The notes beneath the pieces were generated by a model that was given only the letters and a program-made list of their open reading frames with translations, had not been told where the DNA came from and made no database searches. From Lingula anatina (lineage: Eukaryota > Animalia > Brachiopoda), in NCBI GenBank assembly GCA_051362555.1, contig CM120642.1, forward strand, positions 4,278,001-4,342,000: 64,000 nucleotides of DNA. Direction: 5' to 3'. The translations under genes and the position numbers were made by a program. Shown here piece by piece: positions 1-64,000 of this stretch. How positions within the stretch are numbered: the first letter of the stretch is position 1; the number at the start of each line of letters is the position of its first letter.

Positions 1-173
1 AACAAAATCATTCATATATCGAATCGATATGTTGCTTTTCGGTTGGAAAAAACTAAAGTGACTCAGTAACATGAATTTAATATCGCTGTAATCGACCAGT
101 ATATGTCAAACTTAATATGTGCACCTTAATTTTACATGTAAGAAAATAGCTTCACAAGTTTTTCCAAATTTAA

Positions 174-820
174 GGATATTGTCACCCTTCGCCCAAAAAT
201 CCTTGTTTGGATAATGAATAAATCTTCAGTGTTCAATGACTAAAATAATTATCATTATTCACACATTTGTCATCTTAAAGGTGACGTCATGATTGCGACT
301 TGGGGTAAAAACTAGTTTCTCAAATTTCTCTTTTACCTAAGCACCCATGACCACCGTTTTAACGCCGATTTAATGACACTATTTAGTACTCAAGCACACT
401 GCATGCTGAAAAGTCTTAGTTCAGCTTTTGTCGTTGATCAAGCAAAATAATACCATTGTTTAATAAAAATCTGTAATAAGGGGCTCATAACTCTACAACA
501 AAAACATTTAAACCAAAATGACGAGATTGTACCCTATACACTCCTGGTCACCTTTACCAATTTTTGTGATAAAATCTAGTTCATGGATAAAGTTACGCTC
601 CATACCGTTTGTTATCTCACCTTAAAATAGAAAGGTGTATAAATGAGTTGCCTATGCTTATACATTGCCACAAAAATATAATACACTGATATTTCATGTT
701 TTCCAGGTATTTTCATTATTTAAAATCAGCACAGATATAGATGCATTACTGTTCATGAATAATAAGACGCAGGAAAAATATCTTTTTTGCATCTGGATGA
801 TAATAAGGGGTTCAATAACC
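174..820. mobile_element. Non-autonomous TIR element with TTAA target duplication (Kolobok-like MITE)
   Basis: TTAA at 170-173 and 821-824. Imperfect TIRs GGATATTGTCACCCT and AGGGGTTCAATAACC. The homologous region near 11930-11945 lacks the insert. Confidence 0.6.
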
Positions 821-1632
821 TTAAACGCGTCTTTTTAAAAACAATTTAAGTTAGGCGCCGTTTTTATCTCCACACCGTTGTAATTTTCAGTCTTTTGTTA
901 ACATCTTTCAAAAAAGATTGGGTTGCCGATAACACGAACGCTTGAAAAAAATATATATGACTGCTACACGAAAATTTAAAACAAAGTTGTGTTTTAATAT
1001 CCCAACATTGCCCTATGGGATACAAATTGAGAGATTAAACATACCAGGCAGTTTATTTGCTCAACTTTTTCTCAATAAAAAGTGGATGTTTGGCCAGGCA
1101 CGATATAGGTTAGGCATTGCCATTGTTGAAAAGTATTGATCATTCTGGGCTGTAGTACAGGGGACCATTTGTGTCCCCATGATTTTCTTCAGATCCACTT
1201 GGTTGGTTTGACACAATAGTAAGAGGCAAGTCAAAAAACTGCTGAACCGCCACCACGAGCAACTGTTTTCACAGTTTCCAGAAATTGTTGCACAAACATT
1301 ACATTAAACACGAAGTTAGCCATCAAAACAAAAAACTTCAAGAAGGAATGTCAATTTATCAGAAAATCTGACATGTCACCAATGAACTTAGCAAATTACT
1401 GTAAATAAGTTGATGGACCCATTAAAAGTGCAGTTCATTCTTTGTTGGGTCATAAGAGATTTCTTTTGTGGTCTGCTTTACCAAAGGTCATCACTGAGGA
1501 TCCTGCCATTTACTGTTCCTCAGAAAAAAACAGGTTTTGACAGGCTGTTGACACTTAATAACAGAAGTTGCTGACAATGCTCACTCCTTACTACTACATA
1601 TCTGGTAGAGCATAAGGTCCTCTGTGGCGCTG

Positions 1633-2028
1633 TTACCTTAAAGATACATACAAAGTCAACTTTTTGTCATAAAAACCAACCAAATTTATATGCCAGCATA
1701 TAGTTTCAAGTAGTATAACTAAGAGAATTACCAAAAGGCATTGTTTAATTTTACCAGAAAGTGATGTTTGAACAGATTTTTCTGCTAGCATTCTATGCTG
1801 TATGTCAATGGGGCAGAAAAGAAGGTCACGAAAGTAGGTTAAATTGACAACCAAAAGTTTAAAGAAAGGAGCACTCTAACGCTCTTTTATGGCTGATCGG
1901 GTGATTTATTCAGTTTATCCCTTGGCATGTCGAATTTATTAGAGTCGTATACGAAACTAGTAGAAGTGGTTTACATGTGTTACTGGGAATCAACGCTCCA
2001 CCGATGCTCGGTTCGTATGTACCTTTAA
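1633..2028 (-). repeat. Dispersed repeat fragment starting TTAAAGGTACATACGAACC, an inverted copy of 34193-34585
   Basis: Reverse complement aligns by eye with 34193-34585. The spurious ORFs 1633-1854(-) and 34367-34591(+) are near-identical. Confidence 0.75.
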
Positions 2029-2442
2029 AGGGACCACGAGTGCAGTAGACTGCATGTTTCCCAGGAGCGGACCCAGGATTATGTGAAGGGGAAGCTTGGC
2101 ATGGGTTTGGGGCCCGCTGAAGGTCATACATGGCATCACCTACATGTGCATTATAAAATATTTGAGAATTAAGGCAAATTCCCGTATTTTGATGGCAATG
2201 TACTAGAAAAGTAAATTACTTACAACAGGTAGCTCATAAATAAATGTAAGTCTATCATGTTTTGACCTCAGGAGAGTGGCTATGTCAGGGTTACATCTGT
2301 CACTTAAGCGTTACACGTGCGTGGTCGTGGGACGTTTGCATCTTGACAGAAGACGTTTTATTCATCCAGCTCCGGGTCCATCACAGTAAAATAGTTGGAT
2401 CGAAACGTGCATAACCACTGATTAAGACACTATTGGTGTGCA

Positions 2443-2507
2443 TATAAAAACGAGGACATAGATAGATAAGTAGTGACTCCCGTCTAAGAAGAACCCGCAT
2501 AAAGTAG
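2443..2507 (+). promoter_or_regulatory. Putative TATA box and non-coding first exon of the secreted peptide gene
   Basis: TATAAAAA at about 2443, donor AG|GTAATT at 2508, matching acceptor TTTAAACAG ending at 3053 just before ATG 3066. Confidence 0.5.
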
Positions 2508-3065
2508 GTAATTTAAAAAGCAGAAAACAATAAGAAAAATGATTCATATCAAATCGAGATTTCTCACTTTTATTTGTGAACCACGTAATATCATGTAATG
2601 TGGTATTAATCTGATAGTGGAGAATAACCGATATGTATTTATTTTTTTCCGTAGAGTGTGGCGAAAAAAGTGGAAAAAATAATCTACCAATATGAATTTC
2701 GTAAGCCGCATATTGTAAATCTTGTCTCGTAGAATTTCAATGCTGGTTAGCGTTATACTTATATAACTTTAATACACAATATCTAAAAACTTCAACTAAA
2801 AAACTAGTAATCATAGATTGTAAATTATTCATGGTTTTGGATGTGGTGTACTTTGGCAATTAAGGGATATTAAAGGTGTTGAAATCTACAGGCAAACCTT
2901 TTGTTGTATAAAGGCCTATTCTCATCGTATACCTTTTAATTTAATATACATGTACATATATGGCATTTATTGATATATGTTCGATGCTACTGTAACCAAA
3001 ATATGACGCCATCCTCATTTGATTATTAACTAATTAATTTTCACTTTAAACAGAACGACAACGCC

Positions 3066-6000
3066 ATGAAGGTTTTCATTCTTTTGGTTGCTTGTGTGGC
3101 GTACGCCAGCGCAGGGATTTGTGAAACCGTCTGCAGTCCTTTGTGCAAAACTGGCGTCACTGCAGCCGGCGCTGCAATCAGTGGAGGCACCGCGGCCGCT
3201 GTAGGCGGAGCCGTCGGCACCGCAGTGTGTGGCGTGAGCTGTGACAAGGTCTGCGACCTGGGCGGTAAAGTGGTTGACTGGATCGGCGGTCTCTTCGGTA
3301 AACGTGATGCACCACATACATGGGTGGTCGTAAGTGTCCAATGACTGACAGACCCATACCTTAAATACTCACTCAACAATATAATTACGTCTCCCATGTA
3401 ATTTCTTTTGATGCTCCTGACTGTTATTCAAAATCCATGCTCTATCCTGGCATAACGTGCAATTGTCGTTATACCTCGGTCAAAAATCGAACCCATCAAC
3501 ATGTTCACCATAGATATACAGTATTGTAATATGCTGGTTTAAATTAATGGTTCTTCGTTGGCCGAGCAGGTGATACCAAGGATTTTAATATATTTCATTA
3601 TCATAAAGTTAATCAATTGTTGCTTTTTAACGGAAAAAACTTTAATGGTTTCTACGAGGCGGCCTCCAAGTAACAAATGCTTGCAAGTTCTTTAAAATTT
3701 TAGTATTAGGGGCTTAAGCTAAATAGACGCTTAAATGGTACTTCAATGCCCCTGAGCCCCCCCCCCTTTTTTTTTTTTTTTTTTTTTTGAGATTTTGCAC
3801 CTAAATCAAACTTTCAGCTGGTTATTTGGTTTGCAGGTTGCTCACTGGGAGGGCGAATTCCCAAGACATTTCAACGAGTATGACACCAACAGAGATGGCC
3901 GCATCTCTCACAGAGAATTTGTCAATGCCATCAATGCTGAAGTGAGAGACCTTGCAGCATTGAAAGCTTTCAAGCTGGCCGACACAAACGGTAAGTGGGC
4001 CAAGATAGATAAGGACAATGCGTCTTGGTGTTATACTTGACTGCTTTTGGTCTCAACTTCCCCAGTTAGTAGCAATTTTATAAAACGTTTATTTGAAATC
4101 TTCTAGATTTGAACAGGTTTGGTTTAGGGCCTGTTCACAATAAACTAGTCACTCAAGCTACTGCGCACTGATTCCAAGGGGACCCTCGCTGAATGCAATC
4201 AGATTAATAGCCCAAACCACCTCCTTCGGCTGGAAATTAAACGAGGATGTTGGAAACAAAAGGAGGCGTGTTAGTCTGTTCAGCGAGAGACCCCGTGGAG
4301 CTAGGACAATTAATCAATTGTGTACGGGACCATAGATTTGTGAACATGTTTACTTTGATAAACTTATATTCTACAGATGGGCGTTATCAATATTTATCAT
4401 TACTGCAGCAGTATACTGTAATGTCAGTAGGTATAGGCCTACACCTTTATACTATCCAAGGATATTGAAAAAGAAAACATTCATTGAATCAACATGCATA
4501 TTGTAGAGGTCTCCGCTTTTCTGCCACCAGTGTACGGTTCTCTTACTTCGCTGCCACCAACAAAACAAGGTCTCTGTTTTGTAAACTTTATTTCTACGAA
4601 TAACTCTCAACACAAATGTACATGTTTCTGTATCTTTTACTAAACACTGTCTCTATTCTTGCTGTACTGCTGTACTTCTAATTTAAACAACTGCAACTCA
4701 GCTACAATAAACTAACTGGAACTATATTGTGAAACTGACTCAAACTAAGTTGTGAAACTAAGTCTGACACTATACTCTCACTGAGTACTGCCACTATACT
4801 CTACAGTAACTCTAACTGGCCAACACTGCGTAGAGCAGCTGTATTTATACATTTCAAAAGTGGACGGCCTTGAATGGTTCACTGCTACTTTGACTGGCAG
4901 CCAGAGGAAAAGTGGACGGCCTTGAATGGTTGACCGCCAACCCCTCTACTGGACACCACAATCCCCTCTTTAGTAAACTGATACCACTTACAAGCCATTC
5001 CAACTTAAGGTTCAAAGTTCAACACACACAAGAATGTAAACAAAAGGCTACAGCTTACTGCAGCAACTTTACCATGAATTTTAAGGCTATGTAAAATCGT
5101 TACACTCTCCCCCCCTAGGTTTGATCCCACCGGGGATCTGCCCAACTACTAAATCAGTTAAAACTAAAAATATTCTGAAACATTTAAGCAGTTAAAAATT
5201 CAGTCAATTCATAAAGTTCATTGAATAGTTCAGTGTCACTTTGATTAATAAACTTACTCTAAATTTCAACATTGGATTAATAAAGATTATCATTTAAAGT
5301 TCATTGCCTGATTCATAATAATGTTCACTTTAAAGTTCAAAGTCTGATTAATAATAATGTTCATTTTAAAAGTTCATTGTCACAGTCAATCAGCAAATCT
5401 CTTGGGAGGTCTTCTTTTCCTTTGTGGTCTTCCCTCATTTCTCAAATTACTGTCAGGTTGGTTCTGGGAAACTTGCGCCTGTTTAGATTGGCCACTCTGC
5501 TTCATTCTGTGTTTGATGGCAGTTCCCTCATGTTTCAGTGGACTGCCTTCTACATAATTACCTTTATGTAAACATTTCTGCAAACTGGACACCCAATCTG
5601 GAACTTGGTCACTTAAAAATGGCTTAAGACGGTCATGGTGCACGATCTTCATTTTACACTTAGGCTTGCCTTTCACTGCAAACAACAAATCACTGTGCTT
5701 TTTGACGACAACAAAAGGTCCTTGCCATTTATCACGTTTCAGCTTTGGGCTCAGTCCCACTGTTCTAGTGCTATCTAGTAAGTACACCAAGTCACCAACT
5801 TTATAGTTATTTTGCGAAATACGGGTGTCATGGTCTCTTTTCTGCCTTTGAAAGTCCTTTTTCAAATGCAATCTCACTATTTCATGAATTCTAGTCATTT
5901 TCTCTTGCAACATTTTGACATACTCTGAAGGAGACGTCACAGATCGGTCTTCTGGTGGTTTTCCAAAGATCAGTTCTGTAGCTGTGTGAACTTCTCTGCC

Positions 6001-9000
6001 TAACATAAGCAAATTAGGGGAATAACCAGTGCTTTCATGTTTACAGCACCTGTATGCTGCAGTCAATAAAGGCAAATGAATGTCCCAATCCCGTTGGTCT
6101 TCTGACACGTAAGATGATATCATGTCACATAACACAATATTGAATCTCTCCACCATTCCATTTCCTGAGGGATGATAGCTGGATGTTCGGGTTTTATTTA
6201 TTTCTAATAGTTGACATACTTGTTTGAATAACTGTGACTCATAGTTGCTACCTTGGTCTGAATGGAGATCAAGGGGTAGGCCAAATCTAGAGAAAAACTC
6301 TGTCACTAGCTTGTGTGCTACAGTTTTAGCTGATATGTCAGGGATGGCATAGCACTCCACCCATTTGGAAAACTGGTCCATTGCTAAAAGTATATATTTA
6401 TTGCCTCTTTCACTGACTGGAAAAGGTCCTAAGATGTCTGTTGCCACTCTGTCCATGGGAGCGCCTACAGCATATCTTATCAAAGGAGCCTTAGGTCTCG
6501 ACCGTGGTCTTTTTCTCCCACCACAAATAGCACATCTTCTTATGTAATCTCTTACACTTTCTTTCATCTTGTACCAGTAGAAGTGTCTTTTCAACTTGCT
6601 CACTGTTTTCTTGACACCGAGATGACCCGACGTGACTTTGTCATGTACGCCCTTCATCACCTCATTCCTCATCTCTTTCGGAACCAATATCTGTAAAAAG
6701 GAACCTGTCTTATCTAACGTTTCCCATCTCTTATATAAAATGCCCTCCTGCAGCACAAGTTGGTCCCAAAGCAACCATAACTGTCGCACTGCAGGACTTT
6801 CTGCGGCCACTTTATCTCTTTCTGGTCTCTGTGATGACTGTTCCTTCCAGTCCAGCACAGTCTTCAACTCAGGGTCTTTACACTGCAAATTAAACAATTC
6901 ATTCACAGTGTAACTGCCCAGCCACTCGGCTGGAAGTCTATCTCTGTCACTCTCAGATTCACTGAGATCTGTATCTTCATCACCATGAGAAAAATCTTGA
7001 TCCTTGAATGTCAAGTTTTCTCTAGGCAGCACTTCCCTTTTCTTGGAAACTCTCATCCTTCGAAGAGAAAGTGCTCTAACTTCCTTAAAGATACACTTGA
7101 ATTTCATGGTCACCCAGCTCAGGATTGCAAAGAACAATGTCAGTAGGGTGTAAAGGCCTGTCAATAAAACTGAACAAGCTGCTGTATACACACGTTTTAC
7201 TGGACATTTTCCTCGGTTTCCCGTTGCTTGACCACTGCCACAGACTCCGTTGTCTGATTTTAGTTCTTTCTTTCGGTTTTCTGTCACTCGTCTGGTTACT
7301 AAAGGGACGACTTCTTCTTCCAGATATCTGGACCATTGTTCATGTTTCTTCTTACACTGTACGCAACCCTCGCATGGCAATTTGCTTAAAATGGACTCCC
7401 CATCATAGCATGTACACTCATCTGGGTCGCATGGAAATCTCGATATTGCATCTGCGTTACCGTGTCTGGCCCCTGCTCGGTGTTCTATTTTAAAATCAAA
7501 CTGTGATAGCACTTCCAGCCATCTGGCCATCTGATCATTGGGCTCCTTAAAGGACATAACCCATCGGAGGGCACTGTGATCGCTTCGTACCAAAAACTGT
7601 CTACCCAATAAATGGTGTCTAAATTGTTGAACAAAGGTAACAACGGCAAGCAGTTCTTTTCTAGTCACGCAGTAACGGCGTTGAGTTTTCGTCAATGACT
7701 TACTTGCATACGCGACTGGTTTCTCTATTTCTTTCTGGGTCTTCTCACACCACTGTAACTGAGATAAAACGGCACCAATGCCCGTGGCTGAAGCATCAGT
7801 GTCAAGAATGTACAATCCTTCGTCTCTCGGATACGCCATTACCTCATTACCTGTAAGGGCACTTTTGAGGTCCTCAAATGCTGTCTGACAAGAGTCCGTC
7901 CAAGTAAACGCCTGGCCGGCCTGGAGCAGATGGTTAATTGGAGCAGCTCTTGTTGAAAATCCTCTAATAAATCTACGATAATATGAGCACAGTCCTAGAA
8001 AACTACGTACATCAGTCAGATTCCTGGGAACTGGCCATTTCTTTATACACTCTACCTTCTCAGGATCTGGTTTAACGCCATCTTGTGTCACTACATGTCC
8101 CAAAAACTGAACTTCAGTCTGGAACAACCTGCATTTGCTTGGTTTCAGTTTTAGCCCTGCTTTCCCAAGACGATTAAAAACCTCGTCAAGTCTCTTATAG
8201 TGTTCTTCAAATGATTTACCAAACACAATAATGTCATCAAGGTAAATCAACACTGTCTGCCACTGCAAACCACGTAAAATCAGTTCCATACACCGTTCGA
8301 AGGTTGAAGGAGAATTAGAAAGACCAAAAGGCATAACATTATATTCGAATAACCCATTTCTTGTCACAAATGCAGTCTTTGGCTTATCTTCTTCTGCTAC
8401 CTCGATTTGATAATACCCGCTCTGGCAATCAGCTATTGAGAAGAAAATTGAACCACCAAGAGAGTCTAAACAGTCATTTATTCGAGGAAGAGGGTAAGCA
8501 TCTTTCACTGTTACATCATTTAAGCGTCTATAGTCAACACAGGGTCTTGTTGTTCCATCCTTTTTCTTGACATAAACTAGTGGAGCTGACCAAGGTGAGG
8601 TGGACTCTCTAATAACACCATTTTGGAGCTGTTCCTGAATTATTTTCTCTTCTTCTCCAGCAAACGCTCTAGGGGGTCTTCTGGGCTGCTGTTTTATGGG
8701 TCTTGCATCACCAGTGACGATCTTATGCTTCACGACAGATGTGTGACCCATGTCACTGGAAGACTTGGCAAAAACATCACTGTGCTTCTGCAGGAGTTTC
8801 TTTAATTCACATCTTTCAAAGTCAGTCAAATTCTCACCTGACTGTTTATAGAGGTCAGCCAGGTACTCAGGCAATTCTAGGCTATGAAGGGTTAAGTCTG
8901 ACTTTTGTTTACCAGGGGTTAAGTCTGCTCGTAAGATGGGCACAGAAAGGCTATCTTCAAGTTTATCACCAATCACATGGTCTACTTCATGTAAATGAGC

Positions 9001-11592
9001 AACGCAGGTGTCTTTCAAAAGTGAAATGTCTTCATTAGAAGGGTTAAGGAGTCTCACAGGTATTTTATTGTCTCTTCTGAAAGGATCAACTAGCACATGT
9101 CCGATCAGAAAATCACTTGACTTCTCTGGAATTTCCTCTACCAGTCCGAATACTGATTTTATTTTGCTAGAATCAACTGTCCCTTCTATGATCAACTCAC
9201 TGTTTGCAGGAATAATAACGTCATTAGTCACTGTCACTCTAAAGGCATGCTTTGGTTCCCTCTCAACCAAACATGGCACTCTCTTCCCATTAAGTTTCAG
9301 TCCGTTCACACCTAGTGAAAAATCATGATGGCACAGGAAGTCCATTCCTAACAAACCATCGTCCTTTATTTTTGCTACAAGCATGTCCCACACAAACATT
9401 TCTTCGCCAGACTGAAAACTTATTTCTACATGGCCTTCAATTTCAATGTTTCTACTGTCTGCAACCTGCAGCTGCAATTTTCTATGAGTCTTTTTCAGTT
9501 CAGGTCTAAAATCATGGGGAATTTGTTCATAAATGTGGGTAGATATAATTGTTTTTGACGCACCAGTGTCTACAATAAAGTTCACTTCTTGGCCCTGAAT
9601 CTTCACTGGCCAAGAAACACTAGCATTTCTACAACTAACGGTTTCAATGTCACTGTCAACAGGTGTTTTTAGGGGTTCATTCTGGCCGGCTGGAATGCCC
9701 CTTCTCAGTTTCCCTGGTTGTTTACATGCGGAGCCTCTTTCACAGGTGCCTTGCATTCTCTTGCCAGATGCCCATATCTATGGCACTTGAAACACTCTAT
9801 GTTGTTTTTCCAATTTTCTGACTTGGGTGGTGGAGAACTTTTCGTGTCTTTTGCTTTCTCTTTCATTATCAAGTCTTTAATTTCATCTAACTTCTTGTCA
9901 AACTTCTTTTCAAGCTGGTGTAGCTGACTTTCTGTTACAACAGCCTCAGGATTTGCTGCCCTAACACTTGGTCTTTTCACTGCCTCTTCTCTTAGACTGT
10001 TATACATTTCAAGGGCCTCCCTTGCTTCGTCTAGATTTTTGGGCGTTTTCATGCCCACTGCCACGGCGGCTTGATGGTCTGGCAACCCTTTTATGAAGTG
10101 GCGCAATGCAATGGCCTCACGTGTGGTGCAGTCAGCCGTCGGGTAACCTTTTAACACTAACTTTCTAATATCGGATATGTACTCTGGCAGTTTCTCTCTT
10201 GAACTAAGCTTTCTATTTTCTAGCTCTGACAGATAGGAGCTTGTAGTGCGCTTTTCTTGAAATCGGTTTTGCAACGCCCTCTGTAGTAGAGGGTAGGAAT
10301 TTACCACTTCTGCTGACAACTGCACAAAGGCGAAATCAGCAGCCTCACCACGCAGACTGTTACATAATCTAAACAGTTTCTCAGACTCACTCCATTCACA
10401 AGTCTGGCTTAGTGCTTTGAATGGCTCAATGAAACCCTCCCAGGATTCTTTTCCACTAAAGAGAGTCTGTCTGGGCAAAGGTATTTCAAAGTTACTACGG
10501 CCGTTAATTCTGTGAAATGGGGTAGGTGTAGGGGTTATTGTTTCTGATATGATTTCATTCTGGGCTCTGTGTTCTATTTCTGTCACTTTCTGTCGCTCTA
10601 GGGCTCTGACTCTCTGTCCTGCAGCCTCAGCACGTGCCTCTAAGACGTCAGCATTCTCTTTAGCTTTTCTTAGTAATCTTTCTTTTTCTGCCTCTGCTTC
10701 TTCTACAGCAACTTGAATTCTGTGAGTGGAATTTTCTTTTTCAGCTTCAAGAGCTCTGCAGGCTTCTTCTAACTGTTCCTCCAGGTTTCTCACTTCCTCC
10801 TGGTCAGCTCTGTTGTCCTTTTTAGGAGGCATTTTGAATTTCTTCACTTGTCTTTCGGCGTGTTAAAGTCTGTATCCCAGCGCTTGCCACCAGTGTAAAG
10901 GTCTTCGCTTTTCTGCCACCAGTGTACGGTTCTCTTACTTCGCTGCCACCAACAAAACAAGGTCTCTGTTTTGTAAACTTTATTTCTACGAATAACTCTC
11001 AACACAAATGTACATGTTTCTGTATCTTTTACTAAACACTGTCTCTATTCTTGCTGTACTGCTGTACTTCTAATTTAAACAACTGCAACTCAGCTACAAT
11101 AAACTAACTGGAACTATATTGTGAAACTGACTCAAACTAAGTTGTGAAACTAAGTCTGACACTATACTCTCACTGAGTACTGCCACTATACTCTACAGTA
11201 ACTCTAACTGGCCAACACTGCGTAGAGCAGCTGTATTTATACATTTCAAAAGTGGACGGCCTTGAATGGTTCACTGCTACTTTGACTGGCAGCCAGAGGA
11301 AAAGTGGACGGCCTTGAATGGTTGACCGCCAACCCCTCTACTGGACACCACAATCCCCTCTTTAGTAAACTGATACCACTTACAAGCCATTCCAACTTAA
11401 GGTTCAAAGTTCAACACACACAAGAATGTAAACAAAAGGCTACAGCTTACTGCAGCAACTTTACCATGAATTTTAAGGCTATGTAAAAATCGTTACAATA
11501 TATATTTCTTTTTTGGATATTTCTTTCAAGGTGATGACTACATCGACAGAGATGAACTCAAGGCTGCTCCCTTCAAGTTTGCAAAGAACTGA
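3066..11592 (+). CDS. Secreted precursor, 159 aa: signal peptide, 6-Cys Gly/Ala-rich peptide, GKR site, EF-hand pair (antimicrobial-peptide-like)
   Basis: Coding exons 3066-3329, 3837-3990 and 11531-11592 with GT-AG introns in compatible phases (480 nt). Signal MKVFILLVACVAYASA. EF loops DTNRDGRISHRE and DTNGDDYIDRDE, the second split by the intron. AATAAA at 11675-11680. Confidence 0.85.
4502..5104 (-). repeat. Gypsy 3' LTR
   Basis: Direct repeat of 10894-11497. On the minus strand it has TATAAAT (about 4842-4849) and AATAAA (about 4587-4592). Internal duplicate AAAAGTGGACGGCCTTGAATGGTT. Confidence 0.95.
5386..9714 (-). CDS. pol: Gypsy Pol (protease, RT, RNase H, integrase), reached by a -1 frameshift
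   Basis: FIVDTGAS protease motif, YLDD RT motif, DTDAS RNase H, H-x-H...C-x2-C zinc motif and DDE integrase core (TDILGP, HSDQG, GMVER). Domain order PR-RT-RH-IN. Confidence 0.96.
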   Translation of the reverse strand, partial: GKLRRGIPAGQNEPLKTPVDSDIETVSCRNASVSWPVKIQGQEVNFIVDTGASKTIISTHIYEQIPHDFRPELKKTHRKLQLQVADSRNIEIEGHVEISFQSGEEMFVWDMLVAKIKDDGLLGMDFLCHHDFSLGVNGLKLNGKRVPCLVEREPKHAFRVTVTNDVIIPANSELIIEGTVDSSKIKSVFGLVEEIPEKSSDFLIGHVLVDPFRRDNKIPVRLLNPSNEDISLLKDTCVAHLHEVDHVIGDKLEDSLSVPILRADLTPGKQKSDLTLHSLELPEYLADLYKQSGENLTDFERCELKKLLQKHSDVFAKSSSDMGHTSVVKHKIVTGDARPIKQQPRRPPRAFAGEEEKIIQEQLQNGVIRESTSPWSAPLVYVKKKDGTTRPCVDYRRLNDVTVKDAYPLPRINDCLDSLGGSIFFSIADCQSGYYQIEVAEEDKPKTAFVTRNGLFEYNVMPFGLSNSPSTFERCMELILRGLQWQTVLIYLDDIIVFGKSFEEHYKRLDEVFNRLGKAGLKLKPSKCRLFQTEVQFLGHVVTQDGVKPDPEKVECIKKWPVPRNLTDVRSFLGLCSYYRRFIRGFSTRAAPINHLLQAGQAFTWTDSCQTAFEDLKSALTGNEVMAYPRDEGLYILDTDASATGIGAVLSQLQWCEKTQKEIEKPVAYASKSLTKTQRRYCVTRKELLAVVTFVQQFRHHLLGRQFLVRSDHSALRWVMSFKEPNDQMARWLEVLSQFDFKIEHRAGARHGNADAISRFPCDPDECTCYDGESILSKLPCEGCVQCKKKHEQWSRYLEEEVVPLVTRRVTENRKKELKSDNGVCGSGQATGNRGKCPVKRVYTAACSVLLTGLYTLLTLFFAILSWVTMKFKCIFKEVRALSLRRMRVSKKREVLPRENLTFKDQDFSHGDEDTDLSESESDRDRLPAEWLGSYTVNELFNLQCKDPELKTVLDWKEQSSQRPERDKVAAESPAVRQLWLLWDQLVLQEGILYKRWETLDKTGSFLQILVPKEMRNEVMKGVHDKVTSGHLGVKKTVSKLKRHFYWYKMKESVRDYIRRCAICGGRKRPRSRPKAPLIRYAVGAPMDRVATDILGPFPVSERGNKYILLAMDQFSKWVECYAIPDISAKTVAHKLVTEFFSRFGLPLDLHSDQGSNYESQLFKQVCQLLEINKTRTSSYHPSGNGMVERFNIVLCDMISSYVSEDQRDWDIHLPLLTAAYRCCKHESTGYSPNLLMLGREVHTATELIFGKPPEDRSVTSPSEYVKMLQEKMTRIHEIVRLHLKKDFQRQKRDHDTRISQNNYKVGDLVYLLDSTRTVGLSPKLKRDKWQGPFVVVKKHSDLLFAVKGKPKCKMKIVHHDRLKPFLSDQVPDWVSSLQKCLHKGNYVEGSPLKHEGTAIKHRMKQSGQSKQAQVSQNQPDSNLRNEGRPQRKRRPPKRFAD
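9671..9714 (-). promoter_or_regulatory. -1 programmed ribosomal frameshift signal
   Basis: Slippery heptamer G GGA AAC (9714-9708) directly before the gag stop, followed by hairpin AGGGGCATTC...GAATGAACCCCT. pol is in the -1 frame relative to gag. Confidence 0.85.
9705..10832 (-). CDS. gag: Gypsy Gag with N-terminal coiled coil and C-terminal CCHC knuckle
   Basis: First ATG (MPPKK) at 10832. Capsid-like region. CFKCHRYGHLAREC zinc knuckle. Confidence 0.93.
   Translation of the reverse strand: MPPKKDNRADQEEVRNLEEQLEEACRALEAEKENSTHRIQVAVEEAEAEKERLLRKAKENADVLEARAEAAGQRVRALERQKVTEIEHRAQNEIISETITPTPTPFHRINGRSNFEIPLPRQTLFSGKESWEGFIEPFKALSQTCEWSESEKLFRLCNSLRGEAADFAFVQLSAEVVNSYPLLQRALQNRFQEKRTTSSYLSELENRKLSSREKLPEYISDIRKLVLKGYPTADCTTREAIALRHFIKGLPDHQAAVAVGMKTPKNLDEAREALEMYNSLREEAVKRPSVRAANPEAVVTESQLHQLEKKFDKKLDEIKDLIMKEKAKDTKSSPPPKSENWKNNIECFKCHRYGHLARECKAPVKEAPHVNNQGN
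10894..11497 (-). repeat. Gypsy 5' LTR
   Basis: Direct repeat of 4502-5104, adjacent to the PBS and upstream of gag. Confidence 0.95.
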
Positions 11593-12019
11593 AGAAGAGC
11601 TATTTGAGGAACATTTAAGAAAAAATTGCTTTCTCCCCTAACAGACTTATCAATGTTGTTAGTTGAATGAAATCAATAAAATTTGAATCAAAAATACACG
11701 CTTGGTTTCTGACTTACACATGCATTAGATCTGGTTGCAGATCCACGTCGTTGTATCATTTTTAATCAACAAAATCAGTATGTCGAACGGATATCTTGCT
11801 GTTCGGATGAAGCAAAAAACAAGTGACTTAATTAATAACATTTATTGATCAACGCTTTAATGTATCAATATGTCAAACTTAGGGTTATATGTACACCTTT
11901 TACATCTAACAAGATAGCCTCACAAGGGTTTCCTAATTTTAAACTCCTTTTCGTCTACGGAGTAAAAAGGCTAAATTCTTGAAAGCGTTGTGATATATTT
12001 CCTTTAAAAACAACTTTGT

Positions 12020-12430
12020 TTTTATCTCCTCGCTGTTGGCTTGTTCACTATTTTGCCTACATCTTTTGTTAAAGAGGGGGTCACCGAAATGGGCTTGAAA
12101 AACATATAGGCTATGTTTAAATTTGCTGGACGAAAATTTGAAACAAAGTGTGTTTCATTAGGTTTTTTATTTCAACACTTTAGGCTTGGTCACTATGTTG
12201 ACAACATCTTTCATAAAAGGGGGAGGGGGTCGCTGATAATGCGCTTGAAAAATATATATGTTTGCTAGACGAAAATTTAAAATAAATTTGTATTTTAGTA
12301 CAGTTTCTATTCCCATTTTGTTGACTTCGGAACTACACACTTATAAAAGAAGGGGTCATCGAAAACGCGCTTTATAGGGCTAGGGGCCTATAGCCTTTAT
12401 TTCCTTGACGCAAATTCGAAAAAAATTATT
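12020..12430. repeat. About three degenerate tandem copies of a roughly 150-bp unit
   Basis: Recurring ACATCTTT...AAAG(A/G)GGGGTC...GCTTGAAAAA...GACGAAAATTT...AAAC motif. A single related copy lies at about 860-1010. Confidence 0.55.
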
Positions 12431-12878
12431 TAATCTCACTCTAAATAGTTGACAGAGCAAAATGGAATGGCTGTCATTTTGACGTTCCTTTTTTTTTCAG
12501 CAAAATTTTTTGGGCTGGCACACGACATATGATATCTTAACCGCTTGGGCCTACCCTCAAAGTGGAAATGTTTTTTGGGGGGTGGGGAGAGAGAGGGGGA
12601 GAGCGGGAGAGAGATTTGAAAGTTATAAAAGGCTCAGTTAATTTTCCTTAGGTCTGTTATTCAAGAGAGTAATCAAATCCGGTTAAACATTTACTGATCA
12701 TGATGCACTGCCACTGCACTGATATGATTGATAGCCCTACCTATCAACCCGCTCTCTCTCTCCCCCTAAAAGACTCTCTGCAAGAACGAGCACTTGAAAT
12801 ATACTTCCTGTCTTGCGCACAAGACACTTCCGTTGTACACAACTTCGCGTGTAGTGCATCCTGACTCTTGAGAACAAA

Positions 12879-21489
<8,611 letters not shown>

Positions 21490-23305
21490 TATTTTCTGAT
21501 TCAAAGGCTTTAAGGTGATGTAAAAAGGGAGAGGTGTAGTTATACAAAACATGATAAAGTCACAGTGTTCATATCTTTTACTGGATTAAGTTTGTAATTG
21601 AAGACTCCCTCAGATTGAAAAGAATATCAGTGCACTATGCATGTGTTTCTGCTGTTGTTAAATGGAATTATTTTGATATAAACCACTTGAGGTAGGTGTG
21701 AAAGTATATTACGTTATATACTGCCAATCTTTTAACTTAGGGTTGACTGATTACATGTCAGTTGACTTATTCACACAACAGCTTATTGTATTTTTGCACC
21801 AGTCACCTTTTTCACATCTGCCACAGCACAATGGAACCGCACAGGTAGAATGCAAATTTTACATGCATTTTGCGCACAATAAGTGACACACATCCATCCC
21901 TATTGGCTGGAAGGTCTGGTCACAAGTTTCCTAGCTCAATATTGACTATTGACTTTCCTTATAAATTTTGTCATTATTTGTCAGATTTTTTGTTTGTATC
22001 ATGGGCATTCTGAAGTTGTGGTGTCTCAAATACTTCAATGATAAGGTCACTTCTTTTGAGTGAAACTGTTTGGATGCAGTCTTTTTAGCATAATGTACTT
22101 ATTGTATTGTTTGACTTGCTTTTTTGTGCAAAGTATAATACATTTGCTATAAAGCACAAAATGGGCACAATATACCTAATACAACAACATAATTTTTTGT
22201 AGGAAATATTTACAGGTATATACACAAGGTTTATGAGTAATGTAGTATATAAATTTATGTTAATATAAGGAAGAAATCCCCATCGAATCTGGTACATGGC
22301 TCCAAAACAGGGTGCTGCTAAAAAGTTGATACAAGAAGTAATGGGTTGGTGTTATTCAAGAAACAAGAGAAAAAATGGGAAACAGTGAATAAAAAATTAG
22401 CTTGAGAGCAGTGTAAACCATCCTGGCTTTCAAGAAACCACTTAGAACTGACATGAAGTTGTTAACATATCTCAGGTCACAAAATATATGTCACAAAGGT
22501 CACCTCTTCAAATATGATTTTAATATGCCATAGTTGTTGATTTAAATTGTATTATAGTAAGCTTCTTAACTATACATAACTCTATATTGTAATCTCCTGT
22601 GGATTTTGTTTTCTAAAGAAAATCTGAAAATCTGAATTTTGCACCATTGTCCCCCGCACCTGCCTTCACTTTGGCAAAGATGATTTTTGATAATTTGTAA
22701 AATTTCATGCTTTTTGCAGTATTGGTTGTAGCTTCATTAGTTTTGTTTTATTTGAATGTTGTAATATTATGTACATATCTATTGTTTGACATTAAATCAC
22801 TTGGCAGCTTTGGTTTTTACAGATCAGGCCTGTTCAGACCCGAAGCCTGGCCTGGACTGATTTAGGTCTGAAATAATAAGTATGAAAACCAGTATTGTAG
22901 TTATCAGAGGTCAGAAGATATATTCCATGGACCCTGGCCCTCCTCTTGGCAGTTGCAGATCAGTTAGTTTCCATATCTCAAATATTTTAGCCTGAGGATG
23001 GCCTTCACAGTATAATCGCTGTTTGAGTCGTCTGGTGATGTATTTATACTTTAACCAGTTTGGGTCAGGGTTCCTGAGTCTTTGAAGGACTAAGAATTAA
23101 GCCCAATGCACAAGGCAGCTAATGGCTGAGAGCCTAAGACAAAACGGGTTCAGTTGGGAATAAAAATTTAGTTTCTTGTAAAAACTTAAAACATGATTTT
23201 TGACTTGTATAAAAATAAATATTTCAGGATGGTATTTGTAATCAGAGAAATCTATAATACAACAATTGTCAAACTTCAATCGATATATACAACCCCTCCC
23301 CCCCC

Positions 23306-23338
<33 letters not shown>

Positions 23339-23439
23339 GAAATGCAAGTTTTGTTTTGTCTAGGCTTTTATGAGCCATCCTTCTCCTTTCTACCACCAGT
23401 GCAGCTCTATTAACTCTATGACAGTGGCAGGCTGTGGCC

Positions 23440-23800
23440 GGCGTTTATGAAGTGGTTCCGCCCAGTTCGTCACAGCTGGCATGCTCAATGGGAGACATGT
23501 ATGGTTTAAAGAAAGAGAATCTGGGTCTGCTTCTGCTGTAGGAACATTGTACGCCTGTGCTATCCTGACAGTATGGGAGCAGGCGTTGTCCTGCTGGAAC
23601 TAGCAGAGGGTTGGGTATTGATGCATGAATGGCACAATCACCACGAGTTTTGTCTTGGAATTGCCACGTGGCCAATGACACGCCCCCTGTCCCGATCAGA
23701 CAGCTGTGGCATGTCAGCATGGAATTCAGTCTCCTAAGCTTGGGTCTTCTGATCCTAGTGCCCACTGGCATTGATTGTGGACACTGAATTTGCAAGACTT
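23440..23800 (-). pseudogene. Degenerate Tc1/mariner transposase fragment
   Basis: Minus strand encodes FQQDNACSHT and MSPIEHA..DELG (Tc1 DDE motifs) in different frames. Confidence 0.65.
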
Positions 23801-25346
23801 ATGTCCCAATTTGTGTTCAGATGAGGTGCTTGAAAATCTTAGTCTGGGTTCCCATAACCTTATTGTACATTATGGAGCACAAAAATTTCCCTACTTTACC
23901 CAGGTAGTTTAGTTTATGAGGAGATGTGACAGATAGGCCTATTTAAGCTGCTTAAACTGAATGCAATTTAGGGACTATCCTGGAAGAGTTAGGTCGATCA
24001 GCCAGTATGATAGGATTATGGGAACGCTCACAAAAGATTGTCATTGTCTGAGTTTGCTCAAAGGTATCAGTACAGTACTACTCTACTGCATGACTAAGGT
24101 GGTGTTCTGTCACTGAATACACTGACCATACTAACGTGGTCTTTTTGAAGCACTGTGGTCACTTGCGTTTCTTTTCTTTTTTTCTCTTTGGCTATTATAT
24201 GGATATATAAGAATAATGTTATAAAAATACAGTTACATGATTTATCTTGGTACTATTATTTTTTCATTATTAAAATATGAGTATATTCTTTATGAATATA
24301 CATATTTTGACATTGTGTTATAGACTTGCATTTATCGTTTTTGTATTCTTAAAACCAATGGGTAGAAATAAAATCATCACTTTCTGGTTGTTGCGTTGTA
24401 TTTCAATCCGATGCGTTCACGATGTTTTCTTCATGCAACAGATAATGATTTTTGGGTCATCTTTATGGAAATTTGGCCTTAAATTTGGTCCTAAATTCAT
24501 GATCTGAATATTTTAAACTATTGAAATCTCGTCTTCCTACTCTGTAAGTGTTAAAGATGATAAAAGAAATTTGTGCAAGGAATATTTAAAGATTGTATAA
24601 GAATGTGTTTTACGGCGTTGGAAGTGAATTTCAAGGCTCAAGCCCTATAACATTTCATACTTAAAATTGATCTTACTGCTAGAGAGAGCAATGGGCCGAA
24701 CAAGATTGGTACTTTGTGAATAACTTTCTTCATTTTGCTTAAATATCGGCCTCATTAGCCACGGCGTTAACCTACTCATCCGAAAAAAGTTAAGACTAGA
24801 AATCACTAAAGAAAATTGGTTTCATGCCGTTCCCTGGAACTAGGAAAGCCATATTGAGCAAATATCCAGATTAACGAAAAACCGTGCTTCGTACCTTGCA
24901 ATGTTAAGTATATAAATTGCATTCCCAAACGTACTGAAAACTATAGTGACCGCGGTAGTCAGGCCAGCCGGACTAGGTTCCTATTTTCCCAGCTATTTTC
25001 CCAGCTATTTAGCAGCTGAATCGATCTTACTCCATAGGGCTTCTCGATAAATGCTTTCTGTGTAATCAGTTTAATTGGCACCCCCCCCCCCCTTGAGTAA
25101 CTAGGGGATAATGACTATGGTTGATTACCCCCAACAGCTTAAGTAGGCGTGGCATTTAAGCCGCTTACGCTGAAGGCAATTTAGTGAGAATCCCCGCAGA
25201 GCTAGATCGGTCCAGCTAGTACGATGGGCTTATGGGAACGCTCCCTTCTTCTATTTTGGGGTCACATGTTTGAAATAGTCCAATGAATCCAACATATCCA
25301 AGTAGTGGATGCCAACGCTTGAATTTAACTACAATATTCATATAGA

Positions 25347-25571
25347 ATGCAGACGACTGGAAAGGGTGAGTTTTAGCACAGCTTCAGTGATGGATGCCTA
25401 TGTTATTTAGGGTTTCTATATTTATCGCAAAAAAAATTTACAGCCACTGTCCACGTGAACAAGGGTCAGCAGAATACTTGAATATGACACTCACATTTCA
25501 TGTAGGTTACCTTTTGACCTGCAAGCTTTATTTTACACGAAGAAGAAATGTTCCACTGAACTGTCCACTTT

Positions 25572-25630
<59 letters not shown>

Positions 25631-27646
25631 TTAAAGACTTGCTCGTTGAAATAATTTATAAATGATCATGTAGTAATCAATTGCGTGTATCGCTTTTAGT
25701 TTGCTGCGATCGAGTAAATGTAAGTAAGCGGATAGCTGAATTGAATATGGCTTTCTGAGCCTCGACGCAAGTGACGTCACTCGCCTCAAAGCGCCACCAC
25801 GCGGGAGTATCGTAAACTACATTCACACCTGCATAAAATCGGCTTTAAAAACTAAATAAACGTAAGAACTTTTTTTCATTACTCAAAAATGACTTTTGGG
25901 CACCTAATGGATAGTTTTAACCCGTTTTTTCATCACAGTATACCTTTAACTTCTCCGTCTGTATGCACCATGCAGCTCAGTTGTGTCTCATAGACCTTTA
26001 TCGTGATTGTCGTCACAGTACCACGTGACCTAGATCTGTTGCTTCATTTTTGCATATTGAGGTGAGGTTTACTAAAACGCTTTTTTTTCTACTAATAGAT
26101 TGTTTTTATAATTTTTAAATGGCGGGGATCGATTAAAACATACCTCTAGTGTATAGATTGAGTGCTGTATCTTCAAAATTCGAGAAATGGATTTTTACAT
26201 GAACATTGTCCTTTAACATGGGCTTTCTCGTTTTGAAAGTCTGAATTTGGAGAGATAGTTATCTATTGCTTTGAAGATATATATTTTTAGAACAAAACAA
26301 CGTTGGGTCATTTTCAAATGTGTATCAACACCTTTTAGATAAACATTTAAGAATCTGTTAAGGATTTTCTCATACAGGGGCTGTTGAACTGCATTGGAGC
26401 TGTGATCTCAGGGATGTGTAAAAGGAAAAGTGGTCATATCGTCAACATGTCGTCAGACTGTGTAAAGCAGGTAGGCCTAATCCTGTCAGCACTCTCTGTA
26501 AAATATGAAAGCGTAAAACGCCCGAATTTGAACCTACCACTCGGCCTTCCGATTCAGACAAAAAATTCCATGATTTATTTATCGAGATTTTAGTTATATA
26601 TTTTTGACAAAATTGTGTCGGATCAAATCAGTTCGCACCTTCTTTATTCTACAAATCTGCGTCCATTCTTTACCTCAGAGTGTATTGAACATTCCCGATT
26701 TTGTAAATTTAACAGTAAGCTTTCAAGAGTACTTGTTATTCAGTGCAGTTCAGGTAAAACGTTGGTTTCTTGGAACCTTTGTAAAGAATCATTAAAATGT
26801 AACCCCCCATCCCCACCCCCGTTTTATTAAACAAATGTCTTTGCCTTTTTCTAAACAATTAATACAGTGTCGTATACTCTGAACTCAACGTAATAGGCTT
26901 CTCAATTAATTACTTTAAAGTAATTAAAATTTCATTAGAAATTGAGTTTTGCATACTTGTATCTGACATTATATTGATTCCGTTTATATGCACACGGAGT
27001 CAAGCTACGCCTTATGGCCCTATGACATTCCAGCCTTTCGTAGGGTTAGCCGTGTACGCAGGGTCGAAGTACTTCCTAGAGGGTATGTCACGGACGCTTC
27101 GTCAGGAAGTTTGTAAGGATGGTGTTCGCGTTACTTGTGTTCAGCCTGGTGACGTTGACACGCCTGGGGCCGTCAAGACTTTGATGACTTTAGAAGATGA
27201 GCAGGTGAAACACATTTACGGCTTTAAAAAGGCAAACCATGCGTACTACATCTTTATGTCACGGAAAAATTAAACCCAGAGGAGGATGTAATGATGCATG
27301 AGTTCCAGCTTTTACTGCCACGAGTGAATTTCACCATTCTGTATATCTCGAGGCATTACAAGAATGACTCAAAATATAACGAACTCAGAACCTAGTTAAT
27401 GGATCATAATTATATAAATGGGTATATGTGTTGGGTACGGTAAACTACAACTGAGAGAATAACAAATTAATGGACCGATAATGTATCAATATATTATTGC
27501 AATTTCAGTGTAAAGCACTGTACAGCTACCCACACCCAGCTCTGGAACCTGAAGTCATCGCACAGGCAGTCCTCTACGCAGTCGCGCAGCCAGATCACGT
27601 GGCCGTCAACGAGATTCTCGTGGAGCCCAGAGAGTGCCCGCTGTAG
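25347..27646 (+). pseudogene. SDR copy A, lacking coding exons 2-3 (Rossmann fold)
   Basis: Mini-exon 25347-25365 (MQTTGK), then exons 26378-26470, 27034-27204 (YAGSK) and 27509-27646. No TGASSGIG or NNAG exon is visible in the intervening 1 kb, and the splice phases are incompatible (1 versus 0). Confidence 0.8.
25575..25626. repeat. (TA)n microsatellite
   Basis: About 25 TA units. Confidence 0.95.
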
Positions 27647-28059
27647 TTTACTTTGTACTGCATAGTTCATGCATATGTTTTAATAGACTAAAATATCAAC
27701 AACAAAGTATAAGGGGATTATTCTTTGCTTCGATCGTCAATGTTAAGTAATATATCAGAGCACGGGATTTCAACAGAATGTACTAAACTCTCTACAAACA
27801 TCGGGCTTGCAGAAAGCATATGCAATTACATGATTTGCCCCCAGAGTGGGTCCGCCGCATCCGCCGGCTCCACCGCATGTTGGCGAATAGGCCTACAAGT
27901 GCTTATTTTTTTTATTATCCATACGGTTTAAGGGTTGTGTTGTGTTATACAGTGTATTTCATAAGGTACAATGTCAGACTGCACAGTTAATGGTGAAATA
28001 TTAAATGTGATATATCTCTAGAAATAGCATGGATACATTGTAGGCCTATATGTACCGGT

Positions 28060-29090
28060 ACCTGTACACCCGTTGTCACTCTTAAACTTTATCTCCCAAT
28101 GGGGATCCAAATATGACCTTAAATTTGAACTGTGACCTAATTTTTATCATGAAATGCACTTTGCAGACTTTTTGCCTTTAAATCTCCAAAACTATAGGAG
28201 ATATAGGCTCGAAGATACTGATGAAATCATATATTCGGAATCTAGACATGATCCTGATTAGATCTTTGACCTATTTGACACCGTAAAGGGCACTTTTTCT
28301 CCCAATTTTTTGCCTTTATGTCCCCAAATTTATAAAATAAAAACTGATAGTCACTAGTTGACTTAAATGCGGAATCATACACAAGGAATACAAAACACAG
28401 TTGTCTCTACATAGCCGCCTGTCGTCGCCGTCGCCGTGTACTTTCAGGGAAAACACGATAATTGGAAAACTGCATGCTTGACCATTTGTCTTCAAACTTA
28501 AAGAACTGATGAAATTTTCATAAAATGAGTGTGATTAGCAATATTTTCCAAAAGTTATGCTGTTTTCTTTTATCTCCAAAACCGAAGGAATTATTGGAAA
28601 AGTTTCTATAGAAGTCTGACTGCAAGTTATATGTGGAGATTTGACCTTGATTATGACCTTGAATTTGACCTTTAACCTATGAGTTTAGGTCAAATTGACC
28701 AAACCTTTATAAAAAAATTTAATTTTCTGTGGTTTTATTTAATATGGTGAGAAGTTACACTTGGGGTCTCCTTTCATCATCCTGCATTTGGACTCAATCA
28801 TTTTCATGGGAGAAACAGCCAACCGATGCCGAAACTGAAAACCCTCTTTAATTCTGGAACCGAGAGCTATAGACCTATTGTTTGTAGCATTTTGTAGAGC
28901 AAATGCGACACAGGAAGTTGAATCGTTTTTTTTTTTTTTTTTTTTTTTTTAAACATATTAGGTTTGGCGTTATTTTAAAAAGTACAATGTCGTAATGGTC
29001 AACGGCAAAAATATTTCAAAATAAAATGTGAAATATTCCAAAACTAGAAGAGATACTCCCATAGTTCACTATTGAACTTGAATAGTAAGT
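28060..29090. repeat. Old dispersed repeat related to about 62410-63010
   Basis: Shared blocks in the same order: TATGTGGAGATTT, TTTGACCTTT, ATTTTCA(T/C)GGGAGA and GCCGAAACTGAAAAC(C/T)CTCT. Boundaries are uncertain. Confidence 0.5.
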
Positions 29091-30429
29091 CATATATTGA
29101 CATCTTTATGTTATTATTTTTTTATCATTATTATTATTATTATTACACTTGTTTACCAGCTGATTACCTTCACACTGTTGTTTTTTAATCCAATAAGTTC
29201 ACGCTTAATTCTTTCTTCGCGGAAACATGGAAATTTGGTTGCAATTACATGTATATTACTTAGTCTAGTGGGATTTCCACAAAAGATGAATGGTAGGGGC
29301 ATTTTGGGGTAAAAGTTGGGAACCAGGCTTATTGGCATAATTTTGGGATGCTGAATCCGATTTACCCGGTTCCCAAGCGAAATTTTGCGTTTTTAACGGT
29401 CTTATTTGCAAAAAAACAAAATGGCCGCCAGATTTCCTATTTTCTGCAATATTTCTGGAACTAGACAGGCAAATATTACAAATGAAGTGTCTTTACCTAT
29501 ATTTTCAGGGTCGAGAAACATTATTAAGATGTTTCTGTTAGAATTAGATTTACTCAATTTTCCAAAATATGCAAATTAGGATCGCCATTATTGAAAAACC
29601 ATTTTACTTCTGTATCTCTGTAACTAGGCAAGCAAACATGACAAATGAAGTGTCTACACCTATGTTATCAGGGTCAGGGAATGTGATAAATCAGATGTCT
29701 TGTCTTTTGGGTAGCACTGACTTTGTGAATCATGTCCGAGTAGCACCTTTTATTGTTTCTTCCCTGTATCTGTCAAACACAAGTCAATCTGCTGATAGTT
29801 AGAACCTGCCTTCAGAACTGCTTTTGCGTTAACTAGGCAAGCAAACATGACACATTAAGTGCCCACACCCATGTTTTTAGCATTAGGGAAAGTGATTAAG
29901 ACATTTTCACTATAATCAAATCAGCAATGAGTGCTACACTGTCACACTGTAGCAATTATTCGAATCTGAATTGAATTTTGCAATTAAATACTGCGCTGCC
30001 ATTGAGATGTAAACATATTGGATCACACAACTGCCCCTTTTACCTAGATTTAAAAAAGATTACCTTATTAATGCAATGGAGGGATTTGCCGAATCATGTA
30101 AGTCATGTGATACAATGTACAGACCTCACATTTAAAATGGATTTTTTCAAACATATTTTCTTTTTTCCCATATATTAGTAATGGATGAAAAAAACACTTG
30201 TTATCGTGTTCGATATGGATTTAATAAATCAACCCGTGTGAATACATCATCAAAAATTTAATTTAAATACGTATTCATATCAGCGTTATAAACAGCGCAT
30301 GGATGATTTTATAGCTGATAACAACGAGGTATTAAATTCTTATGAACTCGATATTATCAAGAATATCAGTTGGTAAGGATTTTCTCTCACACAAAAGAAT
30401 CATCAAGACAAATGTGAAAAATGGAAACT

Positions 30430-31400
30430 GATAACAACGTGTGCAGCCTCTTCTAGCTGCAACCAGAGCCCTCATTCCATGCAGAGAGGTTTCTGAGAGT
30501 GTGATCCAGTATTGTGTTACACGCATTAGTCAGAGATTGCATAAGCTTGTGCCGATTTGTAGGCTGGACGGGTAAACTCTTGATTCTGCTAGCGATTTAT
30601 GCCCACTGGTTTTCTATAGAATTCATGTCAGGGGAATTTTGTCGGCCAAGGCAACTGGTTTACCTCTTGGTTTTGCAGAAAAGCAGTTATTGCATGGGCA
30701 TGGTGTGGTCGGGCATTGTCATCTTGCAGGATGAAGTTGTCCTGGAAGTACCTTCTTGCAAATTGCAGCAAGTACTCTCTAAAATGTCCCTGTATTTTAT
30801 CTGGTTGAAGTTTCCGTCAATTGCCACCAATATTGTTTTGGCTCCAGAGTGGAAACCGGCCCATACAGAGATACTGCCACGGCCACAAGTCACTGTAGTG
30901 TGACACAATCCTCGTGCAGTAACTCGTCTGGAAACCTACTGACTCTGATTCAGCCATCGCGGTGGTGGAATTCAAACCCTGCCTCATCTGTAAAAATCTA
31001 CATGAACCCAGTGCTGTGCCTGGAACCGCAAATGGCGTCTAGCCCACCATGTTGCTCTGTTCATAGAGTTAACCAGCTAAAAGTAGCCTTGCATTCACTA
31101 GAGTTCTAGAAACATGCTTTTGAATGGTAATTTGCCACTCATTTTGTACAGCAAGAGTTGTCTTTATCCGGTTGTTACGACATAACCGCAGAAGCAAGCG
31201 GTATTCCCTTCTGGTGGTGACTTAAGGACGTCCTGGCCGTGGTCTCTGTGTTAATGCACCAGTCTGGGCGTGTTTCTTTAAGATGTTAGAAACTGCTGCC
31301 TAGGACACATTCAGCTGTCTGGCAATAGCAGTTTGCTTCTGTCCATTCTGACATAATGCAACAATAGTGTGGCAAGTCGCTGCCGTTAGTTCACATACCG
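30430..31400 (-). pseudogene. Frameshifted Tc1-type transposase relic inside the long-TIR element
   Basis: HTH-like TIVALCQNGQKQTAIARQLNVS, GSISVWAGF, QDDNARPHHA, PDMNSIE and C-terminal ALVAARRGCTR, spread across frames. Confidence 0.8.
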
Positions 31401-32029
31401 TAAGGACAGCTAAGAGTCTGAAAAATATCAAACTCTTCTGACTGGACGCTGCCGAAATATAGAGACTTATTCTGCATAACTGCTGCCCTTTTATACGCAT
31501 TCTGTAACCAGCCAAAGAGGACTGCTCAGAGAAACTGCCACATATTACGTAATATAACCGTGCTTCAGAGAAAGCAGCCTAATGAACAATAACCAACACA
31601 TCTGGCTACACATATACCTGATCACAATTGTCGTTTGTGATCAATTTTTTAAAAAGTTAATTTATTATCAACTTTCCTTTTAAACTAAAATATTCCATAT
31701 CAAATGTCAATATGTATGTGTATACTTCAAGTACACTATGACATCTCACCTCATTCATTTCAGCGATTTTTCCATTAGCTTATTACTGGTTACCCATTGG
31801 TATCGTTTCATTTTAATTAACAAAATTTCTTGAATTTTTGCTTTAATCTTCTGATATTCTATTGAATCCAATTAAATGATTGACGATACGAAAAGCATTT
31901 CTGTGTTAATAGCAAGTCTGAGCAGTTTCTCAAGCTTCTAAACGATTTCCTTGAGGCCAAATCTGTAACAGGAAGGTTAACAGAAGACGTATTCTGCCCT
32001 GATGAAATTAAACTAAATGACTCCTCACC

Positions 32030-32283
32030 CAGTGGCGGATTTTGGGGGGGGGGGGGGTCAAGGGGGCCCTGACCCCCCATTCGAATTCTGGTCCCCCCTT
32101 GAAATTATAATTTTGACCAGCTGAATCATAGTTGTAAACCATACCAAATGGCACCGTTCGCCCTCTTAAATACCAAAATTTTTCGTGGCCCTTCAACAGG
32201 CCCCTAACCCATTGCCAAGTGGGGAGGGGGGGAGGCTTTGCATCCGCGGACTCCCCCTTCAAATAATCCTAGATCCGCCTCTG
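32030..32283. mobile_element. MITE nested in the long-TIR element
   Basis: TIRs CAGTGGCGGAT and ATCCGCCTCTG. Flanks CTCACC and CTCATC. Confidence 0.7.
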
Positions 32284-33130
32284 CTCATCTTGCCTTATAA
32301 TTGATGGGCAAGCACTGGCAATTTCACTGGGAAGGTCTGACAATGCAGTGACCTTTGGTAGTTTGGCTGACACGTACGTAAGAGCAGTTCTGAAGGCAGG
32401 TTCTAACTATCAGCAGATTGACTAGTGTTTGACAGATACAGGGAAGAAACAATAAAATGTGCTACTCGGACATGATTCACAAAGTCAGTGCTACCCATCA
32501 GACAAGAAATCTGATTTATCACATTCCCTGACCCTGAGAACATAGGTGTAGACACTTCATTTGTCATGTTTGCTTGCCTAGTTACAGAGATACAGAAGTA
32601 AAACGGTTTTTCAGTAATGGCGATCCTAATTTGCATATTTTGGAAAATTGCGTAAATCTAATTCTAACAGAAACATCTTAATAATGTTCCTCGACCCTGA
32701 AAATATAGGTTAAGACACTTCATTTGTAATATTTGCCTGTCTAGTTCCAGAGATATTGCAGAAAATAGGAAATCTGGCGGCCATTTTGTTTTTTTGCAAA
32801 TTAGACCGTTAAAAACGCAAAATTTCGCTTGGGAACCGGGTAAATCGGATTCAGCATCCCAAAATTATGCTCTTAAGCCTGGTTCCCAACTTTTACCCCA
32901 AAATGCCCCTTGCCTGTTATGCAGAGCCTTTTTTCAAAAATCTCACTAGACTAACTTGTGATATTGCTGTTCTTAAGCACCCTCTAGCGATGATTTACAA
33001 AATTTACAAACAATGTACTGTATGATGTGTTTATCAACCACAATAGGGTGACCTGGCAAGTACATGTACGTGGCATTGCATTCTAGCAGAGGAAATCATA
33101 TATTAAAGTCCAATTGCAATATTCTTTAGG

Positions 33131-36100
33131 ATGCAGACGTCTGCAAGAGGTGAGTTCAAGCACCACCTGAGTAAACGGAGGTGTTAAATTTATACTTGGA
33201 TTTTTTTATGCCTATAGTACATAACAGGGGCGAATCCAGTGATATTTTTGACAGTCTTCCATACTATATTTGTTGACCCATCCTCCATTTTTTGACCGTC
33301 TTCCGACTGACAAAATAGATACCCATTAATGTAAACTTGAAAATCTGACCATCTTCCGGAAGACTCAGAAGACAGTCTAAATCCGCCCCTGCATAGGGCG
33401 CTTTCAGTCGGATCAGTGCAATAGAACCTGGATTTTCACAATTTCTGAACTGCACCCACATCTGTTAAATGTCGCTTTACCTAGGTCACACATTGTTATG
33501 AGTGTTTTTAAAATGGGTGTTTTATATTGCATTGTTGAAGACATTTTGTCTAAGTACAAGTACCGTAGATGACATCTATAGTTGACTGAAACCTGGATGT
33601 ACCTGCAAACACTTAAATGTACATCACCTCGAAGCATTTCGTCTAATGGGAGCTGAGACTGGTGGTGGGGGGAGGGGGGTCCGGGTTCATTGCACGCGTC
33701 GCTGATGCTTAAACCCCCTTTACACTGGACGGCGTACTTTCTGCGTCCATTCTGCGACCATGAAATTTGGCAACGCTCTGGTCTAAATAAGGAGGCACGA
33801 GCATTGATTCTGTAGCAGAATGAATGCTCAATGATCGGCCAGTTGTCGGCATGTAAAGTATTATTTTTTAACTCTCAAATGGGGCCGTACTGCTGGACGC
33901 AGAAAGGACGCCGTCCAGTGTAAAGGGGGCTTAAAGTGAAGCTCATACAAAGTCCTGCGTCTGCTCTATATAATATACCGGCGATATTCTATAGGTACGG
34001 GTTGGCTTGAAAGGAAATACACGTGTGCACACCGGCCCTTTGTGTAACAGGTACATGTATACTGAACAAAAATATAAACGTATGAAAGAATATGTTGATT
34101 TATTTTCATGTATGGAACTAGAGTATTTATCCAACAATAACAGCATATTTTCCTCAACAAATAGACATCACTTTGAGAGCATTACAGGAAGTTTAAAGGT
34201 ACATACGAACCGAGCATCGGTGGAGCGTGGATTCCCAGTAACACATGTAAACCACTTCTACTAGATTCTTATGTGACTCGAATTAATTCGACATGCCAAG
34301 GGATAAACTGAATAGATCACTCGATCAGCCATAAAAGACCTTTAGACTGCTCCTTTCTTTAAATTTTTGGTTGTAAATTTAACCTACCGGTACTTTCGTG
34401 ACCTACTTTCCTGCCCCATTGACATGCAGCTTAGAATGCCAGCAGAAATATCCGTTCAAACATCATTTTCGGGTAAAATTAAACATTGCCTTTTGGTAAT
34501 TCTCTTAGTTATACTACTTGAAACTATATGCTGGCATTTGGTTGGTTTTTGTGACCAAAAATTGACTTTGTATGCATCTTTGAATGCATAGTCCAAGAGT
34601 TAAACATCAACCTCACCATGGGGGTCAACATCCTGAGTTCACAGATACTAATAACGACTATGGCCACCAACTGACCATTTTAGTTTCGTGCGTTTATATT
34701 TTAGTTCAGTGTACATACGGAAACCTTTGCCCTGCCCGGAAAATTCTGTAGGAACAAATTAAAGGAATTAGTCTACATGTTATAATGCGTATTTAAGCAA
34801 AGTAAAGAAAAAATAATAAAAAAGAAGAAATTATTTTGCGAATACTGTCATCATAGCGAGTGTTGTTGTGTCTTTAAAAAACTTAAAGTTATAACGCTTC
34901 ACTTTTTATGATTTATGTTTCCACATGGGGTATTGAGTAAGAAGTTTTGAAGTTCCTTTACTAGTAAAAATTATGTTATTTACGTCGTCATTTATTTCAA
35001 GGTCCTCCTATATACATGTACTGGTACAATGAGGTTCTCTGCTGTACTCATCGTACGCTTGCTCACGACCCTAAATTTGCTCAATTCTAACAGTTGGTGT
35101 GCCGCCAGTCAATTATATCAAATTAGAAGGCTTTGAATTAAGTTTTATTCATTAAACAGAAAATTTAATACATTTTTCAGATAACAAACCTCTTTCTGGA
35201 AAGGTTGCCGTGGTAACAGGAGCCTCTAGTGGCATTGGTGCTGCCATCTCTCGTCAGCTGGCTGCTGCTGGTGCCAAGGTTGCCATGGCAGCAAGGCGGG
35301 AGAACTTGTTAAAAGAAATCCAGGATGAAATTTCAAAGGAAGGGGGCGTAGCTCTAGCAGTGAAATGCGATGTAACGAACAGAGCTGAGGTAAAAAGGGG
35401 GTAACATTGTATATGAACGAGATGCCAGTCGTGTTATATATGAATTGGGGCAGGAATTTTCGCTAATATTCGCGTTTGGTAATATTTATATAATTTTAAG
35501 AAATAAAACAGAGGAAAAGTTTTGTTCGGGATTAACGAGAGTTTGAGGGAAAGGCGGAGGGCTCTATGCGGCATCTTCCGGTAGTGTTCTTCAAAGTGAA
35601 AGCAACGTTGTTCTTTACATGGCAAGACAACGGTGTACGCTTATACCTTGTACCTGAATAGTGGGGGGCCTTAAAATGAAGTTGTCCAAAGTATTCTTAA
35701 AATGGTTAAATTGTTATTGATAATAATAATCTAAAAAAACTAGCATTGAAAGATGACAATACTAAATATCTCTGCGTAGGTGAAGGAGCTTATTCAGCAC
35801 ACAGAGAGCACCCTGGGTCCCGTGGATATCTTGGTGAACAATGCGGGTATCTGGGTGATAAGGTGTATGAAGAACCTTCACGAGGAGGAGTGGGATCAGC
35901 AAGTGGATGTGAACATCAAGGTAGGGCCAAAATGGGTTTTAAAGTACTGGCAGTCAGTAATTATCGACAATCCTCAAGTTTGGACTGGGACTGGTTTTTT
36001 GTACCATTTCAATTAAACATTGTTCTAAGCGAATTATTATATATTTAGAAAACCATGCTTCTTTCTTGCTGAACATGAAGGAAACGCCAACATAGGCTAT

Positions 36101-38033
36101 ATTTATTTGATGGTTATTTTCTAGTGTGAAAGTCTGAACTTGGAAAGGAACACTTGTAGACACGTATTTTTAGGCCATGTAGACAAGAGATGTGGCGTTA
36201 GAGCATTCTCAAATGTGTATAAACACCTTAAATACCTTACAGAATCTTTGCGAATCCTCTTCTACAGGGAGTATTGAACTGTATTGGAGCTGTGATCTCG
36301 GGGATGTGTGAAAGGAAAAGAGGTCATATCGTCAACATGTCGTCACAAAATGGAAAGACGGTAATAGTTAATTGTCAGCTCTCCCTTCTGTATGAAAAAT
36401 GCAAGTGGGACTCTCCGATTCAGTCAGAAAGCCTGTTGACCTATCAGTTTTCAGAGTTGCAAAAATAATCCTTGGTGATTTTCATCATTTTGTCACAAAC
36501 TTGGTTCACTTAGACCTATTTCGTTTAGTTAATCAGTTTGTTCTTACGTCCCTCATTCTGTAAATCAAAACAGCTGCAACTGTTCATTCAATAGCATTTT
36601 AACTTCAAAAAGTGCAAGGAACCTTGTCATCAAATATACTATTCAAACCCCAGTTAATTGTCATTTTTTATATTTATAGCACCACCGTTACCGCACTGAA
36701 ACAAATTCGACTAAACAAATTTTATATACCGGTAGTTACATGTACGTACGCTACACTGAAGGCAATGCACATGTAGATCGAGCTCTAATAGCTGCAACAT
36801 GAAATTTAAAGCGTTTTACATATTTGGATCAGACATGCTGCAAACCTTCACTTCAATTCAATTCTTTTGCAATGCACATTAATCTATTGCATATATTACT
36901 ATTATATTCCAGCCTTTGGTAGGGATAGCCGTATACACAGGGTCGAAGTTCTTCGTAGAGGGGATGTCACGGACGCTTCGTCAGGAAGTTTGCAAAGATG
37001 GCGTACGTGTTACTTGTATCCAGCCTGGCGAAGTTGAAACACCCGGTTTGGCCAGGTATTTAATGACAATGGAAGATGAACAGGTAAAACTTTTAAAGAC
37101 ATACTATGTCCACTAGATTTCTTATTGCCCCCTTTTAAAGTAAAAATCGATAATTGATCTACATGTACATGACATGCTACATCGTCAAATTAAATTAAGG
37201 GTTACAAGTTAATTTGCATTTGTTTTATAACCAGTGATTGTGCTACACTTATATGTATACGTTATGTCAGTGGTTGCATTGTTTATATCGTGTAAAGCAT
37301 AACAGAATTAAGAGAATTGGGGCAGCATACTGTACTGCAGATTAATTACATGTACACAAAACATGTGACAGTTGAAGGCTTCAGAAAACCGAAGAACTAA
37401 AATATCTCGTACCGTGCATATTAAGAGTGTAGGTTTTACAATACACTGTATCTTGCCATTTAATTAAAATGGTCGTTTGGGATTGTGAACGACTTAAACT
37501 GCGATTTCATGGCGCGAAAGTCAAAATACTTGCTGCGAGCACCGCAATATTTATTTCAAACGATTTGGTCAGCTTTAGATCGGGTCTGTCGCTGGTTATG
37601 TACGAAAACTGCACGCCAAGCTTTCAGAAAGTCTAAAATAGTAACAAATAGGATAAAGTAAAAGTAGATTCCATGAAATTTTGGTTTAGTAGTTAATTTA
37701 GAAGCCCGTGGCTCGAGATTACTAACGGCAATTTTTCTTTGTGAGGCCTAAATATCAAAATGGCATTTCGGCTGGCATTTGCTTCCGCGATTGTTTTGAT
37801 TGCAGAATAGATGAAGCAAATTCTCTTTGAGAAGAGCATTATAAAAACCAGTGACCTAGAGCGTGCAAAAAATATTATTATCATTTCAGTGTAAACAGCT
37901 GTACACTTACCCTCGCCCTTACCAAATTCTGGAACCTGAAGTCATCGCACAGGCAGTCCTCTACGCAGTCACGCAGCCGGAGCACGTGGCCATCAACGAG
38001 ATTCTTGTGCAGCCCAGGGAGGCCCCGCTGTAG
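33131..38033 (+). CDS. SDR copy B, classical NADP-type short-chain dehydrogenase (YdfG-like), 258 aa
   Basis: Exons 33131-33149, 35181-35389, 35780-35920, 36268-36360, 36913-37083, 37890-38033 (777 nt). Motifs [24 protein letters not shown] and QPG. Confidence 0.92.
33225..33391. mobile_element. Small MITE in SDR B intron 1
   Basis: TIRs CAGGGGCGAAT and ATCCGCCCCTG. Absent at the paralogous site near 48010. Confidence 0.7.
33712..33931. mobile_element. PIF/Harbinger-like MITE
   Basis: About 37-bp TIRs CCCCCTTTACACTGGACGGCGT... at a TTAA-like site. Absent in the paralogous intron near 60860. Confidence 0.8.
34193..34585 (+). repeat. Dispersed repeat fragment, inverted copy of 1633-2028
   Basis: Starts TTAAAGGTACATACGAACCGAGCATCGG and aligns with the reverse complement of 1633-2028. 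Confidence 0.75.
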
Positions 38034-39737
38034 TTCATACCACTTGTTTAGTGTTTGGTATCTAATTAGAAAGCGGTGTTAGCAACAAGATACATATTTG
38101 GGAATTATTATCGGTCATCATATTCAAGGGACTCGTACCTTGTTTGGAGCAAATGCCAAGACAAGTGGTTTTATAAACTAGATTTCTCTAAGGTACTGGA
38201 CTTCACATTAAATCAGGCAGTATATACAGTATTCTGCTTTCTTTCTGCTATATTAAACCTTTGGACTTTTTCGGCAATTCATTTGAACAGGTATGCTGTT
38301 GCGCGCGCTGCTACAATTTGCATAAAAGCATTAGACTTACCCTTTACCAGGGCCACAGATTGAATTTTCACTAGATATTCACAGATTATGTCGCTGGTTA
38401 AATATCGTCAATCTCCTAACTGGAAATGTGGAAAATGTGCATATAATATCCGCCACCCTGTATAACGGAGGCTCATATTGCAGTTGTATTCTTTTTATTC
38501 TTCCGTAAATACAAGTCATGATCTCCATTAGTTTAACAGTGAAAACGTTGATGTCTATACCCTTTACTGTAATCCTGTAATAATAAACAAATATAGTACT
38601 TAGACTTCGTTCGTTATTATTTTACCTTTCGTTGCGTTACAATCTAAGTATACTCATTAACTTGTTATACAGTTTTTCCAATAAGGGCTTTCGCTTACAC
38701 GCTTTCGCTTACACACTAAGTTATAAGACTTACTTCTAGGTTTGGACATTATTGTTACTTTTGCATTTTAAATTATTAGCCTTTAACTATTGTTATATAA
38801 TAAAAAAGATAGAATAAATTACCTTGACTTAAGAAATATCTGTTAAATGTGAAGCGCTCTTTTGCATGAAACCACATGGTTTCGGACATCTTATAACAAA
38901 AAAATAGTACCGGAAGAACAAAAATGACTGCGTTTTAACAATGTAAAAAATATATATATGTTTAACTGCAAAAATGTAAATAATGAAAACCAAAAGACAA
39001 TAATAATTTAAAGAAACACAATCACAAAGTGTAAAACATAAGTAAAGTAAGCTATCTTCGTGCAGAACTTATTTCCCGCGTAGTAAAATAAACGCAAACA
39101 AAAAATGCATACTTCCGTCGCAATCTTGTGAGAGCATCTATCGCAATCACTAACTAACATTACTGGCTGCAGTTACACACCCCCCCCAAAATCTATCTAA
39201 GATTTTTAACAACATTAAGAGTGCATTAAATTAAATATAATACCAAAAAAAAAAAAAAAAAAAAAAATCATTTCCAATGTAAAACTGGATCCAAAGATCA
39301 AGGAGTAAATGATAAACACAAAATAAACACTATTTGCTATCAATACATTAACCGCTGCATGTAAAGGTTATATGTTCTACCTTAATTTCCTTTATAACTT
39401 GTTGCTTAAGGTAAATCCACATGTCACCTTAATATAGTACACTAACATACTTTCTTACACCCATAACTCACCGTTCACGCCCTAGACCTATTGTGAAACT
39501 AGCTTTGTCTATTTTCCAAGTCACCGTGAAGACTGAGAACTAAAAATGAAATGACATTTTTTAAAGGATTCATGATCCAAGTTACCAACTCAAACAGTGG
39601 GAATGAATCCAAAAAATTTATATCCTACCTTAAACAATAAAACTCACAACATCAACATTCAAACTTAACTACAAGTTTTAAACAGTTAGTCATTGAGCAA
39701 CTCACTCACTTACAGTCCTAATTACATTCAGAGAGTA

Positions 39738-42700
39738 CTAACAACTTTCAATCAGAAGCACTAACTTCTGAATTGGTCTTTCTAAAATAACTGGCTTGGT
39801 TTCGCGTTTTCCCTGAGAATTTAAGTCATCAGTTCCTACACAAATCTTGGCCTTGCGCACTAATTTATCCTTGCTGGGAATACATTCAACCACTCTGCCT
39901 AGTGGCCAACTGTTTCGCGATACATTAGGTTCCACAACAAGAACAATATCTCCCACTGTGATGTTTCTCTTACATCTTGTCCAGCACTGTCTCTTGTTAA
40001 GATTCTGAAGATACTCTTTCCTCCATCTGCTCCAGAACTGTTGTGTGAGAAACTGAACTCTTCTCCATCTTTTCCTGAGATACATGTCCTGAGAAACAAA
40101 ATTTCCTGGGGGTGGTAGTGGCACACTGGATTTCATTGTAAGAATGTGATTAGGTGTCAGGGGCTCTGCACACTCAGGATCATTGATATTGGCTATTGAT
40201 AGAGGACGGCTGTTTACGATTGCCATTGCTTCATAAAACAGTGTGCGTAAAGATGAATCATCCAATCTACCTGGGCAGAGATTTATCACTCCTGCTAATA
40301 CATTCCTTATAGTACGAATCTGTCGCTCCCATACTCCACCAACATGACTAGAATGAGGTGCATTCATAAGAAAATCACAATCTTGATTGGCTAGGTAACA
40401 AGCTACCTTCTGAGCATCCATTTCCTTTAATGCAGCTGTGAATTCATTCCTTGCACCTACAAAATTGCTCCCTTGATCTGATCTGATCTGGCGAACTTTT
40501 CCTCTAATAGAAATGAAACATCTAAGAGCATTTATAAACGCATCTGATGACATGTCGTCCAGCATTTCAACATGCACTGCTCTAGAACATAAACAGGTAA
40601 ATAACAGACCATAGCGTTTGAACTCCTTCCTATTCTGTTTCACAATGAAAGGACCAAAGCAATCCATGGCACTATATTCAAATGGACATGATGCTTCCAC
40701 ACGATCAGAAGGCAAATCTGCCATTTTCTGCTCTTCCACTGGTTTTCTCATTTTCCTGCATGTAACACATCTGTGAATAATTTCAGATGTCAACTTCCCT
40801 CCAGCAAGGATCCAAAATCCATTGGCTCTGACTTCATTTAGAGTCATACCACGGCCCATATGACCAATGCGTTTATGAAAATGAGATACAATCAATTTTG
40901 AAACATAGCTATCCTTGGGTAATATTACTGGATGCTGAACAGAAAAGGCAAAACTTGATTGTCCTAGCCTTCCTCCCACACGAATTACTCCTTTATTGTC
41001 TTTAAAGGGGTTCAATGTTGAACTAGGAGGTTTTCCCTCGAACTTCTGTTCTTGAGCTAATTTTATCAAGAATGTGGTCGTTTCTTGCCTTTCCTCTTCT
41101 GAAGTGAGACTTGCATTTTTGATACCTCTTGCTCTTCTTTTGAGCCTTGCAATTGCTCTGACTGCTCTAGACCAATCTGAAAATTTCTCGAGTCTTTCTA
41201 TCATGGATTTCTTTTCTACTGTCTGTGTACTCCTTACAGAAGACATTTTGATCTCTGGGTCCATTTCTGGTAACTGTACATCATTGTGGGGCATGTCAGC
41301 CATCTCTAAATCAGGATTCCAAAGAAATCTTGGTCCTGTAAACCAGGTGGAGTCTCTCAACTTCTCCACTGACAAACCTCTTGATGCGTGATCTGCAGGG
41401 TTGTCTTCACTTCTTACATAGTGCCATTGCTGTGGGGAAGTTGCTTCTTTGATCAGCTGTACTCTGTTGGCTACATATATTTTAAATCTGTGTGTGTCAT
41501 TGTTTATGTAACCTAGCACAATCCTTGAATCTGTCCAAAAATAATGACGGTACTTCTCTGTCATCTCAGATTCAAGAACTTTGCTCATTTTGAGAGAGAC
41601 TACTGCAGCGTTGAGCTCCAATCTTGGTAGGGTGATAACCTTCAATGGAGTTACTCTGGCCTTTGACATGACAAGAGAACAATGTACTTCATTTTTCTCG
41701 TTCACAAGTCGTATATAAGAACATTGTCCATATCCAGATAAACTCGCATCAGAGAAATGATGAAGTTCTCTTCGCGTTACTGTTCCAAAGTTCTTTGGTA
41801 TAAAACACCGCGCCACCTTGATAGTTTGAATATCCTTCAATTCTTCAGACCATTTTTCCCACTGTGGCATAAGATCATTGGAAAGTTCTTCATCCCATGC
41901 AGAATTCTCTTTACACATTTGTTGCAATATCTGCTTCCCAATAAGAATAAATGGGGATAGAAAGCCTTGAGGATCATACACGGATGCCACTGCAGATAGC
42001 ACTCCCCTGCGTGTTTTTGTCTTGACTTCACTGGTAAAAGCTCTGTACTGAAAAACATCATCTTCTACATTCCACTGTAATCCCAATGCAGTGGAAACTG
42101 GCAATCTGTCTTTATTCAAATCCACACCATTCACCTCTGTAGCACGCTCAGACTCTGGGACCGTTTCTAATACCTCCCTGCTATTGGACAAGAACTTGTG
42201 CAATCGTATGCCTCCACTGGCACACAATTTCCTTGCCTGATCGATAATCTGAATGGCGGTATCTGCGTCATCAGAGCTGGTCAAACCATCATCAACATAG
42301 AAGTGATGCTTAATAAATTCTGCTGCCAATGGGTATTCATTCTCATAACTTTTAGCAAGATATTTCAAACCAAAATTGGCACAACCAGGCGATGAAGTAG
42401 CCCCAAAAAGATGTACTTTCATCCTGAATACTGTTGGCTCCTTGGTAATGTCACCATTTTTCCACCACAGAAATCGCAGGTAATTTCTGTCGTTATCTTG
42501 CACTAGGAATTGATGAAACATTTTTTCAATATCACATGCTACTGCCACTGGGTGTTCTCTAAATCTAATCAAAACTCCTAGAAGGCTACTTGTTAAGTCG
42601 GGACCACTTAGCAAATGCTGATTAAGTGAGGTTTGTTTGTAAGTTGCAGAACAATCAAATACCACACGAAGTTTTCCTTTCTGTGGATGATAAACTCCAT

Positions 42701-45676
42701 GATGTGGCAAGTACCATACTTCTCCTTTAATGGTATCATCTGGAGCTTCTTCAGCCTCACCTCGGTCTATAATACCTTGCACCATGCTCGTGTACGATTC
42801 ACGATAACTTGGATCTCGCTCAAACTTGCGTCTCAGATGATCAAGGCGTTGGAGTGCCTGGGACTTGTTATCAGTTAGAGCTGGTCGTCTTCTGAATGGC
42901 AATGGCATCTGAATGTGACCATTATCCAACTGCTGTATATTGGTTTCTTGTACTCTCAAAAACTGCAAATCTTCTTGAGACATCTCAACTTCGGTCTTGT
43001 CGTGAACAAAATCCTTTTCTAAGGCATTAATAACGTCTCTTGGCATACAAGGAAACACCTCCTTTGTCGTCACACGGTGACAAACTGAAGCTAAGTTATC
43101 TCTTGAAGAGCAGCCAACAATACTCCACCCAAGTATAGTCTGCACTGCATATGGCTCACTATTTCCACCAACTAGGGTATCTCTGGGTAGCAGTGCTCGT
43201 GGACAATTAAAACCTATGAGTAAACCCACATCACAAGTCTGTAGGGGAGGAATCTTGTTCAAAAGAGGCTTTAGATGTTGCCAGTCTGTTACAGTTTTTC
43301 TCGTAGGAATTTGTGTTCTGTCAGCTGGTATAAACTCCCTAGTGAATGCTTGATCAATCTCCAATGTCTCAGTAGACTTGAATCCTCTTACTCGCAATCT
43401 TCTGATTTTCTTGCTGTCTATGAGGGACTTTTGAGTTGACATTGTTGATAAACTAAGTGTGGCATGCTCTGTTTCAGCATTTAAAGCAGCAGCCGTATCT
43501 TCTAATAAAAATGTAGTGTCACTCTGTGTATCTAAAAGTGCATAGGTCAACACCTCATGTTCTGGATTTTCCTGTGTAGACACCCAAACAGGCACTATCA
43601 TGGTGGTGCTACTCTGACGGTGATGCTGATTGACTTTGAGAGAATTTACGCTTTGGGTTTCTCTGCTGGTAGGTGGCTGCCGTTCTTCATGCATGCAGGT
43701 TGGATGCTTGCCCTTACAGGTACCACATACATGTTTTCTTCTGCAGTCACTGTTTCTGTGTCCCTGTCCTAAACATCCAAAGCACAAATTCTTTTTCACC
43801 ACAAACTCCCTTTTCTTGGATATCGTTAAAGCGCCAAAGTCATGACATCTAGAGATATAATGACCTTCTTTCTCACAATATGTGCACAATTTTTTCTCTG
43901 CTACACCAGCATTAACATTTAGAGCTCTGACCGTATCATGCACCTTGTTCACCAATGGAGAGGTAATGGGATTGCAAGCCACTTCTGATTCTTCCGACAG
44001 GAAAGCACAAAAGTCACGAAAGGAGGGGTAGCCTTCAGTTTTCATAGACCTTGTCACTTGACGATTCCATCTGTGTGATACAAACTGTGGTAGCTTGTTA
44101 ACCATTTTCCTGTTTTCACTATAATCGTTCAAAACTGTGAGTCCCTTGACGTGCGGCATGGCATCACATACAGCATTCAGAAAGTCTGAGTAGTCTCTGA
44201 GTGCATTTCCATCTTTTTCTGGAATCTTTGGCCATTTATCTAGCTTTTCTCTGAAAGACTTCTGTATCAGGAACTCATCTCCAACCTTTCGTTCAGCTTT
44301 CTCCAGGCATCATCAAATGCTGCTTCATCTGTTCTTAAGAAAGCTCCCTGAATCATTTTAGCAGCAGGCCCTGCTGTATACTTCCTTAGAAAAAAGAGTT
44401 TCTCAGTAGCATTGAGGGCTTTTCTTCCAATTAAGACAGAGAAGGAGTTCTTCCATTCAGGAAACAGCAATGGATTACCTGCAAATACCTTTGGTTCTGG
44501 AACAGGTAGGCGTCCTAAAGACAAACTCTGTTGAAGAGCTTCTGTTAAACCATCGAGGGAAACTGCTGGCGTGTGATCAGTTGTGGCCATAGGCGTAGAG
44601 ACTGCATGCATGTGTGCAGTTGTAGCTATGGGCACGGAAACATCAGGTGCAGACAGGGAAACTGAGGGTACACGCACAGCTGCAGTCACAGGTAGGGAAG
44701 TATAGACAGATGTAGTCGCAGGCACGGACATCACATGTGCATGAACAGCTGTAGTCGCTGACAGGGGAACCTCAGGTGTTGAGGCAGCTGCAGACACAGG
44801 CGCGGAAACCTCAGGCGTGTAAACAGCTGTAGTCACAGGCAGGGAAACTGAGGGCACGCGCACAGCTGCAGTCACAGGCACGGGAACCTCAGGTGTTGTG
44901 GCAGCTGCAGACACAGGCACTGAAACCTCGGGTGTATAAACAGCTGTAGTCACAGGCAGGGAAGCTGAGGGCACGTGTACAGCTGCAGTTGCAGGCAGGG
45001 AAACATCTGTTGTGTATGCTTCTGTAGTCACTGGTAGGGAAACTGAGGGCATGTGTATCTTGTCAAACTCATTTAAAGCATCAATTTTAGCCTGAGATAC
45101 ACGTAAACTAGTCTGCATTTCTAAATCCTCCTCTTTAAATTTCAATTCTAACCTTGCTCGCTCCAATTCCTGCTTGACTTTCATGGCTGATGCACGAATG
45201 CTCAACTCGGCTTGTTTCTGTGCTTCCTCCAATTTCAAAAGACTTGACGTTGAGGAGCCACGAGAATTGGTTCTTGATCTGGTACTGACTGATTTAGAGT
45301 CTTCAGTGTGCTCAGTAACTGATGATAAATTCTGCTCCATAATTCTCTTGAATTCCAATAATATTTTTCTGCGAGGCTCATCAATAACTGCTGAGTCAGA
45401 ATGGCTTTGTAATTTCAACAAATTATCTTCAATTTCAAAATATTGGTCACAATTCTGCAACCATTCTGCATATTCTTCTCTGAGTAATGTCTTGCTGCCG
45501 CCTTCTTTAATTATGGCATTGCACCGTTCCATAATTTTTGACAGTTCTCCAAAGAGTCGCTTACATCTTTTACCTTGTATCTCAACAGAATATTCCTTTC
45601 CCTTTTCTGTCATCGTTACAGTTCTTTTCTTCGTTAGGGAATTGGTTGACTCGTTTTCACTATAACGGAGGCTCAT
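39738..45676 (-). CDS. BEL/Pao gag-pol polyprotein split by a 1-nt frameshift near 44283
   Basis: Three Cys-His knuckles (CTYC..H..C, CFGC..H..C, CGTC..H..H), ALLDTQS protease, FYVDD RT, HHFSDAS RNase H (ITLPRLEL), integrase (DCFGP, SDQGSNF, GVWER) and C-terminal ERPIQKL. Restoring one base joins the 469-aa and 1473-aa ORFs through NERFGDEFLIQKSFREKL. Confidence 0.93.
44560..45050 (-). repeat. 39-bp coding minisatellite (13-aa S/T/P/A/V units) in BEL gag
   Basis: About 13 units such as SLPVTTAVYTPEV, SVPVSAAATTPEV and PVPVTAAVRVPSV. Confidence 0.9.
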
Positions 45677-47911
45677 ATTGCAGTTGTATTCTTTTTATTC
45701 TTCCGTAAATACAAGTCATGATCTCCATTAGTTTAACAGTGAAAACGTTGATGTCTATACCCTTTACTGTAATCCTGTAATAATAAACAAATATAGTACT
45801 TAGACTTCGTTCGTTATTATTTTACCTTTCGTTGCGTTACAATCTAAGTATACTCATTAACTTGTTATACAGTTTTTCCAATAAGGGCTTTCGCTTACAC
45901 GCTTTCGCTTACACACTAAGTTATAAGACTTACTTCTAGGTTTGGACATTATTGTTACTTTTGCATTTTAAATTATTAGCCTTTAACTATTGTTATATAA
46001 TAAAAAAGATAGAATAAATTACCTTGACTTAAGAAATATCTGTTAAATGTGAAGCGCTCTTTTGCATGAAACCACATGGTTTCGGACATCTTATAACAAA
46101 AAAATAGTACCGGAAGAACAAAAATGACTGCGTTTTAACAATGTAAAAAATATATATATGTTTAACTGCAAAAATGTAAATAATGAAAACCAAAAGACAA
46201 TAATAATTTAAAGAAACACAATCACAAAGTGTAAAACATAAGTAAAGTAAGCTATCTTCGTGCAGAACTTATTTCCCGCGTAGTAAAATAAACGCAAACA
46301 AAAAATGCATACTTCCGTCGCAATCTTGTGAGAGCATCTATCGCAATCACTAACTAACATTACTGGCTGCAGTTACACCCTGGCAAAGGGTACATTGGAG
46401 TGATGATTTTGCAGCTGCATTGCGCGCAGTGCTGCAGAATTTTACAAACTGGTTGGACAGGTAAATTGGTCAATTTTCGACCAGAAATTTGATGAAGGTA
46501 GAGTTTTAATGCTACTTTTTGGCTGAACGAGGGGTTACATTGGATTATGACTTGGCATGTCGACTTTATTTTAGCTCTATAATAATACTACTAGTGATAA
46601 TAATTATAAGCTTTTTATATGGCGCCTTACAATAATGGATAGTATAACTGAAATTGTTAAAATGACTAAATTTTTTTAAATCGTAAACACTCATTGGAAA
46701 CGATTTAAAATTAACACTACTAATCTTATTAAAATATATAAAAAATCTAAGATATGTAGAAAGATTTAAAAATGTGGGTCTTTAGAAGTGATTTAAAATT
46801 GTCTTCTGCTTTTCTAATAAAATTTAATGAAGTAAAGATGTTTTAAAATTATTCGTATATGCGTTATTTGAATTCACGCTCGCTTAATATGAAACTTTAT
46901 CGTAAAGACAAGGTAAAATATAAGTGGCTTAACACACATCCTCTACTTAAGACCTCCGGGAAAGCGTTTTGTCAATAGCGCCCTATTGAGAACGCTCAGG
47001 TAATATCAGACTTTAAAACGAACTGTGCGTTTTCGAACTCAAGCCTTAGATTTGTGAGCACGAACGTCCAAATTAATGGCTAAAACCAAGCTTTCATGGT
47101 ACGAATGCGAAATTACTGGCTACGAGCAATATGCTTCAATCCACAAACCTTTAATCCGTTCGGCAGTTTCCGTACGTGCCGGGGATTGTCGACAGCGCAT
47201 TACTTCCGTATTGATAAGCAGTATGGATGGTACATTACCGGTAGACTAAAGAAACATTAGTTTGATTGGTTTTGAGCCTTTTTTTATTTTTCATTTATTT
47301 TCCCCGGTACATTTCAATCTAATGTAGTTTCTCATAACTTATTTTCGCTGATTCAGTTGGTCTTCATATTTGCTTCTTAGCCATTAAGGTTTTGTCTCAT
47401 GAATTTCCGAAAATAATGTGAAGTCGCTGCGACGTTTGCGTCTGCTCTACCCTTTTAAAGTGTGTTGCACAAAACAATCACATCGCTTTCAGTTTGTTAC
47501 TAAATTCTTGTAACACGTGTAATTTAATACACATGTAATTTAATACTGTACTTGCACTTAGTCATACATACATACATGCACGTATTGAATTGAAATTGAT
47601 ATCCAAATTAATTTTCAATACATTTTATTATTATTATTATTATTATTATTATACAAGTAAGCTGATCACGTTCACATTGTTGTTTTTAATCCAACAAGTT
47701 CGCGCTTAATTCTTTGTTCGTGTGACAAAACATGGGAATTTGGTTACAATTATATAACTTCTGATTGCTGTTCTTAAGCGCCCTCTAGCGATGATTTAGA
47801 AGCAACGCATGATGTGTTTATCAACCACAATAGGGTGACCTGGCAAGTACGGGGCATTGCATTCTAGCAGAGGAAATCATATATTTAAGTTGAATTGCAA
47901 TATTCTTTAGG

Positions 47912-50900
47912 ATGCAGTCGTCTACAAGAGGTGAGTTCAAGCACCACCTAAGTAAACGGAGGTGTTAAATTTATACTGGTAGTTTTGATATGCCTACAAA
48001 ATGTATAGTACATGAGGCGCTTTCAGTCGGATCAGTGCAACAGAACTTTGATTTTCACAATGTTTGAATATCGCTTTATCTAGGTCACACATTATTATGC
48101 GTGTTTTTATAATGGGTGTTTCATATTGCATTGTTGAAAACATTTTGTCTAAGTACATGTAGATGGGGTCTATAGTTGACTGGTTTTTTGTTAAAATCTC
48201 TTAAGAGATTTTAACTGACGGAGCCCTCTTTGACTCTGCATAGTCACGCGATATCGAGCGAGATTTTATGGCGACCTACTTAAAACCGCGCGAAAAGCAG
48301 ACAACAACAACACTTTATAACAATAATATTAGATTCATAAGATATATTCGTCTTATTGCTCAAAATGCATTAATATCTACAATATGTGCAGTTCTGGACT
48401 TTTCGTTATCCAACGCACTGTACAAAACTCGCGACTTGCGTCTGAGGATTGCATCACGCGTCTGCTTTCAGGCCGTTATCTGAAGCCTGAGAGATGTTGT
48501 TTAACTCCCACATCACGCGGCTGGAAGTTTGATTCAGAACTAATATAATGGAGTATTTTGCCACCGGAATCCGCGGAGTTCCTTCCACGAAAGCTGCACA
48601 AGAATGGTGTTCAGTTTCAAACACCCGCACAACGCGTAGGGTAAAACATGGCGGTGCCTAGGACGCATTGTCCAATCATAGTAAGAAGTTTCGAAGTTCC
48701 TTTACTAGTACAAATGATGTTTTTTACGTCGTGTTCATCAAGGTCCTCCTATATGTATGTACTAGTGCATAGAGGTTCTCTGCCGTACTCATTATACGCT
48801 TGCTCACGACCCTAAATTTGCTCAATTCTAACAGTTGGTGTGCCGCCAGTCAATGATATCAAATTAGAAGGCTTTGACCAAACAGATGATAACAGAAGTT
48901 AACCAGAGTGAAATGCAGATGGCGTTGAGTGTGTTAGTTGTCCAATTGCAGTGGGCGGTAGTTTTACGGAACATATTTAAATTACTCAATTGGCCTCAGC
49001 CAGTCGTTAGCCTAAGAGGGTTAACCTCACAAGACTGAAGTACAGGTACATTGAGAATTTTTGATATTGCACACAGTACCCTAAATAATATGAACAGCGA
49101 CCTTGGCCTCCTTTGTCAAAAATATGCGTAATATGAAATAAAGCACAGGTGCTAAGCTGATTTATCTCCCCTATTTCTTTAGTCTTCATCCAGTCGGGGC
49201 ATATTACGTAAGCTCAGCACCTGTGCTATACTTTATTTAATGCCAGAAATATCAAAATTCAACGTAATTCTGTCTTGGAATTCCTAGCTGTTGAGCTGAG
49301 TAGCATGAACTACAGAAAATGGCAATGTGTCACCGGAAGGATGGAAGTAAAAAACACAAAACGAAGATTCTGCAGTGCTGCCTTTTTCCGATATTGATGT
49401 AACATATATATATATATATGAGGTTGCGTATGTATGATTGTGGTTGTGTTAGTGTAGTGTGTTCGTGCCTTTTTGTTTGTGTTCGTTCGTCTCCGTTTCT
49501 TTATATACGTAACACGCCCCTCTTTCTTAAGCCCCTATTTCACACAGACCACGAATCCCACGAATGGCCATGAATTGACAAATTTCACGATTCGTGGTTG
49601 AATCGTAATCAGTTCGTGAAGTTCTTAACAGATTCGTATCTATTCGTAGTCAGTTCTTGCACTTCTTGACCAACAGGAATTGGTGGCAAAATCTTTGATG
49701 CCCCTATTTCACACAGACCACGAATCCCACGAATCGCCAGGAATTGAAAATTTCAGGATTCGTGGTTGAATCGTAATCAGTTCTTGAAGTTCTTAGCAGA
49801 TTCGTATATAATCGTAGTCAGTTATTGCAATTCTTGATCAATTCGTGGCAAAAAATTTGAGCTGTTCAAAGTTTTGGCCACGAACTCTCGATTCCAAAAA
49901 AATCGTAGTGAATTTTCTGGACAATATTCGTGCGATTCCAACCGAATCCCACGAATATTCGTAACACTATCGTACCTGTATCGTAACTGAATCGTGAGCG
50001 TCGAATTCGACCAGAAAATTGGCAAAATCTCACGAATCCTCACGAATCCTGAAATTTGTCAATTCCTGGCGATTCGTGGGATTCGTGGTCTGTGTGAAAT
50101 AGGGGCCTTACGCGGCACATTCGTTTCTCGTTTCTGCCACGTCAACTTACAGGTGAGATAGACTTGATTGGTTTGCTTTTCATTTTCTTTGTGTTAAGAT
50201 TTTGTATTTCTTTAAGTTATTTTGTTTGATATTTTCAGTGCTTGTTCTTTTCATCCTTATATTGTTTAGAAGTTTAGTTTAATCATAAAAATAAGTATAA
50301 TTAGTTCATAAATGTTGTTCACGTAAATATTTCTATGTAAGTTCAGTTCTGCATTAAGTTCTTTTTGTTTATTTGTAAAGTATTAATAAGACATACGTTT
50401 CTCGTTTCTGCCACGTCAACTTACAGATTAAACTCGGGTTCTTAATAAAGTACAGTGAAAGCTGTTACATTGATAGGGTGGTCTTTGTCTAATGAAATAA
50501 GTTTTATTCATTAAACAGAAAATTTAATACAATTTTCAGATGACAAACCTCTTTATGGAAAGGTTGCCGTGGTAACAGGAGCCTCTAGTGGCATTGGTGC
50601 TGCCATCTCTCGTCAACTGGCTGCTGCTGGTGCCAAGGTTGCCATGGCAGCAAGGCGGGAGAACCTGTTAAAAAAAATCCAGGATGAAATTTCAAAGGAA
50701 GGGGGCGCAGCTCTAGCAGTGAGATGTGATGTAACGAACAGAGCTGAGGTAAAAAGGGTGTGGCATGTGTATGAATGAGATGCCAGTCGTGTTATGAATT
50801 GGGGCAGGAAATTTTCAATAAGATTCGCGTTTGGCAATATTTGCATAATTTCAAGAAATAAAACAGAGAAAAAGATTTGTTTGGTATTAACGAGAGTTTG

Positions 50901-53900
50901 AGGGAAAGGCGACGAGTTCTATGCGGCATCTTCCGGTACAGTTCTTCAAAGTGAAAGCAACGTTGTTCTTTACATGGTAAGACTACGGTGTACGCTTATA
51001 CTGTACCTTGTACCTATTTAGTGGGATCCTTAAAATTAAATTTTTAAAAGTATTCTTAAAATGGTTAAATTGTTATTGATAATAATGATCTTAAAACCAA
51101 GCACTTAAAGAGTACAATTCTAAATATCTGCGCGCAGGTGAAGGAGCTTATTCAGCACACAGAAAGCACCCTGGGTCCCGTGGATATCTTGGTGAACAAT
51201 GCGGGTATCTGGGTGATAAGGTGTATGAAGAACCTTCACGAGGAGGAATGGGATCAGCAAGTGGATGTGAACATCAAGGTAGGGCCACCGTGGTTTCCAG
51301 AGTGTACTGGCAGTCACCAATTATTGGCAATCCTCAAGCTTAGAATGGGATTGGTTGTTTTGTACCATTTCAATTACACAAGCGAATTATTATTTATTTA
51401 GAAATCCATGCTTCTTTCTTGCTTAACATGAAGGAAACGCCAACATAGACTACTTTTATTTGATGGTAATTTTCTAGTTAGAAGGTCTTACCTTGGCAAG
51501 GTTCACCCGTAGACACGCATTTTAGGCCATTTAGACAAAAGATGTGTCGTTGGAGCATCCTCAAATGTGTATAAAATCTTTGATTTTTCCAAAAAGCATC
51601 TGTCAGAATTTTCTTATTCAGGGGGTGTTGAACTGCATTGGGGCTGTGATCTCCGGGATGTGTGAAAGGAAAAGAGGTCATATCGTCAACATGTCATCAC
51701 AAAGTGGAAAGACGGTAATAGTTAATTGCCAGCTCTCCCTTCTGTATGAAAAATGCAAGTGGGACTCTCCGATTCAGTCAGAAAGCCTGTTGACCTATCA
51801 GTTTTCAGAGTTGCAAAAATATTCCTTGGTGATTTTCATCATTTTGTTTCAAACTTGGTTAACTTAAACCTATTTTGTTTAGTAAATCAGTTTGTTCTTA
51901 CGTCCCTCATTCTGCAAATCAAATCACCTACAACTATTCATTCAATAGCAATTTTACTTCAAAAAGTGCAAGGAACCTTGTCATCAAATTCATACTGTTC
52001 AAAACCCAGTTACTTGTCATTTTTTATATTCATAGCACCACCGTAACCGCATTGAAACAAATTCGTCTAAACAAATTTTATATACCAGTAGTTACGTACG
52101 CTACACTGAAGGTAATGCACATGTAGAGCTCTAATAACTTCATGAAATTTAACGCGTTTTACATATTTGGATCAGACATGCAGCAAACCTTCAATTTAAT
52201 TCAGTTCTGTTGAAATGCACATTAATCCATTGCATATATTACTATGACATTACAGCCTTTGGTAGGGATAGCCGTATACACAGGGTCGAAGTTCTTCGTA
52301 GAGGGGATGTCACGGACGCTTCGTCAAGAAGTTTGTAAGGATGGTGTACGTGTAACATGTATCCAGCCTGGCGAAGTTGAAACGCCCGGTTTCGCCAGGT
52401 ATTTAATGACAATGGAAGATGAGCAGGTAAAACCTTTGAAGACATACTATGTCCACAAGATTTCTTATTGCCCCCTTTTAAAGTAAAATGACATGCTTTA
52501 AAATAAAATGACATGCTACATCAATTTATCGTCAAATTAAATTAAGGGTTACGAGTTAATTTGCATTTGTTGTATAACCAGTGATTGTGCTACACTTATA
52601 AGTATACGTTTCCTCAGAGGTTGCATTGTTTATATCGTGTAAAGCATGACAGGATCTAGAGGATTAAGCAGCATACTGCACTGTAGATTAAGCACATGTA
52701 CACAAAACATGTGACAATTGAAGGTTTCAGAAAACCGAAGAACTATCAATATCTCGTACCGTGCATATTCAGAGTGTAGGCTTAACAATACCTGGCCTTT
52801 TAGACAAATTGGTCGTTTAGGATTGCGAATGGCGGTTTGTGATTATGAACGCCGAATTATAGACTTGAGCTGCGATTTCATGGTGCGAACGTCAAAATAC
52901 TTGCTGCGAGGACCGCAATATTTATTTCAAACGGTTTGGTCAGCTTTAGATTTGGTCTCTCGCTGTTCAAGTACGAAAACTGCACGACAAGCTTTCGGAA
53001 ATTCCAAGTCTAAAATAGTAACGAATAGGATAAAGTAAAAATAGTTTCCTTAGAGGACCGTGGTTTAGCATTTGATATGATAACCATGGAAATACGGCAG
53101 TTTTCAATAAAATTTTCAAAGCAAAAATCTAAACAACATAGAGAAAATGAAAGAGACATTTGGAAAAAAATCAACGCGCTACAAGCCGAGATAGACAATC
53201 AATTTAATAAAGAAAAAGCTAAAGAATTAGAAAAACTTAAGACTGAATATGATTTAATCTTAGAAGCTAAAACTGAAGGTGCAATAATGCGCAGTAAAGT
53301 GAGATGGTACGAAAAGGGCGAACGCAATACAAATTACTTTATCAACTTGGAAAAACGGAATCGGGTCAGAAATACAATTACAAAACTAGAAATTAATGAT
53401 ACACTAACAGTAACTAACGATAAAGATATTCTACAAGAACAGGAAAAGTTTTATGAAAATTTGTACACCTCACAGAACACTACCTTTAACGAGAGAATCT
53501 CAAACAAATTTTTCAATGTACAAAACATACCCCAAATTCCAAACGACCTAAAAATCGCATGTGAAGGAAAGCTAACCATCAACGAGTGCAAAAACGCACT
53601 CAAAGAACTTACAAAAAAGAAGAATAAAACCCCGGGTGTCGATGGGCTCTCCGCAGAATTTTACATGAAATTCTGGGAAGAATTAGGAGAGGAAATGGCA
53701 GACTGTTTAAATTTTGCTTTTGAAACTGGTCAGTTAAATATTAGCCAACGGCAGGGCATAATAACACTAATTCCCAAAAAAGACAAGGATAGACACCGTT
53801 TGGAAAACTGGCGACCTATTTCTTTGCTAAGCGTAAGCTACAAAATAGCCGCAAAAGCACTTGCAAAACGAATGGAAATGACTTTACCAACCATTATCAA

Positions 53901-56797
53901 CAAAAACCAAACCGGGTACGTTAAAAAAAGATATATCGGTGAAAATATAAGACTCATCTGGGATCTTATGTACTCAACAAAAAGGCAAAATAAAGAAGGG
54001 ATGGCAATTTTCTTAGATTTTAAAAAAGCGTTCGATTGCATTGAATGGGAATTTATAAAAAAATGCCTGAAAATATTCAACTTTGGCCCTGACTTCATTC
54101 AGTGGTTTGACATTATGTACGCCAATGCTTCCAGTTGTATTACAAACAACGGATATTCCTCGCGATTCTTTTCAATTACAAGAGGTGTAAGACAAGGATG
54201 CCCACTGTCCGGCCCTTTATTCGTGCTGGCCGTAGAAATACTAGCCTGCGCAATACGCGCAGATCCATCCATACGGGGAATTACTATTGATCGTCATGAA
54301 CACAAATTATGCCAATATGCCGACGATACAACGCTATTTCTAAATGATGTTGGGTCCGCTAAAAACGCATTGAAATTAATATCTGAATTCAAACAAATTT
54401 CTGGTTTAGAACTAAACTTGAGCAAGTCCGAAGCCCTGTGGCTTGGAAGCAATAGATTCAACGACGAAAAGCCCCTCGGGTTGCTATGGCCGGATAGACC
54501 AATAAAAGCTCTCGGAATTCATTTCTCTTACGATTACGAAAGCTGCAGGTTTCTAGACTTCGATAGTAAAGTTGATCAAATTGAAAAGCTGCTTAACCTT
54601 TGGTCCAGCAGAGACCTCACATGGATTGGAAAGATACAAATACTGAAAACATTGGGTCTGGCTAAACTGGTTTATGCTAATACAGTTCTTGAGACCCCAA
54701 ATGATATTATTTTGAGGATAGATGCTTCATTCAAAAAATTTCTATGGAATGATAAAAAACCAAAATTAAAGCAAAATACATTAATAGCCCCAAAGAGTAA
54801 AGGTGGTTTAAATTTGACGCATGTGCCATCGCACGTGCGGTCTCTGAAGGCCTCAATGGTTAAGCGCATAATGTTAGCTGACAACGATGATCCGTGGGTT
54901 ATAAACATACTGAAATATTTAAGAAGTGTGGGAGGAAAACTTATTTTCAGTTGTAATTATGAACTGAAGAATATTAACATTTCGGACATACCACCTTTTT
55001 ACGTAGCCATGCTAGATGCATGGAGTAATGTAATACAAACAGACCCTAATAATGCCTCCGATATAAAGAAACAGATAATATGGAATAATAGATTCATACT
55101 TGTAAACAAAAAGTCAATATATCTAAGGCATTGGTCAAAAGCCGGAGTAAATTATATGCAAGATATTATAAATATTAATGGTGAATTTATATCATTAGAA
55201 GAAATAATAAATCAACACAACTTCGACATTAAGCTGCCGAATTTTCTAGAATACGAAAAAGTAAAAAAAATCAATTCCGATATCATGGTTACGTAAACTT
55301 CGGGAAAATGCAGAAACAGTTGACAACACAGACTCAGATGAGATAGTATGGACTCTAGCCTCTACAAAAACCATTTACGATAAGCTAATAGAAAGAAATG
55401 TAATAAATTTACCCACAGCAAGTTTGCATCTTATCAAATCAGGCGTAAGTGAAAATGATTGGCAGAGAGTTTTCTTGATACCATTTGAGTCTGTCAAAGA
55501 AACTCAACTACAAATAATGCAATACAGAATAATTCACAATGTGCTGTACACAAATTCTACACTGTTCAAAATGAAAATAGTTACTAGCCCAGGATGTATT
55601 AACTGCCATATGAAAGAAACAATAATACATCGTTTTGTAGAATGTGTACGTGCAAGAAATTTTTGGATTGCATTTGAAAACTGGTGGAACATTCCGAATA
55701 ACACCATACACTTCAGAAAAAATGAAAAAACTATAATGTACGGGTGTCTGTCAAGCGACCAGCGCGTAAAAGCTTTAAATTTCTGCATTATTGTGGCTAA
55801 ACAATTCATAAACAAAAATTCAGAAAATCCATCAGTCTATGATTTTGAACTGTTTCTGCATTTTCTTAGTCAGAAGAAGAAAATAGAAAAATACATTGCT
55901 ATAAAGACAGGAAAAGAAGACAGGTTCAATACAAAATGGAAACGCATTCCTACCATAACGTGTTAAAATTTTCACCTCTAGTACGCTATAGTTGCCGTTA
56001 TGTAGTTCACAACAAGCATGTATACGTGTAGTATGTATGGACGGATGAGTGAGTGAAAGTAAGTCTATATATTTATGTTCTTATTTATTTATCAGTATTT
56101 AATTACCGTAATTATTATCAGTATCATATGCATTTAATCTTTGATTTTCTGTCTAAATATTTCATTATATATGACATAGTTGCCGAGATGTAGCTCACAA
56201 CAAGCATGCATACGCGTAGTATGTATGGATGGATGAGTGAGTGAGAGTAAATCTATATATTTATGATCTTTTTATTTACCTATTAGTATTTAATTACCGT
56301 AATTATCACCAGCATTGTATTACATGCATTCAATCTTTCAATCTTTGATTATCTTTGTATATTTTCTTTTTTCTTTTTTTTTGAGTGAATAAATGCAATA
56401 AATAAATAAAAAAAAAAAAAAATAGTTTCCATGAAATTTTGGTTTAGTAGATAATTTACAAGTCCGTGGCTCGAAATCACTAACAGCAAATTTTGTTTGT
56501 GAGGCCTAAATATCAAAATGGCATTTCGGCCAGCTGGCATTTGCTTCCGGGAAGGTTTTGTTTGCAGAATAAATGAAGCAAATTCTCTTTGAAAGAAGCA
56601 TTATAAAAACCAGTGACCTAGAGCGTGCAAAAAAAATATTATTATCATTTCAGTGTAAACAGCTGTACACTTACCCTCGTCCTTACCAAATTCTGAAACC
56701 TGAAGTCATCGCACAGGCAGTCCTCTACGCAGTCACGCAGCCAGAGCACGTGGCCGTCAACGAGATTCTTGTGCAGCCGAGGGAGACCGCGCTGTAG
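47912..56797 (+). CDS. SDR copy C, intact reading frame, 258 aa
   Basis: Exons 47912-47930, 50540-50748, 51138-51278, 51622-51714, 52256-52426, 56654-56797. Exon sizes and motifs match copy B. Confidence 0.92.
48184..48670. repeat. Insertion beginning with a T-run and a perfect 26-bp palindrome (possible Helentron/HINE-type fragment)
   Basis: GTTAAAATCTCTTAAGAGATTTTAAC at 48190-48215. Sequence is absent from the paralogous introns of copies B and D. Right boundary is approximate. Confidence 0.45.
49398..50469 (+). mobile_element. Solo LTR interrupted by a MITE
   Basis: Ends TGTAACA and TGTTACA. TTGA TSD at 49394-49397 and 50470-50473. Empty site GATATTGATAGGGTGG at about 61490. AATAAA at about 50444. 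Confidence 0.8.
49530..50107. mobile_element. PIF/Harbinger-like MITE with a duplicated left end
   Basis: Long TIRs GCCCCTATTTCACACAGACCACGAATCCCACGAAT. TTA TSD. The left end is repeated at 49700. Confidence 0.85.
53050..56417 (+). mobile_element. 5'-truncated L1/Tx1-clade non-LTR retrotransposon in SDR C intron 5
   Basis: 13-bp TSD AAAAATAGTTTCC at 53037-53049 and 56418-56430. AATAAA plus poly(A) tail. Empty site in copy B at about 37655-37680. Confidence 0.95.
53077..55966 (+). pseudogene. LINE ORF2 (RT and C-terminal zinc finger), lacking the endonuclease, with one +1 frameshift
   Basis: Motifs RWYEKGE, NKTPGVDG, NWRPISLL, DFKKAFD, GVRQGCPLS, QYADD and CINC..ET..H...C. One extra A in the run at about 55263-55270 separates the two ORFs. 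Confidence 0.92.
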
Positions 56798-57258
56798 ATC
56801 ATACCACTTGCTTAGTGCTTGGTATCTATTGTGAAGCGGTGTTAGCAAAAAGATACATATTTTGGGATTCTTCTTTGTATCTGTCGTCATATTCAAGGGA
56901 CTCGTACATGTACATGTACCTTGGTTGGAGCAAGTGCCAAGACAAGGGCTTTTATAAACTAGATCTCTCTAAGCTACTGGACTTCACATTACATCAGGCA
57001 GTATATACCCCTGTACATTATTCTGCTTTCTTTTTGTGCAATTTTAAACCCTTGATCTTTTTGGGAGATCCATTTGAACAAGTATGCTGTTGCGCGCGCA
57101 GCTACAATTTGCACCCATGCATTACCAGGGCCATAGATAGAATTTTCACTAGATATTCACAGATAATGTCGCTGGTTAAATATCGTCAATCTCCTAACTG
57201 GAAATGTGAAAATTGTGCCTATAATATCCGCCACCCTGACAGAGGGTACATTAGAGTC

Positions 57259-57401
57259 AGGCCCGCAGCCAGCATTTTCAAAAGGAGGGTTCTTTTTCTG
57301 AAAAAATGTACCTAGATCAAATTTTACCCCCAGAGTGGACCTTTCCCAGCAAAAAGGGCGATTCTTTTGAACCCCCCCCCCCCCCTCCCGGCTACGGGCC
57401 T
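57259..57401. mobile_element. Small MITE
   Basis: TIRs AGGCCCGCAGCC and GGCTACGGGCCT. Absent at the paralogous site near 46400. Confidence 0.7.
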
Positions 57402-57639
57402 CAGATTGGTGATTATAATGCAGCTGCAGTGCGCGCGCAATACTGCGTCATTTAGCAGAATTTTACAAACTGGATGGACAGGTAAATTGGTCAATTTTCG
57501 ACCAGAATTGTGATGAAGGTACAGTTTGAAAGCTCCTTTTTGGCTGAACGAGGGGTTACATTGGATTATGACTTGGCATGTCGACTTTATTTTAGCTTTA
57601 TAATGATACTACTACTACTACTACTTTTAATAATAATAA

Positions 57640-57670
<31 letters not shown>

Positions 57671-57889
57671 CTTTTTATAAGGCGCCTAACATGCTACCTC
57701 AAGGCGCCTTACAATGATGGATAATATAACTAAAATCATTAAAATAACGACAATATTTAAATCTAAAACACTCATTGGAAACCATTTAGAATTAACACTG
57801 CTAATCTTATTAAAATCTATATTTAAAAAATCTAAGAGATATAGATAGATTTAAAAATGTGGGCCTTTAGAAGTGATTTAAAATTGTCA

Positions 57890-58032
57890 GCCAAGCGGGC
57901 AACTTATGTTTAAACAACGTTGAACCATAACATTGATAAGACGTTGGATAAACGTTGGATTTGAAAGTTGGATCAACGTCAGATAACAACATTGTATCAA
58001 CCCCAGTTGTTAGACAACATTCTTGCATGAAA

Positions 58033-58088
<56 letters not shown>

Positions 58089-58590
58089 AAAGTTACGGTC
58101 ACCTCAACCTGTCTATCTATAACAGGGTACCCTGAACTGTCAACATTGTTAACTTCACTCCATCACATTTACAGCGACTTATTCATCCTAGTATTAGCTG
58201 ACCTTTGCCAGGAAGTGTGTTGGAATGTATTTCTGAATAACAAGTTAAAAAAATTCACTAGTTCACTAAAGACACAAAAAAAAATTGTCTCTTTTACTTT
58301 AAAGCACCATTTTTTAATATTTTGATAAAGTTCGCTACAGTATTGATTAACATAGTATCACGTTTTCAATAATTAATATTTTAAATTACAATCCATGTCT
58401 TGCATCACGACGACCAAACAACAACGTTGAGTCAATGACCAAAATACAACGTTGAGTCAACGTCACATTATGACGGTGTTTTTAATTTGCTGGATCAACG
58501 TTGATTTTACGTTGAATTTAGGTAGATCAACGGCAATTCAACGTCCAAACCTGTTTTCAACGTTGATCCAACGTCACTATGCCTGCTGGG
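57890..58590. mobile_element. Non-autonomous element with CAACGTTG subterminal repeats (EnSpm/CACTA-like)
   Basis: Ends GCCAAGCGGGCA and TGCCTGCTGGG. Many (C)AACGTTG motifs near both ends. Absent at the paralogous site near 46800. Contains (TA)n at 58037-58085. Confidence 0.65.
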
Positions 58591-60172
58591 AGTCTTCTGC
58601 TTTTCTAATAAAATTAAATAAAGAAAAGGTGTTTTAAAAATATTTGGAATTCACACTCGCTAAATATGAAACTTTATCGTAAAGACAAGGTAAAATATAA
58701 GTGGCTTAACACACATCCTCTTCTTAAGACCTCCGGGAAAGCGTTTTGTCAATAGTGCCCTACTAAGAGCGCTCAGGTAATATCAGACTTTATAACGAAT
58801 TGTGCGTTTTCGAACTCAAGCCTAAGATATGTGGCACACAGGCCCAAATGTGTGGCTCAAACCACGATTTCATGGTATGAATGCGAGATTACTGGCTACT
58901 TGCAATATGTTTCAATCCACAAACCTTTAATCCGTTCGGCAGTTTTCGTACGTGCCGGGGATTGTCTACAGCGCATTACCCCCGTATTAATAAGCAGTAT
59001 GGATGGTATATTTCCGGTAGACTAAAGAAACATATTAGTTTCATTGGTTTTGGACCTTTTTTATTTTTCGTTAATTTTCCCCACATAGGTACATTTCAAT
59101 CTAGTTTCTCATAACTTATTTTCGCTGATTCGGTTGGTCTTCATATCGAGGGTTATTTGCTTCTTTGCCAGGTTTTATCTCATGAATTACCGAAAAATAA
59201 TGTGAAGTAGCTGCTACGTTTGCGTCTGATATGCCATTTCAAAGTATGTTGCATAAAACAATCCCATCGCTTTCAGTTTGTAACTGAATTCTCATTCTAC
59301 GATACACATGTAATTTACTACAGTACTTGTATTTCTACATACATGCACGTATTTTAAAATTGAAATTGATATCCAAATTAATTTTCAATACATTTATGTT
59401 TAATAAAAGTGATGAAATTAACTAAATTCAGAAGTATTGGAAGAACTATGATGAAATAAGGTGATCAGAAAAGGTTAACAAATAATTTTACTATAAAAAA
59501 TGACATAAGCCGTTGTTGAAAGAAATTTGCCAACTGACAGCGGCTTGAAAGGGTTTGGTTTTACTCTTGATGGGCCGATTTATCCCCAGTCCCATTCAAT
59601 TTAATGGATTGTAAACAAACGTTGATAATTATCGGCATTTAAGACGCAAATTATTCGAATGTGGATCCTTGAAAGTGGGAACAAGATATGCATTGATTGA
59701 AAAGAACTTTTTTCTTTTTATTGCGCTCTTGACAACACTGTGGCTCGCTATTTTGGTGATCTGGTAAATGCTATGACTATGTACGAGTATATGCTTACAT
59801 TTGGGTTAAAACAGTCCTAGCAGAACAGGACGTGGTGTGGTATCTGTATATTTTATGAGCATTAGTGGAAGTACCAGTAAAAATCGACAGTTGTTGATAT
59901 AAAGAAAATCGATCATTTTAAAATGTTTCGTTCTTAATTTCCGTTGAACTTGAACTTGGCCATTTATAAATATTAGTATACCCCCCTCCCTCCACCACCA
60001 CCACCAAAACCACCCCACCACCCCGACCCTTATGTGTGAGTCTGCATGATTTTACAATATCATGAGTCAGGAACTTACAAACAAAGAAACCGAATGAATA
60101 TTATCTTAACTATCAGGTGAGGAAAACATGGATGCTTTATTGATTTTATCATATCATTAGACTGAGATTCCA

Positions 60173-60205
<33 letters not shown>

Positions 60206-60464
60206 ATACAAGTAAGCTGATCACGTTTACATTGTTGTTTTTTAATCTAATAAGTTCACGCTGTGACAAAACATGGGAATTTGGTTACAGTTTTATTACT
60301 TGTGATTGCTGTTCTTCGGCGCCCTCTAGCGATGATTTACAAGCAATGCATGATGTGTTTATCAGCCCCAACAGGGTGACCTGGGAAGTACGTACATGTA
60401 CATGTAGCATTGCATTTTAGCAGAGAAAATCGTACATTTAAGTTAACTTAAAGTACTCCTTGGG

Positions 60465-62217
60465 ATGCAGTCGTCTGCAAGAGGTGAGTTCAAGCACCAT
60501 CTAAGTAAACGGGGAAGGTGATAAATTTATACTGGTAGTTTTGATATGCCTACAGTACAAAAGGTGCTTTCAGTGGGATCAGTGCAACAGAACCTAGATT
60601 TTCACAATGCCTGAACTGCACGTCTATTAAATGTCGCTATATCTAGGTCACACAAAGTCATGCGTGTTTTTAAAATGGGTGTATCATATTGCATTGTTGA
60701 AGACATTTTGTCTGAGTACATGTTGATGGCATCTATAGTTGACTGAAACCTGGATGTACCTGTAAACATGTAAATGCACGTCACCTCGAAGCATTCCGAC
60801 CAATGGGAGCTGGGTTTGAGGGAGGGGGGGGTCCGGGATCATCCCACGCGTTGCTAACGCTTTAGTGTAGGCCTACTCATCTCTGATGCTCTATGATATA
60901 TAATATACTATATAATATACCGGCGATGTTCCATAGCTACGGGGTTGGCATAAAGGGACAACTTGAAAAGAAATGCACGTGTGCACCCGGTACATGTATG
61001 TGTATATTTGTGTGCATGTGTGCGTACGTGACGACATGTACGTTTATCAGACTTATGAAAGCTCAAGGGGGTTGACCTCCCAAGACCAAAGTACGTTGCG
61101 TATTTTGATAATTTTGGCATTTTTCACTCATTTGCACACAGAACATTAAGAATAATATGAACAGCGACATTGGCCTTCTTTGTCAAAATTTGCGCATGAA
61201 ATATAGCACAGGTGCTGATCAGACTTATGCTCCCTATTTCTTTAGTGTTCACTAAATCGGGGGATGCGTAAGCTCAGCACCTGTGCTATACTTCATTTAA
61301 TGCTAAATATATCAAAATTCAACGTACTTCCGTCTTGGAACTTAAACTCCTTGCTGTTGAGCTGAGTTGCATCAGGGAATTATAATTCCCTGGTTGCATG
61401 ATATTCAGACAGTTCAATGGAAGTGTCACCGGAAGGATATCTGGAAGTAACAATCGCAAAACGAAGCTTCTGCAAGGCTGCGTTTTACCGATATTGATAG
61501 GGTGGACAAGGTCTAATAAAATAAGTTCTATTCATTCAACAGAAAATATAATACATTTTACAGATTATAAACCTCTTTCTGGAAAGGTTGCCGTGGTAAC
61601 AGGGGCCTCTTGTGGCATTGGTGCTGCCATCTCTCGTCAACTGGCTGCTGCTGGTGCCAAGGTTGCCATGGCAGCAAGGCGGGAGAACTTGTTAAAAGAA
61701 ATCCAGGATGATATTTCAAAGGAAGGGGGCGTAGCTCTAGCAGTGAAATGTGATGTCACAAACAGAGCTGAGGTAAAAAGGGTGTGATTGTGTGTGAATA
61801 AGATGTATTATGAATTGGGACACGACATTTTTTGAGCTACGGTAAGATTGGCGTAAGGCAATATTTATATAATTGCAGGAAATGAAACAAAGAAAATGAT
61901 TTGTTCGGGATTAACGATAATTTAAGTGAAGGGCGGCGAGTTATATGCGGCATCTCCGTGTTCTTCAAAGTGGAAGCAACGTGGTTCTTTACATGTCAGG
62001 ACTATACTTATACATTGATAATAATGGTCTTAAAACCAAGCAAAAAAAGAGTACAATTCTAAATATCTCCGCATAGGTGAAGGAGCTTATTCAGCACACA
62101 GAAAGCACCCTGGGGCCTGTAGATATCTTGGTGAATAACGCGGGTATCTGGGTGATAAGGTGTATGAAGAACCTTCATGAGGAGGAGTGGGATCAGCAAG
62201 TGGATGTGAACATCAAG
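60465..62217 (+). CDS. SDR copy D, exons 1-3 only (remainder outside the window or lost)
   Basis: Exons 60465-60483, 61564-61772 (TGASCGIG) and 62077-62217. The next intron is filled with repeats up to the window end. Confidence 0.8.
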
Positions 62218-63077
62218 GTAGGGCCACTGTGGTTCCCAAAGTGTACTGGTATTCAGCAATTATCGGCAATCCTTAAGTTTGGACTGGGATTGGTTGTTTT
62301 GTACCATTTCAATTAAACCAAATTGTTCTCAGCGAATTGTTTATTTAAAATGCCATGCGTCTTCCTGGCTTCTCACAGAAGGCAAAGCCAACATCGACTT
62401 CTGTTGTTATTATTGTACCACTAGCGCGGCGCTGGCGGTACACATGGTTTTAGTCCCAACCCATCTCGTCCACCACGTCACCGTTACCGCTGCTCCTTTC
62501 AGGCTACAAGAGCCTGCGTACCCATCTCTTGCATTTAGGTCACATATAATCTCAACTCGATCCACGTAAATTTTGAGGATTGTCGGTGCACAAGTCTAAG
62601 ACCCTTGTCCAAAATTTGCAAAATTAAATGCTAAATATCTCCCAAACCAAAGGAATTAACGGAAACTTTCTATAGATGGCTGACCGAAAGTCATATGTGG
62701 AGATTTTAAATGTGCCCTTGGATTTGACCTTTATTTCAATCTCAAACGGGCCAAAATTTTCTAAAAATGGGAATGCTGATTTTCAGAAACGTTACAGACC
62801 TAACCTACATGTATAGTATTATGGGCTGGTGTTACATTTAGAGCAGATGTTGCATTTAGCGTCATCTTTCATCTTCGTGAGTTTGGGTCAACCGGTGCAT
62901 TTTCACGGGAGAGGCAGTCATTAGACGCCGAAACTGAAAACTCTCTCTAATTTTGTAACCGTAAATGCAAGAGGCCTCTTGTTTTTTTACAGTTTATAGA
63001 GCTTATCAAGCGCAACACTCATAGTGCTGTCCCCTTTTTTGTTTTCCATACGGTTACGAGTTGCGCTATATCAAAGT

Positions 63078-63897
63078 GTCAAATTTTCATAATGAAAATG
63101 TGACTCCCCCCATGAAATTTTGACTCTCCCTTACAAAACTTTATAAATCTTATTTTATTTGAGTATATGACTTTTATATTGTAGTATGCATTATGAAAGA
63201 TACATTGACACGTTTTTGTAGGTTGCAGGTGAAAATTTTAATGAGAAAATAAATTTTAAAATGTGTATTTTACCACTCAATGACTCCCTTATGAAAAAGC
63301 TATTTATTTATATCTGGTGATCATTTCAACATCTTTTCTTTAAGTATACTTTATGAATAACATATTGGAAATATTTGAAAGTTTGATGGTAAAATATTGG
63401 GTGCAAAAAATGAAAATAAAATCATGAAAAATCTTCATATTCATACCCGTGGGATTTGGACTCCCATGAAGAAAAGGCCCTGTTTTATATTTAGTCACCA
63501 TACCACTGTTTTCCACATGGTTTACATAGCGACATATATTTTGTTAGTATTTAAAAGTTTGATGATGAAAATTTTGGTGAAAATTGATCATTTTTGAAAC
63601 AAGTATTCATGTTATTATCTGTAGGATTTAGACTCCCATAGCCTTTTCATAGGAGTTATTGGGTGGATAAATACACATTTTTGATTTTCTTATTTTCTCA
63701 TGAAAATTTTCAAAAAGTGTCAATGTATCCTCCATTATGCATACTAGGAGATAAAAGTTATGTACTCAAATAAAATAAGGTTTATTAAGTTTTGTAAAGG
63801 GGAGTCAAAATTCCATGGGGGGGGGAGTCAGATTTTCATAATGAAATTTTGACTGGGGGAGTCAGATTTTCATGGGAGTCAGATTTTCATGTTACAC
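63078..63897. mobile_element. Foldback-type element with long imperfect inverted arms
   Basis: About 63080-63290 is the reverse complement of about 63650-63890. GACTCCC / GGGAGTC(A) subrepeats recur at both ends. Confidence 0.65.
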
Positions 63898-64000
63898 AAA
63901 TTTTGAGTTGAGATGCACTACATTTCAACCCCGCTGTGAATCATTACTATCACATCGCATACTGGGCAAGAGCGGTGTCGCGTCTGATACATCGAAGAGC

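What the first reader, a model, noticed from the sequence alone, without database searches (positions are those of the whole stretch)
3066..11592. Secreted Cys-hairpin/glycine-zipper peptide fused to an EF-hand propiece, a candidate new defence-peptide family
Seen: after a 16-aa signal comes a 61-aa segment with the symmetric pattern C-x3-C-x3-C-x27-C-x3-C-x3-C. It encloses a Gly/Ala small-xxx-small core (GVTAAGAAISGGTAAAVGGAVGTAV) and ends in an amphipathic tail (LGGKVVDWIGGLF), then G-KR, then two canonical EF-hand loops. Known: G-K-R is the prohormone-convertase/PAM amidation signal, mussel mytimycin precursors carry a C-terminal EF-hand extension, and Gly-zipper helices are typical of class II bacteriocins. 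Inference: a disulfide-stapled helical hairpin, membrane-active and amidated, released from a Ca2+-binding propiece. The Cys spacing does not match defensin, macin or mytimycin patterns that I recognise.
Basis: partly seen in the sequence, partly recalled or inferred. Interest (0 to 1): 0.8.

Follow-up and report, generated by a model that had tools for sequence, protein, structure and literature searches.

The report
Lamp-shell hairpin peptide with calcium tail
A lamp shell (Lingula) carries a small gene family, also found in a chiton, for a predicted secreted protein in which a greasy, cysteine-rich peptide is likely cut away from a calcium-binding tail and likely acts on membranes as a defence molecule, a layout known from mussel antifungal peptides but here with an unrelated peptide that has no positive charge.

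Summary
Three exons (3066-3329, 3837-3990, 11531-11592) give a 159-aa precursor: 16-aa predicted signal, 61-aa C-x3-C-x3-C-x27-C-x3-C-x3-C peptide, G-KR, two EF-hands. It matches Lingula anatina XP_013384083 at 156 of 159 residues. Three more Lingula loci and one chiton protein keep the six Cys, the Gly/Ala core, G-KR and both EF loops. No Pfam or NCBIfam family reaches its cut-off on the peptide, and none of 10 paper searches turned up a description of it.

- All six mature peptides are net anionic (-1 to -2) and hydrophobic, not cationic.
- The amphipathic tail is absent in the chiton.
- The peptide is conserved among paralogues, not hypervariable.
- Four RNA runs showed no reads on exons 1-2, so the junctions rest on homology.
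- A young Gypsy element sits 33 bp before the last acceptor.

Best reading (0.45): an amidated, disulfide-stapled helical hairpin that acts on membranes through hydrophobic contacts, released from a mytimycin-like EF-hand propiece. Activity, processing and disulfide pairing are untested. Verdict: a real, apparently undescribed family and a new variant of a known precursor design.

The parts
3066..3329 (+). Coding exon 1: signal, whole mature peptide, G-KR and 8 residues of the propiece; phase-0 donor follows
   Evidence: colinear with P0003, P0004, P0005
3066..3113 (+). Predicted signal peptide, 16 aa, GRAVY 2.07, ends A-S-A; no signal predictor was available
   Evidence: 14-16 of 16 identical among Lingula copies
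3114..3296 (+). Predicted mature peptide, 61 aa, 5.6 kDa reduced, six Cys as two CxxxCxxxC triads around a 27-aa core (63% Gly/Ala/Ser, one charged residue); net -1; 12-aa amphipathic tail
   Evidence: model helices 2-12, 17-22, 27-60, mean pLDDT 57
3297..3305 (+). G-K-R: convertase site with amidation glycine (function inferred from established prohormone processing)
   Evidence: present in 6 of 6 sequences
3837..3990 (+). Coding exon 2: EF-hand 1 (loop at 3882-3917) and the start of loop 2
   Evidence: Pfam EF-hand_1/5/6 above cut-off
11531..11592 (+). Coding exon 3: rest of EF loop 2, C-terminus and stop; AATAAA follows at 11675
   Evidence: matches C-termini of P0003, P0004, P0005
4502..11497 (-). 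Gypsy-type LTR retrotransposon in intron 2, antisense. LTRs 4502-5104 and 10894-11497 are 99.5% identical, target duplication ATAT; gag-like ORF 10862-9708, pol ORF 9777-5389; ends 33 bp before the exon-3 acceptor
3030..3053 (+). Likely splice acceptor of a 5'-UTR intron (branch-like CTAAT, pyrimidine tract, AG at 3052-3053); upstream exon not located
   Evidence: sequence only; one candidate GTAAGT donor at 2246, unverified

Best explanation
The gene encodes a predicted secreted precursor that is likely cut at G-KR to release a likely amidated, hydrophobic 61-residue peptide, predicted to fold as a disulfide-stapled helical hairpin, which likely acts on target membranes as a defence molecule. 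Shown: gene model, six-Cys frame, Gly/Ala core, G-KR, EF-hand pair, and their conservation in four Lingula loci and a chiton. Inferred steps: (1) the signal routes it to the secretory pathway; (2) the two CxxxCxxxC triads pair as a ladder (C1-C6, C2-C5, C3-C4), closing a 27-residue small-xxx-small loop whose centre of symmetry falls on a Gly-rich turn (S-G-G in Lingula, G-D-I-P-G in the chiton); (3) the acidic Ca2+-binding propiece keeps the greasy peptide soluble or helps pack it in secretory granules; (4) a convertase, carboxypeptidase and PAM release the amide; (5) the hairpin enters and self-associates in lipid through Gly-zipper contacts, anchored in Lingula by the Trp/Phe tail. It would rely on hydrophobicity rather than charge and so tolerate seawater salt.
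For: The same signal / Cys-rich peptide / dibasic site / anionic EF-hand layout defines the antifungal mytimycin precursors (PMC8004829). Six Cys, core composition (58-74% G/A/S, one charged residue), G-KR and both EF loops are kept in 6 of 6 sequences across two phyla. The mature peptide sits wholly in exon 1 and the EF pair in exons 2-3. In P0001 the mature part is better kept than the propiece (51-52 of 61 against 43-47 of 75), so the peptide is under constraint. There are at least four loci in L. anatina, in two pairs with neighbouring accession numbers. The model places both Cys triads on helices at block pLDDT 65-71. Tail hydrophobic moment is 0.48, best 19-residue hydropathy 1.3-1.5. 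A PHM-like amidating enzyme is listed for Lingula (PMC4595640 Suppl. Table 25). Precedents: amidated ladder-disulfide helix-loop-helix turgencins (PMC7024374); hydrophobicity-driven salt-stable action of big defensins (PMC7203481). Three of the weak profile hits are to membrane- or envelope-active peptides (halocin C8 domain E 0.01, microcin V 0.053, pardaxin 0.072), all below cut-off and probably driven by composition.
Against: No activity, peptide or immune-expression data exist here. The mature peptides are net anionic, unlike mytimycins (charge 0 to +10) and turgencins (pI 8.3-9.2). Paralogues are not hypervariable. The chiton member lacks the amphipathic tail. No read fell on exons 1-2 in 4 of 4 RNA runs (9.5-12.4 million records each, 6-25% of each run, tissue unknown, no single-copy control gene in the stretch). 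The model is low-confidence in the core (pLDDT under 50 at residues 15-36), and in the full-length model residues 1-95 are under 50. Other weak hits are to unrelated Gly/Ala-rich proteins such as phage tape measure, Gp5_OB and a cyclohydrolase. The same precursor layout also occurs in signalling precursors such as nesfatin/NUCB2 (PMC9004410).
Confidence: 0.45

Rival explanations
1. It is a hormone or neuropeptide precursor: the amidated Cys-stabilised peptide is a receptor ligand and the EF-hand part is a granule Ca2+-binding spacer, as in nesfatin/NUCB2.
For: G-KR amidation, strong conservation of the peptide among paralogues and no reads in four bulk RNA runs fit a product of few cells. NUCB precursors join a dibasic-released N-terminal peptide to EF-hands (PMC9004410). 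A snail interneuron gene with putative neuropeptides plus an EF-hand is cited by title in PMC8398477.
Against: A 27-residue core with one charged residue and GRAVY about 1 offers little for receptor specificity (inference). Four near-identical copies and patchy occurrence (2 hits among 1.84 billion representatives) are unlike conserved hormones.
Confidence: 0.2
2. It is a self-assembling or surface-active peptide with a non-killing role (mucus, periostracum, chaetae, egg coat or sperm-egg membrane contact), kept soluble by the Ca2+-binding propiece until release.
For: The hydrophobic, uncharged, Gly/Ala-rich core is conserved. Lingula has many small Ala-rich secreted proteins (PMC4595640). Narrow tissue or stage expression would explain.
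Against: It was not found in two Lingula shell proteomes. Amidation and a precise six-Cys frame are more typical of bioactive peptides (own knowledge).
Confidence: 0.17
3. It is an uncut secreted EF-hand protein for calcium handling in biomineralisation, with the hairpin acting as a membrane or matrix anchor.
For: EF-hand domains occur in all seven lophotrochozoan shell proteomes compared (PMC13425148). Both host animals mineralise hard parts.
Against: None of the four Lingula accessions is in the supplement of PMC13425148, where a control accession occurs 13 times and the EF-hand-pair entries are two other proteins. The domain list of the 65 shell proteins of PMC4595640 has no EF-hand. G-KR is kept in 6 of 6 sequences.
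Confidence: 0.08
4. Whatever the family does, the copy in this window may be an impaired allele, because a recent Gypsy insertion separates the exon-3 acceptor from its upstream intron sequence. This is compatible with any of the functions above.
For: The element ends 33 bp before the acceptor, its LTRs are 99.5% identical, and nine sense-strand AATAAA lie inside it. No reads fell on exons 1-2.
Against: All three exons and splice dinucleotides are intact and the protein is 156 of 159 identical to the RefSeq model. The polypyrimidine tract is untouched and branch-like motifs lie in the LTR end. The mature peptide is encoded wholly upstream. The RNA runs need not come from carriers of the insertion.
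Confidence: 0.25

Closest known systems
Mytimycin precursors of mussels (PMC8004829)
   Same: Signal, Cys-rich mature peptide, dibasic site, anionic C-terminal extension with an EF-hand domain that the paper describes as encoded by its own exon; multi-copy genes; role of the EF-hand unknown
   Different: Mytimycins have 10-14 Cys, are cationic and are reported only from Mytilida. This peptide has 6 Cys in two CxxxCxxxC triads, a Gly/Ala core, net -1 to -2 charge and an amidation Gly. No mytimycin appeared among the hits.
Turgencins A/B of the ascidian Synoicum turgens (PMC7024374)
   Same: Six non-adjacent Cys, amidated C-terminus, helix-loop-helix with C1-C6/C2-C5/C3-C4 pairing (the pairing predicted here)
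   Different: Turgencin A is 36 aa; both are cationic and carry CXMAC and KKXGG motifs, absent here; no long hydrophobic Gly/Ala core
Halocin C8 domain (TIGR04449) and Gly-rich class II bacteriocins / microcin V (PF17508)
   Same: Hydrophobic small-xxx-small core flanked by Cys; weak hits (E 0.01 and 0.053). The likeness to Cys-closed Gly-zipper bacteriocins is recalled, not from a call
   Different: Scores 16.8 of 24 and 14.5 of 27 bits, below cut-off; prokaryotic, different precursors; no true relative found in genome, metagenome, viral or plasmid scans
Nemertean neurotoxin B-IV and cytolysin A-III / parborlysins (PMC6410017)
   Same: B-IV is a disulfide-cross-linked helical hairpin; A-III has a C-terminal amphipathic helix needed for lysis and parborlysins have six Cys; same superphylum
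   Different: Parborlysins are about 10 kDa with pI 9-10; no sequence match in the PDB search; no EF-hand propiece seen in the passages read
Nesfatin-1 / nucleobindin-2 precursors (PMC9004410)
   Same: N-terminal peptide released at a dibasic site from a secreted EF-hand protein
   Different: The 82-aa nesfatin and the leucine zipper of NUCB have no counterpart; this precursor is only 159 aa
RefSeq XP_013384083/4, XP_013384082, XP_013384726, XP_013384729 (L. anatina) and XP_064604097 (Liolophura sinensis)
   Same: These are the family itself; the first is the orthologue or allele
   Different: [quoted passage not shown]

Membership tests
Mytimycin | Signal + Cys-rich peptide + dibasic site + EF-hand extension | tested here: met
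   against PMC8004829
Mytimycin | Core of 10 invariant Cys (10-14 in all) | tested here: not met
   6 Cys in the mature region of all six sequences; array described
Mytimycin | Cationic mature peptide (pI 7-10, charge 0 to +10) | tested here: not met
   side-chain charge -1 to -2 in 6 of 6; pI 4.68 for the unamidated window peptide
Mytimycin | Propiece homologous to the mytimycin EF-hand extension | tested here: inconclusive
   no mytimycin among 8 hits of a whole-protein profile, but only 7,993 candidates were scored; three mollusc-only 133-145 aa EF-hand clusters scored 0.78-0.79 in the Atlas, a lead only; no direct alignment made
Mytimycin | Antifungal activity, haemocyte expression | not testable with these tools
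   no assay; RNA tissues unknown
Turgencin | Six non-adjacent Cys and C-terminal amidation | tested here: inconclusive
   six Cys and a G-KR signal are present; amidation itself not observed
Turgencin | C1-C6/C2-C5/C3-C4 connectivity | not testable with these tools
   inferred from symmetry; the model output gave no S-S distances
Turgencin | CXMAC and KKXGG motifs, cationic pI | tested here: not met
   motifs from PMC7024374 absent from alignment A3; anionic
Halocin C8 domain (TIGR04449) | Score at or above the 24-bit cut-off over the 69-position model | tested here: not met
   best 16.8 bits, positions 3-49; hit in 4 of 5 queries, not in the chiton protein
Microcin V / Gly-zipper bacteriocins | Profile match above cut-off | tested here: not met
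   MccV 14.5 of 27 bits in 1 of 5 members; no other bacteriocin family listed at E up to 10
Big defensin | N-terminal prodomain, hydrophobic domain, then a cationic beta-defensin domain | tested here: not met
   propiece is C-terminal and the hydrophobic core lies between the Cys triads (PMC7203481); no defensin family
Nesfatin/NUCB precursor | Sequence homology, leucine zipper, 82-aa N-terminal peptide | tested here: inconclusive
   no direct comparison made; no NUCB among hits; the 159-aa length leaves no room for the NUCB layout
Lingula shell matrix proteins | Detected in the shell proteome | tested here: not met
   0 accession hits against 13 for a control; no EF-hand in Suppl. Table 27; absence from two lists is not proof
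EF-hand pair (calmodulin-lobe type) | Two 12-residue loops with ligands at 1, 3, 5, 9, 12 in helix-loop-helix | tested here: met
   loops in 6 of 6; Pfam above cut-off; block pLDDT 77-85 in both hands (58 in the linker block) and about 2 A rmsd to CDPK and calmodulin lobes at E about 0.02-0.07; Ca2+ binding not measured

The most novel reading that the evidence does not exclude
An old lophotrochozoan family of non-cationic, glycine-zipper pore-forming hairpins, an animal counterpart of bacterial Gly-zipper bacteriocins. It is carried on an EF-hand propiece that serves as a reusable Ca2+-dependent carrier module for unrelated defence peptides (this one and mytimycins).
Probability: 0.2. Interest if true: 0.72.

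Novelty: new variant of a known kind. Interest (0 to 1): 0.5.

Why it matters
The mytimycin paper states that the role of the EF-hand propiece is unknown and treats it as a mytilid acquisition. A second, unrelated peptide on the same kind of propiece, in a brachiopod and a chiton, shows the design is wider. It also offers a clean test system: with and without a tail, with and without Ca2+. If the peptide proves membrane-active, it would be an uncharged, salt-tolerant animal defence peptide of a type that charge-based screens miss, hidden under automatic EF-hand gene names. If not, it remains an undescribed secreted peptide family in two poorly studied groups.

Tried and rejected
1. Run search: no RNA holder listed; nine raw-read RNA runs were offered by species label. 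Four were laid.

2. Complex prediction of peptide against propiece with 2 Ca: no answer, score 0.00 in two runs, alignments not used, peptide fold uncertain. It is no evidence either way, so the chaperone idea stays untested.

3. Fold searches: Foldseek gave 0 matches for the mature model. VIA-align against 48,161 chains gave only generic helix pairs, best Z 4.7 at rmsd 6-8 A. No named fold; this neither excludes nor shows novelty. PDB sequence searches gave 0 hits and 3 chance hits.

4. First homologue search found nothing because its length window (48-154) excluded the 158-160 aa relatives. The five extra hits (P0006-P0010) are generic EF-hand proteins without the Cys frame.

5. Prokaryote, virus and metagenome scans: 0 of 599, 1 of 256 (L001 matches 19 residues, has no second triad or core, rejected), 0 of 600, no plasmid match. 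The 12 loci match the EF part only; 0 of 13 loci hold the double triad. No sign of horizontal origin.

6. Atlas: EF-hand clusters only, all under 0.9; no usable hit for residues 1-80.

7. Shell protein 09615 (159 aa) was rejected: Ala 6% and no Pfam domain, against Ala 15-17% and EF-hands here.

8. Literature: 10 searches; the accession, locus and motif search found 0 papers. The 2018 paper on the Lingula immune system (Dev Comp Immunol 82:7-30) is not held and may describe these genes. The mytimycin supplement was listed but not read. PMC11359391 and PMC9589101 passages were not relevant.

9. Earlier scan notes: none similar by sequence, words or nearby place.

Full report
Observation. The ATG lies at 3066. 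Exons 3066-3329, 3837-3990 and 11531-11592 have canonical GT/AG ends and give an open 159-aa protein. Residues 1-16 look like a signal peptide (GRAVY 2.07; judged by eye, no predictor). Residues 17-77 carry Cys at 19, 23, 27, 55, 59 and 63. Residues 78-80 are G-K-R. Residues 81-159 are acidic (net -4) with EF loops at 104-115 and 137-148. The double CxxxCxxxC frame occurs once in the window and in 0 of 60 Markov simulations. Exon 2 passes Pfam EF-hand cut-offs; exon 1 passes nothing.

Identity and family. A phmmer search of exon 1 against 1.84 billion representatives gave 2 hits at E up to 0.001: P0001 (84%) and P0002 (42%). They are Lingula anatina XP_013384729 and the chiton Liolophura sinensis XP_064604097. 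A region search gave 2 of 773 candidates, adding XP_013384726, whose cluster holds XP_013384082 and XP_013384083/4. The window protein differs from XP_013384083 at 3 of 159 residues, so the window is from Lingula and the splice model matches an independent annotation. A whole-protein profile added only five generic EF-hand proteins among 7,993 scored candidates. The known family is therefore four Lingula loci and one chiton gene. The true range is unknown, because no animal genome collection could be searched here.

What is conserved. In 6 of 6 sequences: signal, two CxxxCxxxC triads with a spacer of 26-27, a core of 58-74% Gly/Ala/Ser with one charged residue, G-KR, and two EF loops. The pairwise window-chiton alignment has 31 of 81 identities. 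Not conserved: the 12-residue amphipathic tail. The chiton has G-KR two residues after the last Cys, where Lingula continues. All mature peptides are net anionic (-1 to -2) and hydrophobic (GRAVY 0.74-0.94). Among Lingula copies the mature part is 49-60 of 61 identical; in P0001 it is better kept (51-52 of 61) than the propiece (43-47 of 75). This points to constraint on the peptide, or to gene conversion, and not to the rapid diversification reported for mussel AMP families.

Structure. AlphaFold2 on five mature sequences gave helices 2-12, 17-22 and 27-60, mean pLDDT 57, with blocks of 65-71 on the Cys-bearing arms and under 50 in the core. The full-length model is confident only over the EF pair, which superposes on calmodulin-type lobes at about 2 A. 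A ladder of three disulfides follows from the symmetry and from the turn residues at the centre of symmetry. It is an inference; no S-S distances were available.

Expression. Reads of four RNA runs (three studies, 9.5-12.4 million records each, tissue unknown) laid on 1-4490 at 90% likeness covered repeats only; depth over 2101-4050 was 0 in 4 of 4. This argues against broad constitutive expression. Neither junction was seen in reads.

Surroundings. Intron 2 is 7,540 bp, of which 6,996 are an antisense Gypsy-type element with 99.5% identical LTRs and an ATAT target duplication, ending 33 bp before the acceptor. It may impair this allele; the mature peptide is encoded upstream of it. No second copy of the gene lies in the window. 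The rest holds tandem short-chain dehydrogenase genes, a Bel/Pao element and a LINE-like ORF.

Mechanism. Best reading (0.45): a secreted precursor cut at G-KR to an amidated, disulfide-stapled hydrophobic hairpin that enters and clusters in membranes through small-xxx-small contacts, with the Ca2+-binding propiece as a solubility or packaging aid. The anatomy and conservation are shown; secretion, cleavage, amidation, pairing, membrane action and the defence role are inferred. Support is by analogy: mytimycin precursor layout (PMC8004829; parts 1-2 of 5 and passages read), turgencin fold and amidation (PMC7024374, passages), hydrophobicity-driven salt-stable big defensins (PMC7203481, passages), and a PHM-like enzyme in Lingula (PMC4595640, passages and supplement part 9). 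Sub-threshold hits to halocin C8, microcin V and pardaxin are matched by equally weak hits to unrelated Gly/Ala-rich proteins and count only as leads. Halocin C8 background is from bioRxiv 10.64898/2026.07.27.741052 (passages). Rivals: signalling peptide 0.2 (PMC9004410 passages; a cited title in PMC8398477); surface or structural peptide 0.17; uncut biomineral EF-hand protein 0.08 (PMC13425148 abstract, passages and supplement term search).

Comparison with known families. It is built like a mytimycin precursor but is not a mytimycin (6 Cys against at least 10; anionic against cationic). It may share the turgencin disulfide ladder but lacks their motifs and charge. Nemertean B-IV and A-III offer a hairpin and a lytic-tail precedent within Lophotrochozoa (PMC6410017, passages) without a sequence match. 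The likeness to Cys-closed glycine-zipper bacteriocins is recalled and reached no cut-off.

Novelty. Ten paper searches found no description, and the accession search found 0 papers. The library lacks most subscription journals, including the 2018 survey of Lingula immunity, so prior mention is not excluded. Verdict: a real gene, an apparently undescribed small family, a new variant of the peptide-plus-EF-hand-propiece design; interest 0.5.

Noticed in passing
window 4502-11497 (-): Very young Gypsy-type LTR element with open gag-like and pol frames that overlap at 9708-9777; LTRs differ by 2 mismatches and 1 gap in 604; inserted 33 bp from a splice acceptor.
   Followed up: partly
window 26300-27228, 35162-37089, 50521-52432, 61545-62226+ (+): Tandem array of multi-exon short-chain dehydrogenase (adh_short) genes, four copies; only two exons of the first copy were matched, and the last runs toward the window end.
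   Followed up: partly
window 38461-46378 (-): Bel/Pao retrotransposon with 100% identical 718-bp terminal repeats (38461-39178, 45661-46378) and two long ORFs (45694-44270, 44309-39741); the first holds a Pro/Val/Thr/Ala-rich repeat.
   Followed up: partly
window 53029-55963 (+): LINE-like reverse transcriptase ORFs (755 and 233 aa) interrupting the third dehydrogenase copy, between the duplicated blocks 50493-53049 and 56401-57238.
   Followed up: no
window 1640-2030: A repeat of about 390 bp (inverted copy at 34581-34192) that draws hundreds of RNA reads at 90-95% likeness in all four runs, probably from UTR copies elsewhere.
   Followed up: no
P0001 (XP_013384729) against the other Lingula copies: Mosaic pattern: signal and mature peptide about 84-100% identical, propiece only about 57-63%; suggests exon-1 gene conversion or stronger constraint on the peptide.
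   Followed up: partly
window 3991-4037: Read-through of intron 2 stays in frame for 15 codons to a stop and would give a truncated second EF loop; a possible product if exon 3 is not spliced.
   Followed up: no

Follow-up and report, generated by a model that had tools for sequence, protein, structure and literature searches.

Judged from its sequence, a BEL/Pao LTR retrotransposon in the window, a stretch of 64,000 nucleotides of Lingula anatina DNA, probably primes its own reverse transcription without a tRNA, through cleavage and priming steps that we predict. In the proposed mechanism, LTR stretch 45747-45739 would pair with the nine bases past the LTR, and a cut at its 3' end would yield the primer.

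The element occupies the minus strand at 38461..46377 (7,917 bp) and is identified as a recent BEL/Pao insertion by identical LTRs, a 5-bp duplication and Pfam domains. Its 5' LTR (45661..46377, minus strand) and 3' LTR (38461..39177, minus strand) are 717 bp each with 0 mismatches and run from TG to TA, not CA; a G-run polypurine tract immediately precedes the 3' LTR, and the 5-bp target duplication CAGGG is found on both sides. The LTR end is supported by contigs and reads from other runs, whose match to the element breaks off at 45659-45661. The first reading frame (44267..45613, minus strand; 448 aa), with an ATG 48 nt past the LTR, encodes an N-terminal Gag and includes a 39-nt tandem array at about 44650-45057. 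It is overlapped over 43 nt by the second frame (39738..44309, minus strand; 1,523 aa), which contains three Cys-His boxes, a protease motif, RT, Peptidase_A17 and integrase. The nearest protein match, at 99%, is from Lingula anatina, where solo or other LTR copies of the element also occur; the copy in the window bears a frame change.

We took protein features, not the primer site, as defining for the assignment to BEL/Pao. The second frame matches Peptidase_A17 (PF05380, E 1.7e-45) and DUF5641 (PF18701, E 1.1e-24) in Pfam, with RVT_1 (545-704) and rve (1212-1300) each slightly below the Pfam cut-off, and so has a Pao-type Pol with RT ahead of integrase. The triple Cys-His box of BEL/Pao Gag, as described in the excerpt of PMC554778, is present at residues 142, 176 and 195 of this frame; the form of the third (CX2CX3HX4H) fits Sinbad/Pao and not Suzu, a hint at lineage, and our tree of the element and its kin comprised relatives only. 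The LTR length, G-run and 5-bp duplication agree with the 0.2-1.2 kb LTRs, polypurine tract and target duplication of BEL/Pao. Membership in the Tf1/sushi group, which has a Ty3/gypsy chromovirus Pol, is ruled out by the Pao-type Pol. Homologues are present in fish, molluscs, echinoderms and hemichordates, and 0 relatives were found among 101 candidate viral contigs. In LTR size, Gag-Pol domains and their order, and polypurine tract, the element resembles Belpaoviridae as profiled by the ICTV (PMC8742986). That profile also gives, as a descriptive trait, tRNA priming, with tRNA-Arg or tRNA-Gly binding a site of 18 nt; in contrast, TGG occurs within the first 6 nt past the LTR at 0/32 junctions, those of the Lingula element and of 31 related families.

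The minus strand just past the 5' LTR, 45660-45652, reads GTGAAAACG. This site at the primer-binding position (45652..45660) abuts the LTR end without a gap and, as a preliminary description of this DNA had noted, lacks TGG. Its exact 9-nt complement, the predicted self-primer arm (45739..45747, minus strand), stops 78 nt ahead of the LTR end. The pairing is exact over 9 bp; the last base of the LTR brings it to 10 bp, and with one G:U it reaches 12 bp, in agreement with the inverted repeat described before. The earlier account overlooked that this duplex passes the LTR edge by 3 bp, unlike in 25/25 relatives; the three extra bases (45736..45738, minus strand), which pair with the LTR's last three with one G:U, are peculiar to the Lingula element. 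When the LTR was dinucleotide-shuffled 20,000 times, a 9-mer match occurred at a frequency of 0.0036 anywhere and 0.001 in the last 200 nt, and a 10-mer match at 0.0015 and 0.00025, respectively. Of the changes listed for a diverged subfamily in the same organism, 3 fall in the bulge next to the 12-bp stem and none falls in the stem itself. The Ty3/gypsy element at 4502-11497 served as a control: TGG is present at its site, and its self-match is only 3-6 nt long.

Across 28 families with sufficient LTR (the window and 27 metagenome relatives), the post-LTR site and its LTR partner change together in the sequences compared, the covariation that the preliminary description had proposed looking for. 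The site matches its own LTR over at least 10 nt in 23/28 families, versus 16/756 cross-family pairs, 8/742 pairs with differing first 9 nt and 5/292 GT-starting leader sequences; since the families share ancestry, p-values across them overstate significance. The 11-mers at the 32 junctions are diverse (27 different), perfect cores cluster at 10-12 nt, and all matches are in register with the LTR edge. Pairing ends there: G follows the arm in 21/26, and a pair between the following base and the terminal A of the LTR would be possible in only 1/26, the window. For 21/28 families the LTR end was set by eye from an ...ACA|GT motif; in the other 7, whose end was fixed independently, the match reaches 10 nt in 5, 9 nt in the window and 7 nt in L076. 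Also short of 10 nt are L017 and L071 (9 each) and L045 (5; the contig start cuts its arm). L003 and L062, with ~200 nt available upstream, have no arm (matches of 3 and 6 nt). Wider extra pairing was no better in own than in cross pairs (p 0.51). A blind all-position scan with free GT-AG joints was rejected as a test, since chance alone gives 10-13 nt.

The Lingula match is short, at 9 nt compared to 10-14 nt in most relatives. A chance match beside a decayed primer site could be argued from the frame change and from the 37/756 (5%) cross pairs that reach 9 nt with joints allowed, the window's site against L049 included. We regard this as barely credible: the contiguous match has a p of 0.001-0.004, the LTRs are identical, the same site is found in contigs from other samples, and its position and ...AC ending are those of the relatives. 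Own-LTR matching across families has already largely refuted the chance reading.

We also found a link to splicing that the preliminary description had missed. In 20/28 families, the own match is present only across a predicted GT-AG intron, whose position corresponds to 45746/45745 of the Lingula arm; the Lingula element is one of five ready-made (contiguous) forms, weak at 9 nt. The joint search demanded GT and AG only and left other splice features free. Even so, GTRNG donors occur at 13/20 split joints versus 132/1,581 (p 7e-10), a pyrimidine precedes AG at 20/20 versus 50%, and the T share is 0.55 versus 0.33. Sister copies L020 and L022 have predicted introns 7 nt apart and an identical spliced sequence. 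The donor half is weak by itself, with TT in place of GT still giving 10 nt in 13 families versus 21. Within the Lingula LTR, no GT-AG joint extends the 9-nt match. A T-rich tract with CAG acceptor-like sites (45766..45795, minus strand; first exon base 45774 or 45766) and three donor-like GT sites at 46022, 45933 and 45825 (45820..46022, minus strand) outline a candidate LTR intron that would leave the arm unsplit; none of 46 RNA reads is spliced over it, and one ending near 45777 was dropped as a spliced candidate, plain read length explaining its end. On balance we favor, with some reserve, a model in which a wide aquatic-animal BEL/Pao clade splices an LTR intron to build its primer, host splicing licensing replication, and in which the intron was lost or shifted several times, the Lingula element being one such ready-made form.

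The region 45747-45640 folds into a single long hairpin (-27.7 kcal/mol; 0/200 shuffles as good), with a z of -4.6 that is inflated because the fold ends were chosen on the repeat. An Rfam search of 45500-46400 returned 0 matches. Between the arm and the LTR end, an inner stem-loop (45664..45729, minus strand) carries in its loop the LTR's only AATAAA (45694..45699, minus strand, starting at 45699), where it had been placed before. Tf1 is reported to require a U5-IR-like stem-loop beside the primer duplex; the inner stem-loop is stable in the Lingula element (z -2.4) but is not general, with a mean z of 0.0 over 22 families and a z below -1 in only 2/22. The poly(A) signal in the loop and the end of the hairpin about 40 nt ahead of the Gag ATG would suit a splicing-switched regulatory structure controlling translation, packaging or poly(A) use at the 5' LTR, with something else as primer, and self-priming in the Lingula element is itself a prediction. 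We think this quite unlikely, given that no alternative primer site is present at any of the 32 junctions, that all matches are in register with the LTR edge and that the inner hairpin is unconserved. This last point, together with arm-to-LTR-end distances of 58 to 543 nt, implies that no fixed fold is required, and would be compatible with a separate short LTR transcript, from the same or a sister family, acting in trans in place of the folded-back genomic 5' end; other LTR copies in the organism could supply one. We consider such a primer highly improbable, since the cis fold is the minimum-energy state in the Lingula element and strict own-family matching suits cis at least equally.

A host tRNA half would be another source of primer for the Lingula family. 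In animal tRNA-Glu(UUC), the anticodon arm would complement about 8/9 bases of the site, as half-tRNAs do in some copia groups. The Lingula arm is short, and the window and 18 others of the 32 sites satisfy a loose anticodon-loop rule; this rule is lax for A-rich sites, however, and 13/32 fail it. Half-tRNA priming as such is known (PMC6317226, in excerpt). ARAGORN searches of the window and of 30 of 77 loci returned 0 tRNAs. A tRNA half would leave each site's tracking of its own LTR, and the splice joint, unexplained, and we judge it very unlikely.

The RNA sample, 4 of 9 runs covered at 6-25% each, gave 46 element reads, too few to map the start; they show no splice joints and no start pile-up. 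Since the arm is split by an intron in 20/28 families, RNA must start upstream of the splice donor there, and the relatives suggest that the RNA begins upstream of 45747. Two tests, both devised after the data were seen, agree with this: a second helix of at least 4 bp lies upstream of the core in 10/25 own pairs versus 55/600 cross pairs, and AGT occurs 10-36 nt upstream of it in 17/25 families versus 106/268 background windows. The AGT at 45768-45766 (minus strand), 21 nt above the arm, marks a candidate start region. The tRNA-independent, Tf1-style self-priming of the preliminary description gains support from the 28-family covariation, but its exact Tf1 geometry, with a start at 45747, does not. 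That geometry is a sub-case of self-priming, not an addition to it, and would leave split relatives with a first exon of only 3-8 nt, an unusual length. No TATA(A/T)A lies within 250 nt above 45747, and the second helix and AGT point upstream. The clustering of cores at 10-12 nt does resemble the 11 nt of Tf1 (PMC7175516, in excerpt), and a short primer copied whole into the next site would produce a sharp length limit. We consider a start exactly at 45747 unlikely, if still worth keeping in mind.

In the self-priming model that we prefer, RNA would start within the LTR, probably some distance above 45747. In most relatives, splicing would assemble a primer of 10-14 nt from two halves; the Lingula arm is ready-made, probably through loss or a move of the intron. 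A nuclease, RNase H by analogy with Tf1, would cut after 45739, and minus-strand DNA would extend from 45661 to about 45738 before a jump to the 3' copy of 45738-45680. During plus-strand synthesis the primer would be copied to become the primer site of the next generation, so arm and site would stay matched. The 3' LTR copy would normally be left unspliced; a spliced 3' copy would give an intron-less LTR like that of the Lingula element.

In the literature searched, descriptions of a self-priming signature are confined to Ty3/gypsy and some copia groups. The available excerpts of three sources (PMC7175516, PMC4600332, PMC6317226) describe Tf1/Tf2 of Schizosaccharomyces pombe, Tj1, the Tf1/sushi group and Tcn1 as self-primed Ty3/gypsy chromoviruses and the Tf1 primer as the first 11 nt of its RNA, with cleavage demonstrated. 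Like these, whose match is about 11 nt long, the Lingula element lacks a tRNA 3'-end site and has a primer site that complements its own 5' LTR; unlike them, it belongs to a different superfamily and is known here from sequence alone, and the intron split of the primer in 20/28 BEL/Pao relatives has no counterpart reported for Tf1 in those excerpts. Self-priming has been predicted from sequence alone outside Ty3/gypsy, as here, for the TAR lineage, Houba and Osr-1; these are plant Ty1/copia elements, and the excerpted text mentions no splice link (PMC6317226). The fungal GalEa "conserved hairpin site" and biv-TRIM also lack a canonical tRNA site and have short inverted repeats, of 9-10 bp, proposed as a stand-in primer site, but both arms are internal in the excerpted description (PMC6934838), in contrast to one arm in the LTR and the other abutting its end in the Lingula element.

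The ICTV profile (PMC8742986) presents BEL/Pao replication as primed by tRNA and as poorly understood. If a large part of BEL/Pao self-primes, self-priming spans all three LTR superfamilies; such elements would evade control exerted through the supply of tRNA or through tRNA fragments, and their primer site would escape LTR finders that rely on tRNA matches. Split and ready-made sister forms offer a natural, testable contrast, and a splice-made primer, if true, would tie replication of these elements to the host spliceosome.

The BEL/Pao element lies on the minus strand at 46377..38461 and has identical 717-bp LTRs (TG...TA, no differences between copies), the duplication CAGGG, and a G-run directly before the 3' LTR. 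Its long frame contains the Pfam domains Peptidase_A17, DUF5641, RVT_1, and rve, with three Cys-His boxes ahead of the protease motif, and the closest protein (99% identity) is named Lingula anatina, followed at 53 to 58% by proteins of fish, molluscs, echinoderms, hemichordates, and a frog. Gag is encoded in two overlapping frames (overlap, 44267-44309), whereas most homologues are single proteins of about 1,900 to 2,000 aa, and it contains a tandem array at 44650-45057 (39-nt unit, about 10 units, 65 to 88% alike). The split into two frames may reflect damage or a programmed shift. A long unit occurs about three times, with 85 to 94% identity, at 33000-38400, 46400-53000, and 56600-62300, and its copies are interspersed with the BEL/Pao element and with a LINE-like RT gene at 53029-55966.

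We found that the minus strand directly after the 5' LTR, the predicted primer site, reads GTGAAAACG and that its exact complement, here called the arm, lies in the LTR at 45747-45739. The stem is 10 bp when the LTR's last bases are included, or 12 bp with one G:U pair, and LTR shuffles gave chance probabilities for the 9-mer match of 0.0036 across the whole LTR and 0.001 within the final 200 nt. The complementary pair is a real feature, and the coordinates in the preliminary description all hold. DNA contigs from four same-organism runs end at 45659-45661, consistent with the called LTR end. That right end (45661 and 38461) is TA instead of CA in both copies; the abutting flank starts with CA in three cases (the window's and two others from the same organism), and two other loose ends among same-organism DNA contigs have a different start. 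The CA flanks may point to a target preference or be connected with the CA missing from the LTR end.

Same-organism RNA reads on the element (46, from 4 of 9 RNA runs) showed no joints and no start or end pile-ups. A contig of a diverged subfamily in run X10 carries 13 substitutions and 3 gaps across 45661-45783, and the nine substitutions listed comprise three that fall in the bulge next to the 12-bp stem, two converting a U-G pair of the inner stem to A-U, one breaking a pair, three at unpaired positions, and none within the 12-bp stem, a sparing that is suggestive only. A sister family of the same organism in run X1 (record 2) matches 45659-45722 and 45817-46103, has 114 different letters in place of the 94 nt containing the arm, and continues beyond the LTR with GT and then sequence unlike the window's; it is possibly a within-species instance of co-variation.

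The best 80 of 456 matches in one metagenome scan gave 77 loci in 46 families, and the 5' junction was readable in 31 of these, or 32 junctions with the window. Of the 15 excluded families, 14 had a junction that could not be read, either because the contig was cut or because the upstream DNA was unrelated; one of these, L041, has a TGG in a duplicated tract whose placement could not be fixed. The other was L065, whose junction resembles that of L075 and which has little LTR present. The LTR end was independently fixed by a 3' copy running into flank in the window and six families, and in the others was judged visually, using the ...ACA|GT motif. All 32 junctions start with GT, with 27 different 11-mers among them, and TGG is absent from the first 6 nt of each.

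The preliminary description had raised co-variation of the primer site with its LTR-internal complement, and this is what we observed. With matches allowed to be either contiguous or interrupted by a single GT-AG joint inside the LTR, 23 of 28 families had an own match of at least 10 nt (mean, 10.5), compared to 16 of 756 cross-family pairs (mean, 5.6) and 5 of 292 GT-starting leader sequences. Another four families, in which 63 to 207 nt of upstream DNA was available, did not enter this count (best matches: L003, 3; L007, 4; L028, 8; L062, 6). Families below 10 nt included L017 (9 nt, with tandem copies filling its LTR), L045 (5 nt, cut), and L076 (7 nt with one change; a matching arm is seen in its sister copy, L055). 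A neighbouring Ty3/gypsy element with a TGG primer site matched itself over 3 to 6 nt. This second young element (4502-11497, minus strand) has a site that we take to be tRNA-Leu-like, and two degenerate primer-site copies lie inside the end of its LTR. A tRNA-Glu half could, we presume, pair with about 8 bases of the window's primer site, and a loose anticodon-loop rule fits 19 of 32 sites, but that rule leaves the tracking between each site and its own LTR unexplained.

In 20 of the 28 families the match of at least 10 nt arises only via a GT-AG joint, with predicted LTR introns of 80 to 329 nt, two of 1.2 to 1.3 kb (L016, 1,321 nt; L053, 1,227 nt), and one across two contig pieces. The L016 and L053 LTRs are about 1.7 to 2.1 kb, compared to an upper size of 1.2 kb in the ICTV description. 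Features outside the search criteria were a GTRNG donor at 13 of 20 joints (background, 132 of 1,581), a pyrimidine preceding AG at all 20, and T-rich tracts. Swapping AG or GT for other dinucleotides left at most 9 or 13 families, respectively, compared to 21 with GT-AG. Ready-made arms, already contiguous in the LTR, occur in the window (9 nt), L071 (9), L020 (11), L042 (11), and L026 (10, readable as split too). In a midpoint-rooted tree (480 RT/RNase H columns, 41 rows), L020, L026, L071, and L042 each fall in a starred group alongside split families, so, provided that the split state came first, ready-made arms have more than one origin. The window forms a long branch (0.61) at an open fork; thus, its closest kin are absent from the sampled loci. 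The close sister copies L020 (4290-4330 and 4660-4690) and L022 (6170-6190 and 6400-6430) have intron positions 7 nt apart, an identical spliced product, and introns with no BLAST similarity to each other, and L042 has a donor-like site 1 nt past its ready-made arm; the pattern suggests that introns slid or were lost and regained.

The preliminary description supposed an RNA start near 45747, in the manner of Tf1, and the sharp core lengths of 10 to 12 nt resemble Tf1's 11. In split families, however, the start must lie above the donor. In two tests devised after the data were seen, a second helix of at least 4 bp, 1 to 6 nt above the core, was present in 10 of 25 own pairs (cross pairs, 55 of 600), and 17 of 25 families had AGT 10 to 36 nt above the core (background, 106 of 268); a broader energy test for additional pairing was null. 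The window has a 3-bp second helix, AGT at 45768, acceptor-like sites at 45774 and 45766, and donor-like sites at 46022, 45933, and 45825. Together with the split families, these features make a start above 45747 more likely and one at 45747 less likely.

Compared to its relatives, the window has a shorter arm, three additional pairs past the LTR edge, a TA terminus, and an inner hairpin that is stable (z of -2.4, compared to a mean of 0.0 across 22 families), and this additional structure may compensate for the short arm. In 21 of 26 families the arm is followed by G, and only in the window is it followed by T, which would lengthen the stem into the LTR.

Sequence, register, co-variation, and splice signals indicate that the element likely self-primes. 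The LTR intron would be spliced, the RNA would fold so that the arm pairs with the primer site, and a cut after 45739 would allow priming from the arm end at the LTR edge; strand transfer would use 45738-45680, the primer would be copied into the next generation's primer site, and splicing of the 3' LTR copy would remove the intron from the LTR. The ICTV description gives BEL/Pao an 18-nt tRNA-Arg/Gly site (PMC8742986). In the literature covered, Tf1/sushi and Tcn1 are reported to self-prime, and the same has been proposed for TAR, Houba, and Osr-1 (PMC6317226, PMC4600332, PMC7175516, PMC5443660, PMC6934838, PMC3601003). The term "PBS" is absent from the main text of three BEL/Pao surveys (PMC3118150, PMC554778, PMC6238403) and appears only in general terms in a fourth paper (PMC8220671). 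Among the titles found in a largely open-access literature, none concerned BEL/Pao self-priming or a primer built by splicing. To judge from the related loci, the self-primer signature extends past the window's element and is usually coupled to a predicted LTR intron.
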